Assembly: GCA_007376445.1 (NCBI GenBank) | Contig: VMGF01000002.1 | Location: 103,928 to 167,927, forward strand | Length of the DNA stretch: 64,000 bases | Source of the DNA: Parcubacteria group bacterium Gr01-1014_3 | GTDB lineage: Bacteria > Patescibacteriota > Minisyncoccia > UBA6257 > WO2-44-18 | Direction: 5' to 3' | Shown: positions 1 through 64,000 of the stretch, in pieces | How the letters are laid out: each line of letters starts with the position of its first letter | How positions within the stretch are numbered: position 1 is the stretch's first letter | Made by a program: the position numbers and the translations under genes | The notes under the pieces: generated by a model | Database searches by the model: none | Seen by the model: the letters and a program-made list of their open reading frames with translations, nothing else | Told to the model about the DNA's origin: nothing

Positions 1-25
1 GAAAGAGAAGAAAGAGAGAAAAGGA

Positions 26-262
26 ATGGCTAAGCGTAGTGCGGAAGTTAAGATGATTTTCGTATTAAACTGGTCCTGTTACTTCGGGCCTAGGGATTCG
101 GATTCTGGCGGCGAAGAAATGTATGCCGACTCGGAAGAAGAAGGCATTGAGTTAGTAAAGTTCCGGATCAATGAAATTAAAGAGGAAATTCGTAAAAGCA
201 AGGGCAAAGACCCAAAAGAATTTCATTGTTCTTTCTACAAAAGAATAAAAATCCCCGAGTAA
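26..262 (+). CDS. small hypothetical protein
   Basis: ORF with upstream purine-rich RBS-like sequence, followed immediately by a hairpin terminator; no recognisable motif. Confidence 0.3.
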   Translation: MAKRSAEVKMIFVLNWSCYFGPRDSDSGGEEMYADSEEEGIELVKFRINEIKEEIRKSKGKDPKEFHCSFYKRIKIPE

Positions 263-277
263 CGGGGATTTTTTTAT
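247..277. terminator. rho-independent terminator (hairpin atccccg..cggggat + T-run), bidirectional between convergent genes
   Basis: GC stem with loop followed by TTTTTTT; A-run on other side. Confidence 0.6.
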
Positions 278-1302
278 TCTTTAATGATCGGAGACTCTAA
301 AACTTGCGGCTCAATATCCATAGATTTACCCGTAATCTTCAAAATATCCTTATCTATTTTGCCGAATTCTTTAGAAGCCTGATTGTACATATTCACCGAA
401 GTTCCGAGATTCTTGCCCAGTTTTTGCATAAACTCATCATAACTTCCCAAATGCGACGTGAGCCGCTCCACGTTTTTACGGATTTCTTTAACCGATTCCT
501 CTATCTGAAGGGCTTTCAATCCCTGAAGCACCGTCTGTAAATATGCCAGAAAAGATGTCGGCGAAACAATAATGACGTGCTTTTCTTTGAATGCATATTC
601 AATCAGGTCGCGGGTATTCACTTTTACCGCGCCAACTTGAGCGATCAAAAGATCGTAATAGATCGCTTCATGCGGGATAAACATAAAAGCGAAGTCCATC
701 GTGTTTTCATCTGGCTTCACATACTTAGCGGTTTCATCAATCCTATTTTTGAGATCGTTTTTAAATGCTTTTTCTAGGCGCTCTTTTTCCAATGGATCTC
801 TTTCTTCCACGAGCCGGTTGTAATTTTCGATAGAAAACTTGGAGTCGATCGGGATAACTTTGTCTTTTACAAAAACTACCGCGTCCACAATCGTGCCGTC
901 CTTAAATGGATACTGCATCTGGTAATTTCCGGGCGGCAAAACATTCTTCAGTACCGTTTCCAGAAAATATTCTCCTAAGATCCCTCTTTGTTTCGGATTT
1001 TTTAAAATATCTTGCAGGTTTTTCAACTGATCGGCAAAACCAACTACCTGCTTATTGGTCTCGTCGAGCCTAACCAACCGCTCTGTCACATCTCGGATGA
1101 TCCTGGCGCTCTGGCCGAACTGCTCCTGCATCAGGTGAGCCGACTCCCCCATTTTTTTATCCAGCGTGCGAGCGATCTCGTTGATCTGACCCTGAAGCAT
1201 CAGCATGGCCTGATCATCCTTTTTCTCTTCCTTTTTCCGGGAAAGTAAAAAGATCACCACCGCGAAACCGATTATTAATATAGCCGCCAAAATCCACTCC
1301 AT
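274..1302 (-). CDS. rmuC: DNA recombination protein RmuC
   Basis: N-terminal TM helix, long coiled-coil, conserved RmuC C-terminal region (SPTSFLAYL, FMFIPHEAIY). Confidence 0.8.
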   Translation of the reverse strand: MEWILAAILIIGFAVVIFLLSRKKEEKKDDQAMLMLQGQINEIARTLDKKMGESAHLMQEQFGQSARIIRDVTERLVRLDETNKQVVGFADQLKNLQDILKNPKQRGILGEYFLETVLKNVLPPGNYQMQYPFKDGTIVDAVVFVKDKVIPIDSKFSIENYNRLVEERDPLEKERLEKAFKNDLKNRIDETAKYVKPDENTMDFAFMFIPHEAIYYDLLIAQVGAVKVNTRDLIEYAFKEKHVIIVSPTSFLAYLQTVLQGLKALQIEESVKEIRKNVERLTSHLGSYDEFMQKLGKNLGTSVNMYNQASKEFGKIDKDILKITGKSMDIEPQVLESPIIKE

Positions 1303-1548
1303 ATATTTAGTTTACCTTTAACTGAACAAACAAAAAAGACGCCCTCACAGCGCCTTTCTTGTTTCTGATCTCATTTCCCTTGGCCACTTCCCAAACTTTA
1401 TGCTTCAAGAGGTATTTCTCATGCTGCAGACACAGAAACGCCTATTTCAGAACTCTGTCCGGAACTAACCTTAAGATAAATTGACTCAGCTATAAACTGG
1501 CTCAATAAGCATACCATTTTTGGCAAAATAAGTTATCCCCAGCCTGAA

Positions 1549-1881
1549 TTAATGCTCTTCTTTGGCCAGAACTGCCAACGCGAGGGCTGAAAGCGCCAGC
1601 GAAATATCCCGGAACACCACATCCAGAGCGGAAAGATTAATGACTACGATGCCAAGAAGCATGCCGGCGCTCAAAGATGCCGCGTAAAAAGTTTTGTAAC
1701 CGCTGACCAGCCAAATGCTCATGAAAACCTGACCGAGACCGAAAAACGTCAGCCAGCCCGTGGTTCGCACGAACTCCGGCAACCAGCCAACCCACGCTTC
1801 CGGATAGATAAAACTGGAAATGGCAGCGTAAGAAAAAGCGAACGCGAGACTTAACCTTAAAATTAATGAGGCGTTTTTCAT
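1549..1881 (-). CDS. small integral membrane protein
   Basis: 3-4 predicted TM helices, no motif recognised. Confidence 0.45.
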   Translation of the reverse strand: MKNASLILRLSLAFAFSYAAISSFIYPEAWVGWLPEFVRTTGWLTFFGLGQVFMSIWLVSGYKTFYAASLSAGMLLGIVVINLSALDVVFRDISLALSALALAVLAKEEH

Positions 1882-1884
1882 GGT

Positions 1885-2502
1885 TTAGACTTTAAAAACA
1901 ATAAATTTATATCCAAAGAAGTTAATCATGATAGTTACCGGAGCCGCGATCAGCTTTGCGATATTCTCCCAGACCGGCGGACTAATGGTCTCCGGCGCGC
2001 CGATAATGGTGGTCAAGAAATAGACCATAGATGAATTAATAATGACCGTGACCAGATTAATTCCGAGAAAATAAATAAATTCCTTCCAGTGAAAAGCGTG
2101 GGTGTTTTTGAACGCCCAAAACTTGTTTAAGAGAAAACTATTTATAAGCGCGGCTAACAAGGCGATGATGTTGAAGACTACTAATAAACCTCCGGAATAA
2201 ACCCGGAAAATAGCGCTGAAAAAATTCAATATCCCAATATCCAGCAAAGCGTTGGTAGATCCGGCCGCGGCGTATTTCACGAACTGCCAGAGATTCGCCC
2301 ATCGAGAACCCAGCCATCCCCCAACTGTGAGCGCAAGATTGGCAAAAACCAAAAAACCAAGAATAATACCGGCCGAATTAATGAAAGTGAACGCCCAAAA
2401 ATCCGGCTTGGTATTCTCCAAAATCGGCAAAATTAGCAAACCGAAAAGAACCCCGACATAAGAAACTATTAAGTAATCCTTGGAGACGGCAAGATTTCTC
2501 AT
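1885..2502 (-). CDS. GtrA-family membrane protein (possibly duplicated GtrA-like module)
   Basis: Polytopic membrane protein with GtrA-like endings NKFWAFKN and NFFGYKFIVFK. Confidence 0.6.
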   Translation of the reverse strand: MRNLAVSKDYLIVSYVGVLFGLLILPILENTKPDFWAFTFINSAGIILGFLVFANLALTVGGWLGSRWANLWQFVKYAAAGSTNALLDIGILNFFSAIFRVYSGGLLVVFNIIALLAALINSFLLNKFWAFKNTHAFHWKEFIYFLGINLVTVIINSSMVYFLTTIIGAPETISPPVWENIAKLIAAPVTIMINFFGYKFIVFKV

Positions 2503-2517
2503 TATCGAATCTGGAGA

Positions 2518-3288
2518 CTAGCGAATTTCGTAGGTTACATTAACACTCACTGTTACTTCCTGACTGCCTGGTTCGATAGCTGGCGCGGGAGCAGCTATAG
2601 GCCCACCCATATCGCCACCTTTACCGAAAGTTTCATACATCGGATATGGCCGCGGATAACCGCCAGAAGACTCATAAAAGTTAATCACCCGGGAAATACG
2701 GACGCCGTTTTGATCCGCCATAGCCTCAGCCTTAGCCCTGGCCTTCGCGAATGCTTCTTCCCTAGCCTGGCTTAAAAACTTATCCGGATCCTCGATATCG
2801 AATGACAAGCTACTAATATCATTGATGCCATAGGTCGGTAGAGAACCAATTAACTTTCCTACTTTAGCGAAATCACGGACTTTCACGAAAACCGTCTGAG
2901 TGATCGTATAACCGTTGATGAAGCTACGGCCAGTCTTTGGATCATAATTATATTTCGGAGATAGGTTGTATCCGGCCGTCTTAATGTCTTTTGACTCAAC
3001 TCCTTGAGATTTAACGTACGCGATCGCGGCGTTCATTTTCTTGGTATTTTCCTCGGCTAACACCTCTGGATCCTTGCCCTCGGCCACGACCGAAAAAGAA
3101 AACTGCGCGATATCCGGCGCGACCACTGTTTTGCCCTCTGCCGTTACGCTGATAGTGCGGGACGGAATGGTCGCGTTGGATGAGATCCAAAGTGACTTGG
3201 CCCACATCAAACCTAAAATGCTCACGACCGCTAATGATACATTCACCAATATCCAGAAAATTCTTCTTGAATCGAATTTTGATGCCAT
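2518..3288 (-). CDS. SIMPL-domain (DUF541) periplasmic protein
   Basis: Signal-anchor; DUF541/SIMPL-like pattern (SFSVVAEGKDPE..., TQTVFVKV..., VTVSVNVTYEI). Confidence 0.75.
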   Translation of the reverse strand: MASKFDSRRIFWILVNVSLAVVSILGLMWAKSLWISSNATIPSRTISVTAEGKTVVAPDIAQFSFSVVAEGKDPEVLAEENTKKMNAAIAYVKSQGVESKDIKTAGYNLSPKYNYDPKTGRSFINGYTITQTVFVKVRDFAKVGKLIGSLPTYGINDISSLSFDIEDPDKFLSQAREEAFAKARAKAEAMADQNGVRISRVINFYESSGGYPRPYPMYETFGKGGDMGGPIAAPAPAIEPGSQEVTVSVNVTYEIR

Positions 3289-3289
3289 G

Positions 3290-3985
3290 TTAATATTTTT
3301 TACTTATTTCGACGATTTTTATAATTTCTTTTGCTTCTAGACTAGCGCCCCCTACCAACGCGCCATCAATTCCCTCTTTACTTAAGAACTCCTCGACGTT
3401 CTGGCTGGTCACGGAACCACCGTAGATAATTCGAGGGTTTAGGGTATAGGGTTTAGCGTTTAGGGTTTCCTTAATGAATTGTACCATTTTCAGCATACTC
3501 TCTGGACTATCCGGTGTGCCGGTGCCGATGGCCCAGATTGGCTCGTAAGCTATAACTAAATTTTCAATTTTAAATTTTAAATTTTCAAGTAAGGATAGGC
3601 CGATTTTTAGTTCACGGCCAACGACTTCTTCGGTTTCATTGGCATCCCGCTCAGCCCTGGATTCACCAACGCACAAGATCGGGATTAACCCGTCTTCTAC
3701 CGCCTGAGCCATTTTTTCCGCTACCGTCTCGTCAGTCTCGCCTAATTTTCGGCGATCCGAATGGCCGATGATCACATATTCCAGATTTTCCGGTACGGCC
3801 TCTCCTGTCATATCCTGCGCGCCGAGTTTGGCGGTTTTTATATTTTCAGCGACCACTTTTAAAAACGAAAATGGCGGACAGATCACCAATCCTTCGACAT
3901 CACTATCTTTTGCAAGCTGAGCTGCCTCATTTTCTGTTTCCGGGTGCGACTTCCAATTAGCAATAATGAGTTTGGACATTAACAA
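3290..3985 (-). CDS. tpiA: triose-phosphate isomerase
   Basis: IIANWK, GHSDRR, AYEPIWAIGTG, IIYGGSV motifs. Confidence 0.9.
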   Translation of the reverse strand: MLMSKLIIANWKSHPETENEAAQLAKDSDVEGLVICPPFSFLKVVAENIKTAKLGAQDMTGEAVPENLEYVIIGHSDRRKLGETDETVAEKMAQAVEDGLIPILCVGESRAERDANETEEVVGRELKIGLSLLENLKFKIENLVIAYEPIWAIGTGTPDSPESMLKMVQFIKETLNAKPYTLNPRIIYGGSVTSQNVEEFLSKEGIDGALVGGASLEAKEIIKIVEISKKY

Positions 3986-3995
3986 TAATTATAGC

Positions 3996-4022
3996 AAAAA
4001 TCCCCACTTTGGGGGATTTTTT
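3996..4022. other. hairpin (aaaaatcccc-acttt-ggggattttt) between divergent tpiA and membrane-protein genes
   Basis: perfect 9-bp stem flanked by A and T runs; sits in a divergent promoter region, so not a classical terminator. Confidence 0.35.
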
Positions 4023-4085
4023 GACTTTTGTAATACTTGCTGTTATATTATGCCTAGTTCTTAAACACTTTTTTTGGAGGCCGAG

Positions 4086-4775
4086 ATGATTGAGAACGCG
4101 ACATTTGTGACATGGGTAGCCGGAGTTATGGCCGTTGGAGCGATTGGTTTTTGGATCTTGGTGGCTCTGGAGTTTATCTGCCTGATTACCTGTATGGCGA
4201 AGGACAAGGGTACCTGGGCTACGGTCTCGCTGATCGCCACCTGCGCCATTCTGAATTGGGTTTCGGGCATGCCTTTGCTTCACTGGGTCGCCGGACACTT
4301 TTGGCTCGCGCTGGCATATGCCGGGGGCTATTTCGTAGCCGGAACGGTCTGGTCAGTGGTCAAGTGGTATTCATATGTCACCGATCAACGCGAACGCTAC
4401 GACGAGATGAAGGATGCGTTTTTCAAAAACTATAACCTTAATGCCATTACCGCCGATAACCGCACTGCGTGGAAGCGCTGGCTGGATGATGGGCATGAAT
4501 CTGGCAAGGGATGTGGCAGGACCCGATGCAAGTGTGTTGGTCAGCCCCTTGCCCGCAATCATAAAGATGACGTGATCCGCTGGATGTCCTATTGGCCATT
4601 CAGTCTCCTCTGGACCGTGCTCTTCAACTGGGTGGTGAAGGTATGCCACAAGATTTATCAGCACATCCAGGCTTCACTCCAAAGAATCTCCGACTACAAG
4701 TTCAAGGATACGGCTTCCGACTTCACTGACGAACAGCCCGACGCGAAGGTAGCTGACAAGGATGCTAAGCCTTAA
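4086..4775 (+). CDS. membrane protein, hypothetical
   Basis: ATG at 4086 preceded by GGAGG (track start 4074 is a TTG); N-terminal TM helices, Cys-containing cytoplasmic tail. Confidence 0.5.
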   Translation: MIENATFVTWVAGVMAVGAIGFWILVALEFICLITCMAKDKGTWATVSLIATCAILNWVSGMPLLHWVAGHFWLALAYAGGYFVAGTVWSVVKWYSYVTDQRERYDEMKDAFFKNYNLNAITADNRTAWKRWLDDGHESGKGCGRTRCKCVGQPLARNHKDDVIRWMSYWPFSLLWTVLFNWVVKVCHKIYQHIQASLQRISDYKFKDTASDFTDEQPDAKVADKDAKP

Positions 4776-4786
4776 ATTAAACGACA

Positions 4787-4812
4787 AGAGTCCGCGAATG
4801 CGGACTCTTTTT
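4787..4812 (+). terminator. rho-independent terminator
   Basis: agagtccgcg-aat-gcggactc followed by TTTTT. Confidence 0.6.
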
Positions 4813-4817
4813 ATTTG

Positions 4818-4889
4818 TTCCGGGGGGTGGAATTGAACCACCTACCTTCAGGTTATGGGCCTGACGAGCTACCGATGCTCTACCCCGGG
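4818..4889 (-). tRNA. tRNA-Met (anticodon CAT), probable initiator
   Basis: Cloverleaf found by hand: D arm GAGC/GCTC, anticodon loop CCCATAA, T arm GGTGG-TTCAATT-CCACC, C1:A72 mismatch typical of bacterial initiator tRNA; CCA not encoded. Confidence 0.75.
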
Positions 4890-4931
4890 GTTAGCTGTAT
4901 AATATCACGAATATTAGAAAAAATCAAAGTT

Positions 4932-4955
4932 AAAAAACACCCTTTCGGGTGTTTT
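4932..4955 (-). terminator. rho-independent terminator for the 4963..5307 gene
   Basis: aaaaaacaccc-tttc-gggtgtttt; T-run on minus strand. Confidence 0.55.
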
Positions 4956-4962
4956 GCATTGG

Positions 4963-5307
4963 CTACTTATTCACGATCTCGATGCCGACCTGCGCTCCGT
5001 TATAAAGAATCGGTTCGATTTTTTCGTTTGGCGCTAGCTTGAGGTGATGTGCCAGGCGCTTCCAGGTGTGCATCGGATCCCATGGATTATTACGGCTTGG
5101 CTCTTCGGTGGTCGGCTCAACGCTGAGAACTTCGTGCAGGTATTCATAGGCATCCAGAGTTTCTTCGCCGCGCATCGCCGCCGCGACACGCCGAGCCTGA
5201 TCAATATCAAGCGCCATGATCACTCGGCTCTTCTGATCCTGCAAAGATTCGGCAAATCCATCGTGATAAATCACGCTAAATTCAATCTTGAAAGCCAAAT
5301 GCTTCAT
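4963..5307 (-). CDS. hypothetical protein
   Basis: ORF with downstream terminator; no motif recognised. Confidence 0.45.
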   Translation of the reverse strand: MKHLAFKIEFSVIYHDGFAESLQDQKSRVIMALDIDQARRVAAAMRGEETLDAYEYLHEVLSVEPTTEEPSRNNPWDPMHTWKRLAHHLKLAPNEKIEPILYNGAQVGIEIVNK

Positions 5308-5375
5308 CCCGTCATCTCCTTAAGAACTTCGAAAACTTTACTACACAAATTAGCAAAAGTCAAATAGGATTGACC

Positions 5376-5465
5376 CCGTTAGAAGTAGCCCGCCCATAGG
5401 CCCCTCCGGGGCGCGCATAGCCTGCCTGCCGGTAGGCATGCCGCGGGCGAGACTTCTAACGGGGT
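5376..5465. repeat. GC-rich ~90 nt element with ~20 bp terminal inverted repeats (ccccgttagaagtagcccgc / gcgggcgagacttctaacgggg)
   Basis: Strong long-range complementarity plus internal gcccc/ggggc hairpin, in an otherwise AT-rich intergenic region. Confidence 0.4.
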
Positions 5466-5493
5466 TGATAAATAGCTCTAAAACCGCTATAAT
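5465..5493 (+). promoter_or_regulatory. sigma70-like promoter (TTGATA-17-TATAAT) for tRNA-Met
   Basis: near-consensus -35/-10 with 17 bp spacer about 12 nt upstream of the tRNA 5' end. Confidence 0.5.
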
Positions 5494-5504
5494 TCCTTTA
5501 GAAA

Positions 5505-5576
5505 GGCGGCGTAGCTCAGTGGTAGAGCGAGCGTTTCATAAGCGCTAGGTCACAGGTTCGATCCCTGTCGCCGCTA
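5505..5576 (+). tRNA. tRNA-Met (CAT), elongator type (could be tRNA-Ile2/lysidine)
   Basis: GGCGGCG acceptor, GCTC/GAGC D stem, anticodon loop TTCATAA, T arm ACAGG-TTCGATC-CCTGT; no encoded CCA. Confidence 0.8.
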
Positions 5577-5586
5577 CTAATGAAAT
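5561..5586 (+). repeat. direct repeat copy 1 (tRNA-Met 3' end plus 9 nt: atccctgtcgccgctacTaatgaaat)
   Basis: 26/27 nt identical to 5768-5793. Confidence 0.6.
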
Positions 5587-5636
5587 TGTGGAACCAAACA
5601 CAAAAGTCGATTGCGTTTTTCAACTCCAACCTCCTG

Positions 5637-5735
5637 GGCAGGGATCGAACCGTGTTTCGCCCCGTATCAGGAAGGCTATCGGAAACCGAAGGTGTCCGAG
5701 ATGGGGGTCGGGGCGAAACGCATGGTTCGGTGAGC
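5637..5735. other. GC-rich structured insert: inverted copy of the tRNA T-arm (cagggatcgaacc) followed by a long hairpin (gtttcgccccg / cggggcgaaac, 11 bp perfect, extended to ~20 bp)
   Basis: seen directly in sequence; the two ORFs called here (5580..5768, 5588..5830) have no coding support. Confidence 0.35.
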
Positions 5736-5767
5736 TTTTGGGCTATCCAGCCAAAAGCGAAACTTTA

Positions 5768-5793
5768 ATCCCTGTCGCCGCTACAAATGAAAT
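5768..5793 (+). repeat. direct repeat copy 2 (atccctgtcgccgctacAaatgaaat), overlapping the murD start
   Basis: att-like duplication of tRNA 3' end. Confidence 0.6.
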
Positions 5794-7049
5794 CGCACAT
5801 GAAAATAGCAATTCTTGGCTTTGGACGTGAGGGAAAGGCGGTTTTCAAGTTTCTCTCCGCCCGAGGCGGATCCTCCTTCGGAGGAAAAAAAAATAAATAT
5901 AAAAAGGCAACTATAGAAGTTCTCGATCAGAAACATGGCCAGGATTATCTGAAAGATCTTGATACTTTCGATCTGGTCTTCCGCTCCCCTGGCGTGCCGT
6001 ATAATCGTCCGGAAATTCAACGAGCGATAAAAAATGGAGTTAAGTTCTCCAGCGTCACCAAATTATTTTTTGAACTCTGCCCGGCGAAAGTTATCGGAAT
6101 TACCGGAACAAAAGGAAAAGGCACGACTGCTACCCTGCTCTATAAGATCCTTAAAGCTTCTGGCGCGGACGTTCATCTCGCCGGAAATATCGGAAAACCA
6201 GCCATCGATATCCTCCCAAAACTGCGCAACTCATCGACTGTTATCTTGGAGCTTTCCAGCTTCCAGCTTCAGGACCTCGGCCAGTCCCCGCCAATTTCTA
6301 TTGTCACAGAAACCTTTGAAGACCACATGGACGCGCATAAGAGCGTCAAAGAATATCTGGACGCCAAAACTAATATCGCCCGACATCAAAAAAAGGACGA
6401 TGTGATTTTCTACTTCGCCGATAGCGACTGGGCTAAAAAGATCGCCCTCAAAAGTCCGGCGAAAAAGATCGCGGTCTATGGCGGATCATTCGGCTTAAAA
6501 AAGAACTTCGTGATGGCGGCAACCGTCGCGGCTTATCTTGGTGTAGACAGAAAATTCATCGTGCGGACTCTCAAAAACTTCCCAGGCATTAAACATCGGA
6601 TGGAATTAGTTGCGGAAAATTGTGGAGTCCGGTTTTATAACGATTCCGCCAGCACTAATCCTAGGACAACCGCGGCCGCGATCTTAGAATTTACTAATAC
6701 CCTAAACGCTAAACCCTATCCCCTAGTTCTAATCGCCGGAGGCAAAGACAAGAATCTGGACTACGCGCCGCTCGCTACCACCTTAGCCAATACATCTCAC
6801 GTAAAAACCGTGATCCTTCTAGGAGAAAACAAAAATAAGGTTTTCGAAAAATTGAAAATTGAAAATTTAAAATTGAAAATTGAACTTGCCGATGATCTTG
6901 AGATCGCGGTAAAAAACGCCTATCAATCAGCTAAAATATACGGTGGTGCTGTGCTTTTTTCGCCTGGAGCGGCAAGTTTCGATATGTTCAAAGACTATCA
7001 AGACCGCGGCGAGCAGTTTAAAGAGATTGTCAAAAAGCTTAAAAAGTAA
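5787..7049 (+). CDS. murD: UDP-N-acetylmuramoylalanine--D-glutamate ligase
   Basis: Mur ligase P-loop GITGTKGKGTT, NDSASTNP, C-terminal Mur ligase domain; start may be the ATG at 5802; low-complexity N-terminal insert (SARGGSSFGGKKNKYKK). Confidence 0.85.
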   Translation: MKSHMKIAILGFGREGKAVFKFLSARGGSSFGGKKNKYKKATIEVLDQKHGQDYLKDLDTFDLVFRSPGVPYNRPEIQRAIKNGVKFSSVTKLFFELCPAKVIGITGTKGKGTTATLLYKILKASGADVHLAGNIGKPAIDILPKLRNSSTVILELSSFQLQDLGQSPPISIVTETFEDHMDAHKSVKEYLDAKTNIARHQKKDDVIFYFADSDWAKKIALKSPAKKIAVYGGSFGLKKNFVMAATVAAYLGVDRKFIVRTLKNFPGIKHRMELVAENCGVRFYNDSASTNPRTTAAAILEFTNTLNAKPYPLVLIAGGKDKNLDYAPLATTLANTSHVKTVILLGENKNKVFEKLKIENLKLKIELADDLEIAVKNAYQSAKIYGGAVLFSPGAASFDMFKDYQDRGEQFKEIVKKLKK

Positions 7050-7065
7050 TAGAATAGAAGCACTT

Positions 7066-7143
7066 GCGGTGGTGGTGTAGCCTGGTTAACATGCCTCCCT
7101 GTCACGGAGGAGATCGCCGGTTCAAATCCGGTCCACCGCGCCA
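7066..7143 (+). tRNA. tRNA-Asp (GTC) with encoded CCA
   Basis: acceptor GCGGTGG/CCACCGC, anticodon loop CTGTCAC, T arm GCCGG-TTCAAAT-CCGGT, 3' GCCA. Confidence 0.85.
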
Positions 7144-7166
7144 AATCAGCCTTATTTTACAGGGTA

Positions 7167-7194
7167 TTGACAAATCCTGTGGGTTTGCTATAAT
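7167..7194 (+). promoter_or_regulatory. consensus sigma70 promoter TTGACA-16-TATAAT
   Basis: perfect hexamers; no ORF downstream before a strong terminator. Confidence 0.6.
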
Positions 7195-7200
7195 TACACC

Positions 7201-7351
7201 AGTAATAAATATTGAGTTGGGCCTTAAAATCTAGCCAGCCAGTCTTCCTTATAGGAGCGCTAGACAACTCCCGGTTACCGAGTGCGGTTCATGACCCCGG
7301 TGCCGGCCTGACGACGAAATCCCATAGCCTGTGAAGCTATGGGATTTTTTT
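7201..7351 (+). ncRNA. candidate small ncRNA (~150 nt), identity unknown
   Basis: consensus promoter upstream, internal hairpins (ggag..ctcc, cgg-tta-ccg), strong intrinsic terminator, no ORF on this strand. Confidence 0.45.
7318..7351 (+). terminator. rho-independent terminator (aaatcccatagc-ctgtga-gctatgggattttttt)
   Basis: 12-bp stem + T7; may also serve the convergent 7355..7900 gene. Confidence 0.7.
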
Positions 7352-7354
7352 AAT

Positions 7355-7900
7355 CTAATCAATCAATCCAAACTCTTGGAGGGCTTTTTTGTATATTTTC
7401 AAAACTTCAATGGCTTCGGCGTGAGCGAGGCTAAACTCCGGATCCTTGCTAACTTTGCTCCGGACCGCGTGAGCTTGCATTACCTGATCGTAGTTTGAGA
7501 TCAGCTCCGTGCTTAATGCGTTAAAACGCTCATCCACGGACGGCTGATTATAACCGCTGGACCGCAATACATCGTCGAGTAGTTTATCCGCTTCCAAAAT
7601 CGCCATTTTCCATTCGGTCTGATCCGGCTCTTTAGACCGATGAACGATCTTATGCCAAGCCTTCATATGCCGCCTCTTACCCACATCGCCATAGCCGGTT
7701 TTATCCATATAAAACTCCACCTTCTTTTTCGCGAAGCCAGTATTGATGATCATATAAACTATTCCCCAGAAAAGCAGGCCGGAAATCACGATAGAAATCA
7801 CCCAAAACCACGGCAAAAGCGGGCCGAAGAAATCGATCATCCATTCCCGGAATTTCAAAGTTGCCTCTACAGCCTGATTAATCGTTTGTTGTCCTTTCAT
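7355..7900 (-). CDS. membrane-anchored hypothetical protein
   Basis: two N-terminal TM helices, soluble C-terminal domain; no motif recognised. Confidence 0.45.
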   Translation of the reverse strand: MKGQQTINQAVEATLKFREWMIDFFGPLLPWFWVISIVISGLLFWGIVYMIINTGFAKKKVEFYMDKTGYGDVGKRRHMKAWHKIVHRSKEPDQTEWKMAILEADKLLDDVLRSSGYNQPSVDERFNALSTELISNYDQVMQAHAVRSKVSKDPEFSLAHAEAIEVLKIYKKALQEFGLID

Positions 7901-7902
7901 AG

Positions 7903-7995
7903 TTACGAATATCGAATTAATACGAACAAGCGAATAAACGAATTACGAATTAACCATTCGATTATTCGTATATTCGTTCAGATTCGTTATTCGCC
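7903..7995. promoter_or_regulatory. array of ACGAAT / ATTCGT hexamer repeats in both orientations upstream of the 7355..7900 gene
   Basis: at least 10 copies of (A)CGAAT(A/T) or its complement in 90 bp. Confidence 0.35.
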
Positions 7996-8001
7996 ACACC
8001 T

Positions 8002-9450
8002 TTATATCTTATTTATTCTCTCATAATATTGCCCAATTCCCAAAATGTCGGCTTCGCGCCAATGCTTGCCGATCAGCTGAAAACCAATCGGTAATTTTCC
8101 TTCAACTTTCGCGGGAATTGATATTGCCGGCACCCCAGCCATATTCACAGGGATAGTAAAAATGTCTGAAAGATACATAGAAAGCGGGTCGCTGGTCTTC
8201 TCGCCAATCTTAAAAGCTGGAGTCGGAGAAACCGGGGTTAAAATCACGTCTACTTCCTTAAAGGCATTATCAAAATCTTGTCGCATCAGGCGGCGGACTT
8301 TTTGCGCCTTGGCGTAGTAGGCATCGTAATATCCGGAAGACAAAACGAAAGTTCCGAGAATCAAACGACGCTGAACCTCCGCGCCAAACCCATTACTCTT
8401 ATTTAATTTGTAGAGATCGATCAAATTCTTAGCATTTTTTCCGTGTTCACGAGTGCCATACCGGATGCCGTCGTAACGAGCCAGGTTGGAGCTGACCTCG
8501 GCCGGCATAATGATGTAGTAGCAAGAGATCGCGTGTTTCGTGTGCGGCAAGGTAATTTCTTTAAATTTGATTCCGAGAGTTTTCAAGCTGGCGATCACCT
8601 CATCCATCGCCTTCCGGACTTCCGGAGAAAGGCCGTCGATAAAATATTCGCTCGGAAGACCGATGGTCATATTTTTAATATCCTCGAGTTTTGGATTCAA
8701 AAGTTCGTCGCCGTAATTTACACGAACATTCGTGGAATCGTGCCGGTCTTTGGCCGCTAGGGCTTTAAAAAGAATCGCCGCGTCTTCCACGGTCTTAGTA
8801 ATCGGACCGATCTGATCTAAGCTCGAAGCCATAGCAATCGCGCCATGACGGGATACCGCGCCATAGGTCGGCTTCAACCCAACGACTCCGCAAAGACTGG
8901 CAGGCTGACGAATAGAACCGCCCGTGTCCGTACCGAGCGCGGCCAGGGCCATATTGTCGGCAACAGCAGCAGCCGAACCGCCCGAAGAACCTCCGGGAAC
9001 TCTTTCGAGATCATGCGGATTTTTCGTGATTTTAAACGCGGAATTTTCGGTGGAAGAACCCATCGCGAACTCATCCATATTAGTTTTGCCAAGAAAAACC
9101 GCTCCAGCTTTTTTCAGCTCCACAATTACGGCGGCGTCATAAGAGGCCGTGTAGTTTTCCAGCATCTTCGAGGCGGCGGTCGCCGGTAAACCTTTTATGA
9201 GAATATTGTCCTTAATCGCCATCGGCACTCCAGCCAACGCGCCCACCTCCTCTCCCCTCGCGATCGCCAAATCCGCCTGCTCGGCCTGCTGGTAGGCCTG
9301 ATCCTTGGCGGTACTCAAAAACGCTCCGATCTCCGGATCGCGAACTTCGATGTATTTTAAATAAGCCTGCGCGATCTCAAGCGCGGTAAATTCTTTTTTA
9401 ACTAACCCCTCATGAAAACTTTTAATTGTCAGGTTGTGTAGGCTGTGCAT
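8002..9450 (-). CDS. gatA: Asp-tRNA(Asn)/Glu-tRNA(Gln) amidotransferase subunit A
   Basis: amidase signature GKTNMDEFAMGSSTENSAF, GGSSGGSAAAVA; true start probably MHSLHN (ATG 9448-9450), since the track's 5' extension covers the palindromic intergenic region. Confidence 0.9.
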   Translation of the reverse strand: MHSLHNLTIKSFHEGLVKKEFTALEIAQAYLKYIEVRDPEIGAFLSTAKDQAYQQAEQADLAIARGEEVGALAGVPMAIKDNILIKGLPATAASKMLENYTASYDAAVIVELKKAGAVFLGKTNMDEFAMGSSTENSAFKITKNPHDLERVPGGSSGGSAAAVADNMALAALGTDTGGSIRQPASLCGVVGLKPTYGAVSRHGAIAMASSLDQIGPITKTVEDAAILFKALAAKDRHDSTNVRVNYGDELLNPKLEDIKNMTIGLPSEYFIDGLSPEVRKAMDEVIASLKTLGIKFKEITLPHTKHAISCYYIIMPAEVSSNLARYDGIRYGTREHGKNAKNLIDLYKLNKSNGFGAEVQRRLILGTFVLSSGYYDAYYAKAQKVRRLMRQDFDNAFKEVDVILTPVSPTPAFKIGEKTSDPLSMYLSDIFTIPVNMAGVPAISIPAKVEGKLPIGFQLIGKHWREADILGIGQYYERINKI

Positions 9451-9459
9451 TTTATACTC

Positions 9460-9522
9460 CACTAATATACGAATATAGCGCGGATATACCAATTCGCGAA
9501 TTGGTATATTGGTATATTAGTG
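9460..9522. promoter_or_regulatory. nested palindrome in the gatC-gatA intergenic region (outer cactaatatac/gtatattagtg; inner 24-bp TATACCAATTCGCGAATTGGTATA)
   Basis: perfect dyad symmetry seen directly. Confidence 0.4.
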
Positions 9523-9546
9523 CTTGATTAGTCATATTGGTGAAGT

Positions 9547-9837
9547 TTACTCGAATACTGGCGGAACTTTAAGGTGCCGGTTTTGTTTATCCGGAAAAGC
9601 ATCGACGACTTCCTCCGCGCCAAGTCTTTCTCGAACCGCGTCTTCCCTGAAAATATTCTTCAGATCCGTGCCGCCGGTCATCGGCAAAACACCTTCGGTA
9701 TTTAAAGCCTGTAACTCCTGGAAATGGTTCAAAATATTCTGGAGATCGTGAAGTAATTTTTCTTCCTTTTTCTCATCGAGATGGATTCTGGCCAGATCCG
9801 CCAGGTGCTCAAGTGATTTTTTATTGATAGCGTCCAT
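9547..9837 (-). CDS. gatC: Asp-tRNA(Asn)/Glu-tRNA(Gln) amidotransferase subunit C
   Basis: 96 aa, GatC-like pattern, immediately upstream of gatA. Confidence 0.8.
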   Translation of the reverse strand: MDAINKKSLEHLADLARIHLDEKKEEKLLHDLQNILNHFQELQALNTEGVLPMTGGTDLKNIFREDAVRERLGAEEVVDAFPDKQNRHLKVPPVFE

Positions 9838-9877
9838 GCCTAGTATTTTACAGGAAAAGCTGGGTTTTTCAAATAAA

Positions 9878-9906
9878 AAATCCCCGCTTTACGCGGGGAA
9901 ATTTGT
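9878..9906 (-). terminator. rho-independent terminator downstream of aceA
   Basis: aaatttccccgcg-taaa-gcggggatttttt on the minus strand. Confidence 0.6.
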
Positions 9907-9910
9907 TAAC

Positions 9911-11209
9911 TTACTTCTTTTTCTTCTTTTTGTCCGTGAACTGTTCTTCTTCGGTCGATCCCTTCATAGCCTTCAGGGTTGCCTTGCCGCCAGAAACTAA
10001 ATCCAAGATTGCGTCAAAATACTTTGTGCCGACGACTTCCTGATGGCGCAGGCCTTCATAACCAAACTCTTCGCCTTTCATTTCTTCCTGCTGAATCTCA
10101 GCGTAAGCTGCCATGCCACGCTGAAGATATTGCCGAGAAGCTATGAAGCTCATGAGATTCACGAGATGCCATCCGAACAGAGTCACGAACTGGAACTTAT
10201 ATCCAAGCTTCCCAAGGTCATCCTGAAAAGATTCGATTCGCTTCATAATTTCATCCATCCCTATCGGATCGGCGACATTAAGCTTGTACTTCTTAGCAAA
10301 GAAGTCTACCCATTTGAAAGATGGCGAACAGTTGTAAGCCAAGGGCTTTCCGGGAAATTTCGCGTGAACTTTTTCAGCCACATACCGCGCGTCATCGAGA
10401 TCCGGAGTCGCCGTCTCGCACCAGAGCATTTCCGCGTAAGGCGCGTAAGCCAGCAGTCGTTCAACCGCGAGTTCGAAACCGCCTTTGATCTCATAGAAAC
10501 CTTCGGGGGTCCGCTTGCCGGTCAAGAATGGACGGTCGCGATCATCAATATCGCTGGTAATGTGGCCCGCTTTTTCGGCATCGGTCCGGGCGATAATCAC
10601 CGTAGGAACTTTCAGAATATCCGCCGCTAGACGAGCCTGCTTAAGTTTTTCAATATGCTCCCTGACGGGGACCATGATCTTTCCGCCCAAGTGACCGCAC
10701 TTCTTTCGCGTGGAATCCTGGTCTTCCAGGTGAATCGCCGCCGCCCCTGCGTTAATCAGCATTTTTGTAAGTTCGAAAGTGCTGTTCAGTCCAGCTTCGG
10801 CATCAGCCACAATCGGCACGAACCAGTTTTTCGTATCGTCGCCAGCAAGATGCTTTCGTTCATCTTCACGCTGTAGCGCGTTATTGATTCTGGCCACATG
10901 CGCCGGAACACTGTTCAGCGGATACAAACTCATATCCGGATAGGTTTGACCGGCCAGATTCATGTCTGCCGCAACCTGCCATCCACTGACGTAAATCGCC
11001 TTCATACCGGCGCGCACCATCTGTACGGCCATCGAGCCAGTCAAGGCGCCGAAGCTTTTCACATAATCATTGCCGCTGATCAGTTTACGGAAGTTTTCCG
11101 CGCCACGTCGAGCAGTTTCAATCCCTTCATAACGAACCGTGCCGCTGACACTATCAAGCTGCTTGTTGGTATATGGACGGATCGGAACAAAATTCTTCTT
11201 CTTAGCCAT
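9911..11209 (-). CDS. aceA: isocitrate lyase
   Basis: ICL signature KKCGHLGGK; start taken at MAKKKNF (ATG 11207-11209) with AAGGAGG RBS; overlaps the aceB stop. Confidence 0.85.
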   Translation of the reverse strand: MAKKKNFVPIRPYTNKQLDSVSGTVRYEGIETARRGAENFRKLISGNDYVKSFGALTGSMAVQMVRAGMKAIYVSGWQVAADMNLAGQTYPDMSLYPLNSVPAHVARINNALQREDERKHLAGDDTKNWFVPIVADAEAGLNSTFELTKMLINAGAAAIHLEDQDSTRKKCGHLGGKIMVPVREHIEKLKQARLAADILKVPTVIIARTDAEKAGHITSDIDDRDRPFLTGKRTPEGFYEIKGGFELAVERLLAYAPYAEMLWCETATPDLDDARYVAEKVHAKFPGKPLAYNCSPSFKWVDFFAKKYKLNVADPIGMDEIMKRIESFQDDLGKLGYKFQFVTLFGWHLVNLMSFIASRQYLQRGMAAYAEIQQEEMKGEEFGYEGLRHQEVVGTKYFDAILDLVSGGKATLKAMKGSTEEEQFTDKKKKKK

Positions 11210-12776
11210 TCTTGGCCTCCTTTTCCAGCTTGAGTAGCTTCTCATAGGCTGGGATGGTTAAAAAATCAATGAACTTCGGACTAGTGGCAACTTTGGCAAA
11301 AATCTTAACGGCTTCTGGAAAACGGCCGCTCGTATTCTTACCAAACTCCCTCTTTATAAGCTGGAGAACCAGCTTTTTTGTCACTCGCTTGCCGTTCGTC
11401 ATTTTGACGCGATGCCTGGCCCAGTGCCAAACCTGGCCGCCGGAAACATGCGCTGTGGCCAAATCTTCCATTCGATTTTTCTGCGCCACGCAGCCGATCT
11501 TCCTCAGCCAAGCCTCCAGATAAGAAATGCCAGCCTGAATATTCTCCAGCAGACCATCCTTGGTAACCTCGCCAGCGACTGGCTCAAGAAGTTCTTCCTG
11601 GCCAACCCGAATGTTGATCTCGTGATTCAATTGATTCGGTCCGGGCATCAGCCTGTCAGCAACTTTTTGCGCGACCGGAACATAAGCCGGATGAGCGACC
11701 CAGGTGCCGTCGTAACCAATTGAGAACTCGCGAACTTTATCTGCCTCGGTCTTGGACTCAGCAAACTGATTCCATTCCGGATTATCTTTCGCCGGAATAA
11801 ATGCCGACATCCCGCCGATGGCGTGAGCGCCGCGTCGATGGCAAGTCTGGACCAGTAAGCTCGCGTAAGCCGCGAGAAAACCCTTATCCATGGTCACTAA
11901 TCCGCGATCAGGCAAAACCCGATCTTTGTGTTCACGAAGTTTCTTTATGTAGCTGAAGATATAATCCCAGCGACCGGCGTTCAAACCAGCCGAGTGATCG
12001 CTCAGCGCGTAAAGGATCTCATGCATCTCAAAAGCCGCAGGCAAGGTTTCGATCAGAACCGTGGCCTTGATAGTGCCGTGAGGAATCATGAGCGTCGATT
12101 CGGTGAAGGAAAAAACATTGTCCCAAAGCCCGGCCTCTTCACGACTCTCCATTTTCGGGAGATAGAAATACGGCGCGGAACCTCTGGCGAAGAGCTCGTG
12201 AGCGTTATGATAAACGAACAGGCCGAAATCAAACAAAGATGCCGACACCGGCCGTCCGTGAACTTGCATGTGCTTTTCCAAAAGATGCCAGCCGCGAGGC
12301 CGCACCATAAGAACCGCCCGCTTTTCATTGAGTTTATATTCTTTGCCTTCGGGATTCGTGTAAGTCAATTCACCACGAATAGCGCGATAAAGATTCAATT
12401 GGCCCTGAATTATATTTTCGTAAGTTGGGCACAGTGAATCTTCGAAATCGCTCATGTAAACTTTGGCGCCGGAATTGTAGCCATGGATAACCATCTTGGC
12501 GTCGTTGGCAGGACCAGCAATTTCCACTCGCCGATCACAAAGATCGAACGGAGCGGGATTTACTTTCCATTCGCCAGATCGTAGAACTTCGGTTTCCGGA
12601 AGAAAATCCGGCAACTCACCCTTATCAAATCGGCGCTGTCTGACGGCGCGTTTCTGAAGCAAGAGGACTCGTTCACGGTTAAATTTCTTCTGAAGCTCGG
12701 CCACAAAAAGAAGCGCGTGCGGACTAAGAATATGCTGATATTCCGCGGAAACGCTCTCGGTTAAATCGATTCTCAA
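11202..12776 (-). CDS. aceB: malate synthase A
   Basis: ~524 aa, malate synthase A family conservation throughout (GRWDYIFS, catalytic region). Confidence 0.85.
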   Translation of the reverse strand: MRIDLTESVSAEYQHILSPHALLFVAELQKKFNRERVLLLQKRAVRQRRFDKGELPDFLPETEVLRSGEWKVNPAPFDLCDRRVEIAGPANDAKMVIHGYNSGAKVYMSDFEDSLCPTYENIIQGQLNLYRAIRGELTYTNPEGKEYKLNEKRAVLMVRPRGWHLLEKHMQVHGRPVSASLFDFGLFVYHNAHELFARGSAPYFYLPKMESREEAGLWDNVFSFTESTLMIPHGTIKATVLIETLPAAFEMHEILYALSDHSAGLNAGRWDYIFSYIKKLREHKDRVLPDRGLVTMDKGFLAAYASLLVQTCHRRGAHAIGGMSAFIPAKDNPEWNQFAESKTEADKVREFSIGYDGTWVAHPAYVPVAQKVADRLMPGPNQLNHEINIRVGQEELLEPVAGEVTKDGLLENIQAGISYLEAWLRKIGCVAQKNRMEDLATAHVSGGQVWHWARHRVKMTNGKRVTKKLVLQLIKREFGKNTSGRFPEAVKIFAKVATSPKFIDFLTIPAYEKLLKLEKEAKNG

Positions 12777-12809
12777 TTGCCACCTCCTATTTAAAGGACT
12801 GCGCCTATC

Positions 12810-13286
12810 TTAAAATTTTTTAGCCTCTCCGTCAATGCGTCTGAGCAATAGATAAGACACCACATAAACACCCGCCGTGCTAAAAATCGAAGCTAAGCAA
12901 TATATACAAAGCGCGACGATCACGAAAGCCTGAAGATATAAAAGCGCCATCGAGATCAAAAATCCCAGGAATGACAATTGAAAAATCCGAAGCAGGGTTG
13001 GCCGGCGGCCTTTATCCAAATACCAAACCGACATCACTACTAACGCCAGATAATACAAAGCCCCGATCAACGCCAGTGGCACGCCAAGAACGATCGAGTA
13101 TTCGCTGGTCAAAACTATTTCACAGCCCTCGAGAAGCGTGCACGGCGGGATCTCCCCCATATAATGTAAGGCCGTCAAATAAGCCGTATCGGCAAAGCCT
13201 ATAAGCGCGAAGACCAAAAGTCCGGCTACTAATATTTTACTTTGCCAAATCGATCTCAGATTGGATGGTTGATTTGAATTCATCAT
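12810..13286 (-). CDS. vitamin K epoxide reductase (VKOR) family protein
   Basis: loop cysteines CTLLEGC and TM CIYC (CxxC) motif, 4-5 TM helices. Confidence 0.7.
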   Translation of the reverse strand: MMNSNQPSNLRSIWQSKILVAGLLVFALIGFADTAYLTALHYMGEIPPCTLLEGCEIVLTSEYSIVLGVPLALIGALYYLALVVMSVWYLDKGRRPTLLRIFQLSFLGFLISMALLYLQAFVIVALCIYCLASIFSTAGVYVVSYLLLRRIDGEAKKF

Positions 13287-13887
13287 AGTTATTCGGAACG
13301 TTTAATTTTCGGCCATTAAGATAGAAAGTCGGAGTGGCATTTACGCCTAAGGCTAAACCGCTCTGAAAATCAGCTTCGACTTTGGTTTTTAAAACCGGAT
13401 CTTTTAGGTCCAACGCGTATCGGATCAGATCCAATTCAAGTTGCCGGGCGTAGCCCTCAAAAATCTCAACGCCCACCGCGGAATTAGTCCAGGTGATCTG
13501 ATTATCAAAGATCATCCTATACATTTCCCAAAATTTTCCCTGCTTGCCGGCCGCTTCCGCCGCCATTGCCGCCGGGCGGGCATAAACGTGCTGATTCAAT
13601 GGGAAATGGCGGTATACGAAAGCGAAATTTGCGCCTAAATCTTCGATCAGTTTTTCAACCGCCGGAAAATACGCGGCGCAGGCTGGGCATTGAAAATCAC
13701 TATACTCTACTAGTACAACCTTGGCGTCCTTACTCCCCCGAATCCAATCAGAGGCAGTGATAGTTTTTGCGTCACCCAGAACGTGGTCGCCCATATCGCC
13801 AGGACCGCTGGCCGCGCGGGAGACTACAAGCACTAGGATTGCTAAAATAATCGCTGTAGAAACCCAGATAACTGAACTCTTTTTCAT
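13237..13887 (-). CDS. DsbA-family thiol:disulfide oxidoreductase
   Basis: signal anchor, thioredoxin fold with CPAC active site (FQCPACAAY). Confidence 0.75.
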   Translation of the reverse strand: MKKSSVIWVSTAIILAILVLVVSRAASGPGDMGDHVLGDAKTITASDWIRGSKDAKVVLVEYSDFQCPACAAYFPAVEKLIEDLGANFAFVYRHFPLNQHVYARPAAMAAEAAGKQGKFWEMYRMIFDNQITWTNSAVGVEIFEGYARQLELDLIRYALDLKDPVLKTKVEADFQSGLALGVNATPTFYLNGRKLNVPNNYDEFKSTIQSEIDLAK

Positions 13888-13917
13888 AATAGCTATGCTG
13901 ACACCGATATTATACCA

Positions 13918-14649
13918 CTAAAGGCTTAATCCGGTAAACTGATGCACTAAAAAACCAATCAAGTAAGCCATACTCGCGGCAAAGCCGCCGGTTAAAAGCA
14001 TTTGAAGGCCGTTTTTGAAAAATCCCCCACCGGTAATACTCACACGCGAACCGCCGACGACAAAAAGCGCCAAGCCGGTCAAAGCCATCGAGGCATAAAA
14101 ACCAGTATCGCCGCTGTAGCCAAAAAGATACGGCAGGATCGGGATCAAGCCGATGATGGCAAAGGAAAAGAAGGTGGTGATGGCGTGTCGGATCGGAGTG
14201 GATTTGATATCTTCCTCCGGAATGATCCCCAACTCTCCGATAAGCATCTCGTTAACCCAAACTTTTTTGTCAGCGGCGAGAATCTGCACGGCCCGCTCAA
14301 GATCAGCTCCTTGAAATCCTTTTTTAATATAAATATCCCTCAACTCCTGCAACTCCTCCTCCGGCTTTGTTATGATCTCCTCACCTTCAATGCGTTTTTG
14401 CTCAAGCTCAAAGTCTTGGCGGGACTTGATACCCAGATAATTACTGGTCGCCATGGAAAATCCGTCAGCCACCAGATTAGCAAATCCTAATATTAAAATA
14501 ACCGAGGCCGAAATACCGGCTCCAGCGGAAGCGGCGATAATCGCGAAGGTGGTAATGATGCCGTCATTCGCGCCGTAAACAAAATCCGCGATATACCGAC
14601 CGGCCGTCGCCAAATGCCTGACTTCTTTTTTATGATCCTGATGATCCAT
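13918..14649 (-). CDS. VIT1/CCC1-family iron/manganese transporter
   Basis: YGANDGIITTFAIIAA N-terminal motif, C-terminal TM bundle. Confidence 0.7.
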   Translation of the reverse strand: MDHQDHKKEVRHLATAGRYIADFVYGANDGIITTFAIIAASAGAGISASVILILGFANLVADGFSMATSNYLGIKSRQDFELEQKRIEGEEIITKPEEELQELRDIYIKKGFQGADLERAVQILAADKKVWVNEMLIGELGIIPEEDIKSTPIRHAITTFFSFAIIGLIPILPYLFGYSGDTGFYASMALTGLALFVVGGSRVSITGGGFFKNGLQMLLTGGFAASMAYLIGFLVHQFTGLSL

Positions 14650-14670
14650 TATTTTTTAGAATACCACGTT

Positions 14671-15888
14671 TTATTCGTACCGCAGAGCTTCGATCGGATT
14701 CAAATTCGCGGCGCGGCGCGCCGGATAATATCCGAAAATAATTCCGATCGCGGCGCAAACCCCGAAGGCAATAATGATCGCCATCAACGAAACGCTGGTC
14801 GCGATTCCGGCAAAGGTAGAAACAGCGACCGAGATCAGCCATCCCAAAATAATTCCGATCAGGCCGCCCATGAAAGTCAGCATCAGCGCTTCCGCCAAAA
14901 ATTGGCGGCTAATGTCGAGTTTTTTCGCGCCGATAGCTTTCCGCAAGCCTATCTCGCGAGTCCGCTCAGTAACGGTGGTCAGCATCATATTCATAATGCC
15001 AATACCGCCGACAAGCAAAGAAATACCGGCCACGAACGCCAAGAACATCGTGAAGGTGGTGGTCACTTGATTCAAAGTTCCCAGGATATCCGCCTGTGAG
15101 ATGATCGAAAAATCCGGTTCCGCCGGATCCACCCGGTGCTTCATCGCTAAAACGAATGTCACCTCGTCTTTGACCTGCGCCATCAGATCTTTATCCGCCA
15201 CGCTGACAGAAACCGTGGAAAGATAGTTATCGCCAACCAGAATTTTTTGCATAGTCGAGAGAGGCACAAAAACCGCGTCGTCCTGACCGCCGAATCCGGC
15301 GCCTCCTTTAGCTTCTAAAAGACCGATGACCTTAAAGTTGATTCCGCCAATACGAACCGTCTTGCCAACCGGATCAACTTCACCAAAAAGATCGGCGGCG
15401 GCCGTGGCGCCCAGCACCGCTACCCGCGCCAGACTGCGTGATTGATTTTCATTTATAAATACTCCGCTGGAAAGTTTTAAATTCTTAACGATCGTATATT
15501 CCGGACCAACGCCAAAGACGGTGGAATTGGTGTTATTGCCGACTTGTGAAACTATCTGAAACCGCCTACTTAACTCCGGCGCCACGGAAGCCACGCCTTC
15601 CACCGCGCGAAGTATATTCACATCTTCATTCTTCAAACTTTGCGCGGAGCCTCGGCCAGATGACACAATTCCCCGGCCAGGTTGAACCACGCCCGGGAAA
15701 ATTGTAAGTAAGTTAGAGCCTAACCCTTCGATACTGGACTGGATCACACCCTGCGCTCCTTGTCCGATCGAGACCATCGAGATCACAGAGGCAATGCCGA
15801 TCACAATACCAAGCGTGGTTAAGCTAGACCGCACCTTATTGGACGTTAAAGCTCGGTATGTCTCATGTAATATGTCGGAAATTGGCAT
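14671..15888 (-). CDS. ABC transporter permease, MacB/FtsX family
   Basis: N-terminal TM, large periplasmic domain, C-terminal FtsX-like 3-TM domain; start set at the internal M just after the ATPase stop. Confidence 0.8.
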   Translation of the reverse strand: MPISDILHETYRALTSNKVRSSLTTLGIVIGIASVISMVSIGQGAQGVIQSSIEGLGSNLLTIFPGVVQPGRGIVSSGRGSAQSLKNEDVNILRAVEGVASVAPELSRRFQIVSQVGNNTNSTVFGVGPEYTIVKNLKLSSGVFINENQSRSLARVAVLGATAAADLFGEVDPVGKTVRIGGINFKVIGLLEAKGGAGFGGQDDAVFVPLSTMQKILVGDNYLSTVSVSVADKDLMAQVKDEVTFVLAMKHRVDPAEPDFSIISQADILGTLNQVTTTFTMFLAFVAGISLLVGGIGIMNMMLTTVTERTREIGLRKAIGAKKLDISRQFLAEALMLTFMGGLIGIILGWLISVAVSTFAGIATSVSLMAIIIAFGVCAAIGIIFGYYPARRAANLNPIEALRYE

Positions 15889-15892
15889 AATG

Positions 15893-16576
15893 TTATTTTT
15901 TAATTTCGTCAGATATAATCTGTCCATCGCGGATCTGAATAATTCGCCTGGCGTGTTCGGCAACCTCTCGCTCGTGCGTGATCAGCACGATCGTGCGGCC
16001 GTGCTTTTCGTTTAATTCCTGGAAAGTTTGGAGAACCGCCTCGCCAGTCTTGCTGTCCAGATTGCCGGTCGGTTCGTCGGCCAAGATCAGCGCCGGGTTG
16101 TTCACTAAAGCCCGCGCGATCGCGACCCTCTGCATCATGCCGCCGGAAAGTTGATTGGAATAGTGATTCCAAAAGCCTTCTGGAAAAGCCGCGCCCCGCA
16201 AAGCTGATTTGGCCATTTCTTCCCGTTTTTCAGTAGGAACACCGGCATAGGCCAGCGGCAACATCACGTTCCGCAAAACCGAAGTTCTCGGAAGTAAATT
16301 AAAGGACTGAAAAACGAAACCGATCTTTTTGGTGCGGATTACCGCGAGTTCATCATCGGTAAGCCTTGAGACATCCTGACCATCAATCCAATACTGGCCT
16401 TCGGTTGGCGTGTCTAAGGCGCCTAAAATATGCATCAAAGTAGACTTTCCTGAACCGGACGGCCCCATAATTGCCACGAATTCTCCGTCGTTTATTTTAA
16501 ATGAAGCATTTTTAAGAACCCGCGTTTCTAAATTGCCGCTTTTATAGGCCTTGCTTATGTTCTTGCATTCGAGCAT
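15893..16576 (-). CDS. ABC transporter ATP-binding protein (MacB/LolD type)
   Basis: Walker [10 protein letters not shown], signature [15 protein letters not shown], Walker [12 protein letters not shown]. Confidence 0.9.
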
Positions 16577-16585
16577 GAGAATGAT

Positions 16586-18343
16586 TTATCTGACCTGAAC
16601 CCTGAAACCACCGTTGGATGATCCGCCAGTCGTACGAACGCCCGTGGCCGGAGCGCCGAATAAAGAATTTTGCTGAGCTCGCGGAGCTGAATTGGCTTGG
16701 ATTTCCCGCACCACGATCTTATCTCCTTCCTCCGCGCCGTTTAGGATTTCCACGAACTCATCATTAGAATCCCCTATCTCGATGATCTGCTGGCGGGCCG
16801 GATTTTCTAAAAGAACCGCGCCGATATTCGCGCCAGCGGAAAGATTAGTCGTCAATTCCCCATCAATGACCTCTACATAACTAACCAGACCCCTCTGCTT
16901 GACCGCGGCGCTCGGCGCCAGTAATACGCCCAATTTTTCCAGCGTGGCGATTTCCACTGTCACGCTCATACCAGGCTTGATCTGAGTATTTCCTGCTTCA
17001 AAGGAAACCTTGGCATTATAGGTAACCACTCCCTGAGAAACGGTGCCGATACCATCTATTTCGGCCACCAATCCACTAAGTTTTAATTCTGGAAGCGCGT
17101 CAAAGGTCAGCGTGGCTTTTTGTCCGGCCTGAACTTTAGCGGCATCAACTTCGTTCAAAGAAATTTCGGCGATCTGCTGACGGGTCACCAAGGTAGCGAT
17201 GACCGTGCCGCTGGAAACCGTGTCAGATTTTTTTACGGAGATCTTAGCGAGAATTCCCGCGAATGGCGCTCGGATATAACAATCGGCTAATTTTTTCTTC
17301 GCGTCCCCTAGCCCGTTAGTAGCTCGCTCCACCTCCCACCGCTGAGATTTAATATCAAAACCCGCGTTCACCAGATTTTCTTTATTGTCTTGGATTCCAT
17401 TGCGAGCGCTGGAAAGAGCGGAAAAGTGCTTACTTATCTTGCCGTAGTAATCGTTCAATGTTTCCAGATGGCTAACCGATGTTTGATTCGGAGAAATTTT
17501 GTCCGCCACTAAAGAATCATGATAGGCCTGAATCAGATCTAGGGCGCTCTTCACGGCCTCTGAGATGGATTTTACGGCCTTATATATATCACCAGTCGCT
17601 TGATCAAGAGATGCCTGATCGGAAGATAAAGAAATTAACTTATACGACTTAAAAGCTGAATCATAATCTGCCTTAGCTTCTTTATATTCTTTCTGAACTT
17701 TTTCTTTAAGTAAATTACCATTAGAACCATAAGCGGTTACCATGTCCGCGTAATAAGCCATATTCCATTGTTCCGAATTGCCAAAGTCAGTGCCATACAA
17801 CAAACGTTCTAGTCCGGAAACTATGCCCGGCAAATCCAGAAAAGAAGCCGTCGCGACGCCTAGCGCGTTATCATATGCTTCCACCAAGCCTTCATTGGCC
17901 TGATCTTCGGCGCCCCGATAAACGACAGAAGCGTTTTCTATACCCTCTAACTTTTGGAGAGATATGTTCGCCTTCTCTAAATTCAACTGAGCATCACGCA
18001 CGGCTTTCTCGGCGTCCGTATAATCCACGATCGCGATCAGTTGGCCCGCGTAAACTTCCTGGCCAGTCGTCACGCCGACATAAACCACATCACCGCTGGT
18101 TTTAGGCTTAACTTCCAGTTGATTTGAGGCCAAAACCTGCCCGCTACCGGAAATTGAAACGACAAGATCCCCACGATAAACCTGCGCCACTAAATAGCGG
18201 GGATCGGCGGAACCGCCAAAGAGAGCGCCGCCAATAAAATAAATCACTAAAATTGCCATGAACGCGATACCCGATGACATTAATTTCCGCTCCATGATTT
18301 TTTTAAACAAACCTATCTTGAACGCGATTATTTTATTCATCAT
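16586..18343 (-). CDS. efflux transporter periplasmic adaptor (HlyD/MacA family) with extended coiled-coil
   Basis: signal anchor, barrel-sandwich/lipoyl-like segments flanking a very long coiled-coil, adjacent to the MacB-like pair. Confidence 0.7.
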   Translation of the reverse strand: MMNKIIAFKIGLFKKIMERKLMSSGIAFMAILVIYFIGGALFGGSADPRYLVAQVYRGDLVVSISGSGQVLASNQLEVKPKTSGDVVYVGVTTGQEVYAGQLIAIVDYTDAEKAVRDAQLNLEKANISLQKLEGIENASVVYRGAEDQANEGLVEAYDNALGVATASFLDLPGIVSGLERLLYGTDFGNSEQWNMAYYADMVTAYGSNGNLLKEKVQKEYKEAKADYDSAFKSYKLISLSSDQASLDQATGDIYKAVKSISEAVKSALDLIQAYHDSLVADKISPNQTSVSHLETLNDYYGKISKHFSALSSARNGIQDNKENLVNAGFDIKSQRWEVERATNGLGDAKKKLADCYIRAPFAGILAKISVKKSDTVSSGTVIATLVTRQQIAEISLNEVDAAKVQAGQKATLTFDALPELKLSGLVAEIDGIGTVSQGVVTYNAKVSFEAGNTQIKPGMSVTVEIATLEKLGVLLAPSAAVKQRGLVSYVEVIDGELTTNLSAGANIGAVLLENPARQQIIEIGDSNDEFVEILNGAEEGDKIVVREIQANSAPRAQQNSLFGAPATGVRTTGGSSNGGFRVQVR

Positions 18344-18435
18344 ATTTTAGACAAATTATACAACTTTGTCGCTAAATTAACAATGAGTAAGAAAAGCTGG
18401 TTAAAAATATCCGGCTTCGTGCTATAATCATTTTC

Positions 18436-18942
18436 ATGTCCTCTTCTGTTGTCATCCGGCCATTGGAATGGCTGGAACTGCCGCAGTATATGAACCTCCG
18501 GAAATCGATTGAAGACGAAGCTGAGCACCTCGTGGTCAGCCGCGGCGAAAGAAAAGAAACCATTGTTCATGTGGCGGCGAAAATGATCCTCACCGGCGAA
18601 CGCACCCGCACCTTAGTCGCGGTGGAAAACGGCCAGCTGGTTGGTTATATCAATACAATTTTCGCTAAATTTAAAAAATTACACGGAAATGCCTATCTCA
18701 CGATGGCTGTTAAAAACTCTCATCGCGGTCTCGGCATCGGCACTCAGCTTCTGGAGGCCGCGGAAAACCTGGCTAAAACTCGCGATACTCGCCGCATGGA
18801 ACTAGAGGTTTTAGGTAATAATACCGGAGCTATCAAGCTTTATAAAAAAATGGGCTACACCAAGGAGGGCACCAAAAAGAACGCTGTCAAAACCGAATCC
18901 GGCTTCGACGACGTGATCTTCATGGCGAAAACGTTGGTCTAA
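18436..18942 (+). CDS. GNAT-family N-acetyltransferase
   Basis: motif A RGLGIGTQLL, MGY..EG; TATAAT promoter upstream and terminator downstream. Confidence 0.8.
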   Translation: MSSSVVIRPLEWLELPQYMNLRKSIEDEAEHLVVSRGERKETIVHVAAKMILTGERTRTLVAVENGQLVGYINTIFAKFKKLHGNAYLTMAVKNSHRGLGIGTQLLEAAENLAKTRDTRRMELEVLGNNTGAIKLYKKMGYTKEGTKKNAVKTESGFDDVIFMAKTLV

Positions 18943-18970
18943 AAAACCGCCTTCTGGCGGTTTTTTAATT
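18943..18970 (+). terminator. rho-independent terminator
   Basis: aaaaaaccgcc-ttct-ggcggtttttt. Confidence 0.65.
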
Positions 18971-18989
18971 AATCATTTATTAACAAAGC

Positions 18990-19146
18990 GGAGGACAACT
19001 AATTTTTCGGAATATCCCGGAGGCACGCCGGCTGGACTATCCTATAATCGGTCTCCGACTTATGTCGGAGCGGCGTGCCGAGGGCGAAGAAAAAACGGCC
19101 GCAGGAGCCGTTTTATTCTGTTTCCGAAAAGTGGTTGTCCGGAGCC
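18990..19146. other. ~155 nt structured intergenic element (closing helix 18990-19012/19122-19146, internal 9-bp helix ggcacgccg/cggcgtgcc) containing a bidirectional terminator at 19090-19114
   Basis: multiple long complementary segments seen directly. Confidence 0.3.
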
Positions 19147-19147
19147 C

Positions 19148-19393
19148 TTATTTCTTCTTCTGTTCGCTGAAAACGTAGATATACAATATATCTAAAATTC
19201 CTAGCGTGTTGATCAGTAGCAAGGCCACGAACCAGCCCTGTTTATCTGCCCTTGCGGCTTTCCAGAGCGCCAGACCCTTCCAGGTTAAAGACCAGAGCAA
19301 CAGAGCCAGCATCATCATGCCGCCATAGCCGCCCATCCAACCGCCGAATGGCATCCAGGAACCCCAGTTCATCATATATGGTCCAAAGTGCAT
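19148..19393 (-). CDS. small Gly/Met/Trp-rich membrane protein
   Basis: MMNWGSWMPFGGWMGGYGGMMM low-complexity N-terminus + 2 TM; paralog at 20528..20675. Confidence 0.45.
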   Translation of the reverse strand: MHFGPYMMNWGSWMPFGGWMGGYGGMMMLALLLWSLTWKGLALWKAARADKQGWFVALLLINTLGILDILYIYVFSEQKKK

Positions 19394-19397
19394 AGTT

Positions 19398-19652
19398 TTA
19401 TTTATTTATTTTATTCCAAACCGAAGCAAATATCCAGCCGACTATATTACCCATCACGAAGGCAACAATCACGAGCACGATCGCTCCACCGATACTCATC
19501 GGACCGATAGTCACCGGAACCTCTATGGCGTGAAGCGAGAGAGCCCAGTTATAAAGTGGCTGAGCCAAACCCAACATCACCAAAATCGACCAACCTACAT
19601 GCATAACCGCCGCGAACGCGCCGACCGCTAAACCTGTTTTTTGTTTATTCAT
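19398..19652 (-). CDS. small membrane protein
   Basis: 2 TM helices. Confidence 0.45.
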   Translation of the reverse strand: MNKQKTGLAVGAFAAVMHVGWSILVMLGLAQPLYNWALSLHAIEVPVTIGPMSIGGAIVLVIVAFVMGNIVGWIFASVWNKINK

Positions 19653-19743
19653 ATTTTAAGTATAGCAAATTTGGCGTATTTAGTTGACCTTCCGGTAAAA
19701 AAAATAGTAAACTTGCGACAGCTATTTTAAAGGAGGTGGCTGG

Positions 19744-20499
19744 ATGAGAAACGTTGCGCCGCTGTTATTGGTTTGCTCCATTGCCCTGTTGAGCTGCGAA
19801 GGAAAAAGTACTCCCATTACGAATGAACAGAGTTCGGCGCCGACTTCGGCAAAGGACAATACTACCGCGCTGACTTCGGTAAAAGGTAACGGTAGCCTGA
19901 AAGTTAAATTTACCTATTTAGGGAAGGTGCCGAAAAAGAAGATCAGCGATCCGTACTGCGGCGACGATATCATAGCCGACAATCTTTTAGTCGGAGAAAA
20001 TAAGGAATTAAAGGATGTGGTTATGTATTTGGATATCGATACCGAAAAGAAGTTCGAGAATCAGCCGGAGCTTACCATTGATCAAAAAGGATGTCTTTTT
20101 ATTCCTAAGGTTTTACTGGCTAAGCCTGGGGACAAGATCAAAATAAAGAATTCCGATGATACCCTTCATAATGTTCACATTCTCGCGGATTTAAATACTG
20201 GGATTAACAGTGGCCTACCGCGTCAAGGCAGCGAAATTACCTATGAACCAACCACCGCTGAGTTTATAAAGATCATGTGCGACGTTCATCCTTGGATGGG
20301 CGGATGGATCGTGGTTCGTAAGCATCCATACTACGCCTTAAGCGGTTCTGATGGCGTGGCAGAACTTAAAGATATTCCTGCCGGCAAGTATAAGCTGCAC
20401 CTGCGTCATTTTTCGCTCGGCCATATGGAACAGGAAGTTGAAATCAAGGATGGCGAGACGACCGATCTGGCCGTAGAGTTCGTAAAGGAAAAGAAGTAA
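19744..20499 (+). CDS. cupredoxin-like lipoprotein with C-terminal carboxypeptidase-regulatory-like domain
   Basis: lipobox LLSC, type-1 copper ligand pattern H...CDVHPWM, RBS AAAGGAGGTG. Confidence 0.5.
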   Translation: MRNVAPLLLVCSIALLSCEGKSTPITNEQSSAPTSAKDNTTALTSVKGNGSLKVKFTYLGKVPKKKISDPYCGDDIIADNLLVGENKELKDVVMYLDIDTEKKFENQPELTIDQKGCLFIPKVLLAKPGDKIKIKNSDDTLHNVHILADLNTGINSGLPRQGSEITYEPTTAEFIKIMCDVHPWMGGWIVVRKHPYYALSGSDGVAELKDIPAGKYKLHLRHFSLGHMEQEVEIKDGETTDLAVEFVKEKK

Positions 20500-20502
20500 A
20501 AA

Positions 20503-20537
20503 AATGCCCGCGCTGTATGCGCGGGTTTTATTTTTTA
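20503..20537 (+). terminator. rho-independent terminator
   Basis: aaaaaaatgcccgcgc-tgtat-gcgcgggttttatttttt. Confidence 0.65.
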
Positions 20538-20675
20538 TTGATATAGCGCCAAAGAGCGATAATCGATAGCACGAGTACTGCCCAAAAAAGCAGAGTGCTG
20601 ATCCAAAAGACCAAGCCCCAGCTGGAACCCCAGCCCATCATTCCACCGCTAAAATTTTGCATCATATTATACATA
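20528..20675 (-). CDS. small Gly/Met-rich membrane protein (49 aa; not in the supplied ORF track)
   Basis: translated by hand: MYNMMQNFSGGMMGWGSSWGLVFWISTLLFWAVLVLSIIALWRYINKK; resembles 19148..19393 product. Confidence 0.3.
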
Positions 20676-20683
20676 TTATTATT

Positions 20684-21157
20684 TTAACCAATTAAACTTC
20701 GTAATTTAGGGAATTTTTTACAAATCGGCAGACTTCCACACCAATTTTCTAATCCCCAAATCCGGCCGACCTTTGCGGCAGCGAAATACGCCAGAACCAA
20801 AGCGTAAATAATGTGGTCATCTATTAAAAAGCCATGCCCAACATAGGGAAATTCTAAGACTGGAAAATAATAAAGCATCATTAAAACCGCGCCCAAAACA
20901 GAGCTGAGGCGGACAAAAACTCCGAGGATCAACGAAACCCCTAAGAGCGTGAGTCCCCATTCATTAATAAAATTGATGGCCGGGAGGATTTCCGGGCTCG
21001 CGAACCATTGAAAAAGACCCGTGAAAGTTTTCGCGCTGTTTAAATATCCCGCGGCAGACCAGGCCGGATCTAAAACCTTGGTTATTCCGGCGTAAAACAT
21101 AAACCAGCCTAAAGTTATCCGCAGAGCCGCTATAGCTAACTTGGTTACTTTGTCCAT
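20684..21157 (-). CDS. DoxX-family membrane protein
   Basis: DoxX-like N-terminal pattern RITLGWFMFYAGITKV, 4 TM. Confidence 0.65.
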   Translation of the reverse strand: MDKVTKLAIAALRITLGWFMFYAGITKVLDPAWSAAGYLNSAKTFTGLFQWFASPEILPAINFINEWGLTLLGVSLILGVFVRLSSVLGAVLMMLYYFPVLEFPYVGHGFLIDDHIIYALVLAYFAAAKVGRIWGLENWCGSLPICKKFPKLRSLIG

Positions 21158-21172
21158 GTCTTTATTATACCA

Positions 21173-21964
21173 CTATCGGCTATTATCCCCGTTTTCAGCG
21201 AATAATTTATAGTACGCGGTCACGGCGACAGCACCGATGATTATCCAGAAGAAAAGCTCTTCAAATGGGAAGCTTATGCCTAAAATTTTAACTATTCCGA
21301 TAAATTGATTTTCGGCGGGGAAAGACCATTGACCCAACGACAAAGCCGTTAATTCATAGACTAGTGAAAGTATGAAGAAGTACACTCCCGCCCGTAAAAT
21401 ACCGCCAAATACTTCCGGAATTTTAAATAAACCGACGATCAGCGGGATCATTCCGATCACACCGAGTTTCAAATAAAAATAGTCGATATTCAACAGGGCG
21501 GGGCTAAAGAAATGCGCGACCACGAACAAACCAAGCATAACCGCCATGAAAATGGCGAACGGCTTAATTTTGGAAGATATGGGCGCGACATTTTTGTGCT
21601 GATCAATAAAAACTTCATAAAAAATACCAACAAAATAAACCCATAAAAAGACCCAGACTATCTGATCAACGATCACATAATCAAATATCCGGAACGATCC
21701 GAAGATCGAATAAGTGAGCCACCCACCGGTTTGCTGCATAATATGATCGACGATAATTCCGACAGGGACGCTCAAAATTGCCGCGAATAGAGCGACTTTT
21801 TTAATGTATCTCGGATACTTAAAAGAAAGATACGCCACGGGCGCTCCTAAAAATAAAAGCATCGAAACGACCAACCCGGCATTAAGGGCAAAAGAACCCA
21901 GCGCCGCTATAATCGGCCAAATTAAAACCAGGCACAGGTCAAATTTTTTCCGACCTAAACCCAT
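21173..21964 (-). CDS. polytopic membrane protein, possibly lycopene-cyclase-domain family
   Basis: two-repeat architecture with conserved PFEELFFW motif resembling the PxEE(x)F of CrtYcd-type lycopene cyclase domains. Confidence 0.4.
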   Translation of the reverse strand: MGLGRKKFDLCLVLIWPIIAALGSFALNAGLVVSMLLFLGAPVAYLSFKYPRYIKKVALFAAILSVPVGIIVDHIMQQTGGWLTYSIFGSFRIFDYVIVDQIVWVFLWVYFVGIFYEVFIDQHKNVAPISSKIKPFAIFMAVMLGLFVVAHFFSPALLNIDYFYLKLGVIGMIPLIVGLFKIPEVFGGILRAGVYFFILSLVYELTALSLGQWSFPAENQFIGIVKILGISFPFEELFFWIIIGAVAVTAYYKLFAENGDNSR

Positions 21965-21967
21965 AGT

Positions 21968-22171
21968 TTATTGGTTCTTATTATCGATACCGAACAAGGT
22001 GTGTAGCCAGCACCAGCCCAAAAAGCTTTCCACGAGGGCGATCCAGCCAACAAAACAAATAACTGTGTTTATTAACCCGATCTCAAACTGTGGGACCCAC
22101 GGAGTGCCGAGCCACCAAAACGCGAGCGTGAATCGCAAAACTCTGTCTAATTTTCCTAAATTTTGAGTCAT
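21968..22171 (-). CDS. DUF2892 (YgaP-like) small membrane protein
   Basis: DR..R leader and GWC..L..FG motif. Confidence 0.5.
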   Translation of the reverse strand: MTQNLGKLDRVLRFTLAFWWLGTPWVPQFEIGLINTVICFVGWIALVESFLGWCWLHTLFGIDNKNQ

Positions 22172-22201
22172 AATTTAAAATTTATTTTTTACCAACGACC
22201 T

Positions 22202-22567
22202 TTATTCCAAAAAATTTCGGATTTTGTCCGCCAGATCATCCAATGTCAAGCGGGTTTTTTCCAGATAGCCGCGGCAACCTAGCCGGATCGCGTCATTTAC
22301 CATGGCCATGTTCTCATAGGCGGTGAGCATAACTACCGGAATCTCCGCGATCTCTTTGTCTTGTTTTAATGCCTTAAGAAATTCAATGCCATTCATCTTC
22401 GGCATCACGATATCCGCGATCACCAAGTCCGGTTTATGCTCTTTTGTTTTTTTTAATCCGTCCTGACCATTTTCCGCGATAATCACGTTAAACCCAGCGT
22501 CTTTAAGAGCTTCCAAGATGGTCTTTTGGAAAATTATATCATCTTCAATTACTAAAAGATTCTTCAT
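22202..22567 (-). CDS. response regulator receiver (CheY-like, single domain)
   Basis: DD..., LVIADIVMP, K pocket; directly downstream of the histidine kinase. Confidence 0.8.
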   Translation of the reverse strand: MKNLLVIEDDIIFQKTILEALKDAGFNVIIAENGQDGLKKTKEHKPDLVIADIVMPKMNGIEFLKALKQDKEIAEIPVVMLTAYENMAMVNDAIRLGCRGYLEKTRLTLDDLADKIRNFLE

Positions 22568-22591
22568 TCGCTAATATTATCAAATTTTTAT

Positions 22592-23866
22592 TTATTTAGG
22601 AAGCTCGACGTAAAATGTACTGCCTTTATTCTCTTCCGATTCAAACCAAATCTTTCCGCCCAAGAGTTTCACCGCTTCGGCAGTAACATATAAGCCGATA
22701 CCAGCCCCGTCAGTCTTGAAAGTCAGGGCATTGCCAGCGCGGAAAAATTTTTCAAAAACTCTCTTCTGATCGGCCCTGGCTATTCCGATGCCGGCATCCT
22801 GAACCACGATCAGAAAGCGCTTTTCCCGATCCTCCAGGCGAATGTCAACTTTGCCGCCCGCTGGCGTGTAATCTATGGCGTTGCCGGTTAAATTCTGCAA
22901 AATTATGCGCAAAGCATTAATGTCGGTGACTGCCGTTAAAGTTTTTAAGTTGCTTTTGAAAGTTATTTGCACTTTTTTCTTTAAGCAAAGCAGGCGGTAT
23001 TCTTTAATATAATTGTTCATAAATTCGACCAGTTCGACTGGCTTCGGAGTTATTTTCATCGCTCCGCTTTCGATGCGCGATACATCTAAAAGAAGTTCGA
23101 TCATGCTGGTCAGGCGTTGCGCGGAAAAACTTATATCGTTGAGATAAGTTTTTTGTTTCTCCGAAAATTCGTCCTTCTGTTTGATCATCCGCTCGATAAC
23201 CCATCGGATGCCGATGAGCGGAGTCCGGAGCTGATGAGACGCGATGGAAATAAACTCGCTTTTGGCGCGATCGATGGCCTGCTCTTTAGTGACATCACGA
23301 AACACCCCGATGGCGCCGACGGTTTTCCCATATAAAACGACCGGGGTGACGGTAAGGGCGACGGGTATTCTCGGTTTATTCAACGGAACGTAATAAATCA
23401 TGGTGGAAATTTTTCTGCCTGACAGGGCGATGGAAATCGGACGCTTTTCCGTCGACACGGGATTACCTTTTTCATCTTCATTGAGCCATTGTTCATAAAA
23501 CTTTTTGCCGATACAGCCGGGCTTTAGCCCCAGCATCTCTTGCGCCGTCTCATTCATAAACACAATATTTTTTTCCTTATCAATGGCGTATAGCCCATCT
23601 CCCACGCTTTCCAGAAGCGCTTTATATTTCGATTCCGCCACCACGATTTGGTTTAAAATATTAACCATCAAGGCGGCGATGGCAACGCTAAGGGCTAGCA
23701 AAAGCAGGTGGCCAACGGAAGTATTAAGAACCTTTAATTCAGGAAAGATTGGCGGCGCGAAAGCCACCGTGGCGTGCAAGACAATCGGTAAAATCAGCAA
23801 TGAAAACACGGCCCAAAACCGTCTGGTCCGGCTCACTTTAATAAAATTTAAAAATCTTTCTGCCAT
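22592..23866 (-). CDS. sensor histidine kinase with PAS domain
   Basis: 2 TM, PAS, H-box SHQLRTPL, HATPase_c N/G boxes. Confidence 0.8.
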   Translation of the reverse strand: MAERFLNFIKVSRTRRFWAVFSLLILPIVLHATVAFAPPIFPELKVLNTSVGHLLLLALSVAIAALMVNILNQIVVAESKYKALLESVGDGLYAIDKEKNIVFMNETAQEMLGLKPGCIGKKFYEQWLNEDEKGNPVSTEKRPISIALSGRKISTMIYYVPLNKPRIPVALTVTPVVLYGKTVGAIGVFRDVTKEQAIDRAKSEFISIASHQLRTPLIGIRWVIERMIKQKDEFSEKQKTYLNDISFSAQRLTSMIELLLDVSRIESGAMKITPKPVELVEFMNNYIKEYRLLCLKKKVQITFKSNLKTLTAVTDINALRIILQNLTGNAIDYTPAGGKVDIRLEDREKRFLIVVQDAGIGIARADQKRVFEKFFRAGNALTFKTDGAGIGLYVTAEAVKLLGGKIWFESEENKGSTFYVELPK

Positions 23867-23870
23867 TTAT

Positions 23871-25094
23871 TTAGTGAACGTGGCCATCCGTATCAAGAAT
23901 TCCGGAGAATATAGCCGGGTTTTCCTTACCGCTAACCTCCAAAACTCCCCAAGCGCCGCGCTCAATTCGAGCTAAGGCGTGATCAACTAATGGATACTTA
24001 CCAGGAACATTCAAAGTGAATTCGGTAATAGTCGCTCCGCCGGCCGGAACCAAAGTCGTCTGAACATTTTTAAACAGCGCGCCGCCGATCGAGGCCTCCG
24101 GATAAACTGTGTCAAAAATTTCGCCGATAACATGGAATGACGATATGAGATTTACACCGCCGTTACCGACGAACAGCCGGACACGCTCTCCGGCCTTGGC
24201 CTTCATATTGCCTACCAGCGAAGAGGTTTTGCCATTAAACACAATATATTCTGGCTGGGCATTCAACATTTTGAGAGCGTCAAAGATCTGAAGACCCGTT
24301 TTGCCAATGTCGCCTACGGTATAAAACTCACCCTGCATCACATAAAATTCCTTGTCGACTTCCGGCAATCCGAATTTTGGCTCAACCAAAATTAAACCAT
24401 ACATTCCATGAGCATCATGCGTGGCAACATTGGGATGCGCGCAGTGGTACATATATAACCCCGGGTTTATAGCCTGGAATGTAAAGGTTTTTGTCTCTCC
24501 TGGATCGACATTGGTTAATACCGCGCCGCCACCGGGCCCGTTCACCGCGTGCAGATCTATATTGTGCGGATGCACGCTGGAAATATCGTTAGTAAGCGTG
24601 AGCTCAACGGTATCACCCTCGCGGACCCGTAAAAAAGGACCCGGCACAGTACCGTTAAAAGTCCAATAATTCAAAAAAACGCCGGGCGCGACTTCAGAAA
24701 TAACTTCTTTAGTCACAAGATTGATTTTTACTTTTTCGGAATAATTTCTTTCGATCGGCGGAGGAATATCATTTGGATCGCGGCCAATGTTGACTACCCT
24801 CTCCATTTTTGAAGATTTTTTTAAAAATTCCAGCGCGCTTTTAAATGGCAGAGCCGGTCCATCCGAGGGTCCATAGGTTGTCAAAAATACCGGATATTCA
24901 AAAGCCTTTGGCACGATACTTGGTCCAAAAAGAACTAACGCGGTACCAACTAAAAGCGTGGCTCCTAAAATGGCTAATTCCAACCGATAGTACTTTTTGA
25001 TCAGCAAAAACACGCTAACACTCGCCAAAACCGTGAGTACCAGCCAGCCGCCGAGATAAACCATTATGAACTTGATTAGGGCGAAAATTATCAT
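23871..25094 (-). CDS. nirK: copper-containing nitrite reductase (NirK-like), membrane-anchored
   Basis: WTFNGTVPGPFLRVREGDTVE, HNIDLHA, YMYHCAHP....HGMYGLILVEP, closely matching NirK type-1/type-2 copper ligand regions. Confidence 0.7.
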   Translation of the reverse strand: MIIFALIKFIMVYLGGWLVLTVLASVSVFLLIKKYYRLELAILGATLLVGTALVLFGPSIVPKAFEYPVFLTTYGPSDGPALPFKSALEFLKKSSKMERVVNIGRDPNDIPPPIERNYSEKVKINLVTKEVISEVAPGVFLNYWTFNGTVPGPFLRVREGDTVELTLTNDISSVHPHNIDLHAVNGPGGGAVLTNVDPGETKTFTFQAINPGLYMYHCAHPNVATHDAHGMYGLILVEPKFGLPEVDKEFYVMQGEFYTVGDIGKTGLQIFDALKMLNAQPEYIVFNGKTSSLVGNMKAKAGERVRLFVGNGGVNLISSFHVIGEIFDTVYPEASIGGALFKNVQTTLVPAGGATITEFTLNVPGKYPLVDHALARIERGAWGVLEVSGKENPAIFSGILDTDGHVH

Positions 25095-25116
25095 ATATAT
25101 AGTATATAACGAATCT

Positions 25117-27267
25117 TTATAATGTTTTTCTTTTTAATAACACGGCATTTAGGGCCACGATTATGGTGCTAACCGACATCAGCAAACCGGCGATCGCGGG
25201 CTGGAGCAGAATCCCCTGGCTCGCCAGAACTCCGGCGGCCAACGGCAAAGCGATCACATTGTATCCTGTCGCCCAGAAAAGATTCTGGATCATCTTTCTG
25301 TAGGTGGCCCGTGAGAGTTCAATGATCTTTACGATATCCCGCGGATCATTCTTAACTAAAATAATCCCGGCGGATTCAATGGCAACGTTCGTGCCCGCGC
25401 CAATCGCGATGCCAAGATCGGCTTGAGTGAGCGCTGGGGCGTCGTTGATGCCATCACCAACCATAGCCACCCGCCGCGGGCGGGAATTTTCAATTTTAAA
25501 TTTTAAATTTTCAAACTTTCCTTCTTGAAGTTGCTTCACGATTTTTGCTTTTTCTTCTGGCAAAACCCGCGCGAAATATTCATCTATCCCCAATTCTCCC
25601 GCCACCCATTTCGCCACGTTTTCCGAGTCGCCAGTGATCATCGCGGTTTTTATTCCCATTTTTTGAAGAGCCGCCACGGCTTCTCTGGACTCTTCGCGAA
25701 TAATATCTCCGAGCGAAAAAGCTCCGAGTATCACTTTCGCCGCGATCACAAACGCTATCCCCTTGCCGTTCTTCCCTTCAACTTCAGAGAATTCTTTAAA
25801 AATCTCCGGCATTTCTATGCCAAGCGACTCCACCATCGCCATTCCACCCACGGAAATTTCCGCATCATTAATCTTTCCTCGCGTGCCTTTCCCGGAAAGG
25901 CGGATAAAATCTTTAACCGGAAGAATTTGAACCGAGCGTTTTTTGGCTTCCGCCATGATCGCTTTTGAAACAACATGCTCAGATAAAGAATCTACGGAAG
26001 CAGCCAACTGTAAAACCCGGTTTTCTTGCTCCCACGGCGTGGTGATTATTTTTTCCACTCCATAATTTCCGGTGGTCAAAGTCCCAGTTTTATCAAACAA
26101 AACAATATCCACGCTTCGCGCCGCTTCAAGCGCGAGACGCTGTTTTACCAAAAAACCGTTGCGCGCGGCGAGAGTAGTGGAAATTGAGGCAACGAGCGGC
26201 ACCGCTAAACCTAGCGCGTGCGGGCAAGCGATCACTAACACCGCTACAAGCCGAGCCACCGCGAAGCTAGTTCCGGCGCCGGCCAGGAGCCAGGCAATCA
26301 ACGTGATCAGGCCTCCAGCGACGGCGATAATAGTTAAATAAAAAGCCGCTCTGTCAGACAGTATCTGAAGGCGGGATTTGGAAGCTTGCGCTTCCCGCAC
26401 CAGCCGCATTACTCCGGCCAAAAAGGTGCCTTCCCCTATTTTTGTGACTTTTATTTTTAAAGAACCATCGGTATTTACAGTGCCAGCGATCACCTCGCTA
26501 TTCACTATTTTTTTAACCGGAGCGGATTCGCCGGTGATCATAGACTCATTCACGTTTGCCTCACCCTCGATCACTGCTCCATCGGCCGGGATCCTGCCGC
26601 CAGGACGTACCAAAACCACGTCTCCGACTTTCAAATCAGAGATCGCGACTACCCTGCCATCGGCCAACTCCGCCGTGTCTGGTAAAAGTTTAGAAAGTTC
26701 CTTGAGGGCGCCTTGCGCTCCGCTGACCGCGCGCATCTCCAGCCAGTGCCCTAAAAGCATGATGGTAATTAGCGTCGTGAGTTCCCAAAACAAAGCTTCC
26801 TCGCCGGCAAATACCGCGTATAGACTCCAAAGATACGCGGCAGAGATCGCGATGCCGATCAGCGTCATCATGCCGGGCAATTTCGCTCTTAACTCCCGCC
26901 AGGCGCCAGCTAGGAAAACCCAGCCACCATAGAAAAATACGATTGAACCGAGGACCAACGGCAGATATGCCGATCCGTAGAAATCGGGCGGAGACCAATT
27001 AAAAATCTTCCCGACGACATCGGCATAGAGCACCACGGGAATCGTCAGCGCCAAACTTATCCAAAACTTTCTAAAGAATGCCGCGGTGCTATGCCCAGCG
27101 TGCTTGTCCTGAGCCGCGCCGAAGGATTTATCCTGTTCGGAACTTTTGACTTTGGACTTTGGACTTTTGACTTCCAGCAGGCCCATTCCGCATTCTGGAC
27201 ACATACCGGGCGCATCCTGAATTACTTCTGGGTGCATGGGACAGGTATATTTTAATGGATTGATCAT
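25117..27267 (-). CDS. copper-translocating P1B-type ATPase (CPH motif, CopB-like) with N-terminal Cys-rich metal-binding motif
   Basis: CPMHPEV...[30 protein letters not shown]; contains in-frame repeat insertions (see findings). Confidence 0.85.
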
Positions 27268-27420
27268 AGATTTAAAACTGAAGGATGCGAAGCGCTCTCA
27301 ATATTACAATAAAAAGCGCGGAGTCCCGCACCAAGCTTGCTTTGGTGCGGGGCATGGGGCAAGTATAGATCGTAGATTTCATATTTTTATTGTTCATTCT
27401 TACTATATATTATTTATCAT

Positions 27421-28218
27421 CTAAATTCCGCAACTGCCAGATTTTTGCGATTGAACCGCCGCCGTTTCTATTCCGCATCCTCCACCGAGGCTTTGCTCAG
27501 GAAACCAATAGTTGTTTACCTTTAGAGCAATCCTCCGCATTTCTTCTTCGCTAGTCCCCCGCGATGCTAACAGTTCAAGTAATCCCAGCATCGCCATGCC
27601 GTGATTACAATCCGGGAAGTAGGCTGGATTCTTACAACAAGGCCGATAGATATTTTTTGATACCCGCTCCACCAGTATCTGCTGTTCCGGAGTTAACATA
27701 ATCATCGGATGCGCGCTGTAATGATCCATGGCTTCACCTCTGGCGATAGTCCAGCCGGCTGTGGAGGCAAATTTTCCGGCTCCGCCGTAACGCCAACTGG
27801 ACATTGGCCCAGTCTCCAATATGGGGTTCTTATTCCCCAGTCCAAGGGCCCAGAAAAGATTCAACATGACTCCGGAATTCTCCGCGTTAATCCGGATAGT
27901 TCCATTGTTATCGCCATAAAGCATTGCCCGAATATCCTGAGTTAGACCACCGCTGCTAAAATATAATTGCTCAAAACGGTCAGCATCAATTACTCCGGCG
28001 GCAACTAGCTGCTTACCAAGATCGCCCCAGCGGACCGGCAAGACCGTTTCGTCCGCGGTAGTATTTGATGCCGCGGCTGGAGGCGACAAATAAGCCTCGC
28101 TTCTTATTCTCCAGCCGACATTATAGACAAGAGCCGCCGCGAGAATAATAGCTGAGGCTAAAATACTGGCCGGTAGTAAGCTGTTTTTCTTTTCCAGATT
28201 TTGATTTTCCGTGTTCAT
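27421..28218 (-). CDS. Cys-rich membrane-anchored hypothetical protein
   Basis: signal anchor; CC/CxxxC clusters (PCCKNPAYFPDCNHG, GGGCGIE...SCGI). Confidence 0.4.
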   Translation of the reverse strand: MNTENQNLEKKNSLLPASILASAIILAAALVYNVGWRIRSEAYLSPPAAASNTTADETVLPVRWGDLGKQLVAAGVIDADRFEQLYFSSGGLTQDIRAMLYGDNNGTIRINAENSGVMLNLFWALGLGNKNPILETGPMSSWRYGGAGKFASTAGWTIARGEAMDHYSAHPMIMLTPEQQILVERVSKNIYRPCCKNPAYFPDCNHGMAMLGLLELLASRGTSEEEMRRIALKVNNYWFPEQSLGGGCGIETAAVQSQKSGSCGI

Positions 28219-28224
28219 ATTTAT

Positions 28225-28665
28225 TTAGCAGCATTGTTTCATCTTTTTTTCTAAGTCCTCGGCCGCCGCGTTATTCTTATTATTTTTCTTCATCAACACG
28301 AAAAAAATCAGAACAATTACGCCCAGAAAAATTATTGCTGGTAAAAAAACCTCCCAGCCTAGAACCAGCAATCCGTAAACCGCGATAAATCCGGCGGGAA
28401 TAAACAGCGCTTTCCACAACAATGATAATTTTTCTGATGGCAATCTTTTTTCCAGCTGATAAGCCGCGCCGACCACTGAGCCACCCATCAGCAAAGCTGG
28501 GAGCGCTGGATCGATTTTGTATCCCAGGAACAGCGCTATCAACATCCACAGCCACGTTCCGCTGACTCCGGCGCAAATCGGACAAATCCGGAATCGGAAA
28601 GTTTTGTTAAGGAGCCAGGCTAGTCCCATAATCATAAAAATCGAAATTGTAACAATGATAATCAT
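28225..28665 (-). CDS. small membrane protein with CPIC motif (possible DsbB-like)
   Basis: 4 TM; CxxC in the first loop. Confidence 0.4.
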   Translation of the reverse strand: MIIIVTISIFMIMGLAWLLNKTFRFRICPICAGVSGTWLWMLIALFLGYKIDPALPALLMGGSVVGAAYQLEKRLPSEKLSLLWKALFIPAGFIAVYGLLVLGWEVFLPAIIFLGVIVLIFFVLMKKNNKNNAAAEDLEKKMKQCC

Positions 28666-28669
28666 GGTT

Positions 28670-29452
28670 TTATAGGAAGAAGATGATGATTCCCAGCAGG
28701 ATCATGGCGATCCCGCCTCCGAATCTCATCAATTTATTTTCGCGCCTTTGCCATGACCGGACTTTTTCCAGTAGCGTCTGATTACCCGCGATTAACAAGA
28801 TCAATACTAACGGAGTAACAAAGATCAGGTTATATAAGATCAAATAACCAACCCCCTTAAGATAGGTAGCTTGGTCATGAAGCAGTCCCAGAACCATCAG
28901 GTATGGTCCGCCGGTGCAGGGAAATTCACACAAGCCAACCAGGGCGCCCAGTAAAAAGACGGCCACCCAGGATCCTTTCTCCATCAACTCGGCCATCTTG
29001 TGGTGAGCGACCTGCGGAATACGGAGTTTCATCGGAAAAGCGGGAAAGAATTCGTTGATTAGATTGATGGAACCAAGGCCGATCAGCAAAGCCGCTCCCA
29101 CCTTAGCCATAAAGTGCGGAGTATCGAAGATGTGCAGGGTCTGCAGAATTCCCAGGCCGATCAGCATGTAAACCACAAAGATGCCGAGAACGTAAAGTCC
29201 GCCAAGTTTTAGAATGCTGGAGCGGACTTTCCCAATGCTCAATAAGAAAGCAATTGTCAGGATTAAAATGGAAAAAGCGCAGGGATTAATACTGTCCACC
29301 AACGCCGCAATTCCCACTAAAGGCAAAAGCCATTTGCCGCCGTTGCTCAAATTCCAAACCAGAGAAGTGCTCCAGCTCCCCTCCTTTAAGAAGAAACCGA
29401 ATACGAAAACCAATGCCGCGACCGCGAGAAGAATAATTAATTTTTTATTCAT
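28670..29452 (-). CDS. ccdA: cytochrome c biogenesis / thiol-disulfide transporter CcdA (DsbD-core) family
   Basis: conserved TM cysteines (INPCAF and CEFPC), 6-8 TM. Confidence 0.7.
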   Translation of the reverse strand: MNKKLIILLAVAALVFVFGFFLKEGSWSTSLVWNLSNGGKWLLPLVGIAALVDSINPCAFSILILTIAFLLSIGKVRSSILKLGGLYVLGIFVVYMLIGLGILQTLHIFDTPHFMAKVGAALLIGLGSINLINEFFPAFPMKLRIPQVAHHKMAELMEKGSWVAVFLLGALVGLCEFPCTGGPYLMVLGLLHDQATYLKGVGYLILYNLIFVTPLVLILLIAGNQTLLEKVRSWQRRENKLMRFGGGIAMILLGIIIFFL

Positions 29453-29456
29453 ATGA

Positions 29457-29996
29457 TTATGGTTCCACGGTCGCGGAAATTTTAATTTCGAGCGGATTTC
29501 CTACGGAATTTTCCAGGAAAACGATCCGTTCAATTCGACCAACGCCGGATGGGCCATGCGCCGCCGGATCAAAAGCAACGTCAATGACGACCTCTTCGTT
29601 AGCGGCGAGAGTTTGATTAATCTTCGGGACAGCTCCATGACCCGGCATGCCAAATGGGCCCATCGATTCGCCATTTCTCGTGAATGTTGCCAGCGTGCAC
29701 ATGCAGGATGTAGTTATTCTTTCAATCACGACTGGATCACTACTTAAATTTTTCAACTGAAACTGATGACGGACTTTCCCTTTGGCCATGGAAATGGATC
29801 CGAAATCAAAGGATTTTTCCTCCAGGACCAGCGCGCCTACCGTATCAGGCGCTAGATTCGCGTTAATGTTTGCCTGTTGATCAGTTGGCGATGGTTGGGC
29901 AAGCCAAATCACTATGCCGAACAAGGAGATTGCCAGTAACACACCGATAATATTTTTTGGATTTTTAACCATAATTAAGAAATTAATGAATAACAA
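29457..29996 (-). CDS. DUF1573 domain protein
   Basis: TSCMCT motif and beta-rich domain typical of DUF1573. Confidence 0.65.
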   Translation of the reverse strand: MLFINFLIMVKNPKNIIGVLLAISLFGIVIWLAQPSPTDQQANINANLAPDTVGALVLEEKSFDFGSISMAKGKVRHQFQLKNLSSDPVVIERITTSCMCTLATFTRNGESMGPFGMPGHGAVPKINQTLAANEEVVIDVAFDPAAHGPSGVGRIERIVFLENSVGNPLEIKISATVEP

Positions 29997-30060
29997 AAAA
30001 CCTCAATGACGAGGCAATGGCGCGGATCATAAATGCCGCGGACTAGGCGGAATTTATGGT

Positions 30061-30471
30061 CTACGCCCTACAAAAGGCCGGACTGTTTTCGTGAAACGAA
30101 AGCCAGCTGGTAATTTTTTCAAATAAAGAGGTGGATCGCTGATCGGCGTCCGTAAAACGCGCGTTATTCAGTCGGAAGGATGGAACATAAAAAACTTTTC
30201 TCAAAAATACGAATGAAAAATATGCCAAAAATATAATGGTCGCTATACTTACAACTCCACTGATGGTAGGGGCGAGAAAACTATTTAAAATGCCAGAATG
30301 CAAATTAAGCATCGAAAGAATATCCTGGGTTGATGCGCAATCGATACCTTGAATCACCGAGATAATACACGGACTGCCGCTATGGTCAGAACTATGGTTC
30401 ATGCCAAAAAGACCGAACATCGTAGTTCCGATAAATATTACGCTTAATACAATAGTTAGAGTTAATTTCAT
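30061..30471 (-). CDS. hypothetical membrane protein
   Basis: 2 TM; no motif. Confidence 0.35.
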   Translation of the reverse strand: MKLTLTIVLSVIFIGTTMFGLFGMNHSSDHSGSPCIISVIQGIDCASTQDILSMLNLHSGILNSFLAPTISGVVSIATIIFLAYFSFVFLRKVFYVPSFRLNNARFTDADQRSTSLFEKITSWLSFHENSPAFCRA

Positions 30472-30507
30472 TTTTACGTAATCATTATACCAAATTTCCG
30501 GAAAAAA

Positions 30508-30535
30508 GCCAATAAAAAAACCGCCCCTATGGGGC
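30508..30535 (-). terminator. rho-independent terminator overlapping the stop of 30527..30907
   Basis: ccgcccc-tat-ggggcgg with T-run on the minus strand. Confidence 0.5.
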
Positions 30536-30907
30536 GGGTGGCTGAGTCAGCCAAGGTGGGAGCATGGCAACTATCACTTCTGTGTAGAAAATCTCTTTCT
30601 TCTCATTGTAGGAGTAGCACAGACCGGAAATACTCACAGTTGGTTCACCGATCACTCCGCGAAAAAGCATATCGCCAAACTCCAGCTGATTCTCGATTAA
30701 CTTGCCCTTTTTGATTTCGCCATCAGACAAAACCGGTGGCTTCGGAATTCTGGTTTTTATTTCGTCCGATTGCCCTTCAAAGGCATAAAGCATAGAGAGC
30801 AAGGCAAGCGTTGGGTTAATCTCTGGCGGCATCAGCCACCTCCCTAAATCAAATTCCTGATTTGATCGGGCAATCAATCCACAATGGATTGATTTAGCCT
30901 TTCTCAA
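30527..30907 (-). CDS. hypothetical protein
   Basis: ORF only. Confidence 0.35.
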   Translation of the reverse strand: MRKAKSIHCGLIARSNQEFDLGRWLMPPEINPTLALLSMLYAFEGQSDEIKTRIPKPPVLSDGEIKKGKLIENQLEFGDMLFRGVIGEPTVSISGLCYSYNEKKEIFYTEVIVAMLPPWLTQPPAP

Positions 30908-30960
30908 ACTAAACAGATAATACCAAAAATCACCGAAACAGTCAAGCCGCCCGGGAATGC

Positions 30961-31716
30961 CTACTCAGCCCAGATTACAAAAGTAAAGACCTTCTGGCCA
31001 TTACCGAAATCACGCTCATGGAGAGATGCTTTTTTATCGGATGAGGTGCGGATAACCTGACCCCAAGAGGCGCGATCGGAGTGATCGATATCCTGATTAG
31101 CAGACGCGGCGGTTTGGCTCGCGGTATTAGTAGTGTCTAAGTGAGCATAGATCGTCTCCAGCATATCGTAGTCATGCTGGTTCGGGTGCTGATTAGACAG
31201 CGGGTCATTCGAGTAATCCATGCAGGTGTCTAAGTTCGGATTAGTGAAATTCTCGTCTTGATGATCAAGGCCGATGGTGTGGCCGACTTCCTGACACATG
31301 ACTAAATTTTTCCAAGCCGGAGTATTATATTTCGCGGTGTTGAAATAGGTGTCATTCACTTTTACCGTGCCCTGAACAATATGGGTCCCGCTCGCCCACA
31401 CGCTGGCGATACCAAGCCATCCATTATTACCATACTTGCTATTGCAAACTTCAACGCGCCCGGAAACCGCTCGGCAGTTCTTCGGATTAGATCTGCCCGC
31501 CACAACGTTCGTATCCAAAACACTAGACGCGCTCCAGTCCGCCGCTGTCGTAGCAAGATACGGATCCCACAGGCTGGACACATTATCTCCTAGTTTGAGA
31601 TTTAACGGATTGGCAGTTCTAGCCCAATGATACCCGCCCCAGGAATGGCTCGCGTACGCGAACGCGCCAACAGAACCAACCAACAAAACCGCTAAAGATA
31701 AAAGTATTTTTTTCAT
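30961..31716 (-). CDS. secreted protein with metzincin/snapalysin-like motif (putative zinc metalloprotease)
   Basis: signal peptide; EVGHTIGLDH resembles HExxHxxGxxH but lacks the first His (C-Q-E instead). Confidence 0.4.
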   Translation of the reverse strand: MKKILLSLAVLLVGSVGAFAYASHSWGGYHWARTANPLNLKLGDNVSSLWDPYLATTAADWSASSVLDTNVVAGRSNPKNCRAVSGRVEVCNSKYGNNGWLGIASVWASGTHIVQGTVKVNDTYFNTAKYNTPAWKNLVMCQEVGHTIGLDHQDENFTNPNLDTCMDYSNDPLSNQHPNQHDYDMLETIYAHLDTTNTASQTAASANQDIDHSDRASWGQVIRTSSDKKASLHERDFGNGQKVFTFVIWAE

Positions 31717-31780
31717 ATGAATAAGTGTATATGATTCTCACAAAAAATGGAATATCCCCAGCTTTACAATCTAGGCTTAT

Positions 31781-32815
31781 TTGATTACATTTATTACTAT
31801 AATGAACCCAAAGAAAGCTCTTATTACCGGCGTTACCGGTCAAGACGGCAGTTATTTAGCCGAACTATTACTCTCTAAAGGCTATGAAGTGCACGGCATC
31901 ATCCGGCGCGCTTCTTCTTTTAATACCGGCCGCATCGCTCATATTTTTCAGGATGTTCATGAATCCGAAAAAAGATTCCACCTCCACTATGGAGATCTGT
32001 CCGACGCCGCCACGATCCGTAAACTGATCTATGAAGTTCAGCCGGACGAGATCTATAATATCGGCGCGCAATCGCATGTTCGGGTTTCTTTTGATATTCC
32101 AGAATACACCGCAGACATCACCGGCTTAGGCGTTTTAAGAGTTTTGGACGCCATTAAGGATTTTCAGGAACACACCGGTAAAAAAGTAAAATTCTACCAG
32201 GCTTCTTCGTCAGAGATGTTCGGCGCGACACCGCCGCCCCAACATGAAAACACCCAGTTCCACCCGCGCAGCCCATATGGTTCCGCCAAAGTCTTCGCGT
32301 ATCACACTACCAGAAATTACAGGGAAGCTTACGGAATTTTCGCGGTCAACGGAATTCTTTTCAATCATGAAAGCCCAAGGCGCGGCGAAACTTTCGTAAC
32401 CCGGAAAATTACCCGTGGTATCGCGCGAATCAAGGCCGGACTGGATAAAAAGATCTATCTTGGAAATTTGGATGCCAAACGCGATTGGGGCTACGCTCCG
32501 GAATATGTTGAGGCTATGTGGATGATGCTTCAACAACCACATCCGGATGATTATGTAATCGGCACCGGCGAATCACGTTCCGTAAAAGAATTTTTGATAG
32601 AAGCTTTTAAGCATTCAGGTCTTGGCGACTGGAAAAATTATGTTGAGATCGATCCGCGTTATCACCGCCCGACGGAAGTGGAAAGTCTTATCGCTGATAC
32701 CCGAAAGGCCAAAGAAAAATTAGGCTGGACTGCTAAGACCAAGTTTTCCGATCTCGTAAAAATAATGGTAGACGCGGACATAAAAGAAATATGCGGAGAG
32801 AAATCCGGAAAATAG
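31781..32815 (+). CDS. gmd: GDP-mannose 4,6-dehydratase
   Basis: [19 protein letters not shown], YxxxK region, typical Gmd length. Confidence 0.9.
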
Positions 32816-33993
32816 GCGTTGGGACGGTTAAGATCTCCGCTCTCGGCAAGAAATACGTGAACCAGGCGATGGATAACGATCGTCTTTCTTACGGTCCATT
32901 TTTGCGGAGATTTGAAAACGAATTCGCGGCGCTCCACGACCGAAAATTCGCCATCAGCTGTAATAGCGGGACCAGCGCTCTTCAGATCGCGCTTGGCGCG
33001 ATGAAAGAAATCCACGGCTGGAAAGATGGCGACGAGGTCATCGTGCCCTCCATCACCTTTATCGCCACCTCCAATATCGTCCTGCAAAACGGCATGAAAC
33101 CGGTTTTCGTTGATGTCGATTCCCTGACCTGCAACATGGATCCGAATAAGATAGAAGCTAAGATAACCGATCGGACCCGCGCTATCATTCCGGTGCATCT
33201 TTTCGGACTCTCCGCGGAAATGGAACCGATCATGAAGATCGCTAAAAAGCATAACCTAAAAGTCATCGAGGATTCTTGCGAAACGATGTTCGTTAAATAT
33301 AAAGGCGCGCCGGTAGGTTCACGTGGTGATATCTCCTGCTTCTCGACCTACACAGCTCACTTGGTGGTAACCGGAGTCGGCGGTCTGGCGTTGACCAACA
33401 ATCCGGAATACGCCGTGGTCATGAAAAGCATGATGAATCATGGCCGGGACTCAATTTATCTGAATATTGATGCTGATGACGCGCTGAGAAGCGACAAAGA
33501 AATTTTAAAAATGGCCGATCGCCGGTTTTCCTTTATTCGCATGGGGTATAGTTTTCGTCTGACGGAACTCGAGGGCGCGCTCGGAGTCGCCGAACTCGTC
33601 CAGCGTACTCAGAATCTGAAAAATCGTTTAGCTAACGCTAAGTATCTTATTGCCGGTCTTTCTAAATACAAAGATCTAATCCAGCTGCCGTCTTGGCCAA
33701 AATACGCCGAACACGCCTTTATGATGTTCCCTCTAGTGGTCAAACATCCTAAGCTCAAGCGGGATGAAATAATCACTTACTTGGAAAAAAATGGGATAGA
33801 GACCCGGTATCTGATGCCGCTAATAAACCAACCATATTATAAAAAGATCTTCGGCGATATCGAATCTAAATATCCCGTCGCGGCCTGGATCAATAAAAAT
33901 GGATTTTATGTTGGATGCCACCAGACTCTCAATAAAAAGGATCTTGATTATATGATTGAAGTATTCTCTAAATTCCTGAACAAATGGATCTAA
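32791..33993 (+). CDS. DegT/DnrJ/EryC1 PLP enzyme, ColD-like (GDP-4-keto-6-deoxy-D-mannose 3-dehydratase) candidate
   Basis: DegT family throughout; at the usual PLP-lysine position the sequence is [15 protein letters not shown] (His, not Lys), as in ColD; start uncertain (overlaps gmd). Confidence 0.55.
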
Positions 33994-34922
33994 CTAAAAA
34001 AAATATCTTACTGACCGGCGGTGGCGGTTTTTTGGGCAAACACGTCTTCAAGAAATTGCTCGAACGGGGCGTATCCGCCGATAGGATTTATATTCCGCGA
34101 TCCAAAGAGCATGATCTTCGCGATCCGGCCGTCTGCGAAAAGCTAGTCCAAGGAAAAGATGTGGTAATTCATTTGGCGGCGGCGGTTGGCGGTATCGGTT
34201 TCAATCGGAAATACCCCGGAAAAGCATTTTACGACAATGCTTCCATGGCCATGCACTTATTAGAAGCTTTTCGTAAATCCGGCGGAGAGAAATTTGTTGG
34301 TATCGGCACGGTTTGCGCTTACCCCAAAATTTTACCGGCGCCGTTCTCCGAAAATGATCTTTGGGCGGGTTATCCTGAAGAAACCAACGCGCCATACGGT
34401 CTCGCGAAAAAAATGATGCTGGTCCAGTCGCAGGCTTACCGCCAGGAATACGGCACTAACGCTATCCATCTTTTAATGGTCAATCTTTATGGCCCGAAAG
34501 ATAATTTTCATCCGGAAAATTCTCATGTCATTCCCGCCTTGATAGACAAGATCGCCGAGGCCAAAAAAAATAATCAGCCGTCGGTGGAGGTCTGGGGCAC
34601 CGGCAAGGCCACCCGTGAATTTCTCTTTGCCGAAGACGCGGCGGAAGCCATCGTGGCCGCGGCGGAAAAATATAATAGCATTGAACCGGTTAATATCGGC
34701 TCCGGGCAGGAAGTGAGCATCAAAGATCTGGTGGATGTAATCTGTCGATTGGTTGGATTTAACGGTGAAATCCGCTGGAATGCCGATAAACCCGATGGTC
34801 AGCCTCGCCGAGTCCTGGATATCAGCCGGGCAGAAAAAGAATTTGGATTCAAGGCTCAGACAACACTTGAAGCTGGCCTAAAAAAGACGATTGATTGGTA
34901 CTATAAAATCTACAAAAAATAA
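33984..34922 (+). CDS. GDP-L-fucose synthase family (Fcl / GDP-L-colitose synthase ColC-like)
   Basis: LLTGGGGFLGKH, NLYGPKDNFHPENSHVIPALI matches the Fcl signature. Confidence 0.8.
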   Translation: MDLTKKNILLTGGGGFLGKHVFKKLLERGVSADRIYIPRSKEHDLRDPAVCEKLVQGKDVVIHLAAAVGGIGFNRKYPGKAFYDNASMAMHLLEAFRKSGGEKFVGIGTVCAYPKILPAPFSENDLWAGYPEETNAPYGLAKKMMLVQSQAYRQEYGTNAIHLLMVNLYGPKDNFHPENSHVIPALIDKIAEAKKNNQPSVEVWGTGKATREFLFAEDAAEAIVAAAEKYNSIEPVNIGSGQEVSIKDLVDVICRLVGFNGEIRWNADKPDGQPRRVLDISRAEKEFGFKAQTTLEAGLKKTIDWYYKIYKK

Positions 34923-37429
34923 TGAAAATCGCTCTCTGTTTTTTAACTTATAACGAAGCTGAATGCCTCCGTAAAATGTTGCCTGGCCTGGATTATTCCA
35001 TGTTCGATGATGTTTTCGCGGTGGATGGCGGTTCAACAGATGGTTCACTGGAAGTTTATAAACAGCATGGTATCCGAGTAGCTCTTCAGAAATCCCGGGG
35101 CCGTGGAGAAGCTTTCAAATTCGCCGAAAAATCCACCGACGCAGACGCTATAGTTTATTTCAGTCCGGACGGAAACGAAGATCCTAAGGACTTTCCAAAA
35201 TTCAGGGAACAGCTCGAAAAAGGCGCGGATATTGTGATCGCCTCCCGGATGATGAAAGGCGCTTTCAATGAAGAGGATATCTCCTGGTGGCGGCCCCGAA
35301 AATGGGTAAATAATCTGTTTACCTTGGCGATCAATATTCTCTGGAACCGTTCCGGCGCTTATATCACCGATTCCATCAACGGATTCCGTGCTATCCGCCG
35401 TGGCCTGATCGAAAAACTTGGCCAGGACGCGATCGGCTACACGATTGAATACCAAAATACGATGCGCGCGCTTCAGAAAAATCTGAAGATCACCGAATTT
35501 CCTACCCGGGAAGGCCAGCGCCTCGCCGGTGAAACCAAGGCGCACTCACTAGAAGTCGGCATAAAATTCCTAAAGTGCTTGTTTCAAGAAATTTGGCTTT
35601 CTCCGCCATGGCGTCTCATTCTTCCGGTACTAGCAGCGATTTTCGTGGGATTAGTTTATATCCTACCGCCGATCTTTATCAGAAATCATATCGAAAATCA
35701 GGGCGGATCATTTTTACTAGTTCAGCCGGAAACCTATCGGGATGAATTTTTCAGCAATCTGCCAAAAAACCGGGAAGTTTACGATGGGCACTTTCCACCA
35801 GCCGGACCGTACGCCGATGATCTCCCGCGGACCCTTCTCAATCCGCTTCCACCCACGATCTTTTCCGGATTTTTATATCTCTCAGACGGCGATGTCAATA
35901 ACGCGTATCTCGCCATGCAATTCTTGTTTTCAGCCGGTGTCTTTCTACTGCTTTATGCCCTGGGTTTAAAATTGATGGGTTCCGGACTCTGGGGAATGTT
36001 TTTAGGATTCCTTGGAGTCTTTACGCACTTTGCTCAGATGATCTTTTATTATCCCTACCGCGATTTTCTGAATATCTTCGTTAAGGATTTTATACCACTG
36101 GTCCGATCCCCAATCGACAAGCTTCACATTGCGCGGATCGATGATCCGCTCATCACCCTTCCGGTCTTCGCGGCGGCCCTTCTCGCTTTTTATTTATTTT
36201 GGAAAAAACCCAAATTCTCCACCGCCGCCATATCGGCCGTCTTAGCTGGACTGCTTGCCTATACCTACCTTCACCACTGGCTGGTGATGATGTCTATCAT
36301 CGGCATTCTCTTTTTACTGGCGCTAGCCTTCTATCGTCAAGATAAACCGCGGATTAAAAATTTTATATTCCTCCTGGCTATCACGTTTGTTATTTTAATT
36401 CCTTACTTCGTAAATAATTTTTCTTTTCTCGCGACTTATGGCGAAGACTTCGCTCTGCGGGTCGGCCTGGAAAAGGGGCGCGACTTGGCCTGGAAGTTCC
36501 TTACGACCACGCACATTGGCCTGGATCATATAATCTATACGCTCCTTTTAGCCGCCGTTTACTTTGTTTATTTCCGATGGCTGAAAAATAAAGATAAAGG
36601 CATATTTTTTATGGCCTGTGTCTTATCGATGTTCGCGGTGTGGCAAATACCGACTATCCTCGGGTCTATCCCGCAGTTTTCTCACTTAATGAAATCCTTG
36701 AGCCTAATAGCGCTAATTCTGATCGTCAATATAATTTATGACGCGCATAACGGACTCGGCGCGCGTGGCAAAAAAATAGTTCGCCTATTTATAATACTTC
36801 TCATAGTGGGAATGGCCGGTAAAAAAACAATAAATACCGCTATATTTATTAATCCTCCAGCTGGTGTGGTGGAGGTTTATTCATTCCCGAAGGATATTTT
36901 GGATTCGTGGAAATGGATCGACGAAAACCTTGGCAAAGAGCCGAAAATCGTCTCTTCCTCCCTGGTTACCTCTCTTTATCTCGCGTCCAACACCGTTGCC
37001 CGGCCATATCTGCCAACAGGATTCATCTCTACCCTACCGACCGTAGAGCTAGAGAAGCGCTTTTTGCTGGTCAATAAGCTATTTTCCGTATCTCCCGAGA
37101 TATTACAAAGGAGGCTGGACGACTTCAAAGATGGCTTCCAGGACCGCTGTTTTGGCCAAAAATGCGTTCATGCATCCGAATTCAATTTCACTAAAACCCG
37201 CTGGTATCTAACCGAACATGGCTGGCATATGACCAGAATGGCTAAAGAACCGGCTAAGGTGATTGAAGAGTACAAAAAAATGCCTGCTTCCTGGGCAGAA
37301 ACCAATTCGGATTATATTTACTATGGGCCGTGGGAAAAACAGTTCGCCGTAAAAAATTTCTCAACCGATAAAAATCTAGATTTAGTCTATAAAAATAGTC
37401 TAGTAGAGATCTATCGGATCCGAAAGTAA
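34922..37429 (+). CDS. family-2 glycosyltransferase fused to a large polytopic membrane domain
   Basis: N-terminal GT2 (FLTYNEAE, DGGSTDGS, DxD-like), then ~600 aa with >10 TM helices. Confidence 0.7.
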   Translation: MKIALCFLTYNEAECLRKMLPGLDYSMFDDVFAVDGGSTDGSLEVYKQHGIRVALQKSRGRGEAFKFAEKSTDADAIVYFSPDGNEDPKDFPKFREQLEKGADIVIASRMMKGAFNEEDISWWRPRKWVNNLFTLAINILWNRSGAYITDSINGFRAIRRGLIEKLGQDAIGYTIEYQNTMRALQKNLKITEFPTREGQRLAGETKAHSLEVGIKFLKCLFQEIWLSPPWRLILPVLAAIFVGLVYILPPIFIRNHIENQGGSFLLVQPETYRDEFFSNLPKNREVYDGHFPPAGPYADDLPRTLLNPLPPTIFSGFLYLSDGDVNNAYLAMQFLFSAGVFLLLYALGLKLMGSGLWGMFLGFLGVFTHFAQMIFYYPYRDFLNIFVKDFIPLVRSPIDKLHIARIDDPLITLPVFAAALLAFYLFWKKPKFSTAAISAVLAGLLAYTYLHHWLVMMSIIGILFLLALAFYRQDKPRIKNFIFLLAITFVILIPYFVNNFSFLATYGEDFALRVGLEKGRDLAWKFLTTTHIGLDHIIYTLLLAAVYFVYFRWLKNKDKGIFFMACVLSMFAVWQIPTILGSIPQFSHLMKSLSLIALILIVNIIYDAHNGLGARGKKIVRLFIILLIVGMAGKKTINTAIFINPPAGVVEVYSFPKDILDSWKWIDENLGKEPKIVSSSLVTSLYLASNTVARPYLPTGFISTLPTVELEKRFLLVNKLFSVSPEILQRRLDDFKDGFQDRCFGQKCVHASEFNFTKTRWYLTEHGWHMTRMAKEPAKVIEEYKKMPASWAETNSDYIYYGPWEKQFAVKNFSTDKNLDLVYKNSLVEIYRIRK

Positions 37430-37485
37430 GTTTTTTTCTGTTGACTTATCCACCGACCAATTGCGCGCTTTGCTATACTTAGCCT

Positions 37486-38475
37486 ATGACAAAAAAATAC
37501 TTACTCTGGGCAGTATTGGGCGCCTTGGTGGTCGGAGGCTACTATTTACTTTCTCAGCCGGTAACTCCGGGCACCGATGAGGTGACTGGCGTACCAACTA
37601 CAGACAAACCTAGCACCGGTTCCACGGCGTCTAAACCGGCGGGTTCAGTTCCGGCTAAAGACCTGGGCAGACTGGTCTTTTCCATCACTGACGAAGCCGT
37701 TAAATTAGACAACGCGCAATCGGTACTCGTAAATATCACCCGAGTTGAAGCTTTTAACGCTCAAAAGGGCTGGGTTACAATCTCCAGCACTCCGCAAACC
37801 TTTGATCTCGTTCAGTTAAAGAAAGATGGTCGCTTCGTGCTCTTGGGCGACAAGCAAGTCTCTTTCGGCGACTATACCCAGGTCCGACTAGTGATCGGCA
37901 CCGTGGTCGTCCTGAAAGATGGCGTGGCGCATGACGCAAGGATCCTTAATAAAGATTTACGTCTCGTCACCAACTTTGCCGTTGCCCGTGGCGCGACTTC
38001 CGCGGTTACGGTAGATATCCTTGGCGACAAATCACTCCATCGGACTTCCAGCGGTAAATATATCTTCGCTTCGGTTTTAAATCTTAAGACCTATGAACGC
38101 GTGGAGCAGGTTCAGATCGCGAATAAAAAAGTTGAATTAATCGGCGGAACTATTAAATATAATTCAACCATCGGTGTTGATGAAAATGGCGATCTCAAAA
38201 TCGGCTACGAGATCAACTCGGCTGCCACCCTAGAAATCCTGGGCGACGCGATCATTGTTACTTCAGCCGGTTATGACACCAACTTCTTCAAGTTCAGCGC
38301 GGCGGAATCAATTAAGATCGCCATCGACGCGGGCCACATCGCGGTAGCGCTATCAGCCAAATCGATTAATAACGACGAATATAGTCCGGTCTGGCAGATC
38401 ATTGGCGTAAAGAATGGCAAGAGAGTGCTGGTGAAAGTTCACGGCACATCCGGAAAGATAATTTACGTCCAATAA
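37486..38475 (+). CDS. secreted lipoprotein-like beta-rich protein (DUF4382-like)
   Basis: N-terminal signal/TM, Thr/Pro-rich linker, beta-rich domains. Confidence 0.35.
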   Translation: MTKKYLLWAVLGALVVGGYYLLSQPVTPGTDEVTGVPTTDKPSTGSTASKPAGSVPAKDLGRLVFSITDEAVKLDNAQSVLVNITRVEAFNAQKGWVTISSTPQTFDLVQLKKDGRFVLLGDKQVSFGDYTQVRLVIGTVVVLKDGVAHDARILNKDLRLVTNFAVARGATSAVTVDILGDKSLHRTSSGKYIFASVLNLKTYERVEQVQIANKKVELIGGTIKYNSTIGVDENGDLKIGYEINSAATLEILGDAIIVTSAGYDTNFFKFSAAESIKIAIDAGHIAVALSAKSINNDEYSPVWQIIGVKNGKRVLVKVHGTSGKIIYVQ

Positions 38476-38487
38476 GCCGAAACAAAA

Positions 38488-38532
38488 AAACCGTCCGCCA
38501 ACATTTTCAAAGTTGTGGCGGACGGTTTTTTT
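38488..38532. terminator. bidirectional rho-independent terminator
   Basis: aaaaaaaccgtccgcca...tggcggacggtttttttt. Confidence 0.65.
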
Positions 38533-39056
38533 TAAAGCTGGGGTTCCTTAATCGAGTAGATTGCTCCAAAAGCCTTTTCTAATATTTCCGTCCCGTTTCC
38601 ATCATGCCCTAAAACAGACGCGTGAGAAAAATTTAATCTGGCCGTGCCCGGCCTTTGTGCTCTAAAAGATATTTGTAAAATATTCCCCACTCTCATATAT
38701 TCCGGGTTAGTGAGGGCCCCGGAAAATTTTAATATTCCTTCGGTATTTGAGAAAGTTGGAGGATTTATCCAAAGATCGATAATTGAATCCTCGTAAGAAA
38801 TGGAATCGATCTCCAACAACTCTTTCGGAAACTTAACTACCGCCTCCGCCGCGTTAAAATCCACCGCGGAGCTAATTGCCACAAACACCGAAAAATTATC
38901 GCCGGAGGTAATGGTGGCGGTTTGCGGAGATAAAGCAAGATACGCGCCTAGGTCATCGCTAGCTAAAAACGAAGTACTGGCTAGGACGGCGGCCAGGGCA
39001 ATAAAGGCGGCGGCGATTAGAAGATAAAGATTGTGTTGTTTTAGTTTATCTAGCAC
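38532..39056 (-). CDS. secreted hypothetical protein
   Basis: signal anchor; no motif. Confidence 0.4.
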   Translation of the reverse strand: MLDKLKQHNLYLLIAAAFIALAAVLASTSFLASDDLGAYLALSPQTATITSGDNFSVFVAISSAVDFNAAEAVVKFPKELLEIDSISYEDSIIDLWINPPTFSNTEGILKFSGALTNPEYMRVGNILQISFRAQRPGTARLNFSHASVLGHDGNGTEILEKAFGAIYSIKEPQL

Positions 39057-39123
39057 CGCTTAAAACTAAAACAATCACTCTAAGAAAGCTCTAAGATATG
39101 GTTAAAATCTTTCTCGATTAAAA

Positions 39124-40668
39124 TTAAAACTTTACTATAAACGCAGTCCCAAATCCGGGAGAACTTTCCACGGTGATCGTGCCGTTATGCCTTTCAGCGA
39201 TGGTTTTGCAGATCGCTAATCCCAAGCCGGTGCCATGAATATCATCCCCGTTTTTCGCGCGATAAAATCTGTCAAAAATGTGCGGCAGGTCTTCGGAACT
39301 GATGCCGATGCCCGTATCGCTGACGGAAAGCTCAATAGGCCCGCGATTTTTATTGAGGGCAATCACGATCTTCTTTTCACCGCCATTATGCATGTATTTT
39401 ACCGAATTGCTTAGAAGATTCGTGACCAGCTCTTCCAGTCGGTTCTTGTCTCCTGTCACAAAAATATCCGGCTGGATATTGACGACCACATTTATGTGCT
39501 TCGCCTCCGCTAGTGTGCTGAAATATTCGGAAGTATCGGATAAAAGACGGCTCAAATTAACTTTTTCCCAGATAAAATTCGCCTGCGCTGTTTCCAATTT
39601 GGACAAATTCAGGAAATCATAAATGAACTTTGAAATATCATCTACCGATTTATCCAAAGCGCTCAAACTAGGCAATTTAACGTGATGCCTTAGCGACTCC
39701 AGTTCGCTTTTCAGGATCGTTAATGGGGTTTGTAGGCCGTGTGAAATATCCACCATGATCTGCTTTTCTTTTTCCCGTAATTCTTTGAGGTGGCTCGTTT
39801 TTTCTTCAACTCTTTTCTTTGAGTAAATTTCAATCAGAAAAACGGATATAATGCCGACCACGACCGACAAACCGGCGGAGATCATGACCGATAAGTGTTC
39901 TGGGATGATCAGGCCGATGTGAAGGGCTGATAATAAATAGAGCGACACTATTACTCCTAAAAGCGTCGCGTAGATCAGGCTTTTTTGTATAACTACGCGA
40001 ATGTCCATTAACTGATGACGGACCAGGGCATAGGCGGTGAAAGTCACAAAAACGATCGAGCCGAGAATGCCCATAAAATTAAGGTCAAAAACTCCAAGGA
40101 ATGGCAGGACAGCGCTAAAGACGAATCCGGTTATGCCAAAGGTAGCGGCGCCGAAAAATAAATACTTCATCTTCAATCTGGCCAGATCGGATAGTTTTCT
40201 GTAGTTCCGGAAAAATAAAATAATACTGAAGATCACGTAGAAACCGAAGAAAAACGCGTAAAGCGGGAACCAGGGAGTATTGATCGGAGCCACCGCGCCG
40301 TTAGCAGACACTTCGATGCCGCTGACAAAAATCCCGAACGGTATCGCGACACAGATCGGTATAAATGGAATCAGGGTCAACCAGAAAGACTTTTTTATTT
40401 GGGAAGAGTTCGGAAATGTTTTAGCCAATAAAACCAACCCGAAAAGTAAGGTCGTCCCGGCCATCAGAATAACCCGGTCAAAAATAATACTCTTAGTTAT
40501 AAAGACCAATACCAGGCTGCCGATCCAAACCGCTATGCCGCAGGCAAAGCAGAAAAATGACCAATTTACGATACTACGAGGGTTTTTGAAAAGCACGAAA
40601 ACTCCGATCAAAAAATTGACAATAGCCGTTCCCAGGAAAACCACCTCCTGGAGGGGTGAAAAAGTCAT
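39124..40668 (-). CDS. membrane sensor histidine kinase (multi-TM sensor domain)
   Basis: about 8 TM helices, HisKA H-box SHGLQTPL, HATPase_c. Confidence 0.8.
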   Translation of the reverse strand: MTFSPLQEVVFLGTAIVNFLIGVFVLFKNPRSIVNWSFFCFACGIAVWIGSLVLVFITKSIIFDRVILMAGTTLLFGLVLLAKTFPNSSQIKKSFWLTLIPFIPICVAIPFGIFVSGIEVSANGAVAPINTPWFPLYAFFFGFYVIFSIILFFRNYRKLSDLARLKMKYLFFGAATFGITGFVFSAVLPFLGVFDLNFMGILGSIVFVTFTAYALVRHQLMDIRVVIQKSLIYATLLGVIVSLYLLSALHIGLIIPEHLSVMISAGLSVVVGIISVFLIEIYSKKRVEEKTSHLKELREKEKQIMVDISHGLQTPLTILKSELESLRHHVKLPSLSALDKSVDDISKFIYDFLNLSKLETAQANFIWEKVNLSRLLSDTSEYFSTLAEAKHINVVVNIQPDIFVTGDKNRLEELVTNLLSNSVKYMHNGGEKKIVIALNKNRGPIELSVSDTGIGISSEDLPHIFDRFYRAKNGDDIHGTGLGLAICKTIAERHNGTITVESSPGFGTAFIVKF

Positions 40669-40703
40669 GCAGGCAGTCTAAATAAAGAGCCCTAGTATTG
40701 CAA

Positions 40704-41294
40704 CTAGGGCCCAAAAACTATAAAACCGGCCTTAACGGAGCGCCTCACGTTCGGCTCCATGGCCTCAACCATCTGACTCAAGTCCATCATATAGAGTTTA
40801 GGGGCTGGTAAGTCCAAATAGTAGCCTAAACCGTCCTTACTAATCCGATCCATCATCAGCCTGGCGTCCAATATTACCCGAGCATCGATACCCAGCTGAT
40901 CTAGCTTGGCCTTGATGTGATCTTTAGCCTCGGAAATCGTGTGAGTCTTGCCTTGAGTCAGGCCGTGCTTGGCCGCGACATAGATTAAGGCATCCGCGAT
41001 ACCCCGCATAGTGACCATCCAGCGTCCATATTGAATGTTTTTTTCTCTGTGGAATGGCCACGGAGTTTTGGCTTTATCGAATTCATAAATGATCTCGAGA
41101 GGCAAAGGTTTATTAACCTCGCCTATATCAAGACCGGTAGTACCGACAATTTCTGAGCCATTTGTGGCCACAAAAAGCACATCCGGAGGCGGAGGTGGTT
41201 GGCACTTATAATGATTGAAGGCTACTTTATTAATAAACTCCAGCGCTTTTTGATAATCACTGCCCTGGCCTACCAATCGAATGTTTATGGCCAC
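40704..41294 (-). CDS. hypothetical protein, possibly acyl-CoA N-acyltransferase (GNAT-like) fold
   Basis: weak motif-A-like RGIADALIYVAAKHG; overlaps the ThiF stop/start (operon). Confidence 0.3.
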   Translation of the reverse strand: MAINIRLVGQGSDYQKALEFINKVAFNHYKCQPPPPPDVLFVATNGSEIVGTTGLDIGEVNKPLPLEIIYEFDKAKTPWPFHREKNIQYGRWMVTMRGIADALIYVAAKHGLTQGKTHTISEAKDHIKAKLDQLGIDARVILDARLMMDRISKDGLGYYLDLPAPKLYMMDLSQMVEAMEPNVRRSVKAGFIVFGP

Positions 41295-42253
41295 TAACCC
41301 CTCACGATCTCTGCCTTCATTTTGGCAGCATCAAAGTAAAGATAGCCAGGCATCTTCGGCGTCTCAATCGCGGTCCGCTTGATTGCGGATGACGCGAGCA
41401 GATGCAATAAGACCCGGTCCGCGAGAAAACCAGTGGCCATTGGCGGATTGGTGGCAATAATCGAAGCCTTTCCCTCGTTAAATAGACGCTCTTTCAGTCG
41501 AATCACATTTTGGTAATCCGACTCTTCCGCGCAATATTCCGGTATGGCCGGCACCAACCCATTCAGCACGCTGTTCATCACTTCATGAATCTCGTCTTTA
41601 CTGGCTTTACGCGATTGAATTTTTTCCTGCAGCAATTTCGCTTTTTGATATGAAAGTCCCAGACAATCCTCCATCGTCTGGCTATCATGGGTAAACAGGA
41701 AAAGCCGCGTTCCAAAGCCGACCGTGTTGCAGTTAAAAACCGGCCTCTTAAACTTTCGCGCCTGCTGATGCAAAAGGATTCGGGCGCCAACCGCCCAAAA
41801 TTCTATTTCATCGCACACCACATCACATCCGGAAATAAACTGATCGACGGTTTCCTCCGAGATCCCCTGCGGATAAACTTCCAGAGTGAAATCATCGCTG
41901 ATCTCCCGGAGCATCCGGGCGGTTTCAAAAGCTTTGGATTTGCCAACCGTGAAGCGAGTTGCCGCGAATTGCCGATTGATATTGGAAATATCAAAAACTT
42001 CGCAATCGGCGATTCGGATTTCTCCGACTCCCAGGCGCAAAAATTTTTCCGCCAGCTGGCCGCCCATACCTCCGCATCCGGCAATGCCGATCACGGTTTT
42101 TCTAAGGACTTCCTGTTCGGTTTTGGTGATCCAGCCGATATTCCGGTCTACTCTTTCCCAGTAATATTTTTCATCGGCATTCCGGGGACCGATCCTATAG
42201 ATAGTGTCGAGTTTGAGCTTCTTAGGTAAGACTACGCGCTTCTGTACCATCAC
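41294..42253 (-). CDS. ThiF/MoeB/HesA-family E1-like adenylyltransferase
   Basis: Rossmann GIAGCGGMGG, RQ motif region; no rhodanese domain. Confidence 0.75.
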   Translation of the reverse strand: MMVQKRVVLPKKLKLDTIYRIGPRNADEKYYWERVDRNIGWITKTEQEVLRKTVIGIAGCGGMGGQLAEKFLRLGVGEIRIADCEVFDISNINRQFAATRFTVGKSKAFETARMLREISDDFTLEVYPQGISEETVDQFISGCDVVCDEIEFWAVGARILLHQQARKFKRPVFNCNTVGFGTRLFLFTHDSQTMEDCLGLSYQKAKLLQEKIQSRKASKDEIHEVMNSVLNGLVPAIPEYCAEESDYQNVIRLKERLFNEGKASIIATNPPMATGFLADRVLLHLLASSAIKRTAIETPKMPGYLYFDAAKMKAEIVRG

Positions 42254-42333
42254 AAAAAACCTCCTTGTTAAGGTACCTCTCTAATTTTCGTTTTAAATTG
42301 CTATAAAAAAGCTCTAAAAAAACTCAAATCTTT

Positions 42334-43008
42334 CTAAAGTTGTTCGGAAAGTTTATAGCCACGGCCCGGAATGGTGTGGATAAGTCGTTTTTTAACGTTG
42401 GTATCGATTTTTCTCCGCAAACTCAAAATATGTGATTCAATAGTATTTGAAAATGGGTCCGCGCTCATATTCCAGACATGCTCCATGATCATACCTCTGG
42501 ATAAAACCGCGCCGGCGTTTTTTAAAAGATATTCTAATAGCGCGAATTCTTTCCGGGTCAAATAAACCTCTTTCGCGCCACGCTTTACCACCTGTTTTTT
42601 GTTGTCCAAAACCAGATCCGCAATCTGTAAAATATCCCCTTCTACTTTTGGCGGACGGCGCAATAATGCCCGAACTCTCGCCATGAGCTCTTCTAATGAA
42701 AATGGCTTACTGAGATAGTCATCGGCGCCGGAATTTAATAACTCAACTTTCGTAGAAACTTCACTTTTCACCGATAAGACGATGATCGGCACGCTCTTTC
42801 CCTCTTTCCGGACTTCTTGGCAGACCTGCAGACCGGTCTTTTTGGGCAAGATATTATCCAGAATAATTAAATCGTAATCGTTAGTCCGCGCCAAAAATGA
42901 CCCTCGCTCACCATCGGTAGCCACATCCACCGCGAAGGATTCCGCCTCTAAACCCGCCCGCAGAAACTGGGCGATCTGCTTTTCGTCTTCCACAATTAGG
43001 ATACGCAT
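42334..43008 (-). CDS. OmpR-family two-component response regulator
   Basis: receiver MRILIVEDE + winged-helix C-terminal (track start 43038 trimmed to MRILIV). Confidence 0.85.
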   Translation of the reverse strand: MRILIVEDEKQIAQFLRAGLEAESFAVDVATDGERGSFLARTNDYDLIILDNILPKKTGLQVCQEVRKEGKSVPIIVLSVKSEVSTKVELLNSGADDYLSKPFSLEELMARVRALLRRPPKVEGDILQIADLVLDNKKQVVKRGAKEVYLTRKEFALLEYLLKNAGAVLSRGMIMEHVWNMSADPFSNTIESHILSLRRKIDTNVKKRLIHTIPGRGYKLSEQL

Positions 43009-43176
43009 AATTTGTTCATAAAGTATCAGGTGATTCAAGACCAGTCAAAGGCTAACATTTTATAGATAAATTATTTCTAAAGTTTAAAAATGGAGAATTT
43101 AAGAAAAATTTGCCAAATTTTAGCTAATTCGTCATAATCTAACAGGTTTTTTGATAGTGATTTAAGGAGTTGGCTG

Positions 43177-44046
43177 ATGGAAGTAATCGTAATTCCCCCG
43201 ACCTATTTTGACGTCGTGGAGTCTTACAATACCCGCATGCGGCCGGATCTGCCGTATGGCAAACCTGATCCACGCAAAACCTTTCAGCAGTGGGCGAAAA
43301 TGGTCGAGATTCTTACGTATGATCTTGGAGTTAAAGTAGAATTCATGAATCCGACTATCGATCTTCACGACATGGCCTTCGCCTGTGATCCGGGACTTTG
43401 GATAGACAATACGTTTATTGCCGCTAACTTCCAGCCGGAAGCTCGTCGGCTGGAGGTCGCGCCATTTTTTGAAGCCTTTTCCAGAACCACAACCTATCCC
43501 AGAGCCTTACCCGAAGAAGCATGTTTCGAAGGTGGCGACTGCGTTGTTGTAGGAAATACTCTCCTGTTGGGTTATGGCGAAAATCGCACCAACCGGCGCG
43601 GAGTCGAAGAGGTGAAAAAGATCCTGGAACCGCAGGCAATCAGGGTTGTCCCGATCCGCCGGGTCACGGAAGAGTTCTATCATCTGAACTCGGTGCTGAC
43701 AGTGTATCCCTCGGCCGGTCTCATCGCTTACTATGCCGAAGCCTTTGAGCCGGATATTCAAGAGATCCTTGAAAAAAATCTGCCGCGGATGAAGTCGGTA
43801 GCCCTTCCGAAGGACGCGGTCTACCGGAAACAGCCGGCGATCGGCGATGAGTATCTCTATAGCTACTGCCTGAATTCGATCGAAAATAACGGCAAAGTGC
43901 TAATGTCGTATTGTTCCAGTACGCATCGCAAGCTTCTCGAAAGTCACGGACTGCAACCGATCGTTCTCGACTGCTCGGAATTCGAGAAGTCCGGCGGCGC
44001 ATTTCGCTGTTTGACGATGATCCACAACATTACAAAAACCCCATAA
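43177..44046 (+). CDS. amidinotransferase/DDAH-superfamily (pentein fold) hydrolase
   Basis: C-terminal catalytic Cys in SGGAFRCLTM, His/Asp upstream; ~289 aa fits DDAH/CtlX-like. Confidence 0.6.
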   Translation: MEVIVIPPTYFDVVESYNTRMRPDLPYGKPDPRKTFQQWAKMVEILTYDLGVKVEFMNPTIDLHDMAFACDPGLWIDNTFIAANFQPEARRLEVAPFFEAFSRTTTYPRALPEEACFEGGDCVVVGNTLLLGYGENRTNRRGVEEVKKILEPQAIRVVPIRRVTEEFYHLNSVLTVYPSAGLIAYYAEAFEPDIQEILEKNLPRMKSVALPKDAVYRKQPAIGDEYLYSYCLNSIENNGKVLMSYCSSTHRKLLESHGLQPIVLDCSEFEKSGGAFRCLTMIHNITKTP

Positions 44047-44054
44047 ATGGGGTT

Positions 44055-44588
44055 TTATTTTACTTCGAGGATTGTGTAGGTTTTTGAAACGGCGCCAGTT
44101 TGAAAAGTGACACTATCCCCTTTTTCGTGACCAAGAAGCGCGGCGCCAAGCGGTGATTGATAAGAAATACGTCCATTGGTTGGTTCGGTTTCGGACGGCC
44201 CGACGATTTGGAAAGCTCGTGGTGAGCCCGCCTGCCCCGCCCTGGCGGTGGCCGAACCATTCTCTTCAATTACAACGATCGAACCAAGCTGAACCTTACC
44301 GGAAGTATTCGGCCCGGATTTAATTACAGATGCTCGGCGGATCTGGTCCTCTAAACTCAAAATCTGCCGGTGTGTTCCTCGTAATTTAGATTTCGCGGCT
44401 TGGTATTCGGCATTCTCCGACCGGTCACCATAATCGGCGGCGGTTTTCGCGTCGGTAGCCAACTTCGGTAAAGATTCTTTAAGGCGCGCTAGCTTATCTT
44501 TTAAATCCTTAAGACCGCCTTCAGTTAAATGAACCGGGCCTTGATCGCGGACTTTCAGTTTTTCTAAGCGACTCCTCGGAATCTGCAT
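44055..44588 (-). CDS. greA: transcription elongation factor GreA
   Basis: N-terminal coiled-coil with acidic tip (DYGDRSENAEY), C-terminal FKBP-like domain. Confidence 0.8.
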   Translation of the reverse strand: MQIPRSRLEKLKVRDQGPVHLTEGGLKDLKDKLARLKESLPKLATDAKTAADYGDRSENAEYQAAKSKLRGTHRQILSLEDQIRRASVIKSGPNTSGKVQLGSIVVIEENGSATARAGQAGSPRAFQIVGPSETEPTNGRISYQSPLGAALLGHEKGDSVTFQTGAVSKTYTILEVK

Positions 44589-44996
44589 CTAAACCTCGGT
44601 CGGAATCAGTTTCTGATATATCTCACCTACTAATTTTCTAAATAGATCGCGCTTTTTCCAAAAGGTATTGCTCTCGGAAACATCGTTGTTTTGGATCTTT
44701 TTTATCTCATTCAACACCGCGTATCGGGTGTGTCCGAGATCGGCATCCGACTTAGTGTTAGCATCTTCCAGTGCCTGGTAGATCTGCTTGAGATGATTGT
44801 ACTTATTCGGAATGTTGAGAGCGATATTGGCCTTAGTATTGGATGAAAGAGTGGCGGTCAAAGTGTTTACTTCGATATGTTCAATAAAATCGTGAATCGC
44901 TTCAAAAAACGCGAAACTATCAGGCGTTTTAAGAACCTTTTGAAATTTCTTCTCAAGACCAACCTTAACTTTTGGTAGTATCTTCATTGCTTGCAT
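44589..44996 (-). CDS. hypothetical protein
   Basis: ORF, translationally coupled to greA. Confidence 0.4.
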   Translation of the reverse strand: MQAMKILPKVKVGLEKKFQKVLKTPDSFAFFEAIHDFIEHIEVNTLTATLSSNTKANIALNIPNKYNHLKQIYQALEDANTKSDADLGHTRYAVLNEIKKIQNNDVSESNTFWKKRDLFRKLVGEIYQKLIPTEV

Positions 44997-45023
44997 TCTA
45001 GCATGTCTATGGCGAAATAGCGA

Positions 45024-45052
45024 GCAATAAAAAATGCCCCGATAGTTGTCGG
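45024..45052 (-). terminator. rho-independent terminator
   Basis: gccccgac-aacta-tcggggc + T-run on the minus strand. Confidence 0.55.
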
Positions 45053-45066
45053 GGCAAGTCTGTTAT

Positions 45067-46497
45067 TTAATTAATTCGTTTCATTTTCCGTTTCACGGCG
45101 CGGATGCTTTCTTTTAAGGTGTCGGTGATAATGCCGAGCTCGTTTTTACGTTTATTTTCGCTATCAGAGCCGATGATCAGCGGTGGCGTGATCCGGATCG
45201 CGGAAATTCCCGCGTCCAAGAAAAGCACGCCACGCTTCCGGGATTCCAGTACCACTTCATTTCGGAAATTTGTGGCCGGTTTTATGGTATTCGGATTCCA
45301 GAATTCAATCCCGTGCATCAGACCCATGCCGCGGACATTGTGAACTACGTCCTTATTTTCCTCTTCGATCATGCGCAAGGCTGGACCTAGTTCCCCATCG
45401 CCAACCTCCTGGGCTCGCTGAGGAAGATTCTTGGATAATGTCTGCGAAAGCACTTCCAGCGCTATAGCGGAACCGAGAGGAGAGCCGGCAAAAGTACTCG
45501 ACTGCTGTCCCTTATTGGTCCAGCCCATCTTGTGATCGTAAATTACGGCGCTGAACGGAAAACCATGCGCCAGAGATTTCGACAACACTACGACATCCGG
45601 CTCGATGTTGAAATGCTCAAAGGCAAAAAGCTTTCCGGTACGCCCAAGGCCGGTTTGAATTTCATCAACCACGACATAAACGCCGTGATTTTTGAAAAAC
45701 CTCACCAAGTCCTGAATCGCCTCTTTAGAAGGAACATTAATGCCGCCTTCGCCCTGGATTAGCTCCAGCACCACCGCGTTGACCGAATCAATATCGATCA
45801 TACCCTTACGACATGCCGTCTTCAGCTTCTCTAGGTATTCATTTCTCGTGAGGTCGGTGTACTGAACATCACCATCGTCGTCATAAACAAAATACCGATG
45901 CTTAGCTGGAAAGTGAATGTGGTAATTAGGAAAAGCGTTGGTCGGATAATTCTCCCGCTGAATGGGTTTCGAACAGGTCAACGACAAAGCGCCGAGTGTT
46001 CGTCCATGGAAAGCGCCATAGCACGCCACGAAATCTTTACGATGCTTTTGAGTACCAGTCCGTACTCGAGCGTTATAGCAGAGCTTAATGGCCGCTTCAA
46101 TCCCCTCGGAGCCGGAGTTAGCAAAAACAACTTCACGCTCCACTTTCAACGGTGTCAGTTCAGCCAGCACATAGGCAAGCTCCAGCGCGTAATCATTTTG
46201 CATATCATGGTGAGGATAGCCGAAGACATCCTTCTGCTTTCGCAGGACCTCTCGGATAACTTGCCTGATCCTTTCATTGCCATAGCCTAGATTTTTAGTA
46301 CTCACTCCTCCCGAGGCATCGATTAATGACCGACGCTGACCATTATCCAAAACCATAATGCGCGAACCTTTGCCGTCTAAATAGGTCAATTTCTTATCAA
46401 TGACGGTAGTGCAAGCGTAACTATCTTCTCTCTTTTCGCGCGGTATTTTTTCAACTCGGCTAAAAAGCTTAGCGGCGCGTTCCTTGTCTGTATTCAA
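45067..46497 (-). CDS. class-III (omega) PLP-dependent aminotransferase
   Basis: VDEIQTGLGRTGKLFAFEHF, SKSL (PLP-Lys region). Confidence 0.8.
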   Translation of the reverse strand: MNTDKERAAKLFSRVEKIPREKREDSYACTTVIDKKLTYLDGKGSRIMVLDNGQRRSLIDASGGVSTKNLGYGNERIRQVIREVLRKQKDVFGYPHHDMQNDYALELAYVLAELTPLKVEREVVFANSGSEGIEAAIKLCYNARVRTGTQKHRKDFVACYGAFHGRTLGALSLTCSKPIQRENYPTNAFPNYHIHFPAKHRYFVYDDDGDVQYTDLTRNEYLEKLKTACRKGMIDIDSVNAVVLELIQGEGGINVPSKEAIQDLVRFFKNHGVYVVVDEIQTGLGRTGKLFAFEHFNIEPDVVVLSKSLAHGFPFSAVIYDHKMGWTNKGQQSSTFAGSPLGSAIALEVLSQTLSKNLPQRAQEVGDGELGPALRMIEEENKDVVHNVRGMGLMHGIEFWNPNTIKPATNFRNEVVLESRKRGVLFLDAGISAIRITPPLIIGSDSENKRKNELGIITDTLKESIRAVKRKMKRIN

Positions 46498-46607
46498 GAG
46501 GGTGCTCCTTTCATGAGCTACATTTTTTTAAAGGACAACAACCGGGTATATCATAATAAGATTTTGGCAGGATGTCTAGCGAAAAATTTAAATAAAAAAA
46601 CCCACTC

Positions 46608-47900
46608 CTAGGAGTGGGTTTCAATCGCTTTCATCAGAATTTCAGTCGCTTTCTTGATCTCGTCATAGGTGATGATCAGCGGTGGCATCAGGCGGGTGCT
46701 TTGCTCGCCGGTACTCATTAGAAGCAGGCCGCGATTCATCGCTTCCTCGACCACCTTATCCCGCGTCTTCGCGTCGGTGAAGGTCATCCGGCTCATGAGT
46801 CCCAGTCCGCTAATGTCGCTGACCAGTTCCTGAGCCTTCAGACTGTTACTTCTCGCTTCCCAGAGACCACCGCGCAGTACCAAGCCCATCTCATGCGATG
46901 CCTGAGCCAAGTTCTCGCTTTCCACAATCTCCAGGGACTTCAGCCCCGCGGCGCACGCCTGCGGATAACCGCCGAAAGTGTTGCAGTGCTCGGCCCTCTT
47001 CCGGTAACCGAATCCACTCCGGAAAATAGTCGCGCCAATCGGTATCACACCACCGCTCAACGCTTTCGCCACCGTCATAATATCCGGCTCTACTTCGTAG
47101 AAATCAGAGGCCCACATATGGCCGGTCCGTCCCAGTCCGGTCTGAACCTCATCGATAATGACTGTGACTTGGTTTTCATGCAGGTACTGGATCAGCACCT
47201 GCATCATCCGCTTCTTCGCCACATTGATCCCGCCTTCGCCCTGGACCAGTTCCAGCAAGGCAAAGTTGATCTCTTTAATGAATGGCCCGATGGAGCTTTG
47301 GACATACCGGAGATACTGCCTGGAGGTTTGGATGCAATCCAGGAATTCTTTTTTCGCCATCGTCTCGGGATTTTCTGACGGGAAGATAAGGTAGAACGCC
47401 CGGTTAATCCCGCCATTCAATCCTTCCACATGAAGCGGCTTAGAGCTGGTCGCGGTCCGGCAAAAGCCCAATCGGCCATGAAAATCACCGGCAAAGGTAA
47501 CCATGCCGCGCCGTTCTGGCCGCGCCTTCAGGCAGGCCAGGATCGCCGCTTCGACTGCTTCGCCGCCGGAATTGGAAAAGAAAACTTGCTTATCATATTT
47601 TCCGGGCGTAATGGCTGAAAGCTTCTCCGCGAGCATGACCTGATACTTGTTCAGATACATATTCCCGCTCCAGCCGGCTTCGTCGTTATCGAGAACCTCT
47701 TTCACAGCATTCAAAACTGCCGGGTGATTGTATCCGATATTGGATACTCCCGGACCCGAGGCAAAGTCCAAATAAGGCTTATCATTCAGCCAGATCGTGG
47801 AACCCTTAGCCTTCGTAAAGATCAGCGCCGGCTTCCAAGCAGAAATTGCCACATTCCGAACGGCCTTAATCCCTAACTTCGCGTAATCCGATGCTTCCAT
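46608..47900 (-). CDS. class-III PLP-dependent aminotransferase (second paralog)
   Basis: IDEVQTGLGRTGHMWASDFY, TVAKAL. Confidence 0.8.
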   Translation of the reverse strand: MEASDYAKLGIKAVRNVAISAWKPALIFTKAKGSTIWLNDKPYLDFASGPGVSNIGYNHPAVLNAVKEVLDNDEAGWSGNMYLNKYQVMLAEKLSAITPGKYDKQVFFSNSGGEAVEAAILACLKARPERRGMVTFAGDFHGRLGFCRTATSSKPLHVEGLNGGINRAFYLIFPSENPETMAKKEFLDCIQTSRQYLRYVQSSIGPFIKEINFALLELVQGEGGINVAKKRMMQVLIQYLHENQVTVIIDEVQTGLGRTGHMWASDFYEVEPDIMTVAKALSGGVIPIGATIFRSGFGYRKRAEHCNTFGGYPQACAAGLKSLEIVESENLAQASHEMGLVLRGGLWEARSNSLKAQELVSDISGLGLMSRMTFTDAKTRDKVVEEAMNRGLLLMSTGEQSTRLMPPLIITYDEIKKATEILMKAIETHS

Positions 47901-47913
47901 ATCACCTCCTTGT

Positions 47914-47928
47914 CACGCCAAGGGCGTG
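47914..47928. promoter_or_regulatory. inverted repeat CACGCC-AAG-GGCGTG in the divergent promoter region
   Basis: 6-3-6 dyad between divergent aminotransferase and dehydrogenase genes. Confidence 0.3.
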
Positions 47929-47986
47929 GCTTTCAAAGTTCCGCCCAAGAGTGTATCATTCCTGGCAGATATTTGAAAGGGACAAT

Positions 47987-49081
47987 ATGTCTAAACGTTT
48001 TGTAGTACTTGGCGGCGCCGGAACAATCGGACGAGTAGTGGTGCGCGATCTCTCCGAATCCCGGCCCGGCGATCATGTTATCATTGCAGATTACAACCAA
48101 GAGGCGGCGCAATTCGTGGCGGATACCATTAAGAATCCGGATATAGAAGTCCGTAAAGCGGATGCCCGTCAGCCGGAACTTTTAGCCGGTCTGCTCCGTG
48201 GCTCTGATGTAGTGATCAACTGCCTTCAGCACGACTACAATCTCATGGTGATGGCCGCGGCCCTGGAAGCGGGAACGAATTACGTGGACCTAGGCGGTTT
48301 GTTTACCTGGACCCGCAAGCAATTACGGCTTGATGAAAAATTTAGAAGCGCGGGATTGACGGCCGTGATCGGTGTGGGTTGTTCGCCCGGCATTACCAAT
48401 GTCCTTGCCGCTTACGCGGTAAAGCAGCTGACGAAAGTGAATTCCATAAAAATCCGGATTGGATCAAAAAATTTTAACCAGCCGGATAAAAAACTAAGCT
48501 TTCCATATTCGGCGCAAACGATCATTGAAGAGCTCACCCTGAAACCCTGGGTGTTCCAAGACGGACGGTTTCGCCAAGTATTGCCACGGACCGGCTGGGA
48601 ACAAACCCAATTCGACAAACCAGTGGGACCGGCCTGGACTGTCCGTACGCGACACAGCGAAATTGCCACCCTGCCGGTTAGTTTCAAAAAGAATGGCTTA
48701 CGATTCTGCGATTTCAAGGTCGGTCTTGACCGGCCATTCGTAAAAGAAGTAATGAAACGCTTGCGGAATGGCTGGACAATGCCGGAATTTCAAAAACTGG
48801 TTGCCACGCCTCCAGAACCCAACGACTATGAAATTGTAAGAGTGATGGCCGATGATATGACTATTGATTGCCATTCCCGCTCGCGTCCAGATTGGCGCGC
48901 CAGCGCCGGTGACATCAACACGGCTTGCCCCATCTCCATTGCCGCGCAGATGATCGCGGAGGGCGAGATTGAGCAGCCAGGCGTTTCACCGCCGGAGATT
49001 GCCATTCACCACGAATGCTTCGCCGCTGGTATATTTATCCTCAAACTCCAACTGTGCGGCATGAAAATCGTAATAAATTAA
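47987..49081 (+). CDS. saccharopine-dehydrogenase-like NAD(P)-binding oxidoreductase (carboxynorspermidine/saccharopine DH family)
   Basis: FVVLGGAGTIGRVV Rossmann start (true ATG 47987 with GAAAGGGA RBS), family-like length. Confidence 0.65.
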   Translation: MSKRFVVLGGAGTIGRVVVRDLSESRPGDHVIIADYNQEAAQFVADTIKNPDIEVRKADARQPELLAGLLRGSDVVINCLQHDYNLMVMAAALEAGTNYVDLGGLFTWTRKQLRLDEKFRSAGLTAVIGVGCSPGITNVLAAYAVKQLTKVNSIKIRIGSKNFNQPDKKLSFPYSAQTIIEELTLKPWVFQDGRFRQVLPRTGWEQTQFDKPVGPAWTVRTRHSEIATLPVSFKKNGLRFCDFKVGLDRPFVKEVMKRLRNGWTMPEFQKLVATPPEPNDYEIVRVMADDMTIDCHSRSRPDWRASAGDINTACPISIAAQMIAEGEIEQPGVSPPEIAIHHECFAAGIFILKLQLCGMKIVIN

Positions 49082-49088
49082 AAACTCA

Positions 49089-49118
49089 AAGCCCGATTGC
49101 TTCAATCGGGCTTTTTTG
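49089..49118 (+). terminator. rho-independent terminator
   Basis: aaagcccgattg-cttca-atcgggctttttt. Confidence 0.65.
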
Positions 49119-49154
49119 TTAATATAACGGCGGTTCATTTATAAGGAGACGCGT

Positions 49155-50525
49155 ATGATGTTGCGATCGATTAATCCATCGAATTATAAGGTTGTGGGTT
49201 CGGTTAAGGTCTCGACTCCCAAAGAAATTAGCGACAAAGTTCGCCAGGCTCGTCTTTACCAAAAATATTGGTCGGAAATGGGAGCGGCGATGCGAGTTCA
49301 TATGGTGCGTAAAGCGATGGCCGAATTTGAAAAGCGGAAGGACGAAGTGATCAAGCTGGAATCGATGGAGATGGGCAAACCCATTACCGCGGCAGCCAGC
49401 GACTTCAATGACGCGATGGCTTTCGCCAACTGGTACTTGGACAACGCGGAAAAGTGCCTCGCCGCAGAAACGACTTTCGAGGACGAAAAGGAAATTCACC
49501 GGGTTTACCGTGAACCGCTCGGAGTGGCCGCGGTGATTATTCCTTGGAATTACCCGTTCCTGATGTTCGTCTGGACGGTCATTCCCAATCTGCTGGCCGG
49601 TAACTGCGTGGTTCTCAAGCACTCGGAAGAGTGCCCGCTAATAGGAAAGCTCATTGAAGAAGTGATGCATAAGTACGTTCACGTGAGCGCCTTTTCGGAA
49701 GTTTACGGCGGCGGCGAGGTCGGGATGCTGCTAGTTCGGAACGATATTGGTCTCATTTCTTTTACCGGCAGTACTGCAACCGGGAAAAAGCTTTACGAAA
49801 CCGCCGGCCGGAAGTTCATCCGCGCGGTTATGGAAATGGGCGGCTCGGCTCCCGGAATTGTTTTTGAAGATGCCAATATCGATGAGGCAGTCAAAAGCAT
49901 CTGCACTTATCGTTTGACCAATGCCGGTCAGTACTGCGATGGCCTGAAGCGGCTGATGGTTCATCAGGACCGATTTGAAGAGGTGGTCAGTAAGCTCTCC
50001 AATGCCTTCGCGACCCTGTGGGTTGGTCCGGCCGATCTTGAAAGCACCGAGCTGGGTCCTCTCGTCGCGAAACGACAGCTTGATCTCTTGGCAGCGCAAG
50101 TCGCTGATGCTAAGAGGTTGGAAGCTCGCGTAATCACTGGCGGTAAGTCATTGGAATCTGAGCTTGGGGGCGCGTTTTTCCAGCCCACGCTTTTGACCGG
50201 TGTTACTCCGGCAATGAGAGTCTGGAGAGAAGAGGTCTTTGGTCCAGTTCTGCCGGTGGTAAGGTTTAGAACCGAGGACGAGGCGATCTCAATCGCTAAC
50301 GACACAGTCTACGGACTCGGCGGATATGTTTACACCGCGGACATGAACCGGGCGGAGCGAGTGGCCCGCGCGCTCAAGACCGGCATGGTCAGCATCAACG
50401 GCACGAACTACACGACTCCGTTCAACCCCTTTGGCGGCTGGAAGAACTCCGGCATGGGCCGCGAGCATGGCAAGTACGGCTTCCACGAACTGACCCAAAC
50501 CAAGGTAGTCGCGAGAAATAAGTAA
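49155..50525 (+). CDS. NAD(P)-dependent aldehyde dehydrogenase
   Basis: ALDH family: FTGSTATG, catalytic EMGG.A and Cys region (QYCDGL). Confidence 0.85.
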   Translation: MMLRSINPSNYKVVGSVKVSTPKEISDKVRQARLYQKYWSEMGAAMRVHMVRKAMAEFEKRKDEVIKLESMEMGKPITAAASDFNDAMAFANWYLDNAEKCLAAETTFEDEKEIHRVYREPLGVAAVIIPWNYPFLMFVWTVIPNLLAGNCVVLKHSEECPLIGKLIEEVMHKYVHVSAFSEVYGGGEVGMLLVRNDIGLISFTGSTATGKKLYETAGRKFIRAVMEMGGSAPGIVFEDANIDEAVKSICTYRLTNAGQYCDGLKRLMVHQDRFEEVVSKLSNAFATLWVGPADLESTELGPLVAKRQLDLLAAQVADAKRLEARVITGGKSLESELGGAFFQPTLLTGVTPAMRVWREEVFGPVLPVVRFRTEDEAISIANDTVYGLGGYVYTADMNRAERVARALKTGMVSINGTNYTTPFNPFGGWKNSGMGREHGKYGFHELTQTKVVARNK

Positions 50526-50529
50526 AAGA

Positions 50530-50563
50530 AGACACCGGCTGTTTATAAACAGCCGGTTTTTTA
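50530..50563 (+). terminator. rho-independent terminator
   Basis: acaccggctgtttat-aaacagccggtttttt. Confidence 0.65.
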
Positions 50564-50608
50564 TTTCGTAAAATCCTTATTCGCTTATTCGCGCGAATTA
50601 GACCGTAT

Positions 50609-50642
50609 AACACTCCAACATTCTTAAGAATGTTGGAGTGTT
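50609..50642. repeat. palindromic repeat copy A (34 bp perfect: AACACTCCAACATTCTTAAGAATGTTGGAGTGTT)
   Basis: perfect palindrome centred on TTAA; identical core to copy C. Confidence 0.7.
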
Positions 50643-50654
50643 AATTGTACGCGT

Positions 50655-52187
50655 TTATTTTAAATCATCCAGAAGCCCCAATTTTACTAGGCGCGACCGA
50701 ATAGCTCCTTTTGTTCTATTAAATAGTGCGGCAAGATCGGCGACAAGTGAACCACCTACAAAAGATCTTCTTAATCTTTCATCTTGCGTTTCATCCCACG
50801 GCAAATAAGCGCTGGGGTGCTTCTCTCTTATTTTTTCATATGACACAAAATTTTTCTGTGCGGATATAGCCACAGGTTCGCCTTCTGCTGCCACGCTAAA
50901 CCTCTGCGCAGCCTTCTCCGACTGCGCTCGGAACTTTGTATCTTTTTCTAATACTTCTGGATGCACCCGAAACGCGAGCTCATTCCAACCAATAATATGA
51001 AGGCCTGAAAGTCTTCTCACGCGTGAAAGCGCGACATAGCCCTGTCCAAATTCAAAAACATCGCTCAAATCCACCACTGCCTCGTCCAAACTTATACCCT
51101 GACTCTTATGTACGGTAATCGCCCACGCAAGACGAAGCGGTAATTGTGTAATGCGCGCTCGAATTGCGCTATTCTCTTCTACTGTCCAATCCGTTGCCCT
51201 GACTTCAATCCGTCGTCCGTTTCTTGCCCTTACAACCGGACATCCGCTCTGCGCGTCAAATTTTTCAACCACGCCCAACGTGCCATTCACAAACCCTTCT
51301 TTCGGATTATTTTTTGTGAACATTACCGCCGCTCCAACTTTGAGATAGAGTGTCTCAGGCGAAAGACAACCCCTCTTAAGCATGGCAACAATTTTTTCTT
51401 GGCCCTGCGCGGACATAGTAAATGCACGAGGATCACCCGAAAGCTTGGCGAGTATTTCATTATTGACGCGATCCACATCAATATTGTGGGAAAAAAGTTT
51501 CGGCGCGCTATCGGGGATGGCGTGATTTGTAATTTTTCTAGCTTTAATGTGCCTTAAGTGTTCGTCGCCAAAAACGTTGCCGCGAATCGCCGAAAGCACG
51601 GCAAGAAAATCGGCATCGTCCTGTCTATGCTGCTCCTCAAGATAACAGACGACCGGCTTCGCTCGCTCCCAGGCGGGCGAGTCATAGGCAAAACCAGCCG
51701 CCGACTCTCGTATGAGAACATTGTCCGCGTTACTTTCCTCTTCAGCTTTAGAAACTGGCGGTAATTGGAAAAAGTCTCCGACTAAAACAATTTGAACTCC
51801 CCCAAAAGGTTCCTGGTTCCGTTTAATTTTGCGGCAAATAACGTCAATCATGGAAAGTGTTCCGGCGGAAAGCATAGAGACTTCGTCTACTATCAGTACT
51901 TGAGCCCGCTGGATGCGTTTTGTGATATTTCTATTTGATGAGATTTTATCAAGATCGTATTGGCTTAATTTAGTTTTAATGCCTATGCCGCTCCAAGAAT
52001 GAATTGTCATTCCTCCGATATGAGTCGCGGCAATACCGGTTGAGGCGGTAATCGCCGGCTCAATGCCCCGCGCGCGCAAATACGCCACATACTCGTTTAC
52101 TGTATGCGTTTTACCAGACCCAGGTTCGCCGGTCAAAAAAACATTAGCTGCCGTCTTCAAAATTGATAATGCTTGGGATTGGGTCAT
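50655..52187 (-). CDS. PIF1-like SF1B DNA helicase with C-terminal HTH-like extension
   Basis: Walker A GEPGSGKTHTV, Walker B LIVDEVSM, PIF1-family motifs; C-terminal 100 aa extra with DLAALFNRTKGAIRSRLVKLG. Confidence 0.65.
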   Translation of the reverse strand: MTQSQALSILKTAANVFLTGEPGSGKTHTVNEYVAYLRARGIEPAITASTGIAATHIGGMTIHSWSGIGIKTKLSQYDLDKISSNRNITKRIQRAQVLIVDEVSMLSAGTLSMIDVICRKIKRNQEPFGGVQIVLVGDFFQLPPVSKAEEESNADNVLIRESAAGFAYDSPAWERAKPVVCYLEEQHRQDDADFLAVLSAIRGNVFGDEHLRHIKARKITNHAIPDSAPKLFSHNIDVDRVNNEILAKLSGDPRAFTMSAQGQEKIVAMLKRGCLSPETLYLKVGAAVMFTKNNPKEGFVNGTLGVVEKFDAQSGCPVVRARNGRRIEVRATDWTVEENSAIRARITQLPLRLAWAITVHKSQGISLDEAVVDLSDVFEFGQGYVALSRVRRLSGLHIIGWNELAFRVHPEVLEKDTKFRAQSEKAAQRFSVAAEGEPVAISAQKNFVSYEKIREKHPSAYLPWDETQDERLRRSFVGGSLVADLAALFNRTKGAIRSRLVKLGLLDDLK

Positions 52188-52188
52188 T

Positions 52189-52548
52189 TTAATCGAAAAC
52201 AGTTACCTCGCCTTTTTCGTATTTCCCAGTCTCCCATCCGCCATATATAAAATGATCGCCATCCTGGTGAAAGTACAACGCGGTAGAACCGTCAATAATA
52301 AGCTGAAAGCCGCGTAAACCCGATTTTGAAGGGATGATATCTATTCGTTCCGTTGCTTGGAAAAATTCACTTGCTTGATTGGCGACGTCCGAATTAACAC
52401 CAAGCTCGCGCGATAGCCGCTTTACGCCGCGAAGAGGCGATACCCTAAGCAATACCCGCGTCCACCAACTCACACCGCCTTCCTTAAGATTTTTTAAATC
52501 AAATTGTATTTTTTTATTCTCGAAATCGAAATCTTCCATATCAGACAT
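52189..52548 (-). CDS. hypothetical protein, translationally coupled to the helicase
   Basis: stop 1 nt before the helicase start; no motif recognised. Confidence 0.45.
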   Translation of the reverse strand: MSDMEDFDFENKKIQFDLKNLKEGGVSWWTRVLLRVSPLRGVKRLSRELGVNSDVANQASEFFQATERIDIIPSKSGLRGFQLIIDGSTALYFHQDGDHFIYGGWETGKYEKGEVTVFD

Positions 52549-52589
52549 TGGTACATTATGCTAATTCGTAAAGCTGTAAGTCAAGGCTT

Positions 52590-52635
52590 CCAATAAACAC
52601 TCTAACATTCTTAAGAATGTTAGAGTGTTTATTGG
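52590..52635. repeat. palindromic repeat copy B (46 bp perfect, variant with symmetric compensatory changes)
   Basis: ccaataaacactctaacattc-ttaa-gaatgttagagtgtttattgg. Confidence 0.7.
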
Positions 52636-52898
52636 AATGTTTTTATGAATTTTATAAATCGTTCTCCGTAGGGTGAAAGTGAATGAATCACATTCCTGCC
52701 TCGGTATTTTTTGTTTACAAGGCCAGCTTGGACCAATCGCCTAGTATGCTCGGAAATGGTTTTGAAATTTTTATTCAAACTTTTAGCAATTCCATCCAGG
52801 TTAATATCAGGGTTTTTAAAAACTAAAAACAATATATCAATCCGGCAATAATTGGCCACGCCCTTGAAATGTCGTTCGAGTTGTTTCGCGCTTCTCAT
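52629..52898 (-). CDS. ArsR/SmtB-like winged-helix transcriptional regulator
   Basis: 89 aa; HTH region ISEHTRRLVQAGLV followed by wing. Confidence 0.55.
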   Translation of the reverse strand: MRSAKQLERHFKGVANYCRIDILFLVFKNPDINLDGIAKSLNKNFKTISEHTRRLVQAGLVNKKYRGRNVIHSLSPYGERFIKFIKTFQ

Positions 52899-52932
52899 GC
52901 TCCAAATCTTAAAACATTTAGTGTCTTAAAAC

Positions 52933-52966
52933 AACACTCCAACATTCTTAAGAATGTTGGAGTGTT
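52933..52966. repeat. palindromic repeat copy C (34 bp, identical to copy A)
   Basis: seen directly. Confidence 0.7.
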
Positions 52967-52987
52967 TAAATGAATTTTCATTAAGCT

Positions 52988-53716
52988 TTAAAAAATGGAG
53001 GGGTAGCCGAGGTAGTACTTGAGGGTGTGGATCCAGTCTTCGTCTTGGCTGCCTTCGGCTTGTTTACTGCCCAGCATCCATTCCAGGTAGCCGCGGTCGG
53101 TTTGGGCCACGTCCGCGATCTTTTTGTCTTTGTGTTTTCCGAAGTTAAATACTCTGAATAATGATGGCCGGCCGGAAATATCAATCATCTTGGCGATGGC
53201 TTCGGGTTCGGAGAGGCCGGTATCCATCATTTTTTTGAGCAGACGGTTAAAAAGCGCGTGGAGGACTTTCACGTCCCCTTCCGCGTCGTGGGCGTTGGCG
53301 TCTTCCACATCCAGTTCCAAAAAATACCGTAAAAAAGATAAATTGTATTCCGGGATCTGATTCTCCGGGTCTAGTTCCCGGGCCACCCGGAAAGTGCAGA
53401 TCCGCTTCGGGATATTCATTCCCTCGGCTTCCAGGATCGCGCAGTCGAATTTCGCATTATGCGCCACCAGGATTCCCCCATCGGTCAGCTTGGCCTGCAA
53501 GTCTTTCATCGTCGCGCTGTCTTTGAATGGCTCCTTATCCGCCAGCATCTTGTTGGTGATATTGGTAATACTCATGGCCTTTATCGACACCGGAATTGGC
53601 GGCTTAAAATAACCTACTTTAACCCCATCGGAAGTTTTGTAGCAAATCTGACAGAGCCTGTCCTTGGCCACATCATTGCCAGTCGTTTCGGTATCTAAAA
53701 AAATAAGTTGGGGCAT
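52988..53716 (-). CDS. DEDDh 3'-5' exonuclease (DnaQ-like)
   Basis: Exo I FLDTETTG, Exo II HNAKFD, Exo III HDAEGDVKVL. Confidence 0.75.
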   Translation of the reverse strand: MPQLIFLDTETTGNDVAKDRLCQICYKTSDGVKVGYFKPPIPVSIKAMSITNITNKMLADKEPFKDSATMKDLQAKLTDGGILVAHNAKFDCAILEAEGMNIPKRICTFRVARELDPENQIPEYNLSFLRYFLELDVEDANAHDAEGDVKVLHALFNRLLKKMMDTGLSEPEAIAKMIDISGRPSLFRVFNFGKHKDKKIADVAQTDRGYLEWMLGSKQAEGSQDEDWIHTLKYYLGYPSIF

Positions 53717-53745
53717 GCGTTAATTAACTCATTCTACTATTTTCT

Positions 53746-54477
53746 CTATTTTTGCGAAACGCCAAGAGCGGAAATAATCTTATTCCCCATCTCTTCCGAC
53801 CAGTTCGTTATCGGCGAAAGTTCAAAAATGTGGTTTGTAAGTTTGCTAGCCTCGGTTATAAAAATTCCAGTTTCGCCGGTAATTTTCCCGATTTTTCCAC
53901 CCGCCAAAACCAACATTGCCATCACCCGAACATCTACCCCTTTAGTCTTAAAGAATTTAACCAAAAAATCTTTTTGTCGCGCAGTTTGCCAAACGGGCCT
54001 AGGAAGTTCAAAAAAGTTATACCATCCTCTCTTTTTATGCATGTGCCCTGCTTCAAAATCGAAAACACCAGAATAATTTTTAACCTCAAGAATAATTACG
54101 CCCTTGGGACCGAGTAAAAGCCCATCAATATCACCGATGCGCGTATTGGGGATTATATAATTCGGCACATAGATATAGCTGTCGTCCAAAGTTTCCTTTA
54201 ACATGTTAAGGATTTTTTCTTCGCCTTCCTTACCGGATTGAAATCCAGAAATTTTATCGAACAATGGATCTCCGTATTTTCGGCTAATTAAAATTATGAT
54301 TAAGCCGATAGTAGTAACTACCCACAAATATTTTGATTGACGTAAGGTTGGAATCACCAAGGTCAATGCAATCGTTACCATCACGAAGAGTATCACAAGC
54401 AAAACCGCTGTACCCCAAGGTGCATACTTGCGAAGATTTTTCGAGCTATAAGATTCTTGAAATTGGATAATTTTCAT
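53746..54477 (-). CDS. NERD-domain nuclease-related protein, membrane-anchored
   Basis: 2 TM then NERD pattern GDIDGLLLG...VIILEVKNYSG. Confidence 0.65.
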   Translation of the reverse strand: MKIIQFQESYSSKNLRKYAPWGTAVLLVILFVMVTIALTLVIPTLRQSKYLWVVTTIGLIIILISRKYGDPLFDKISGFQSGKEGEEKILNMLKETLDDSYIYVPNYIIPNTRIGDIDGLLLGPKGVIILEVKNYSGVFDFEAGHMHKKRGWYNFFELPRPVWQTARQKDFLVKFFKTKGVDVRVMAMLVLAGGKIGKITGETGIFITEASKLTNHIFELSPITNWSEEMGNKIISALGVSQK

Positions 54478-54483
54478 TTTTTA

Positions 54484-54519
54484 GTTGTTTCGGTATCTAA
54501 AAAAATAAGTTGGGGCATG
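54484..54519 (-). pseudogene. duplicated 5' fragment of the exonuclease gene (MPQLIFLDTETT*)
   Basis: ~33 nt identical to 53684-53716 incl. start codon, then stop. Confidence 0.5.
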
Positions 54520-54521
54520 GT

Positions 54522-55070
54522 TTATTTTGGGTTTGGTTGTTGCTTCTCTGTAAGTTTAATATATTCAACAAGCTTTGCGCCATCAATAAGCTCTATACCA
54601 ACCCTGTTGGCAAAAATTCTAGCCGTATGAATAAATCCATAAGTGAAATAACTGGTGGTGACGAAAATTCCTTTGGCGTCGGGATGATCAGCCTTGAGTG
54701 CCCCGAAGAACTCCCTCACCTGCTGTACGCGCACAGGGTGTTTAAGTCCGTATTTTTTGACCTGAATATAATAAATTTGACTATCCTTCTCTGCCTTCAC
54801 ATCAAATCCACCATCGGCCTGATGAACTCCGCCAATAACCTGAACATTCTCATATCCCATTTTTTTAAAAAGCATACCAATATAATCTTCAAATTCTTCT
54901 GGGTGCAATTTATGTATAAGGTCACCGAGGGTCTTTTGGCTGGCCAGCCACTTCTTATATCGCCTGTAGCGAAAATAGCCAACGATCAATCCAACTGCAA
55001 TGAACGGCACCAAGACATAAACAAAGGGTTTAATTGCGGCCAGCAAGACGGCCTGAGGAAGTTCGATCAT
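54522..55070 (-). CDS. Mrr-like restriction endonuclease domain protein, membrane-anchored
   Basis: TM then Mrr_cat pattern (FE..IG.LF..MGY, QADGGFD, YYIQVKKY, GIFVTTSYFT). Confidence 0.7.
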   Translation of the reverse strand: MIELPQAVLLAAIKPFVYVLVPFIAVGLIVGYFRYRRYKKWLASQKTLGDLIHKLHPEEFEDYIGMLFKKMGYENVQVIGGVHQADGGFDVKAEKDSQIYYIQVKKYGLKHPVRVQQVREFFGALKADHPDAKGIFVTTSYFTYGFIHTARIFANRVGIELIDGAKLVEYIKLTEKQQPNPK

Positions 55071-55092
55071 ATGTATATCTTACTATAAAATT

Positions 55093-55119
55093 TGCGCCCT
55101 CGGCAGGGATCGAACCCGC
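55093..55119 (-). pseudogene. tRNA 3' fragment (T arm GCGGG-TTCGATC-CCTGC + acceptor 3' strand CGAGGGC-G)
   Basis: no matching 5' half (GCCCTCG) upstream; parent tRNA not in window. Confidence 0.5.
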
Positions 55120-55159
55120 AAAATCGGGATAGCCAAACTTAAGCTACTGCCAAGAATTT

Positions 55160-55192
55160 TAAAACCGCCATTGGGCCCAATGGCGGTTTTAG
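55160..55192. terminator. bidirectional hairpin terminator (aaaaccgccattgggcccaatggcggtttt)
   Basis: perfect 12-bp stem. Confidence 0.5.
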
Positions 55193-55350
55193 GACGGAAT
55201 CAGTCGATGTATCACGAACAATCTTTTCTAAGACCCCTCTAAAGCAATCGCGTCAGATTTGTCAGAAAATTAAGATCGTCTGAGTAAGGAAATATTCTAA
55301 TTCTTGAGGTGAGTTGCTCGATTGGTACCTAGCTTTCATCCGACCCATAA

Positions 55351-55716
55351 TCACTTACCAAGTTTGTTGTATTTCGGTTTATATCTCGAAATTTCCGAAG
55401 CCTCAAAATCTTCAGCTTCTTGAGCGTTATCGCAAAGATGATAGCCGAAATGCGTTACGCCTGGCCAGTAATCACCTCGAAGATGGTCAAGCAGCCTACC
55501 TCGGATGCCGTCTTCGCTAACTGCCCTTCCGATGTAAAGAGGTATTAGGCCGCCATCCGTTGTTATCAAGCCGCAATAATAAACACCGATATGGTATGAA
55601 TTCAAATTACGTACGGTATCATCATTGTAGCTATAATGCCCACTATAATCGTTCACCATTATTGTTATTTCATCTCTTCTTATTATTCTCCGGCTCGACG
55701 AACCTTCGCGGCGCAT
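55351..55716 (-). CDS. GIY-YIG nuclease-domain protein
   Basis: GVYYCG...PLYIGRA...R..HL; likely start at the internal Met (MVNDYSG). Confidence 0.5.
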   Translation of the reverse strand: MRREGSSSRRIIRRDEITIMVNDYSGHYSYNDDTVRNLNSYHIGVYYCGLITTDGGLIPLYIGRAVSEDGIRGRLLDHLRGDYWPGVTHFGYHLCDNAQEAEDFEASEISRYKPKYNKLGK

Positions 55717-55865
55717 TAAGAGAAAATGCTCGGTGAACCAGCTGTGGTCACTCTATAATTTTCTAAAATAACGTGGGCTATGTCAAATAGTATTGTGAAT
55801 ATGATGTGTATGATCTGGGGATAATTTTTCCTTGACGGTTTGCCTACGCTTGGTAAATTTACTAT

Positions 55866-56498
55866 ATGCATAACCTACAAATCAAATTATTAAAAATCCT
55901 TGGGAAGATAGATTTTTCCAAAGAAAGCCTGCGGAGTATCGCCAAAATGGTGGGCGAAAAATATCCACAAAAGATAAAGCACCATATTACCCAGTTAGAG
56001 AAAAAGTATCTAATCTCCGTAGACTGGCAGAATAAGCGGATCACAAAGACCGATCCGAAAAAAATGAATAACTCTCCCCTACTCTCGATCCCGATCGTAG
56101 GTATGGCCAACTGCGGCCCAGCCCTGGTCTTTTCCGAGCAGAATATCGAAGGCTTCGTAAAAATTTCCAAAGTGATCCTCGGTCTCAAAGCGATTGGCGA
56201 CTTCTTCGCTATCCGCGCTTCCGGTAATTCGATGAATCGCGCGAAGGTGGCCGGCAAAAGCATTGAAGACGGCGATCTAGTCATAGTTGATCCTCGGCTC
56301 AAAGAACCCCGCAATGGCGACTATGTTCTTTCTATTATCGACAATGTCGGCAACATCAAAAAATTCTTCCGTGACGCCAAAAATAAGCTAGTCATGCTGC
56401 TCTCCGAATCCACCGAAGACTATCCTCCAATCTATATATCCCCTCGTGAAGACTACTTCGTAAGCGGAAAGGTCATCTATGTAATAAAAAAGAGCTAG
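55866..56498 (+). CDS. LexA-like S24 peptidase family repressor (N-terminal HTH + C-terminal S24)
   Basis: ASGNSMN Ser nucleophile region and downstream K; ~210 aa. Confidence 0.65.
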   Translation: MHNLQIKLLKILGKIDFSKESLRSIAKMVGEKYPQKIKHHITQLEKKYLISVDWQNKRITKTDPKKMNNSPLLSIPIVGMANCGPALVFSEQNIEGFVKISKVILGLKAIGDFFAIRASGNSMNRAKVAGKSIEDGDLVIVDPRLKEPRNGDYVLSIIDNVGNIKKFFRDAKNKLVMLLSESTEDYPPIYISPREDYFVSGKVIYVIKKS

Positions 56499-56521
56499 TT
56501 TTCGTTCAACCGATAACTATT

Positions 56522-57415
56522 TTGAAAAAAATGATCCAGCTTAATTTATTTAGCAGTAGGTCATTATTGTATAATGAGTACATGGAGCTGGATCAATATT
56601 TCACTAAGTCTGATGTAGCTAACCGGTGTCTTGAGCTTCTTTATGACAAGCTCCCAGGAATTCGAAATAAGTCCTTTATAGAGCCGTCAGCTGGCAATGG
56701 GTCTTTTTATTCAATTTTGCCAAAATCACGAAGAATTGGCTTAGATATTGCTCCCCAGTCGCCTGATATTAAAAGGGCAGATTTTTTGAGCTGGGAACCT
56801 AAAAGAAGCTCTCAGGATAAATATGTGATAGTCGGGAACCCTCCATTTGGACACCGCTCCAAGCTAGCTATAGATTTTTTTAATCATTCAGCAGATATCG
56901 CAAACACGATTGCTTTTATCGTACCTCGTCAATTCGAAAAATATTCTGTTCACTCAAAATTAAACAAAGACTTTAGACTTATCCACAGCCAAGAATTGGC
57001 CGAAAATTCATTCTACACTCCAAGTGGCAAGGATTTTGCCGTACGATGCGTTTTCCAAGTTTGGACTCGCAATGAAACAGAGCATGAAAACATGCGCATA
57101 CTTGAAGCGCCTCCAATCGTCCACCCCGACTTTGAGATGTACCAGTACAACAACACCCCAGATGCGCTAAAGTTTTTTGATAAAGACTGGGACTTTGCCG
57201 TTCCTAGGCAGGGCTATGAAGATTATACAAGGCGCGAAAAGCATAAAAATCGCTGCGAACTTAATAAGCAGTGGATAATGTTTAAGGTAAAAACGGAACA
57301 GGCTCGAGATAGACTGTTCAATTTTGACTTCTTTTCGCTTGCCAAGAAGAACACGATGGTTTATGGTTTCGGCAAAGCCGACGTCGTAATGGAATACAGC
57401 AAGCGTTATGATTAA
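56522..57415 (+). CDS. type II N6-adenine DNA methyltransferase
   Basis: motif I EPSAGNGSF, motif IV NPPF (VIVGNPPFG). Confidence 0.75.
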   Translation: MKKMIQLNLFSSRSLLYNEYMELDQYFTKSDVANRCLELLYDKLPGIRNKSFIEPSAGNGSFYSILPKSRRIGLDIAPQSPDIKRADFLSWEPKRSSQDKYVIVGNPPFGHRSKLAIDFFNHSADIANTIAFIVPRQFEKYSVHSKLNKDFRLIHSQELAENSFYTPSGKDFAVRCVFQVWTRNETEHENMRILEAPPIVHPDFEMYQYNNTPDALKFFDKDWDFAVPRQGYEDYTRREKHKNRCELNKQWIMFKVKTEQARDRLFNFDFFSLAKKNTMVYGFGKADVVMEYSKRYD

Positions 57416-58082
57416 CTCTTTATTTGAATCTATTCGAGATGACAAACAACTCTATCTAAATGCCCGCGAAGGAAGTGAATTTGAAGATAGGGTTGTTTAC
57501 TATTTAAAAAGCACCCTTGGCCTAACCCGCATCCTAAGACGGGACGTTGTGGCAAAAGACTGGGCGGCAATCAGTAGCCAGCTGGCTAATAAATTTGGCA
57601 CAGAATACCTTAACTTGCCCAATAAAAAGCTTAGAAAAACATTCATCTACCAACCACGCGGAAAACAAGAGTTTCCAGACATTATTGTTTTTAGTGATAA
57701 AAAAGTCATACCTATTGAGATAAAGTTCTCAGCTAATAGCCAGACGAAACCCATGTGGAATAGTAATGTTCCTAGGGCTAATGCTTTTTATATTTTTGGA
57801 TCATATGGGTTACAGGACATAACTTTCTTTTGTGGTGATAGCATCATTAGTCCAAAACACAGGGAAAGGCTGTATGGATTTTTTGATGATATCAAGAAGC
57901 TAGAGGATGAGATCAGAACTAAAATGCCTGAGCTGGATACAACGGACCGAGGATTTACTCCTTATATTAGAGCGGCATTCGATCAAAAAAAGCACAAGGA
58001 TACGGTAGTAACAAACTTCTTCACTCATCCGAAGCGGATTGAGGCAGAGAATTTAGCAATCGAAAAGCTGAAAGCCCTATAG
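57408..58082 (+). CDS. putative type II restriction endonuclease (PD-(D/E)xK)
   Basis: PDIIVF...IEIK motif; overlaps the MTase stop. Confidence 0.5.
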   Translation: MINSLFESIRDDKQLYLNAREGSEFEDRVVYYLKSTLGLTRILRRDVVAKDWAAISSQLANKFGTEYLNLPNKKLRKTFIYQPRGKQEFPDIIVFSDKKVIPIEIKFSANSQTKPMWNSNVPRANAFYIFGSYGLQDITFFCGDSIISPKHRERLYGFFDDIKKLEDEIRTKMPELDTTDRGFTPYIRAAFDQKKHKDTVVTNFFTHPKRIEAENLAIEKLKAL

Positions 58083-58087
58083 GGAGC

Positions 58088-58885
58088 TTATTCAACTCCT
58101 AATGCAGATTTGGCGCGAGCATAATTAGCTTTTCGATCATCTAATCCAGTAAGACCCCCATTAATTGCCTTCGTAAGTCTAACGAAATCTCCACTATCGG
58201 CGATAATATTACAGTTTCGGTTGTTCCAATACCAACCAGCCGAACGAAATGCATCTAATGGCTGCTCAAGCAATTCCGGAAATGCGATCAGATCGATACC
58301 CAGCCCAATACCGCACGCTTTATAATTACTACGGCCAGTTGTCTGGATAACGCCCCGACCTCTATATCGCCATCCGTCACCACTTGCTTCGTCCCCATTT
58401 CCCAAGCGATTACTATAAACGTGGTTTGCGATTTTCTCTGCCTGCTTAGCATAAACGCTGGCACTTTCTGACGTAAAACGACTTGGCCAGGTATTTACTA
58501 GGGCTTGAGCCGAATAATTCAGATTTTCTAAAAATGCGGAATACCCAGCCGATTCGTGAGAAGTTTGAGCAATGAAGGCAGCAATACGAATAGGAGTATT
58601 TATTTCGAACTCGGTTAATACTTTCAATAAATGTGGCAGATACTCGTTACATTTAGACTCCGCTAGGGTAGGAAGAATTTTTCCTAATTGTTCTGCGGTA
58701 ATAAGAACATCGACGCTTTCAAGAATACTCGGCGGTTCAGAACCTGGAATTTGAGGCGTAGATTTAATTGCCGTTTCGCTTATCGAATCATCCGGAGTTG
58801 ATATTGGGGTATTAATGGAAACCGAAGATTTCGGTTTAAGGTACTCCTTCAGAAAATTAATTATGTTTTGTATTATGTATTTCAT
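58088..58885 (-). CDS. GH19 family lysozyme/chitinase-like protein with N-terminal extension
   Basis: FIAQTSHESAGY, RYRGRGVIQTTGRSNY GH19 catalytic motifs. Confidence 0.7.
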   Translation of the reverse strand: MKYIIQNIINFLKEYLKPKSSVSINTPISTPDDSISETAIKSTPQIPGSEPPSILESVDVLITAEQLGKILPTLAESKCNEYLPHLLKVLTEFEINTPIRIAAFIAQTSHESAGYSAFLENLNYSAQALVNTWPSRFTSESASVYAKQAEKIANHVYSNRLGNGDEASGDGWRYRGRGVIQTTGRSNYKACGIGLGIDLIAFPELLEQPLDAFRSAGWYWNNRNCNIIADSGDFVRLTKAINGGLTGLDDRKANYARAKSALGVE

Positions 58886-59087
58886 TTGATTTTTTTATTA
58901 TTTTTAGATTTTTGGTACAAAAAACCCGGATAACTTTTCGCCGGGTTTGAAAAACATGTTTCAGTTTTTCTTTAATCAGAGATGATTCTAGCTTTTCGGT
59001 AATCCCCGATGATGACGAATTGTTATTTATTTTTTGTCAGCTACTGACGCTATATATAACGAGCCAGGGGAGACTTTATTTCATTAT

Positions 59088-59135
59088 CTTCTCCAATTCC
59101 TCTAAAATGCGGACCATGGCGAAGGTGGGGAGTTT
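59088..59135. repeat. cassette-boundary direct repeat copy 1 (~48 bp)
   Basis: 40/40 identical to 60528-60567 then divergent tail gggagttt. Confidence 0.7.
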
Positions 59136-59139
59136 GGGA

Positions 59140-59400
59140 CTAGTGTTTATAAACACTTTGTCGATGGCCGATACTCAAAACGAGAATTATTAATCGGTTT
59201 TTTTCGATCCGGTAAATTATCCTGTATGGCCAAATATGAATGCTAAACTTACCGGCGAGTTCGCCAGTAAGTGGCTGCCCCAGAAATGGATCTTGTTCCA
59301 AGTCCTTAAGCGCTTTTAATACGCCGTCCTTTTTAGCCCTAGGAAGCTTTTGCAGTCTTTTTCTGGCTGATTTTGCGATTATTACGTGATACCTGGACAT
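59140..59400 (-). CDS. relE: RelE/ParE-family toxin
   Basis: 86 aa, MSRYHVIIAKSARKRLQKL... typical RelE/StbE pattern. Confidence 0.7.
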   Translation of the reverse strand: MSRYHVIIAKSARKRLQKLPRAKKDGVLKALKDLEQDPFLGQPLTGELAGKFSIHIWPYRIIYRIEKNRLIILVLSIGHRQSVYKH

Positions 59401-59671
59401 ATCCTTCTTCTTTTAATATTTCATCAAGAGTTGAGTATTGGCCCTTCGCGTATTCGGACTCCCCCTTCTTAATGTCTTTCATTATCAACGGATTATTTAA
59501 TATATCAACAGTCTCGATTAAAGACTGATATTCATCCACAGACAAAACCACCGCTTTGGGACGGCCCTTGTCAGTTAACGTATAGTGCCTGTTGGGCCTT
59601 TGTACGTCTTCCGCAATATCAAAAATTTTCCTGCGCGCCTCTGAAATAGGCAATGTAGTGCTTTTACTCAT
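59339..59671 (-). CDS. Phd/YefM-family antitoxin
   Basis: start at MSKSTTLPISEARRKIFDI (the track's 5' extension is repeat-derived); overlaps the relE start. Confidence 0.65.
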   Translation of the reverse strand: MSKSTTLPISEARRKIFDIAEDVQRPNRHYTLTDKGRPKAVVLSVDEYQSLIETVDILNNPLIMKDIKKGESEYAKGQYSTLDEILKEEGYVQVSRNNRKISQKKTAKAS

Positions 59672-59726
59672 ATGTACATAATAACGTACACCTAGCCGAT
59701 AGGTCAAGTTAGTTATCCACCGCAAG

Positions 59727-59774
59727 TTTCTCCAATTCCTCCAAAATGCGGACCGTGGCGAAGGTGGGGAGTTT
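59727..59774. repeat. cassette-boundary direct repeat copy 2
   Basis: 45/48 identical to copy 1. Confidence 0.7.
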
Positions 59775-59933
59775 CGGTGAGACTTTTGAGTCAAATTAGC
59801 CCTGGGGATAACTATTGACTTTATGTGCCTGTCTTTGATACAATCTAGACAAGATCACCACGAAAAAGGCCCCATAAGGACGAGACCTTATAGGGGCCTT
59901 TTTCTTTTTTAGGGCCGTAAGCATGTATTCAAG

Positions 59934-60164
59934 TTATCTTGAAACAATCTTTCTAATTCCAAATTGGTTAAATTTCTCAATGATTCCTTTTACTAATTCT
60001 CTTTTTAGTCTTGAGTGTCTAGGAATTGTGGTAACGAATCGGCCGTGAACATCCTCTACTTTGTAATGCTTCCTACCAGACTTAACGACAAAACCGCATT
60101 TTTTTGCGGTTTTGATTAGTTCGTCTGAAGAACAATCGGAAGCATTAAGACTTAATTCCTTCAT
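59934..60164 (-). CDS. hicA: HicA-family toxin (mRNA interferase)
   Basis: KKCGFVVKSGRKHYKV...GRFVTTIPRHS. Confidence 0.7.
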   Translation of the reverse strand: MKELSLNASDCSSDELIKTAKKCGFVVKSGRKHYKVEDVHGRFVTTIPRHSRLKRELVKGIIEKFNQFGIRKIVSR

Positions 60165-60492
60165 AAGACGAAATCTTCATTTCTAATTCTCGGCTTCTCC
60201 TCGGGGCTGGGAAAGCGTCTAATTCGTATGCAACACTGACCGGCGGTAAATATGTTGGCATGTACTGAAAAAATTTTTGAGGAACTTCAAGATATGTTTT
60301 TACACAATCATTAACCATCTCTACTAGTTCGGACAGCGTATCCCCCTGAGTAACGCACCCTGGAAAAGAAAGTATTTCAGCAAAAAACCCTCCGTCTTCA
60401 GAGCGGCCAACTTTTACGTTTATTCTCGTAGAAAATTCACTCCTTAATTCCTTAATTCTTTTTATGTCTTTTTTGGTAATCTTTCTCTCCAT
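60145..60492 (-). CDS. hicB: HicB-family antitoxin
   Basis: FFAEILSFPGCVTQGDTLSE (RNase H-like HicB N-domain). Confidence 0.65.
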   Translation of the reverse strand: MERKITKKDIKRIKELRSEFSTRINVKVGRSEDGGFFAEILSFPGCVTQGDTLSELVEMVNDCVKTYLEVPQKFFQYMPTYLPPVSVAYELDAFPAPRRSRELEMKISSYEGIKS

Positions 60493-60518
60493 GTTTATAT
60501 ATTATAGGACGTAGGCCT

Positions 60519-62591
60519 TTAAATCAACTTCTCCAATTCCTCTAAAATGCGGACCATGGCGAAGGTGTCGAGTTTGCAGTATTCGAGCATGTCTTTGCGG
60601 AGTTGGGCTTTATCGATTGTAAGATCGCCACGGGGCGTTGCCCCTCGCGATGACGGGTCTCCGGGCGCAATGACGGAGGAATCGGGGTCGTCCTGCGGGG
60701 CAGGACGGCCGATCAACTTGAGCCAACTGGAGGAGGCGGTGCCGCCTTCTTGGATGGCCAGCTTTTTGTAGGAAAGTTCCGGGGCGAGGACGGGCTGAAC
60801 TTTTTTGATCGAGGTACTGCCCTTAAAATCTTTGTGGACGTAGTGCTGTTTGGTGAAGATGTCCATGAGGTCGTAGGTTCTGGAATTTATTGACTCAATA
60901 AATTCCTTGGCTTCGGGGACGCGCGCGGCGATCTCGGTGTTTCTCGAGCACTCGAAGCGCTTGCTCCAGACGATCAGACTCCCCTTCGGCCCGATCTGCG
61001 ACTGCAGGGATTCCACAAATGGTCGGCTGGGGTCGGTAGCCTGGTCGTGTAAAAATTCAAAGTGCTTCAACTTCGCGCCGAGCTCATCTAAAACATAAAG
61101 CGAGTATTGAAACGGGATCTGCTGATATGGCGAAAACCCGTCGAACATCGGAATGGCGGCCGGGAAAGTTTCATAGTCCACGAAATAAAGAGGATATTTT
61201 AACTGCTCCAACTCTTCTTGTATTTTTATTTTATCTACCAAAATCTGATTCAGCACGAAAGCCCGGATCTGATTTTTCTGCGTGTCGTTGAGTTCCATCT
61301 CCTCCGGAACTTCGTGAATATGAAATTTATTGCCGTCGATCAGCGATTCCAGTTTTTTCTTACTTAAGCCGATGCGGTTAATATCGTGGACGCTGTATTT
61401 CGGCACCTGGGGATTGGAGTGATGAAAAGTCGCGCAGTGGTTAGACCGACCCTTGTATATGCAGGTACAAGACCCGGGCGGTTCTTTATCGCTTGAAAGA
61501 TACTTCAAGGCCTGCTCCATCTCTAAAGCCACTGGTAGGGCGAGTTCATTGATCTCGCGGGTGATATTGTCGCTTTTGAATAGATTAACGAGGTCGAGCG
61601 CGCCCTGGCGGACATATTCCGAGTTGAGGTGCATTAGATTTATCTCATTAATCTTGAGGCCGCACTTTCTTAATAAATTGACCTGGAAAGCGAGATCATA
61701 ATAATGGCGCTTCTTGTCGGTGTCGTTGGAGGCTTTGATTTCGGTGATATTCCAGGCGTCCGCCGATTTGTCGTAGGTCAGCACATCCACCGCGGCGAGA
61801 AAGTTGTCTTTTAGAAATACCGGCTGGAAAATGACTTCTTGTTTTTTAGCGATCAGCTCGGCGGTAAGTTTTTGCGCGGCCTCATCCCGGCCTTCAATCA
61901 GCACACCGCTGGGCCAAATTTTGCGCGCCTCTAACTCCACCTCATTACCGGTTTCGATGATGTGCTTTTCAAAATCGGAAAGCTCCGATTTGTAATAAAT
62001 ATCGGGCTGATGAATTTTGTGCCAGACATTCTTCGGGCACTCCCGGAAAAGGATGTAGTCAGTTTTGGATATAAACATATGGATATTTTTATATTTTCTC
62101 TGTAATCTATCTATCAATTCTCTACAAAATAAGACCGTATTATCAATATTATCATTATAAGCATCTTCGACGGGTGTTTTCTCAAGAGGATACTTGCCAG
62201 ATTCTATAGCCCTTCGAATTTTTTTTAAATAATTTTCAATATCATCATCAATATCTGCAAAACAACGTTTGTAAAAATTTATTAAATTGTGCCTTGTAAA
62301 TGCCTGGACGAATCCAGCGCCTGTTGAATCGAGTGCAATCATTCCCTCTTGTAAGGCAATTGCCTTGAGATAGCATTCTATAGCAAACCCGTAGTTCATA
62401 ATGATACGACTGCTATACCTTATGTTATTTTTATATTTTTCATATAATAAATCGGCGATTTCCTCATTGATCTTGGCGTGGGAGATCCAAAGGAAGGGGT
62501 CTTGAGCTGATTCTTTCCATGCCTCGGCATCGTAAATATCACGAGAAAAATCCTCCGGAGGTTTATCCCAAATTAAATCATCTTCATGCAT
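60519..62591 (-). CDS. large multidomain nuclease-like protein (PD-(D/E)xK + Cys cluster, DUF2779-like; C-terminal DnaQ-like DxE)
   Basis: VDVLTYD...ITEIKAS (D..E.K), CTCIYKGRSNHC, C-terminal LYFVDYETF. Confidence 0.4.
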   Translation of the reverse strand: MHEDDLIWDKPPEDFSRDIYDAEAWKESAQDPFLWISHAKINEEIADLLYEKYKNNIRYSSRIIMNYGFAIECYLKAIALQEGMIALDSTGAGFVQAFTRHNLINFYKRCFADIDDDIENYLKKIRRAIESGKYPLEKTPVEDAYNDNIDNTVLFCRELIDRLQRKYKNIHMFISKTDYILFRECPKNVWHKIHQPDIYYKSELSDFEKHIIETGNEVELEARKIWPSGVLIEGRDEAAQKLTAELIAKKQEVIFQPVFLKDNFLAAVDVLTYDKSADAWNITEIKASNDTDKKRHYYDLAFQVNLLRKCGLKINEINLMHLNSEYVRQGALDLVNLFKSDNITREINELALPVALEMEQALKYLSSDKEPPGSCTCIYKGRSNHCATFHHSNPQVPKYSVHDINRIGLSKKKLESLIDGNKFHIHEVPEEMELNDTQKNQIRAFVLNQILVDKIKIQEELEQLKYPLYFVDYETFPAAIPMFDGFSPYQQIPFQYSLYVLDELGAKLKHFEFLHDQATDPSRPFVESLQSQIGPKGSLIVWSKRFECSRNTEIAARVPEAKEFIESINSRTYDLMDIFTKQHYVHKDFKGSTSIKKVQPVLAPELSYKKLAIQEGGTASSSWLKLIGRPAPQDDPDSSVIAPGDPSSRGATPRGDLTIDKAQLRKDMLEYCKLDTFAMVRILEELEKLI
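60528..60575. repeat. cassette-boundary direct repeat copy 3 = native 3' coding end of the 60519..62591 gene
   Basis: encodes KLDTFAMVRILEELEKLI*. Confidence 0.7.
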
Positions 62592-62686
62592 GTTGGTAGG
62601 CCAATAATACCATAAATTAAGTTATCCAGAGGGTATCGACCGACAGCGCTTTAATTGTTATATTGAACTTATAAATGGCCTCGGCC

Positions 62687-62704
62687 CTCTCCCGCGAAAG
62701 CGGG
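62687..62704. other. GNRA-capped hairpin ctcccgc-gaaa-gcgggag
   Basis: perfect 7-bp stem; no U-tract. Confidence 0.3.
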
Positions 62705-62757
62705 AGTTACTACATTAAAAGATTTGCATTTTAAAAAATTTGTGATAAGATAACGCC

Positions 62758-62830
62758 GGGGTCGTAACTCAACTGGCAGAGTAGCGGTTTTTTAAGCCGA
62801 AGGTTGTGGGTTCAAGTCCCACCGGCCCCA
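62758..62830 (+). tRNA. tRNA-Lys (TTT)
   Basis: GGGGTCG acceptor, D arm ACTC/GAGT, anticodon loop TTTTTAA, T arm GTGGG-TTCAAGT-CCCAC; promoter-like TTGCAT-16-TAAGAT upstream. Confidence 0.8.
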
Positions 62831-63119
62831 TGCCCTTTTACAGGAGGTCAGCCACCTCCTTATATATAAGCTCTCGGCGCGATGCTGGCTATTTTGAGTC
62901 AGCGATAGGAGCGACGACGAAGATGCGCAGGTGCGCTTCGAAGAGGAGCGACAAGCTCGATGACTCAAAATAGCCGCATCCCAAAGGGTTGTGACTAAAA
63001 TGAATTATCGCTACGTCGCTCGTCCTTGAAAGAGACCTCTCTATCTGCATCCTCGCTCCTGGCGCTAATTCATTTGTAGTTCACAACGCGCCAGAGATTC
63101 ATATACAAGGAGGTGGCTA
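62831..63119 (+). other. ~290 nt highly structured non-coding leader (hairpin 62842-62860; 15-bp inverted repeat 62888-62902/62961-62975 enclosing a nested hairpin)
   Basis: long perfect complementarities seen directly; ends at a strong RBS AAGGAGG. Confidence 0.3.
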
Positions 63120-63380
63120 GTGGCAGATGAGAAGAAAGAGTATTGCGCGAAATTTGAAGACCACAAGCTCAAGAATCTGCTGTGGCGCACTGATGACGCG
63201 ACCTTAGATGTGGTAAAGATCGTTCAGTGGTGTGAAATCTGCGGCCATGTCTCGATCCTCACTACTGTCGATGGACGAGAATTTTCCCGAGATAATCAAT
63301 ATAAACCAAAGATATTCCAGGACTGGTGTAAGGCCAACGGCCTGTTGCCGGAACAAAAGGAAGCTGCTACACCGCCTTAG
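63120..63380 (+). CDS. small Cys-containing hypothetical protein (GTG start)
   Basis: strong RBS 6 nt upstream of GTG; terminator downstream; 4 Cys (CAKF...CEICGH...C). Confidence 0.45.
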   Translation: MADEKKEYCAKFEDHKLKNLLWRTDDATLDVVKIVQWCEICGHVSILTTVDGREFSRDNQYKPKIFQDWCKANGLLPEQKEAATPP

Positions 63381-63398
63381 AGGCGGTGTTTTATTTTG
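63370..63398 (+). terminator. rho-independent terminator
   Basis: acaccgcc-ttag-aggcggtgttttatttt. Confidence 0.6.
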
Positions 63399-63402
63399 TA
63401 AT

Positions 63403-63452
63403 AGAAAAACCGCTCCTTCGGCAAGCTCAGGACGAGCCTGTGAGGAAGCGGT
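63403..63452. terminator. second, bidirectional terminator (for cspA on the minus strand)
   Basis: aaaaaccgcttcc...ggaagcggttttt. Confidence 0.55.
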
Positions 63453-63467
63453 TTTTCTTGTCAGCGC

Positions 63468-63665
63468 TTAAGCGCGAGACACGTTGGTGGCGCTTGGGCC
63501 CTTTTCTCCTTCGGCGATCTCGAAGGTGACGGTGTCACCCTGCTTGAGTTCGTCAAACGTTACACCCTTTAATTCTTTAGAGTGAAAGAAGAGGTCCTTA
63601 GCTTCACCTTCACGGGAGATGAATCCAAATCCACGATCCGTGAGAGTTTTAATAGTTCCTTTCAT
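63468..63665 (-). CDS. cspA: cold-shock protein (CspA family)
   Basis: RGFGFI RNP-1 and FFHSKEL RNP-2 like motifs, 65 aa. Confidence 0.85.
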   Translation of the reverse strand: MKGTIKTLTDRGFGFISREGEAKDLFFHSKELKGVTFDELKQGDTVTFEIAEGEKGPSATNVSRA

Positions 63666-63787
63666 TTGTTTGCTATTTATTATTTGTAATGCGCCTAGAA
63701 AGTCGACTGCATCTCTTGAGCTACACTATGGGTAGAGTATAGCATATGGTTAAAAACTTGTCAATAGGGGCTATTTATGGCGCAGTT

Positions 63788-64000
63788 TTAGTTAAAAATC
63801 GTGATCAAATAATCGTCCAGTTCCCGCTGGGTGAGATCATAAAAGCTCTTGCTTTGATCATGTAAATATTTCGCCAGCGCCACCCCCACGAACCGCCAAT
63901 GCCAGGGCTCAAATTTGTAATATAAATTATTTTTTGGGTATGAAAGCGCGAAGCCAAATTTATAAGCATTATCGGTCAGCCATTTATAAGCCGTTGCCTG
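63788..64000 (-). CDS. partial (C-terminal) D-Ala-D-Ala carboxypeptidase VanY/peptidase M15 family
   Basis: hand translation ...YKFGFALSYPKNN..YKFEPWHWRFVG... matches the M15/VanY C-terminal signature; 5' end beyond the window. Confidence 0.55.
   Translation of the reverse strand, partial: QATAYKWLTDNAYKFGFALSYPKNNLYYKFEPWHWRFVGVALAKYLHDQSKSFYDLTQRELDDYLITIFN

Follow-up and report, generated by a model that had tools for sequence, protein, structure and literature searches.

In-frame heptanucleotide repeat cassettes in tpiA, murD and a copper-type ATPase gene of Parcubacteria bacterium Gr01-1014_3

Six cassettes of tandem heptanucleotides, 21-38 nt long and two per gene, were found in tpiA, murD and a copper ATPase gene within the window analysed here, a 64-kb stretch of DNA from Parcubacteria bacterium Gr01-1014_3. 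They belong to three families: CCCTAAA (module 1), GAAAATT (module 2) and AAGTCMA (module 3). We propose, with a probability of about 0.55, that these tracts are dispersed heptanucleotide micro-repeats that entered the genes as short templated patches at microhomologies, were filtered for reading frame and loop position, and then decayed as coding sequence. Copying-in and exchange of cassettes seem to be concentrated at a small number of hot-spot loops, in what would be a minor selfish-DNA process rewriting surface loops of essential enzymes.

Period-7 cassettes in three genes of the window

The features concerned are the following.

3290..3979, minus strand: tpiA, triosephosphate isomerase, 229 aa, with two cassettes (translation; PF00121; 100% match to the Gr01-1014_3 TpiA)
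3559..3588, minus strand: tpiA site 1, module 2, (TTGAAAA/TTTAAAA)x4, residues 132-141 (repeat scan, pairwise matches)
3434..3468, minus strand: tpiA site 2, module 1, (CCCTAAA)(CGCTAAA)(CCCTATA)(CCCTAAA)(CCCT), encoding TLNAKPYTLNP, residues 172-182
5799..7049, plus strand: murD, UDP-N-acetylmuramoylalanine--D-glutamate ligase, 416 aa, with two heptamer cassettes and one hairpin-type insert
5859..5885, plus strand: murD hairpin-type insert at the N-terminus, 27 nt in frame, encoding ARGGSSFGG (ortholog alignment)
6699..6725, plus strand: murD site A, module 1, encoding TLNAKPYPL; the inserted part is 6699-6719, 21 nt, ACCCTAAACGCTAAACCCTAT
6848..6884, plus strand: murD site B, module 2, (TTGAAAA)x5 with one TTTAAAA unit, encoding KLKIENLKLKIE
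25117..27267, minus strand: copper-type P1B ATPase, 716 aa, with two cassettes (Pfam E1-E2_ATPase, Hydrolase, HMBD)
25477..25515, minus strand: ATPase 39-nt (13-aa) insertion in the loop ahead of a 12-residue motif (homologue comparison)
25485..25514, minus strand: ATPase module 2 cassette within this insertion, 30/30 nt as in tpiA
25470..25484, minus strand: ATPase GC mini-hairpin CCCGCC-GCG-GGCGGG, completed by 9 nt of the 39-nt insertion
27142..27173, minus strand: ATPase module 3, (AAGTCAA/AAGTCCA)x4.5, 10 residues, in the linker after the N-terminal metal-binding domain

Tandem repeats were detected with TRF and with our own period scan, and codon-block shuffles were used as randomisation. 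When periods 4-15 were scanned in the window, tracts appeared at 7 and its double, 14, only: 5-6 period-7 tracts were counted, against ~0.1 in the shuffles and 0 at other periods. The excess is also present at related loci (39 versus ≤3 and 159 versus ≤12), and head-to-tail 7-nt units with period 7 over-represented, as in heptameric SSRs/STRR, were found both there and in the window. Of the five strong arrays in the 64 kb, three are of one family and the other two of a second one, ~1,170 families being possible, and each family is present at 2-3 copies in the window; many unrelated heptamer families are seen just once each.

All tracts reported in the initial annotation of this DNA were found, in frame and common to the unrelated genes. 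Between tpiA and murD, module 1 forms an inverted pair of 27 nt with a 96% match, the 21-mer cited above for murD being exact in both genes (expected number 0.00), and the near-identity claimed for the pair is thereby confirmed; the peptide is TLNAKPYTL in tpiA and TLNAKPYPL in murD. A recount of module 2 gave the same 30/30 nt between tpiA and the ATPase as before, the murD copy having one mismatch, and there were 0 matches in 100 shuffles. The description of module 1 as "telomere-like" was not retained, the resemblance being one of the unit (TTTAGGG) only and the arrays consisting of 3-5 degenerate internal units. A telomere or linear replicon, which would have long arrays at the replicon ends, was rejected for the short, internal and coding nature of the arrays.

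Cassettes at the same loops in orthologs

At tpiA site 1, the heptamer cassettes of three relatives (77-85% aa identity) are unrelated to one another, being of the GAAAATT, CCCTAAA and CGCTAGT types, and lie between flanks that are ~89% identical at the nucleotide level. The tpiA gene of L164 combines a CCCTAAA-type cassette at site 1 with an AAGTCMA-type cassette at site 2. The latter site is hypervariable among ~110 orthologs, and its cassette is common to L001, L002 and L163 and diverged in L165; decay after insertion is seen in L002, L162 and L165. Cassette-free TpiA orthologs are 3-13 aa shorter. The same peptides over unrelated nucleotide sequences in distant taxa were not generally observed, orthologs having different cassettes or none at these loops; the exception is L165, whose tpiA keeps the peptide KPYTLNPR despite synonymous changes. 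Since this peptide is conserved through such changes, some cassettes are not neutral. Mosaic segments with a gene's two cassettes as their borders were considered and rejected, the inter-cassette part of tpiA being as similar among relatives as the flanks.

In murD, site A is a clean insertion of 21 nt (3x7): the nearest orthologs, in L039 and L040 (79% and 74% nt identity), have no cassette, and the insert is no duplication of local sequence. The initial annotation had taken the tpiA and murD cassettes for replacements of equal length, a description which fails at this site and which holds for tpiA only in comparison with cassette-bearing orthologs. The site A cassette is 26/27 nt identical in L161, whose murD is only 63% identical gene-wide (third-position identity 0.40), and is decayed in L162. 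At site B, L039 carries an (AGTAATT)4 cassette and L040 none, and the cassette content of sites B and C differs among relatives. In the ATPase, the insertion proposed ahead of the 12-residue motif is indeed one, being absent from 21 of the 23 homologues compared, and its length is 13 aa instead of the ~14 first estimated; the N-terminal linker with module 3 exceeds that of P0241, the closest homologue, by ~13 aa.

The TpiA AF2 model has a mean pLDDT of 90.5, and both cassettes lie in low-pLDDT coil. Site 1 falls in the loop 128-141, from helix 5 to strand 6, where the pLDDT goes down to 64, and site 2 at the end of helix 6 and in the loop ahead of strand 7 (pLDDT 75). According to the model, both are distant from the active site. 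The alignments place the cassettes in hypervariable helix-to-strand loops.

Variant units, stop codons and copies in other genomes

All three families contain a stop codon in most frames, and some of the variant units (TAA>TAT, TGA>TTA) are therefore forced. Pure (GAAAATT)n has a TGA and pure (CCCTAAA)n a TAA in every sense frame, so that one unit in three needs alteration; module 1 is open in 1/6 frames. In module 2, the single unforced variant common to tpiA and the ATPase is TTG>TTT. Elsewhere, in metagenomes, 101 of 105 (TTGAAAA)n copies are pure arrays, on contigs with a GC content of 0.24-0.68; the copies located in a long sense ORF (L089, a LeuRS, and L112) are all among the 4 with T-variants. 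Since the shared module-2 sequence is largely forced by stop avoidance and pure arrays are common in many unrelated organisms, the copies in tpiA and the ATPase may have arisen independently.

Module 1 has unforced variants, namely CGCTAAA as its second unit and TAT as the stop-breaking solution, and their order is the same in unrelated genes, in non-coding intergenic copies and in other phyla. The initial annotation had read the same order of variants in different genes as a mark of copying; a common source, more than local expansion alone, fits module 1, and the argument is much weaker for module 2, where most variants are forced, and the earlier interpretation as a whole is partly supported. 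The module-1 variants (CGC/TAT versus other solutions) can be covered by degenerate patterns, CTAAACNCTAAACCCTANNCNCTA for example. In long open CCCTAAA arrays elsewhere the translation is NPKPY instead of NAKPY, and from the sequences compared we take the CGC variant to be the signature of the module-1 family. When the tandem peptide was used as a query, only tiny ORFs over long NPKPY arrays were matched, and part of these arrays is probably eukaryotic telomeric DNA.

Exact copies of the module-1 20-mer number 34 in GTDB genomes, in several phyla, and the hosts of cassettes elsewhere include LepA, TrmD, TsaD, a Mur ligase, LeuRS and glycosyltransferases. In LepA and in TrmD, cassettes identical over 29/29 nt are found at the same residue in different CPR lineages whose third-position identity is 0.32 and 0.44, respectively; to judge from these values, the lineages are saturated at synonymous sites. 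The LepA cassette, Y-TLNAKP-Y-T-L-N, overlies what we take to be the native Y...Y-x-L-N hairpin of E. coli LepA. Extreme selective filtering, more than targeting, could account for the recurrence at the same residue. In murD, the empty site CAT CCG TTA resembles the end of the cassette, TAT CCC CTA; microhomologies, of 6-12 nt, were judged by eye. The intergenic module-1 copies elsewhere form imperfect hairpins, multi-copy and ~65 nt long, in which one arm is nearly complementary to the other; their energies are -23 to -44 kcal/mol, and under no coding constraint their unit order is unchanged. No published account of CPR heptamer cassettes was found in a literature search.

Origin of the cassettes

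The explanation that we prefer starts from the strong excess of period-7 arrays and the recurring families, both observed here and in several other lineages. Genes would then receive short templated patches copied from another member of the family, as the end products suggest, by template switching or short-patch conversion during replication or repair, and microhomology between the repeat unit and the target at both entry and exit would guide insertions or replacements in 7-nt steps. The copies observed show a filter by selection, which keeps the single stop-free frame, a stop-breaking substitution and a net length divisible by three, at a tolerant helix-to-strand loop on the non-catalytic face; it is because of this filter that all copies are in frame and few loops are hit repeatedly. 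Once fixed, a cassette is seen to behave as ordinary coding sequence, which decays, is swapped for a cassette of another family or is exapted. The cassettes would be tolerated selfish or mutational DNA with no demonstrated function for the host protein, making certain loops of housekeeping enzymes hypervariable.

The Rickettsia palindromic elements (RPEs) are comparable to the cassettes in several respects. As described in the part of PMC10969869 that reports on Ogata et al. 2000, they are palindromic in-frame dispersed repeats of ~100-150 bp. On that description, they share with the cassettes the in-frame dispersal in unrelated metabolic or housekeeping genes, the translation into peptide segments compatible with the fold, and a host that is a host-dependent bacterium of reduced genome. 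Dispersed in-frame repeats in unrelated genes, lacking from orthologs, were found at murD site A and in the ATPase insertion. In contrast to the RPE, in the same account a palindrome with its own conserved ORF segment, the cassettes are tandem 7-mers of 21-38 nt with no self-complementarity, hairpins being formed by the paired intergenic copies of other genomes only; they vary in 7-nt steps, and families are swapped at the same loop.

A mobile mini-element of the REP/REPIN-, SDR- or SPRITE-like kind is a doubtful alternative that keeps some weight. Its dedicated enzyme (e.g., a RAYT-type HUH transposase or an RT) would be encoded elsewhere, and the intragenic arms would be half-elements or footprints. 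The multi-copy intergenic hairpins of other genomes and the identical sequence in several phyla are in agreement with it, as are the inverted pairs formed by (TTGAAAA)n at L050, L093 and L096 and the joining of an array to a GC mini-hairpin in the ATPase and in the tpiA of L163, which looks like a portable terminator. However, no transposase, RAYT or RT was found among the ~60 ORFs of the window, neither terminal inverted repeats nor a target-site duplication borders the cassettes at murD site A, at tpiA site 1 or in the ATPase, and copy length changes in 7-nt steps. Modules 1 and 2 have no exact copies in the 2.9 million viral contigs of IMG/VR, and at the Rfam 15 gathering score the window and nine element-carrying loci matched only tRNAs, tmRNA and rRNA; a phage origin and a known RNA family were rejected on these two results, respectively. 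A DGR target, for which a template/variable repeat pair with A-specific differences and an RT close by would be expected, was rejected as well, no RT being present in the window, the differences between copies not being A-specific and whole cassettes being exchanged.

The likeness to REP/REPIN-RAYT and SPRITE elements concerns the ~65-nt imperfect hairpins at gene boundaries and the intrinsic-terminator-like association of a hairpin with a T-rich array, whereas copies inside genes consist of one arm only, each 7-nt unit of the stems contains a mismatch and the window has no RAYT. The SDR of Nostoc are said to be mobile-looking repeats of 21-27 nt with no coding capacity, nested in repeats or genes, and reportedly hairpin-centred, restricted to Nostocaceae and of a mechanism then unexplained. 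Their comparable shortness, mobile look and presence in genes recall the cassettes, but a hairpin centre distinguishes them from tandem heptamers, and by analogy their closer counterpart may be the GC mini-hairpin (CCGCC-NNN-GGCGG) nested in or adjoining the arrays.

Independent local expansion, in which polymerase slippage would act on a local seed and the likeness between copies would come from favoured heptamers and stop avoidance, is unlikely. Slippage is the cause to which the heptamer SSR excess is already ascribed in the section of PMC4692102 that cites Mrazek 2007, and the pure metagenome arrays over a wide range of GC, the forced TGA>TTA and TAA>TAT changes that explain most of the "variant order" and the many families of single occurrence all fit it. 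It is opposed by module 1, whose unforced variants and boundaries are the same over 25-38 nt in genes, intergenic regions and phyla, and by the murD insert, which does not duplicate local sequence, the seed at the empty site mismatching the inserted unit. The concentration of the strong arrays in two families and the swaps of whole cassettes between genes with 89%-identical flanks also speak against it. Heptameric SSRs/STRR (Mazel 1990; Mrazek 2007; Rehm et al. 2015, PMC4692102), such as GGGAATC in Xanthomonas and GGGGAYT/STRR in Nostoc/Calothrix, are reported to be mainly intergenic. They resemble the present arrays by their period-7 over-representation, genome-specific unit families, frequent inverted pairs and rapid variation of length and sequence among close relatives. 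They differ in that the arrays described here are coding (6/6 of the window cassettes), stop-corrected and located in essential enzymes, with one fixed multi-unit sequence across phyla.

The identity of 25-38 nt of non-coding sequence across phyla is beyond the intragenomic copying model alone. A bolder scheme, to which we give a low likelihood, is that in CPR and some other phyla a trans-acting template, e.g., a small RNA or ssDNA (RT or primase-polymerase on a mobile element), overwrites gene stretches at 6-12 nt of microhomology in an 'oligo-recombineering'-like, loop-diversifying manner, which would give the same 21-38-nt cassettes in the same loops of LepA, TrmD, TpiA and MurD in lineages saturated at synonymous sites.

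Selection for a functional motif, either a nucleic-acid signal (promoter, leader, terminator, protein-binding or uptake) or a useful peptide, is highly improbable. Every module-2 cassette scores as a sigma-70-like TTGAAA-17-GAAAAT site in the sense orientation, the GC hairpin with its T-rich array is terminator-like on the antisense strand, 9 of 24 intergenic module-1 copies end 8-13 nt ahead of an ATG, and the KPYTLNPR peptide of L165 is conserved. Yet the nearest orthologs have no cassettes or unrelated ones, and the cassettes lie in low-confidence loops distant from the active site. No orientation bias at start codons was seen among 90 arrays (12 sense versus 9 antisense; 9 versus 5 for module 1), and because arrays adjoin start codons equally in both orientations, a directional promoter or 5'-leader function was rejected as unsupported. 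DNA uptake signals (USS/DUS) occur at ~1 copy/kb genome-wide, have a 9-12-nt core and arise by point mutation; the window has far too few copies (2-3 per family in 64 kb), and these are insertions of 21-38 nt, on which grounds this signal was rejected. Phase variation was rejected too, the host genes being essential and the arrays interrupted. SSR contingency loci likewise consist of tandem repeats in coding regions, with unit lengths that are not divisible by three; here the hosts are essential, the arrays are short and variant-interrupted, which suppresses slippage, and no evidence of on/off switching was found.

An assembly or binning artefact, with chimeric joins through repeats, is unlikely in view of the sequences and has hardly any weight: repeats do break assemblies, several matches lie near contig ends and the window's own proteins are each known from one contig, but the frames are intact with stop-breaking substitutions, both flanks come from the same gene, orthologs from independent projects have cassettes at the same loops, and three assemblies agree exactly in the P0003 tpiA gene.

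If the templated-patch explanation is correct, the loops of essential CPR enzymes are repeatedly overwritten from a small pool of 7-mer cassettes rather than driven by point mutation, which would account for some of the numerous lineage-specific insertions in CPR proteins. It would call for caution in the alignment, phylogeny and structure prediction of these proteins, since cassette loops would be non-homologous even at the same site, and the cassettes would be fast markers for strain tracking. The same cassettes at the same sites amid saturated synonymous sites, and in different phyla, would point to an undescribed process of templated insertion or conversion, and the long-noted heptameric repeat excess in prokaryotes would become directly testable.

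Apart from the heptamer cassettes, the N-terminal insert of murD, carried by 0/29 aligned orthologs, consists of CCGCC-CGA-GGCGG followed by TCCTCC-TTCG-GGAGGA. These 27 nt belong to another class of micro-insert, and the GC hairpin adjoining the ATPase cassette is related to them.

Period-7 cassettes and their reading frames

The tandem tracts that the initial annotation had reported inside tpiA, murD and the copper-type P-type ATPase gene are present exactly as described, and a third family of such period-7 cassettes is added, which confirms and extends the observation.

Period-7 cassettes in the window
3434-3468, minus strand: module 1 in tpiA, coding sense (CCCTAAA)(CGCTAAA)(CCCTATA)(CCCT..), encoding TLNAKPYTLNP in frame
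3559-3588: module 2 in tpiA, coding sense (TTGAAAA/TTTAAAA)n, translated in frame
6699-6725: module 1 in murD, coding sense as in tpiA, encoding TLNAKPYPL in frame
6848-6884: module 2 in murD, coding sense (TTGAAAA/TTTAAAA)n, encoding KLKIENLKLKIE in frame
25485-25514: module 2 in the ATPase gene, coding sense (TTGAAAA/TTTAAAA)n, translated in frame
27142-27173: module 3, (AAGTCAA/AAGTCCA)n, coding, in the N-terminal linker of the ATPase

Both module-1 copies contain the 21-mer ACCCTAAACGCTAAACCCTAT without a mismatch (none expected by chance), and module 2 is identical in tpiA and the ATPase gene (30/30 nt), with one base different in murD (0 matches in 100 shuffles). When the window was scanned over periods 4-15, tracts were found at period 7 and its double only, with 5-6 period-7 tracts against ~0.1 in codon-block shuffles. 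All six cassettes lie two by two in three genes, a distribution with a computed probability of ~7e-5 for six cassettes placed at random among ~60 genes. According to Pfam annotation, the ~60 ORFs of the window are ordinary housekeeping and envelope genes, and no reverse transcriptase, transposase or RAYT was found among them. TpiA and MurD each match a protein of the CPR MAG Parcubacteria group bacterium Gr01-1014_3 at 100% identity.

Frame and stop filtering operates on the cassettes. Pure (CCCTAAA)n contains TAA in all sense frames and TAG in all antisense frames, and pure (TTGAAAA)n contains TGA in every sense frame, so that a surviving genic copy is confined to one particular frame and orientation, and one unit in three must be changed at the stop position. 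The changes observed there are TAA to TAT and TGA to TTA, and the module-1 20-mer is open in one frame of six, which reads TLNAKPY. Since such changes are forced, the earlier argument for copying from variant units recurring in the same order loses much of its force: it holds better for module 1, which keeps two unforced features (the second unit reading CGC for CCC, and a stop removed by T), than for module 2, where a single unforced change (TTG to TTT, giving K-F-K) is common to tpiA and the ATPase gene. Long open CCCTAAA arrays in other sequences encode NPKPY and not NAKPY, and the CGC unit therefore marks the module-1 family. A metagenome scan for module 2 in which the two inner unit positions were free gave 105 matches, of which 101 are pure arrays (contig GC 0.24-0.68). 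Matches in long sense ORFs occur solely among the remaining four, the T-variant copies, with for example a LeuRS editing domain and a 2-oxoacid oxidoreductase as hosts.

Gain, loss and swapping of cassettes at a few loops

Gain, loss and swapping recur at a few loops. The TpiA alignment varies most at the two cassette positions, the gene alignment having an overall mean column identity of 89%. Ahead of AYEPIWAIGTG (site 1), the window holds a GAAAATT (module 2) cassette, the 85%-identical ortholog L001 a second module-1 copy, CCTAAAACCCTAAACGCTAAACCCTATACGCTA, and the 77%-identical ortholog L002 a CGCTAGT-type cassette; further relatives show KLKIENF, KLKTKNL, QPHTLNP, KPYTLNP or no insert, and in the tpiA gene of L163 a 52-nt GC-hairpin insert is nested within the GAAAATT array. 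At site 2, before IIYGGS, AKPYTLNP-type peptides are found in ~18 of ~110 orthologs, many of the others having different 7-aa-periodic peptides and some no insert. The Yanofskybacteria locus L164 has a CCCTAAA-type cassette at site 1; its site 2 holds a member of the AAGTCMA family, to which the ATPase N-terminus cassette of the window belongs. The equal-length replacement proposed for tpiA holds in the ortholog alignment relative to orthologs with other cassettes, but not otherwise. The window TpiA (3290-3979) is also short by ~15 residues in loop 3 (residues ~57-66, GAYTGE region), as are its two closest relatives, whereas other Parcubacteria orthologs keep this region.

For murD, the supposed replacement without length change is contradicted at site A (module 1), which is a clean 21-nt (3x7) insertion that the two closest orthologs (79% and 74% nt identity) lack. 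A more distant ortholog, with 63% nt identity and a third-codon identity of 0.40, has the same cassette at 26/27 nt, and in one further ortholog it is decayed; at sites B and C, relatives have cassettes of other heptamer families or none. The ATPase tract had rightly been read as an insertion: the module-2 cassette is part of 13 additional residues before a 12-residue segment, missing from 21 of 23 homologues. Cassettes decay once fixed (L002, L162 and L165).

The cassettes are located in loops. In the AlphaFold2 model of TpiA (mean pLDDT 90.5), cassette 1 (residues 132-141) is coil linking helix 5 to strand 6, cassette 2 (residues 172-182) spans the last part of helix 6 and the coil leading to strand 7, and these two are the lowest-confidence blocks of the model (pLDDT 64 and 75). 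In TIM barrels, the active site is on the face away from the helix-to-strand loops. The cassettes of MurD, LepA, TrmD and TsaD likewise stop just ahead of a hydrophobic strand.

Copies in other genomes

The exact 20-mer CCCTAAACGCTAAACCCTAT of module 1 occurs at 34 places in the GTDB species set, where ~1 is expected for a random 20-mer. Its hosts are Parcubacteria/Paceibacterota, Saccharibacteria, Daviesbacteria and Microgenomates, together with MAGs labelled Omnitrophota, Planctomycetes, Acidobacteriaceae (one match on a 1.3-Mb contig), Bacteroidetes and Gammaproteobacteria, the last with eight copies in one genome (L035, L036). In the same MAG, at L035 6062-6447 and 6485-6515 and L036 7227-7468, a (CTATAAG)n array comes immediately after the tmRNA gene, and only the 3' fragment of 23S rRNA was matched beside 5S rRNA.

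Genic hosts include LepA, TrmD, TsaD, a Mur ligase and glycosyltransferases, and same-nucleotide copies sit in diverged flanks. The lepA genes of a Paceibacterota and a Saccharibacteria MAG share 29 identical nt (TAT ACC CTA AAC GCT AAA CCC TAT ACC CT) at the same residue with a gene-wide third-codon identity of 0.32, and the TrmD cassette is likewise shared at the same residue between a Saccharibacteria and a Microgenomates MAG (0.44). Neither a neutral insert inherited vertically nor whole-gene transfer explains cassette identity at these third-codon values.

Intergenic module-1 copies keep the unit order without coding constraint and often have a near-complementary arm, mismatched once per unit, with which they fold into imperfect hairpins (-23 to -44 kcal/mol). 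In L005, L006, L009, L018, L021, L022, L033, L035 and L036 the upstream arm belongs to another heptamer family: its unit is AGCGTTT or TTTAGAG, where exact complementarity would require AGGGTTT/TTTAGGG, and one regular mismatch falls in each 7-nt unit. Neither module is present in IMG/VR, and no Rfam family matches the cassettes. There is a pool of heptamer families: period 7 prevails over other periods in all loci retrieved, with many families, which extends the heptameric-SSR excess already described by Rehm 2015 (PMC4692102) and, as cited there, Mrazek 2007.

Origin of the cassettes and other repeats in the window

Copying, as favoured by the initial annotation, is partly supported. We propose, with a probability of roughly 0.55, that copies are installed as short templated patches, the template being another family member, with entry and exit at microhomology with the 7-nt unit. 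The donor periodicity would supply homology at both junctions, and insert lengths would then change in steps of 7 nt, with survival limited to those divisible by 21 or otherwise compensated. Microhomology is hinted at by the empty murD site, CAT CCG TTA, compared with the cassette end TAT CCC CTA, and by the LepA cassette Y-TLNAKP-Y-T-L-N, which overlies a native Y...Y-x-L-N hairpin, as judged by the E. coli LepA sequence.

A dedicated mobile mini-element, to which the hairpin form of intergenic copies and the composites of array and GC hairpin would point, is unlikely, and purely local slippage with convergence, whose strongest case is module 2, somewhat more so. A selected functional motif seems improbable: module-2 cassettes score as TTGAAA-17-GAAAAT sites and many intergenic copies adjoin start codons, suggesting a promoter or leader role, but arrays adjoin ATGs equally in both orientations. 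An assembly artefact is hardly credible.

The sigma-70-like match lies in host-gene sense in every GAAAATT cassette (3560-3588, 6852-6880 and 25486-25514), in murD ~190 nt upstream of a tRNA gene (7066-7140). In other genomes, 9 of 24 intergenic module-1 copies (L005, L008, L011, L013, L019, L020, L029, L034, L036) end 8-13 nt before a same-strand ATG that opens an ORF of 80 aa or more; the variant unit's TATACC lies 5-10 nt ahead of the ATG, and there is no Shine-Dalgarno sequence between copy and ATG. Five others are antisense, ahead of divergent genes, and a directional role of module 1 is thus unproven.

Among known systems, the small dispersed repeats of Nostoc are nearest to the cassettes in size. 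Heptameric SSRs and cyanobacterial STRR (PMC4692102) are nearest in substance, the cassettes agreeing with the heptameric SSR definition except in location. The Rickettsia palindromic element, described in PMC10969869 as selfish DNA translated within unrelated genes, is nearest in effect, but the cassettes differ from it in size and palindromy, and from MITEs in TIRs and TSDs. DGR targets, uptake signals and telomeres were rejected, their defining features being absent. No description of heptamer cassettes in CPR proteins was found in the set of papers searched, which is not proof of absence; their interest lies in cross-lineage identity at identical sites and in swapping at fixed loops.

The window also has in-frame micro-inserts of a second class, GC-rich mini-hairpins with the pattern CCGCC-NNN-GGCGG, which occurs there only twice (0.06 expected). 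One lies in the murD N-terminus as a 27-nt insert (5859-5885, ARGGSSFGG) that no ortholog shares; the other (25470-25484) directly adjoins the ATPase heptamer cassette. Hairpins of this type are also nested in the L163 tpiA GAAAATT cassette (~10400-10460) and form an 18-nt insert in the murD of L039.

A 26-nt direct repeat (5561-5586 and 5768-5793, 96% identical, 207 nt apart) starts in the final bases of a tRNA gene (5505-5576), extending ~10 nt beyond, and its downstream copy overlaps the murD ORF start, an att-site-like arrangement. At 9911-12776, isocitrate lyase adjoins malate synthase, forming a glyoxylate shunt, which is unusual in Parcubacteria/CPR genomes, where TCA-related metabolism is normally missing. 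The perfect palindrome AACACTCCAACATTCTTAAGAATGTTGGAGTGTT, 34 nt long, occurs three times (50609-50642, 52596-52629, 52933-52966), flanking a Pif1-like helicase gene (50655-52187) in a lower-GC stretch with ExoX-like, NERD, S24-peptidase and Phd-antitoxin genes, which may be a mobile or defence island. A 54-nt repeat is present in three copies 85-93% identical (59083-59136, 59722-59775, 60523-60576; spacing 639 and 801 nt), the second overlapping a minus-strand Phd-antitoxin gene (59339-59794) and the third a minus-strand DUF2779 gene (60519-62591).

Follow-up and report, generated by a model that had tools for sequence, protein, structure and literature searches.

A small, folded, protein-less and probably mobile element behind tRNA genes of Patescibacteria

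The tRNA-Met gene and murD of the 64-kb window (the whole stretch of DNA analyzed here) are separated by an insertion that belongs to a family of small, protein-less, strongly folded elements behind tRNA genes of Patescibacteria, a family that is apparently undescribed; no published description was found in the literature searched. With a probability of about 0.7, we consider the element to be a multi-copy, non-coding, non-autonomous mobile element specific for Patescibacteria tRNA genes. Its parts are a left segment that varies, a segment antisense to the T-arm (aT) and a core of ~130 nt that is conserved; members of the family duplicate the tRNA 3' end and carry the antisense copy of the T-arm.

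The insertion between tRNA-Met and murD

The features of the junction are given below with position, strand and identity.

5465-5493, plus strand: promoter of the tRNA-Met/element/murD unit (TTGATA, 17 nt, TATAAT), with 11 of 12 consensus positions matched and conserved in the relative L110
5505-5577, plus strand: intact tRNA-Met (anticodon CAT; ARAGORN, and Rfam tRNA model at 70 bits), its end placed at 5577 or 5576 depending on the tool
5561-5586, plus strand: direct repeat copy 1, tRNA positions 58-74 plus TAATGAAAT, starting at A58 in the T-loop
5587-5636, plus strand: left non-conserved segment, at the position of the terminator-like hairpin B' of other copies and here lacking a terminator
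5637-5651, plus strand: aT, antisense copy of tRNA T-arm positions 52-66 (GGCAGGGATCGAACC), 14/15 to the resident tRNA-Met
5639-5766, plus strand: conserved structured core (P1 with apical domain, GGTTCG, P2 and linker), found at full length by covariance model R1 with 137.5 bits (E 7e-29)
5646-5729, plus strand: P1, a long irregular hairpin with base CGAACC/GGTTCG and middle GTTTCGCCCCG/CGGGGCGAAAC
5730-5763, plus strand: P2, hairpin GCTTTTGGGCTATCCAGCCAAAAGC with flanking G-Y ... R-C pairs and compensatory changes in 6 of 8 pairs
5764-5767, plus strand: linker of 3-4 nt between the core and tRNA position 58 in repeat 2, placed by the alignment of copies and the junction table
5768-5793, plus strand: direct repeat copy 2, in which the displaced 3' end of the tRNA and the start region of murD are both native; the empty site of L109 (CGCCGCTACAAATGAAATCGCGCATG) has the identical sequence
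5787-7049, plus strand: murD (UDP-N-acetylmuramoylalanine--D-glutamate ligase), 100% identical to the product on record (P0001; 416 aa, Mur ligase Pfam domains)

Repeat search detected a direct repeat of 26 nt with 25 of 26 identical positions (96%), which comprises the last 17 nt of tRNA-Met and 9 nt beyond it. The first-pass annotation had described it as 27 bp with 26 identities; the repeat is real, but it is shorter by one, as the flanking bases mismatch on both sides (g/a at 5560/5767 and t/c at 5587/5794). The reported recurrence of the tRNA 3' end plus 9 nt at a distance of 207 bp agrees with the measured spacing, and the downstream copy indeed overlaps the murD start, with the ATG at 5787 and the recorded 416-aa product beginning at 5799. 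The 17-nt tRNA part of the repeat occurs exactly twice in the window, against 0.00 occurrences expected from 100 shuffles. The 207 bp are made up of a 181-bp element (not the 190 bp of intervening DNA given before) and the 26-bp duplication, and the description of the insert as GC-rich holds to the extent of a modest rise, 53-59% as compared to about 45-50% nearby. The only ORF in the insert is a 62-aa read-through from the duplicated ATG.

The two closest relatives (L109 and L110, MurD 76% identical) carry tRNA-Met directly joined to murD: the sequence GGTTCGATCCCTGTCGCCGCTACAAATGAAATCGCGCATGAAAATC of L109 matches the downstream repeat and flank of the window exactly with nothing inserted, and the left segment 5587-5636 is missing from both. 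In five more distant relatives (MurD 48-56% identical) the murD ATG follows a co-oriented tRNA-Met at a distance of 1-6 nt. Thus, the comparison with related genomes that had been suggested earlier yielded empty sites in all seven, and the view of an insertion at the 3' part of the tRNA, bounded by the duplicated tRNA 3' end, was borne out. The 207 bp entered an ancestral tRNA-Met/murD junction; the downstream repeat is the native copy, and in the upstream repeat the start codon of murD is present a second time, within TAATGAAAT. That unrelated structured DNA is flanked by a repeat due to chance or to local slippage would at best suit the small size of the insert and is refuted by the expectation for the 17-mer, the precision of the empty sites and an architecture that recurs ~28 times. 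For the left segment no homologue was found in other family copies; a derivation of the left 51 nt from a decayed murD 5' region was rejected, the local alignment score of 17 being equaled or exceeded in 21 of 500 shuffles.

The promoter at 5465-5493 is the sole promoter-like site on the plus strand in 5300-5900, and no terminator-like site was predicted on that strand in the same interval, from tRNA-Met to murD. With one promoter and no terminator before murD, the element lies inside the tRNA-Met/murD transcription unit. Since the duplicated target begins at position 58 in the T-loop and extends 9 nt beyond the tRNA gene, both the tRNA and the start of murD are intact, and the element occupies an essential operon in which neither gene is disrupted.

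The element family and its conserved fold

A blastn search of the insert against the loci of relatives returned a match in L002 (96% over 54 nt) and a weak one in L004, in both of which the core lies behind tRNA-Asp together with a repeat of the tRNA-Asp 3' end and an antisense tRNA-Asp T-arm. Scanning metagenomes with a degenerate core pattern gave 27 loci, 24 of them true copies and three chance matches within GC-rich coding DNA. Covariance model R1, built from 17 distinct copies, detected 28 copies in the loci at 77-149 bits, about 21 of them distinct, and across about 28 copies the common core measures ~130 nt. In the window R1 gave one hit only; no further copy is present in the 64 kb, and the element is found at one of the four tRNAs. 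Over the family it stands behind tRNAs of at least 12 isoacceptor types, and every copy (100%) is co-oriented with its tRNA. Exact repeats of 18-31 nt of the own tRNA, their lengths being partly ambiguous due to A-rich flanks, were found in 14 distinct copies and in the near-identical L106, at tRNA genes for Asp-GTC, Met-CAT, Val-TAC, Gln-TTG, Leu-GAG, Lys-CTT, Ile-GAT, Gly-TCC, Arg-TCG, Ser-GCT and Trp-CCA and at one that is truncated or unidentified.

The layout reads tRNA, repeat 1, variable segment and aT in its 5' part, followed by P1, GGTTCG, P2, a linker of 3-4 nt and repeat 2. Repeat 1 spans T-loop position 57/58 to 2-13 nt beyond the discriminator, and position 57/58 is the repeat start in all exact-repeat copies. 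The left segment is hypervariable while the cores are conserved; it usually consists of an A-run, a GC hairpin and a T-run and is thus terminator-like, with the terminator absent from the element operon in the window and in L088/L097. Together, aT and the T-arm-like right end make inverted repeats of 10-15 nt, aT being internal, 30-60 nt from the left end. In five cases (L081, L084, L088-type, L093 and L103) the tRNA-like 3' end does not match the adjacent tRNA or there is no intact tRNA upstream, which is tentatively ascribed to rearrangement.

In a wider view, 22 of the 145 tRNAs in 0.92 Mb of loci have a copy of their own 3' end (at least 15/17) within 1.5 kb, with inserts that are all 70-340 nt long. 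A related 'type B' behind tRNA-Asp (L016, L019 and L021) shares GGGGTCGGGG, AACCGAGGGGTT and GAGCAGTGA. Moreover, an element of 216-337 nt lies behind tRNA-Val(CAC) in three MAGs of Clostridia, in which the antisense T-arm and the start of the tRNA 3' copy form a 15-bp closing helix; it had no match in Rfam, phage or plasmid collections. As this element follows the same logic, the architecture may not be restricted to Patescibacteria.

On the alignment of the copies, RNAalifold predicted 39 pairs. Standard pairs are formed in 96.4% of the cells as compared to 88.7 ± 0.6% in shuffles, none of 500 of which reached the observed value; compensatory, double-sided changes occur in 15 pairs, and in a control in which the partner was slid by 1-3 columns pairing fell to 32-44%. 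G.U cells (41) outnumber A.C cells (9), which identifies the folded strand as the tRNA-sense strand; canonical cells amount to 96.4% on the plus and 91.5% on the minus strand, a U.G pair in P1 is conserved in 15 of 17 copies, and the Y/R pair flanking P2 is UA in nine, CG in six and UG in two copies and never CA. The fold is under selection. In the window, the long hairpin seen in the first reading has its arms GTTTCGCCCCG and CGGGGCGAAAC at 5654-5664 and 5709-5719 and extends via a small internal loop to CGAACC/GGTTCG (MFE -69.9 kcal/mol, z = -3.1). The inverted T-arm copy noted there is likewise present, CAGGGATCGAACC at 5639-5651 being 100% complementary to 5555-5567 (T-arm positions 52-64), and aT pairs with GGTTCG at 5724-5729 as well as with the beginning of repeat 2.

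In helix P0, the 5' half of aT is paired with the initial 4-9 nt of repeat 2. Over the 14 exact-repeat copies, 5.86 of the 7 pairs between aT and the segment of its own tRNA are formed, whereas permuted partners give 4.94 ± 0.22 (0 of 5000 as high). The predicted fold of the sense strand is a three-way junction, in which P0 and the base of P1 (CGAACC/GGTTCG; P1a) are stacked and thereby reproduce T-arm positions 52-64/66 as a duplex, and the branch point of P2 falls at 57/58, exactly where the repeat begins. Conservation is far higher in the loops than in the stems: AACCGAAGGTG, the loop closed by the apical stem of P1 (5678-5702), is conserved, as is GGGGGTCGGGG on the 3' side, tandem G.A pairs recur in P2, and over 54 nt the apical loops show 96% identity between genomes with MurD proteins that are 59% identical. 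Rfam 15 covariance models gave nothing at the gathering threshold on the element, with chance microRNA-type matches at E 1.8-10, and ARAGORN detected no tRNA or tmRNA on either strand. A tRNA, tmRNA or split tRNA on the minus strand was rejected on the same ARAGORN and Rfam results and, by hand, on the missing T-stem 5' and acceptor 5' strands; SRP RNA, RNase P, 6S RNA, known ribozymes and group II domain V were rejected for lack of an Rfam signal and after motif comparison by eye had failed.

The conservation of the loops suits a selected cellular function equally well as a selfish element. The copies might represent a resident functional small RNA of tRNA transcription units, for which mobility is secondary and copies arise by duplication; produced with, or just after, the tRNA, it would act through its antisense T-arm and tRNA-like 3' tail in tRNA processing, in quality control, as a decoy or as a 'spare 3' end plus splint' for tRNAs cut in the T-loop. 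Such an RNA would account for the RNA-type covariation of the sense strand with its conserved U.G pair, tandem G.A pairs and loops, including the apical loops at distant MurD identity, for the full co-orientation with the tRNA, for the tRNA operons lacking a terminator in the window and in L088/L097, for the better than chance fit of aT to its own tRNA, and for a 3' repeat that is an exact acceptor-strand copy in 14 of about 21 distinct copies when P0 needs just its first 4-9 nt. We nevertheless regard it as unlikely: the element is missing from the same locus in the nearest relatives and from most tRNAs, a terminator-like hairpin usually precedes it, and recent exact-repeat copies (L100 and L094) carry a mismatched aT. 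Furthermore, flanking bases outside the tRNA are duplicated as well, 13 nt in L094 and 8 nt in the window, which points to a DNA event and not to selection on an RNA.

Indications of mobility, missing proteins and a possible mechanism

The interpretation as a mobile element is in line with several observations on the copies themselves. Two of them, L094 and L100, lie at different tRNAs (Leu-GAG and Ile-GAT) on one 54-kb contig, and the cores at Ile, Gly, Gln and Trp tRNAs from one sample series differ at only a few positions, as read by eye from the alignment. In L087 a third repeat follows the last 11 nt of the core and is the remnant of a tandem insertion, while L099, which joins the 5' part of an L093-type copy to the 3' part and flank of an L088-type copy, looks like a recombinant of two cores. 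Compared by eye, aT of the window fits the tRNA-Met allele of L088/L097 (GGTTCGATCCCTGCC) at 15/15 positions versus 14/15 for its own tRNA, and aT of the L088 type is nearer to the window allele than to that of its own tRNA, a hint that aT may move together with the element instead of arising as a copy of the resident tRNA. Neither an excised form, a mobilizing enzyme nor a filled/empty polymorphism within a population was seen, the nearest empty sites belonging to different species.

None of the family copies contains an ORF, and ORF clustering within ±3.5 kb of the 27 loci revealed only housekeeping synteny (RNase J-like protein, triose-phosphate isomerase, MurD and GatA) and no recurrent neighbor family. 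No tyrosine or serine integrase was found in or beside the 28 copies. The related loci, 0.92 Mb in total, contain neither a larger island between tRNA 3'-end repeats, searched to the locus ends, nor a parent autonomous IS with the same ends; viral contigs and phage and plasmid collections had no match to the element.

These results bear on a scar or remnant of an integrase-borne tRNA island whose interior was deleted, leaving attL and attR. With lambda attP at about 240 bp, the size of 180-330 bp is within the range of a full attP with arms. A regenerated tRNA with a displaced 3' fragment as direct repeat is what defines a tRNA-integrating island in Islander (PMC4383910), and the identity block starts in the T-loop, as it does for integrases of the T-loop class such as that of mycobacteriophage Ms6 (PMC1762012). 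However, apart from the absence of integrases, larger islands and phage, plasmid or viral matches, the T-stem 5' half-site is missing next to repeat 2; base-pair covariation and G.U strand bias are unlike double-stranded protein-binding arms and contradict the classical reading as attP arms. Closely similar cores at different tRNA species would also have no explanation if the matching 3' end must be brought. We thus consider such a scar quite improbable. The first-pass annotation had named the scar of an excised element, with classic attL/attR sites, which does not agree with a core shared by at least 12 tRNA types and with the lack of integrases in or by the copies; the larger island that it had proposed to look for is absent from the loci scanned. 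Its other suggestions, a tRNA-derived miniature element and a small structured RNA, both come close to the data.

For the non-autonomous mobile element, we propose that the duplication is probably made from the target and not brought by the element, which would account for similar cores at different tRNA species and for L100 and L094, where an exact repeat accompanies a poor aT match. With cores only few positions apart at different tRNAs, an element supplying the tRNA 3' end would break each new tRNA; such a supply, by an integrase or in a CTX-like manner, is disfavored for this reason, homing to the same tRNA apart. A boundary fixed by the 3' end of the element and a variable far boundary would fit a first break at 57/58, fixing the right junction at the T-loop, and a second, variable break 18-31 nt downstream that gives rise to the repeat. 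It may be that aT reads the target T-arm through base pairing, that the mobilizing machinery uses the sense strand in its folded state, be it a transcript or single-stranded DNA, and that the mobilizing enzyme is encoded elsewhere. Candidate routes would be target-primed copying as in retroelements, an exchange of single strands as for CTX and attC, or another route. The terminator-like hairpin that most copies have between tRNA and core argues against strong transcription of the core there, which makes single-stranded DNA as viable as RNA.

Going further, the family might represent a new class, a nucleic-acid-guided mobile element whose folded sense strand, notably as a transcript, reads the T-arm by pairing and is copied into the T-loop position. 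Here aT would pair with the sense strand of the target while GGUUCG and the tRNA-like tail would pair with the antisense strand, and an enzyme of the host, or one encoded in trans, would then perform target-primed synthesis or a single-strand exchange. We put this forward tentatively, as possible if doubtful. An antisense target paired to a target copy, with a hairpin at the insertion point, is what would be expected of a reprogrammable guide, and lineages at 12 tRNA types would represent a natural shift of specificity. If so, it would be a bacterial SINE-like or bridge-like element devoid of its own protein (we know of no SINE-like element in bacteria), and the same layout behind tRNA-Val of Clostridia would imply a widespread, overlooked colonization of tRNA genes.

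Taken as a mobile element, the family would mean that Patescibacteria, and perhaps Firmicutes, carry repeats that remodel tRNA loci and need to be masked or modeled in annotation, given that the element mimics att sites when there is no island, adds tRNA fragments and sits in essential operons, here that of tRNA-Met and murD. The identity of the enzyme would show whether bacteria with small genomes host protein-less, nucleic-acid-guided mobile DNA. If the element were a cellular RNA instead, it would represent a new class of tRNA-linked RNAs.

Comparison with known systems

Genomic islands and prophages at tRNA genes (PMC4383910; PMC1762012) resemble the element in the intact tRNA and in a displaced 3'-end repeat beginning in the T-loop. 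Both also show tandem arrays and decayed fragments at the same tRNA, here in L087 and L105. By contrast, the element measures 170-250 bp and has no integrase or ORF, there is no double-stranded core half-site by the right repeat while a single-strand fold is conserved, and one element lineage is found at many tRNA species with a flank duplication of variable length.

With MITEs and other non-autonomous elements (surveyed in PMC11602168) the family shares that copies are short, non-coding, multi-copy and intergenic, with an enzyme elsewhere and an inverted repeat, here between aT and the T-arm-like right end. The duplication, however, is 18-31 bp with one fixed boundary as compared to the fixed 2-10 bp of MITEs, the inverted repeat on the left lies internally, a specific structural position of tRNA genes is targeted, and RNA-type covariation extends throughout. 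The same comparison applies to CIMEs.

Strand-specific folded single-strand sites are known from attP(+) of CTX-phi, which is used by XerCD, and from integron attC, and in the case of CTX an element-encoded recombinase is not required. In common with these, a specific strand folds so that inverted segments rebuild the target duplex, and tiny elements are possible. Contrarily, the target here is the T-arm of a tRNA instead of dif or attI, nothing in these sites corresponds to the large conserved apical domain, and a self-carried target copy would not explain the spread over tRNA species.

The bridge (seek) RNAs of IS110/IS1111 are also structured RNAs of ~150-180 nt with segments matching both target strands, whereas the element has no adjacent DEDD recombinase or ORF, no two-loop target/donor layout and no Rfam or sequence similarity to them, and IS110 insertion leaves no long repeat. 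The logic of SINEs and LINEs and the EBS-IBS pairing of group II introns offer a parallel in an RNA structure on the sense strand with an antisense 'guide' to the target, a fixed junction at the 3' end of the element, a variable duplication and a variable 5' side; unlike these, the family has no linked reverse transcriptase, poly-A, intron domains or ribozyme core. Taken all together, this is probably a tRNA-targeting, non-autonomous kind of mobile element with an island-like outcome and a MITE-like size that lacks the defining features of both, namely an integrase and a short duplication of fixed length.

The murD start behind tRNA-Met

Among relatives, murD starts 1-14 nt past the 3' end of tRNA-Met (L109 1-70, L110 301-400, L006, L010, L016, L022 and L028), and at these loci neither a terminator nor an obvious Shine-Dalgarno sequence was found, which suggests that in the clade of these relatives the 5' end of the murD mRNA is produced by tRNA 3' processing and that this mRNA resembles a leaderless one. 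In the window, the tRNA element, the structured insert between tRNA-Met and murD, is read through by an open reading frame:

5580-5768, ORF of 62 codons, whose start is the duplicate murD ATG within repeat 1 (the first direct repeat of the tRNA-Met 3' end) and whose stop is TAA 5766-5768

This ORF spans the entire tRNA element, and its TAA lies 18 nt upstream of the murD ATG (5787). It could be due to chance, or it could be a means of keeping murD translated via termination and reinitiation. Directly 3' of murD, the closest relative, L110, carries an ORF with a weak Pfam match to LAGLIDADG-type homing endonucleases (L110 1662-2307); the matching position in the window is occupied by tRNA-Asp.

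A palindromic insertion at the tRNA-Met promoter

The tRNA-Met/murD locus holds a second small insertion (window 5370-5468):

5374-5464, palindromic MITE-like element of 91 bp, with terminal inverted repeats CCCCGTTAGAAGT / ACTTCTAACGGGG and a duplicated TTGA on both flanks

The element is missing from L110, which reads …aaatagggTTGATAAATAGCC… there. Its position in the tRNA-Met promoter is exactly that of the -35 box, which the TTGA duplication restores. The interior of the element (GCCTGCCTGCCGGTAGGCATGC) is similar to the palindrome CCTGCCTGCCGGCAGGCAGG, which several tRNA-element copies (L082, L088, L093 and L099) contain nested within them.

Similar elements and other tRNA-like sequences

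Related or similar sequences were found behind other tRNA genes, as paired copies and elsewhere in the window:

L044 5540-5893, L045 5348-5696 and L058 5392-5624, tRNA-Val(CAC) element of Clostridia MAGs, 216-337 nt, ORF-less
L016 2696-2860, L019 8290-8450 (minus strand) and L021 5387-5595, 'type B', a divergent relative of the tRNA element behind tRNA-Asp in other Patescibacteria
L107 688-1946 (also L086), two tRNA-element copies 1133 bp apart, with a 255-aa ORF (951-1718) between them
about 55095-55165 of the window, minus strand, truncated tRNA-like sequence with a D-arm-like part, T-arm GCGGGTTCGATCCCTGC and acceptor 3' strand CGAGGGC-G-CA
L006 6417-6506, longer partial self-copy of tRNA-Asp that begins at about position 44 and reaches the 3' end, 73 nt after tRNA-Asp

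An antisense T-arm is present in the 'type B' copies, as are tRNA 3'-end repeats of their own that are exact or nearly so, but the core is rearranged. In L107, the 255-aa ORF displays a metalloprotease-like HxxGxxH motif and a decayed tRNA-Trp T-arm precedes the second copy; the pair may be a small composite with cargo or an array of tandem insertions. The truncated tRNA-like sequence, which lacks the anticodon arm and the 5' acceptor strand and was called by neither ARAGORN nor Rfam, has 15 nt (GGCAGGGATCGAACC) in common with the antisense T-arm segment of the tRNA element.

The Clostridia element, for which no match was found in Rfam, phage or plasmid collections, consists of a long perfect hairpin, followed by an antisense T-arm, a multi-hairpin core and the tRNA 3' end copied exactly, CCA included, and this layout is that of the Patescibacteria tRNA element; an optional internal module is missing from L058. 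Neither the antisense T-arm nor the conserved core is present at the tRNA-Asp duplication of L006, which is another kind of small tRNA-end duplication, closer in appearance to a classical scar.

Follow-up and report, generated by a model that had tools for sequence, protein, structure and literature searches.

A candidate small RNA gene with a consensus sigma-70 promoter next to tRNA-Asp in a Parcubacteria genome

Gene order and signals at the murD-tRNA-Asp locus

The window analyzed here is the whole of a 64-kb stretch of DNA from Parcubacteria group bacterium Gr01-1014_3, a member of the Candidate Phyla Radiation (the 181-aa protein encoded beside the small RNA unit described below is 100% identical to a protein of this bacterium). 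Four tRNAs are recognized in it by Rfam 15 at the gathering threshold, and the genes around one of them follow the order murD (+), tRNA-Asp (+), a promoter-RNA-terminator unit (+), the gene for the 181-aa protein (-), and gatA/gatC (-). The features of the locus are as follows:

5787-7049, plus strand: murD, upstream of tRNA-Asp
7027-7055, plus strand: TTGTCA-17-TAGAAT, a 10/12 promoter-like site for tRNA-Asp within the 3'-terminal part of murD
7066-7143, plus strand: tRNA-Asp(GTC), CCA encoded, without a strong terminator of its own before 7316
7142-7197, plus strand: conserved promoter block, identical at 50/56 positions to the nearest relative, L081
7167-7194, plus strand: sigma-70 promoter TTGACA-16-TGcTATAAT, 12/12 match to the consensus (-35 TTGACA at 7167-7172; 16-nt spacer; -10 TATAAT at 7189-7194)
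7201-7351, plus strand: predicted non-coding transcript of ~150 nt, with the start placed from promoter geometry and the 3' end in the T-run
7201-7215, plus strand: A/U-rich 5' tail (AGUAAUAAAUAUUGA), single-stranded according to the fold prediction
7216-7312, plus strand: body, with a predicted closing helix (7216-7223/7305-7312) around two hairpin arms
7316-7351, plus strand: intrinsic terminator (13-bp stem, 7-nt loop, T7, -18.3 kcal/mol)
7355-7900, minus strand: convergent gene encoding 181 aa, product lacking any Pfam domain; 3 nt separate its stop codon from the T-run
Beyond the 181-aa gene, minus strand: gatA and gatC

The promoter has no equal in the window. On both strands of the 64 kb, a 12/12 sigma-70 match occurs only at 7167-7194, where ~0.04 would be expected from composition, and only three sites in all, this one included, reach at least 11/12. 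The second lies ~11 nt upstream of tRNA-Met, and the third (TTGACA-17-TATACT, 63736-63764, minus strand) drives a cspA-like gene, so that consensus promoters in this sequence mark highly expressed genes. The third promoter is followed by a leader of ~65 nt and by the coding sequence of a 65-aa cold-shock-domain-like protein (63468-63665, minus strand). The first-pass annotation of this DNA had described a perfect TTGACA-16-TATAAT located 57 bp downstream of tRNA-Asp; the hexamers and the spacer are exactly as described, but the distance is not, as the -35 element begins 24 nt past the end of the tRNA (7143) and it is the predicted start, A7201/G7202, that lies ~57 nt past it. An extended -10 TG at 7186-7187 is absent from the earlier description. 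The promoter block further includes an A/T-rich stretch upstream (7150-7159) and, overlapping the -35 element, a weak hairpin (7156-7183) with three G.U pairs and a poor T-tail.

At the other end of the unit, the terminator that had been annotated with a 12-bp stem and T7 is present, with a stem (7316-7328/7336-7348) of 13 pairs, 12 of which form a perfect inverted repeat, and with the T7 at 7345-7351. It ends 3 nt short of the stop codon of the convergent gene, and when the hairpin is read on the minus strand it is followed only by UUUCG; the terminator therefore has plus-strand orientation. From 7143 to 7316 nothing but the weak hairpin at 7156-7183 intervenes, and tRNA-Asp is contiguous with the unit. 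Since the tRNA has no strong terminator, the one at 7351 must presumably also end read-through from the tRNA-Asp promoter, and it would in addition stop antisense transcription into the gene for the 181-aa protein.

No integrase was found near the unit. The genome is compact, with most gaps shorter than 100 nt, and a unit of 200 nt is therefore unlikely to be idle DNA. Other non-coding gaps of the window hold inverted repeats. The 101-nt gap from gatA to the start of the 181-aa gene is filled by an imperfect inverted repeat (7906-7993; arms of 38 nt built from CGAAT/ATTCG units), possibly an array of operators or a structure of the promoter region; the nearest relative has 31 nt of unrelated sequence there. 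A second, perfect inverted repeat of 15 nt (GGCTATTTTGAGTCA / TGACTCAAAATAGCC, spaced by ~59 nt) is found at 62887-62975, where ~250 nt of non-coding DNA adjoin tRNA-Lys (62758-62830); Rfam at its gathering threshold does not match it.

Coding capacity, fold, and family searches

The statement of the first-pass annotation that the strand carries no ORF is strictly wrong, as a 40-aa ORF with a TTG start (7212-7334, plus strand), found mechanically, covers most of the transcript; the ORF is, however, without a homologue. No protein among 5.8 billion shares even three 5-residue words with it, and it shows no similarity to a 31-aa ORF at the same place in L081. The peptide has neither the hydrophobic nor the Cys-rich character typical of small toxins and zinc ribbons, and the ORFs of both strands (36-40 aa) are not hydrophobic. 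A type I toxin-antitoxin module was considered and rejected for want of a small hydrophobic toxin ORF on either strand in this size range. Shine-Dalgarno-like motifs precede only ~11 of the 64 longest-ORF starts in the window, and translation initiation in this genome seems to be largely independent of them; the missing motif at the 40-aa ORF is therefore uninformative either way, and arguments from ribosome binding sites are of limited use here. The unit has no credible coding capacity.

The fold predicted for the transcript (both minimum free energy and centroid) consists of an unpaired 5' tail, a branched body, and the terminator hairpin at the 3' end. With the terminator included, the transcript has a fold z-score of -2.85; the body without it has a z-score of -0.11, and 81 of 200 shuffled sequences fold equally well, so that all of the unusual stability sits in the terminator. 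The internal hairpins noted earlier are present (GGAG 7254-7257 with CTCC 7268-7271; CGGTTACCG at 7272-7280), but with a body z-score of -0.11 their stability does not exceed chance. The string GGTGCCGG occurs at 7299-7306, and the 'SRP-like' segment GGUGCCGG gave no lead.

A search of the whole 64-kb window with Rfam 15 at the gathering threshold assigned no family to 7201-7351 and found only the four tRNAs. With permissive filters and E <= 10, the region 7100-7420 returned just terminator-driven noise far under threshold (NsiR1 at 21.7 bits versus 39, the trpB motif, and rmf), and the same searches gave nothing for SRP RNA, 6S RNA, RNase P, tmRNA, ribozymes, or riboswitches. The earlier failure to place the RNA in the SRP, 6S, or another family by eye is thus upheld by the Rfam scan. 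Homology searches were equally negative: in 160 loci (~1.1 Mb, fetched by MurD synteny from genome and metagenome collections), neither nhmmer nor blastn found a copy of the RNA; a single-sequence covariance model of the body matched only itself in the window and 98 loci (~650 kb); and a search for closer relatives by way of MurD and the 181-aa protein yielded no other genome with a window-type RNA. With no homologue of the body found, covariation analysis is impossible. Neither the promoter nor the transcribed region of the window or of L081 was matched by blastn in phage GenBank or by exact-pattern scans of IMG/VR viral contigs, in which the window body was represented by two exact 21-22-nt patterns. 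In duplex prediction against the 64 translation-start regions of the window, the strongest pairing had the same energy as the average for shuffled sRNAs. The body shows no sign of a conserved structured RNA gene.

Several specific candidates were tried and rejected. A hammerhead-like CUGACGA...GAAA occurs at 7307-7319, but no stem II lies between the core elements and there is no Rfam hit. An origin of the body from a tRNA is not indicated, as its similarity to tRNA-Asp is not significant whichever way it is oriented, and the 10-nt CAAATCCNGT repeat shared by the T-loop and the promoter spacer is within chance. A riboswitch or cis-regulatory leader would require a gene downstream on the same strand; there is none, and the terminator abuts the convergent stop codon.

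Promoter, body, and junction among relatives

The closest relative is L081, whose region is identical in L161-L164, from four assemblies. It shares with the window 76% identity in MurD, 90% in the 181-aa protein, and 100% in tRNA-Asp. The 4-fold degenerate sites of the two 181-aa genes are 54% identical, and neutral sites are therefore heavily diverged. Against this background, the block 7142-7197 differs at only 6 of 56 nt (89% identical; P about 1.5e-8 at the neutral rate), which indicates that the promoter is under purifying selection. The hexamers, whose conservation in relatives the first-pass annotation had treated as decisive for its reading, are identical in L081, as are the spacer length and the TGn motif.

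The similarity to L081 ends a few bases past the -10 element and resumes at TTTTAAT just before the convergent stop codon. Between these points L081 carries an unrelated body of ~215 nt, or ~245 nt when its terminator, which differs from that of the window unit, is counted. When the two bodies were aligned locally, 633 of 1000 shuffles scored as well in one test, and 810/1000 (sense) and 132/1000 (reverse complement) did so in a second. In simulations, 92% of copies diverging at the neutral rate without indels were still detectable, so that the body has been replaced or has changed far faster than neutral substitution alone would allow. The L081 RNA folds with a z-score of -5.6 (0 of 200 shuffles as good), and it has neither an Rfam match (SRP and 6S at E <= 10 included) nor a match in phage records. 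The L081 unit lies at 1391-1668 (the same in L161-L164), with the cargo at 1424-1640, and the RNA contains the internal repeats GCUCUAUCU and UAGAGGGA, each present twice, and five CUAG sites. As the promoter of L081 would drive a stable and separately terminated RNA, the slot appears to express non-coding RNAs in both lineages. Judged from these alignments, selection is demonstrated for the promoter alone and not for the RNA.

Across the 160 loci, the order tRNA-Met, murD, tRNA-Asp is widely conserved in the clade, and what follows tRNA-Asp is not constant. In L165 (181-aa protein 88% identical), tRNA-Asp is followed by a canonical terminator and a Cys-rich ORF of ~60 aa (about 930-1160); zinc-ribbon-like ORFs resembling this one are also seen in L010 and L025. 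An inverted tRNA-Asp abuts murD in L166 (84%; 651-729), a co-directional gene fills the slot in L167 (81%), and in L168 (MurD 76%) a free-standing LAGLIDADG endonuclease ORF (1662-2240) is located between murD and a different tRNA-Asp. The Wolfebacteria loci L014 and L019 have tRNA-Asp and then directly the homologue of the 181-aa protein. A small ribbon-helix-helix-like ORF was also observed in L003 (5390-5600). Relatives without the unit carry a canonical terminator directly after tRNA-Asp; L081 is the only locus where a promoter of at least 10/12 leads into a non-coding unit no more than 250 nt from tRNA-Asp, and the unit is absent by inspection from L170 and L171 (MurD 60-61%). The promoter-plus-RNA unit is confined to the clade of the window and L081; ancestrally, tRNA-Asp seems to have adjoined the convergent gene. 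The junction is rearranged in nearly all of the near relatives, and because the slot is filled differently across relatives, it is a rearrangement hot spot.

Duplicated tRNA ends occupy the slot at other loci. At least nine of them contain a 14-30-nt exact copy of the 3' end of their own tRNA-Asp, located 80-270 nt downstream (L002 6195-6385; L004 5338-5525; L016 2696-2862; L021 5387-5597; L020, minus strand, about 8295-8462; and L006/L084, L082, L083, and L093). Each consists of an intact tRNA-Asp, a terminator hairpin, a GC-rich segment of 80-270 nt, and a second terminator, with the GC-rich segment starting as the reverse complement of the tRNA T-arm and ending in the copy of the tRNA-Asp 3' end. 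Common motifs (GGGGTCGGGG, AACCGAGGG, GCAGTGAGAT) and compensatory stem changes are found among L002, L004, L016, L020, and L021, and the segments have no Rfam match; they may be att-site remnants, mini integrative elements, or an undescribed structured RNA. The unit itself was considered as the remnant of a tRNA-targeting integrative element and this was rejected, as neither the window nor L081 has a duplicate of the tRNA-Asp 3' end in the nearest 700 nt.

Interpretation and comparison with known systems

The reading that we tentatively prefer, while holding it at somewhat less than even confidence, is that the unit is a real gene for a small non-coding RNA, lineage-specific, strongly expressed, and without a described family. 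RNA polymerase with the housekeeping sigma factor would start at ~7201 from the extended -10 promoter, transcribe ~150 nt, and stop at the terminator at 7316-7351. We infer the transcript ends, the high expression, and any function of the RNA from sequence features. The RNA is probably young and lineage-specific, and its most likely role would be that of a trans-acting regulator that operates through the unpaired A/U-rich 5' tail or the loops. The earlier suggestion of a small RNA gene is thus borne out as far as its own promoter, a non-coding body, and an intrinsic terminator are concerned, but not with respect to conservation or stability of the body.

The main alternative, which we consider rather unlikely, is that the promoter or the act of transcription is what is selected and that the body is filler without a sequence-specific function: an outward-facing promoter at the edge of a hot spot would transcribe whatever DNA lands there, and the terminator would protect the convergent gene and end the tRNA-Asp transcripts. 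The promoter is conserved while the body is unalignable and unstructured, the junction differs in every lineage that has an 81-100% identical 181-aa protein, the tRNA-Asp 3'-end duplicates in at least nine related loci are a signature of site-specific integration, and each cargo comes with a terminator of its own that directly precedes the convergent stop codon. However, it is hard to see why purifying selection would maintain a perfect promoter for a useless product, and neither an att-like duplication around the window unit nor an integrase nearby was seen. The folds of the two cargos point in opposite directions, as that of L081 is far too structured for random DNA (z = -5.6) and argues against filler there, whereas the random-like fold in the window argues for filler here.

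An improbable explanation is that the region is the 3' external transcribed spacer of tRNA-Asp, with the RNA mainly processed from the tRNA precursor and the internal promoter serving to boost its level; it may then act like known sRNAs derived from tRNA spacers. Transcripts of tRNA-Asp should indeed reach 7351, with just the weak hairpin at 7156-7183 before 7316, and the relatives that lack the unit terminate right after the tRNA. A perfect and conserved promoter inside the spacer nevertheless argues for independent initiation, and the body is not conserved. Another proposal to which we give little credence is a fixed expression slot in the clade, in which unrelated non-coding RNA cassettes with their own terminators are exchanged between lineages. 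The locus would in that case be hypervariable in its RNA, with diversifying or turnover selection acting on it, for instance in phage defense or in the interaction of an episymbiont with its host.

It is highly improbable that the RNA is a divergent 6S or SRP RNA missed by the Rfam models in this phylum. The stable-RNA type of promoter and the size range fit, and 6S RNA is notoriously poorly conserved in sequence; against this, a permissively filtered search at E <= 10 gave no match in the window or in L081, the fold prediction shows no rod with a central bubble and no pairing of the 5' end with the 3' end, and there is no GNRA-capped element resembling helix 8. Moreover, housekeeping RNAs would align between genomes this close, and these two do not, differing ~1.6-fold in total length. 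Least credible of all is an mRNA for the 40-aa protein, which the extent of the ORF along the transcript and the rarity of Shine-Dalgarno motifs (11/64 starts) would allow but which its TTG start, the lack of a homologue or of likeness to the L081 ORF, and the character of the peptide make scarcely tenable.

To our knowledge, almost nothing is known about the regulatory RNAs of Candidate Phyla Radiation bacteria, whose ~1-Mb genomes leave little space for idle DNA. An orphan RNA with a strong promoter under selection gives the Parcubacteria a concrete candidate for a first lineage-specific sRNA, and the combination of a conserved promoter with a swapped cargo is an unusual evolutionary pattern. 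If the RNA should be filler, the locus would still document a rearrangement hot spot linked to tRNA-Asp.

Among known systems, the small SRP RNA (4.5S; RF00169) is similar to the window RNA in size, and the GUGCCGG string of the latter is also present in E. coli 4.5S RNA, but the window RNA lacks a match to the SRP models (RF00169, or RF01854 for the large form) and a GGAA/GNRA-capped helix 8 with its conserved loops. The stable-RNA-like promoter and the size of 150-200 nt are shared with 6S RNA (RF00013), from which the window RNA differs in having no model match, no rod fold, and no conservation in near relatives. The sRNAs of tRNA 3' external transcribed spacers (e.g., 3'ETS-leuZ of E. coli) likewise follow a tRNA without a strong intervening terminator and end at the terminator of the operon; unlike the known sRNAs of this type, the window RNA has a perfect promoter of its own, is much longer, and has no known sponge targets. 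By analogy only, the locus also resembles an integron, in which a fixed promoter serves exchangeable promoterless cassettes: at a recombination hot spot, one conserved promoter precedes cargos that are unrelated between the two lineages, but the slot has no integrase and no attI/attC-like sites, and its cargo is single and non-coding. The young sRNA genes of enterobacteria are intergenic, have a free-standing promoter and a Rho-independent terminator, and turn over rapidly. The window unit departs from them in that no chaperone context or target was found, and from typical sRNA families, in which seed and terminator persist with the promoter, in that the whole body and terminator are swapped in L081. 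Like the young genes, it combines a sigma-70 promoter, a non-coding transcript of ~150 nt, and an intrinsic terminator with a position beside a tRNA in a variable intergenic region, a narrow range, and an unpaired 5' end as a possible seed. Unclassifiable by family, the unit yet belongs to the general kind of the free-standing bacterial sRNA gene.

Follow-up and report, generated by a model that had tools for sequence, protein, structure and literature searches.

Among described systems, ArsR/SmtB proteins have 12-2-12 operators, pdif modules (Acinetobacter plasmids) and loxP provide site-flanked cassettes with inverted arms, and Rickettsia palindromic elements (RPE) are roughly 100–150 bp in size. 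Genomes of CPR/Patescibacteria are very small and tightly packed, and are thought to be poor in repetitive or selfish DNA. REP/REPIN elements and the RAYT gene have been described in Pseudomonas and Enterobacteria (PMC3116915, PMC3337134), and RPE are mentioned in PMC1779305; for these and other "coding palindromes" see also PMC6649704 and PMC2759123.

We investigated a 64,000-nt stretch (hereafter the window) of contig VMGF01000002.1 from Parcubacteria group bacterium Gr01-1014_3 (GCA_007376445.1), which holds three copies of a palindrome designated here as PAL. A literature search by motif sequence, peptide and keyword found no description of PAL, which is apparently a small palindromic element new to the literature. 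Judged from sequence comparison, the conserved unit is PAL-HTH-PAL, in which two palindromes enclose the gene of a small winged helix-turn-helix (HTH) protein.

PAL resembles REP/REPIN-RAYT systems in that short palindromes are scattered in extragenic space, the partner is a single-copy gene with repeats on both sides, target-site duplications are absent, and the hairpin units evolve as a within-genome population. It differs in having an 89-aa winged-helix partner without an HUH/Y1 transposase domain, in occurring at low copy number (a few sites in each 8-kb block around the HTH gene and a few solo copies elsewhere), whereas REPINs number in the hundreds, and in inserting in frame in ORFs. REPIN-RAYT is, moreover, lineage-specific and mostly vertical, whereas PAL keeps its sequence from phylum to phylum and bears signs of horizontal transfer. 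The likeness to RPE is one of kind, with no sequence relation: both are selfish palindromes found in frame within housekeeping genes and absent from orthologues, both encode a short peptide in tolerated loops, and for neither has a transposase been identified. Unlike RPE, however, PAL spans only 32–42 bp, travels with the gene of a dedicated DNA-binding protein, and occurs in CPR bacteria, free-living or episymbiotic, as well as in PVC bacteria. A classical MITE differs from PAL, which shows neither target-site duplication (13 intragenic copies) nor a recurrent transposase nearby; integron attC sites, imperfect hairpins with extrahelical bases, likewise differ, PAL being a perfect palindrome of low copy number (1–5 sites per 8 kb) with no integrase found.

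Palindromes and genes of the window

The sequence AACACTCCAACATTCTTAAGAATGTTGGAGTGTT matched exactly at 50609–50642 (P1) and 52933–52966 (P3), both 34-bp perfect palindromes, and a third copy with two mismatches was located at 52596–52629. This last is the core of P2, a 50-bp perfect palindrome at 52588–52637. The sequence was absent from 100 of 100 dinucleotide-preserving shuffles, and no fourth copy was detected in the 64-kb window at three or fewer mismatches, nor by PWM (18-bit threshold). The preliminary description had rightly reported three copies, two of them identical over 34 bp, but had assigned 46 bp to the middle one. The symmetric compensatory substitutions it noted in P2, C to T on one arm and G to A on the other, were confirmed. 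As RNA hairpins, P1 and P2 reached −26.8 kcal/mol (z = −8.3) and −33.5 kcal/mol, respectively. A classical intrinsic terminator was rejected as a candidate: only P2 matched the terminator scan, and its match lay on the plus strand, whereas the genes are on the minus strand.

On the minus strand the order is exonuclease, P3, HTH gene, P2, 119-aa ORF, PIF1-like helicase and P1. The exonuclease (52988–53716, minus strand) is DEDDh/ExoX-like, with Pfam RNase_T and ExoX-like_C matches. P3 lies 34 nt 5′ of the ATG of the HTH gene (52629–52898, minus strand), which encodes an 89-aa protein of ArsR/SmtB-MarR type (Pfam HTH_5 and HTH_24 above cut-off) and whose stop codon falls inside P2. A conserved 119-aa protein (52189–52548, minus strand) follows, its stop codon 1 nt before the ATG of a 510-aa PIF1/RecD-like SF1B helicase (50655–52187, minus strand; Pfam PIF1, 1.5e-34, and Pif1_2B). 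P1 lies 12 nt past the helicase stop codon; beyond it comes a convergent aldehyde dehydrogenase gene with its own terminator, placing P1 between convergent genes with a gene start on neither side. These coordinates agree with the earlier statement that the palindromes bracket the ArsR-like gene and the 119-aa/helicase operon. The locus lies in a low-GC accessory island that also carries Mrr, NERD, a GIY-YIG-like gene and a LexA-like S24 peptidase.

For the 119-aa/helicase operon, a sigma-70-like promoter (TTGACT-18-CATAAT, 10 of 12 positions; 52555–52584, minus strand) was the top match across 50400–54600. It lies 4 nt past the extended P2, which thus sits 5′ of the −35 hexamer, not over the core promoter. 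With transcription predicted to start at about the ATG, the mRNA would be leaderless. The putative HTH promoter has a weak −35 element (TTGTTT) sharing the last base of P3, with TAAGAT as its −10 element.

The PAL element and its winged-helix partner

A degenerate-pattern genome scan revealed PAL in at least 120 genome blocks, chiefly of Patescibacteria, with some in Kiritimatiellia, Verrucomicrobiota and Planctomycetota. The consensus, A-ACATTCY-N-ACATTCT-NN-AGAATGT-N-RGAATGT-T (32–42 bp), consists of four ACATTCY half-sites (8-mers) forming two inverted pairs; its conservation is inflated at the pattern-specified positions because the scan demanded these bases. The TTAA center is peculiar to the window genome, and elsewhere the centers are CA/TG (46%), GC (36%) or TA (11%). 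Complementary pairs between the arms were found at 130/147 and 125/147, compared with about 73 expected; this arm covariation statistically confirms the compensatory or arm-to-arm maintenance of the palindrome proposed earlier. Mismatches were fewer within genomes than between them (2.86 vs 3.88; 0 of 1000 permutations), and the central dinucleotide was identical in 74% of within-genome pairs compared with 35% after shuffling. HTH-proximal PALs of the same genome have identical 32-bp cores and share CACA/TGTG flanking bases. Some variants, furthermore, recur asymmetrically, with C-A and A-G mismatches, and at one locus (L105) PAL is duplicated in tandem along with its flank. Protein-variant preference as the source of arm symmetry was rejected, as distinct symmetric variants coexist within L015 and within L017. 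A phage origin was also rejected: none of 2.9 million viral contigs contained PAL.

HTH homologues were found within 30 of 121 PAL loci, always between PAL pairs 315–455 bp apart; 90 of the 121 PAL blocks had none in their 8 kb. The reverse test gave the same arrangement, since HTH homologues picked on protein similarity alone (P0040, P0084 and P0079) have PAL on both sides. In a set of 33 HTH loci, PAL was present upstream in 24 of 29 evaluable cases, typically 24–35 nt before the ATG, and downstream in 28 of 32, with the HTH stop codon inside the downstream PAL in 13 loci (offset −9). Extended −10 motifs occur 5–8 nt past the PAL upstream of HTH genes. At L140 the whole module sits within the conserved rpsP-KH-trmD operon. 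This tight association of protein and palindrome, conserved across phyla, favors the earlier proposal that the palindromes are operators for the ArsR-like protein, and P3 is probably the autoregulatory operator of the HTH gene. HTH homologues form at least 1257 clusters, the top 120 at 67–81% identity, and in the HTH tree PVC sequences are nested among CPR sequences; the module shows signs of horizontal transfer within Patescibacteria and into PVC-group phyla.

The AF2 model of the 89-aa protein (pLDDT 94.1) comprises helices at residues 4–28, 34–41, 45–57 and 76–88 and strands at 61–66 and 69–74, a winged helix-turn-helix fold (alpha1-alpha2-alpha3-alphaR-beta-beta-alpha5). Pfam HTH_5 scored 27.6 bits (cut-off 22), and NCBIfam HTH_metalloreg scored 34.2 bits, below its cut-off of 55. 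Foldseek matched the model to PDB structures of MarR, CzrA, SmtB, CadC, SqrR and HlyU (E of about 1e-5 to 1e-4), and neither Pfam nor NCBIfam detected Y1_Tnp or any other catalytic domain. The similarity to ArsR/SmtB autorepressors such as CzrA, SmtB and CadC extends from the winged-helix fold (Foldseek TMq 0.65–0.76) to an inverted repeat with a 2-bp center just 5′ of the protein's own gene, which the HTH protein would bind. Unlike ArsR/SmtB proteins, however, it has no ELCVCD-type motif or alpha-5 His/Asp/Glu cluster, and PAL also occurs 3′ of the gene, copied around the genome, and inside ORFs. Alignments of 31 and 40 homologues revealed no conserved Cys, and a C-terminal helix without a His/Asp/Glu cluster. 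Thiol or metal sensing was dropped as a candidate function, there being neither a conserved Cys nor a His cluster.

Solo copies and in-frame insertions

Solo PALs sit near stop codons. With genes called by a simple longest-ORF caller, 49 of 141 neighboring genes ended inside PAL or within 10 nt of it, and PAL was located between convergent genes at 31 sites and between divergent genes at 14. The neighbors are overwhelmingly non-recurrent, mostly singletons among 688 proteins, and include no recurrent transposase, integrase or recombinase.

At least nine housekeeping or other genes carry PAL in frame, encoding TsaD, PGK, MurD, MnmA, an AIR-synthase-like protein, a GlcD-like oxidase, HsdS, a GT4 glycosyltransferase and PrmC. 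Of 13 intragenic PALs, 12 are read in the single open frame, giving the peptide HSNIL[EQK]NV[GR]M, and the encoded insert is missing from PDB homologues. In PGK it is a clean 14-aa insert corresponding to a 42-bp palindrome, and 15 related PGKs do not have it. None of the 13 intragenic PALs has flanking direct repeats, i.e., a target-site duplication. Relatives of the PAL-bearing PGK in a metagenome scan were all at or below 52% identity and allowed comparison of the insert at the protein level only; no close genome pair differing by one PAL was found, and 90%-identity clusters of PAL-bearing proteins were either singletons or had PAL in every member. A protein search for the PAL peptide (synthetic 52-aa tandem query; 101 candidates) returned one match, at E = 2.5.

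Judged by these insertion footprints, with no transposase or recombinase recurring nearby, PAL behaves as mobile DNA. The symmetric insert boundaries and the lack of a target duplication point to a structure-defined (hairpin) unit, or to a loxP/dif-like site at which site-specific recombination would be catalyzed in trans. The in-frame insertions agree with the mobile half of an earlier proposal, TTAA-centered mobile-element ends, whereas the TTAA center is not general and target-site duplications are absent. Similarly, of the picture of a scattered, genome-wide MITE, scattering and mobility stand, but the copy number is low and the association is with the HTH gene, not with the helicase.

Explanations for PAL and its gene context

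We consider it probable that PAL is a selfish element paired with its own binding protein, itself probably an autorepressor; this is the best explanation of the sequence patterns above. PAL would be the cognate DNA site of the small ArsR/MarR-type winged-helix protein, bound by dimers. The upstream PAL, which would overlap the HTH promoter at its −35 region, would allow the protein to repress its own gene, and the downstream PAL, with the stop codon, would terminate the HTH mRNA, acting as a hairpin or roadblock. In the window, with P2 abutting the predicted 119-aa/helicase promoter and P1 closing the cassette, the helicase cassette would be insulated and probably co-repressed cargo that ended up between PALs. 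A stronger version, which we put forward only tentatively, makes PAL and the winged-helix protein a two-part selfish element in which a non-catalytic protein and a 34-bp site propagate together. If so, propagation would proceed via host enzymes (Xer-type recombination, ssDNA-hairpin processing) or a new protein-directed transposition chemistry, protein-binding hairpins would be seeded across streamlined CPR genomes, essential genes included, and portable recombination/insulation sites would shuffle accessory cassettes such as the window helicase operon.

An ordinary regulon, with the winged-helix protein as a global stress/DNA-repair repressor and PAL as an operator carried along on regulated cassettes, appears unlikely. 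It accounts for the operator-like position of PAL before the HTH ATG, for the resemblance of the 15-2-15 layout of PAL to 12-2-12 operators, and for the repair and stress genes that recur around the HTH gene, which fit a regulon partly on cassettes. The neighbors that do recur are PIF1 helicase, MTES_1575 nuclease, HhH-GPD, MsrA/B, TspO, AhpC and Zincin_1. NUDIX genes, likewise, make up 6 of 60 genes starting beside PAL compared with 2 of 63 ending beside it. However, most neighbors are singletons, PAL favors convergent over divergent sites and gene ends, and promoter motifs are only weakly enriched at solo sites, extended −10 motifs occurring on 6% of all PAL flanks compared with a 1.6% background; promoters at solo PALs were dropped as a candidate feature. 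A regulon also does not explain PAL in frame within PGK, TsaD, MurD and MnmA, and point mutation cannot yield a near-perfect 32-bp site at scores of unrelated loci.

We are equally doubtful that PAL is primarily a recombination site like loxP, FRT or dif, at which a recombinase acting in trans (e.g., the host Xer) excises and inserts PAL-flanked cassettes and the HTH protein is an accessory or architectural factor. As in pdif modules and loxP, a 34-bp site with inverted arms (13–14 bp) and a short variable center (6 bp, CTnnAG, with variation focused on the central dinucleotide) brackets gene cassettes; these are diverse, of one or two genes, and vary in order around the HTH gene. The tandem duplication at L105 and the matching centers within genomes would also fit, as strand exchange needs equal centers, although recent within-genome copying would give homogeneous centers as well. 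Unlike pdif and loxP, however, the PAL arms are tandem 8-mer repeats, solo sites lie inside genes, and no recurrent integrase or recombinase is found near PAL. Most centers read as palindromes or are present in either orientation and thus give no directionality, and conservative recombination requires an existing site, which leaves new solo PALs inside ORFs unexplained.

It is very improbable that PAL acts at the RNA level as a terminator, RNase III site or mRNA-stabilizing hairpin, with the HTH gene incidental. The hairpins are very stable (−24 to −33 kcal/mol, with z-scores from −6 to −10.6), the arms covary, PAL occurs directly past stop codons and between convergent genes, and about 30% of sites are flanked by A-runs and T-runs. 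Structure alone, however, would require neither a sequence kept across phyla nor a fixed DNA-binding partner. Across 277 PAL flanks, T-runs were independent of gene direction, being no commoner on the exit side of genes that end at PAL than elsewhere (32%, 28%, 27%), and the classical terminator was dropped for this lack of polarity. Of the three roles suggested for the palindromes in the preliminary description, operator and mobile element hold up. PAL also occurs within the rpsP-KH-trmD operon and within ORFs, asymmetric variants with mismatches recur, and no Rfam family matched.

The cargo bracketed by PAL is highly diverse across loci. PIF1-like helicases recur near the HTH gene in about seven genomes and are absent from most PAL/HTH loci; homologues near HTH/PAL were found at L011, L015, L026, L046, L087 and L145, and at L026 and L145 PAL follows the stop codon directly, as at P1. 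The homologue at L145 carries HTH_40; Pfam detected no HTH-like tail in the window helicase, for which one had been reported. The 119-aa family elsewhere adjoins PAP2, MTES_1575, an HTH gene or a gene of unknown function, and tblastn with the exonuclease gave no match in the other loci L001–L129. As far as these comparisons reach, the helicase, 119-aa protein and exonuclease are variable neighbors, not a conserved system. The defense module proposed earlier, in which repressor, 119-aa protein, SF1B helicase and exonuclease act together under dedicated palindromic control sites, is scarcely credible: the accessory island with its Mrr, NERD, GIY-YIG-like and LexA-like genes and the recurring helicases are in its favor, but its parts are not co-conserved, PADLOC detected no known defense system (its matches were confined to generic domains: P-loop, wHTH, DEDDh, Mrr), and the viral contigs are free of PAL.

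A selfish PAL with its own binding protein would challenge the view that CPR genomes are poor in such DNA, given its near base-for-base conservation across phyla, its dedicated putative binding protein with no visible transposase, and the 12–14-residue inserts tolerated in PGK, TsaD and MurD. The pair offers a defined, testable protein-DNA system for organisms almost without characterized regulators. PAL may further mark CPR-PVC horizontal transfer, and may serve as a recombination/insulation handle for emerging Saccharibacteria genetics. For annotation, the peptide HSNIL(E/Q/K)NV(G/R)M flags an inserted element and not native protein sequence. We also observed that assemblies break at PAL repeats, the contigs of L001 and L002 terminating inside PAL.

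Palindromes and gene order in the window

Exact copies of the 34-mer AACACTCCAACATTCTTAAGAATGTTGGAGTGTT stand at 50609-50642 (P1) and 52933-52966 (P3), and one with two symmetric substitutions at 52596-52629 (P2). As the preliminary description had noted, this palindromic element (PAL) is present three times; none was expected by chance. The symmetry of the P2 substitutions was likewise borne out, whereas its perfect palindrome spans 50 bp (52588-52637) and not 46 bp. All three copies have a TA centre and the rare ACACTC half-site in common, and neither sequence matching nor a PWM search found a further copy in the 64-kb window.

The copies do lie at gene boundaries in this CPR bacterium (Parcubacteria group bacterium Gr01-1014_3). 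On the minus strand, an ExoX-like DEDDh exonuclease gene (53716..52988) is followed by P3, the gene of an 89-aa winged-helix protein (HTH; 52898..52629) with its stop codon contained in P2, a 119-aa ORF (52548..52189), a PIF1-like helicase gene (52187..50655) and P1; the convergent aldehyde dehydrogenase gene beyond P1 has a terminator of its own.

The conserved partner of the palindrome

A search for more copies had been proposed, and the pattern ACAYTCYNACATTCTNNAGAATGTNRGARTGT, scanned against one genome per species, matched at least 120 genome blocks. Among the matches listed, Patescibacteria predominate (Saccharibacteria and many Parcubacteria lineages), and about 17 blocks are labelled Kiritimatiellia, Verrucomicrobiota, Planctomycetota or Omnitrophota, the contigs that carry some of them measuring 127 kb to 6 Mb; 2.9 million viral contigs gave no match. 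Each arm consists of two tandem 8-mers (ACAYTCY-N, ACATTCT-N), the whole forming four half-sites as two inverted pairs, and L007, a related locus, shares this arrangement with other bases at the free positions. For bases that the pattern fixes, conservation is built into the set of sites it selects; it is independently backed by sites around HTH genes fetched by protein similarity and by additional PWM matches.

An HTH homologue was present in 30 of the 121 PAL-selected loci (among the matches listed), always inside PAL pairs 315-455 bp apart. In the reverse test, three homologues picked solely on protein similarity (P0040, P0084, P0079) were each PAL-flanked on both sides, with more PALs close by. 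Across 33 independent loci, an upstream PAL was found in 24/29 evaluable cases, usually 24-35 nt ahead of the ATG, and a downstream PAL in 28/32; the TAA stop codon of the HTH gene is part of PAL (ACA TTC TAA) in 13 loci. The winged-helix gene, rather than the helicase gene, is the conserved partner of PAL. At least 1257 clusters make up the HTH family, of which the best 120 share 67-81% identity over 88-91 aa. The AF2 model (pLDDT 94.1) has Foldseek matches to CzrA, SmtB, CadC, SqrR and MarR, and the predicted fold is an ArsR/MarR-type winged helix; no conserved sensor residues were found in homologue alignments.

The earlier proposal of an anti-phage module built from repressor, small protein, helicase and exonuclease is not supported, since window genes other than HTH are not conserved partners of PAL. 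The 119-aa family is small (31 clusters) and elsewhere adjoins PAP2, MTES_1575, an HTH gene or an unknown gene; tblastn gave no exonuclease match among loci L001-L129; and PIF1-like helicases lie near HTH in about seven genomes and are absent from most. Cargo between PALs elsewhere includes Zincin_1, MTES_1575, PAP2, a KH protein, RhuM-Fic, HhH-GPD, META, Hint and shikimate kinase, and PADLOC recognised no defence system in the window.

Kiritimatiellia and Verrucomicrobiota sequences are nested inside CPR sequences in the HTH tree, where Saccharibacteria are non-monophyletic, and one PAL-HTH-PAL module (L140) sits within the conserved rpsP-KH-trmD operon; tree and position indicate that the module moves horizontally. 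Another module, in Harrisonbacteria, lies 2 kb from an unusual fusion (L012:1599-3065, minus), a single 488-aa ORF with LexA DNA-binding, S24 peptidase and N6/N4 DNA methylase domains.

PAL as inserted DNA

Gene context, taken from a simple ORF caller, placed 31 PAL sites between convergent genes vs 14 between divergent genes, and 49/141 neighbouring genes terminate no more than 10 nt from PAL, 19 of them inside it. Genuine housekeeping ORFs harbour at least nine of the copies; PAL-bearing ORFs encode TsaD, PGK, MurD, MnmA, an AIR-synthase-like protein, a GlcD-like oxidase, HsdS, a GT4 glycosyltransferase and PrmC, those of PGK, MurD, HsdS and PrmC being full-length proteins in NCBI annotation. 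Twelve of 13 intragenic PALs are read in the sole stop-free frame, as HSNIL[EQK]NV[GR]M. Against solved structures this peptide is a 13-aa insert in TsaD, and PGK has an insert at the same peptide. One PGK (L056) carries a clean 14-aa insert relative to 15 others, the closest relatives found, from metagenome contigs; it corresponds to a 42-bp perfect palindrome (CCACA-core-TGTGG), and the HTH-proximal PAL of that genome shares its core base for base, together with the CACA/TGTG extension. No target-site duplication was visible at intragenic PALs. From these comparisons, PAL behaves as inserted, mobile DNA, with a distribution that fits near-random insertion followed by filtering by selection: survivors would be intergenic, at gene 3' ends, where a PAL-supplied stop codon would do little harm, or open-frame within loops.

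Arm covariation was scored at pattern-free positions against shuffling. Complementary arm pairs numbered 130/147 (73 expected) and 125/147 (73.5 expected) at two such positions, and 79 (41.5 expected) at the first flanking pair. Symmetric double changes are also seen, rarely, where the sequence is otherwise fixed (ATATTCC..GGAATAT, ACCCTCC..GGAGGGT, and ACACTCC..GGAGTGT in the window). Different symmetric variants coexist within single loci (L015, L017), so the symmetry does not stem from what any one protein variant prefers. As previously suggested, its source lies in selection, here for hairpin or cruciform formation, or in template switching between the arms. PALs differ by 2.86 mismatches within genomes vs 3.88 between them (0/1000 permutations reached the observed value), and 74% of within-genome pairs have a common central dinucleotide vs 35% when shuffled.

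The closest known parallels are REP/REPIN-RAYT systems, which also have a palindrome-flanked partner gene (PMC3116915, PMC3337134), and Rickettsia-type elements and other coding palindromes (PMC6649704, PMC2759123), which are likewise inserted in frame in protein genes; unlike PAL, neither has a non-catalytic DNA-binding partner, so small a unit or cross-phylum sequence conservation. Motif and peptide searches found no literature description of PAL or its peptide, and the window locus is an instance of an apparently undescribed, widespread mobile palindrome paired with a winged-helix gene.

Signs of local instability at PAL include extra tandem ACATTCTA 8-mers ahead of one copy (L088:1416-1451), tandem duplication of PAL with a 20-nt flank (L105:5919-6618) and a chimeric ORF in which the C-terminal half of the HTH protein follows an unrelated N-terminus (L057:1285-1629). 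Two independent short-read contigs of the same locus (L001, ending at 2004; L002, starting at 1) are broken exactly inside palindromes, so that PAL breaks up assemblies and counts of it from MAGs are probably too low. A family of ~583-aa proteins, with tandem paralogues and no Pfam or NCBIfam match, has a PAL no more than about 35 nt beyond the stop codon in three genomes (L040:4373-7882, L051:3-899, L127:489-5109).

Proposed working and neighbouring features

P3, which ends 34 nt before the HTH ATG, has one base in common with a weak -35; elsewhere, the upstream PAL is followed at 5-8 nt by an extended -10. The simplest reading is that P3 would serve HTH autorepression. The best sigma-70 match in the region (TTGACT-18-CATAAT) lies 4 nt from P2 and would yield a leaderless 119-aa/helicase mRNA, with P1 closing the cassette. 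We take the helicase operon to be cargo that ended up between PAL copies, probably insulated or co-repressed by the predicted PAL-bound HTH protein. Control of a wider set of repair and stress genes by HTH and PAL is possible, given that such genes recur around HTH and that NUDIX accounts for 6/60 genes starting next to PAL. Site-specific recombination for cassette shuffling is kept under consideration, PAL also parsing, in the manner of loxP or dif, as 13-14-bp arms with a 6-bp centre between them, and the centres being genome-specific; however, it leaves new solo PALs inside ORFs without explanation, and no transposase or recombinase recurred among the neighbouring genes surveyed. The hairpins predicted in RNA are strong (-24 to -33 kcal/mol for P1-P3), but T-runs show no polarity across the family, so PAL is not a classical terminator.

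The PAL-HTH module stands at the edge of what is probably an accessory or genomic island, a low-GC stretch (~52000-63000; 0.39-0.42 vs 0.45-0.53 upstream) with genes for Mrr, NERD, a GIY-YIG/Cho-like 121-aa ORF, a LexA-like S24 peptidase, a Phd antitoxin and DUF2779 and several ORFs without family, ending near tRNA-Lys (62758-62830). The NERD-domain gene (53746-54477) is bracketed by a 45-bp direct repeat (53681-53725, 54483-54527; 91% identical), whose second copy repeats the exonuclease gene's ribosome-binding region and its first 12 codons (MPQLIFLDTETT) and then reaches a stop codon overlapping the NERD ATG; it looks as if NERD was inserted, with duplication, into the 5' end of the exonuclease gene. 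A 54-nt direct repeat occurs three times in the region of the Phd-antitoxin-like ORF (59083-59136, 59722-59775, 60523-60576; 85-93% identical), at spacings of 639 and 801 nt. Far upstream, inverted repeats at 3440-3466/6699-6725 (27 nt, 96%) and 3559-3588/6852-6881 (30 nt, 97%) flank a ~3.2-kb segment with two oppositely oriented tRNA-Met genes, and the AT-rich 30-mer of the second pair recurs at 25485-25514.
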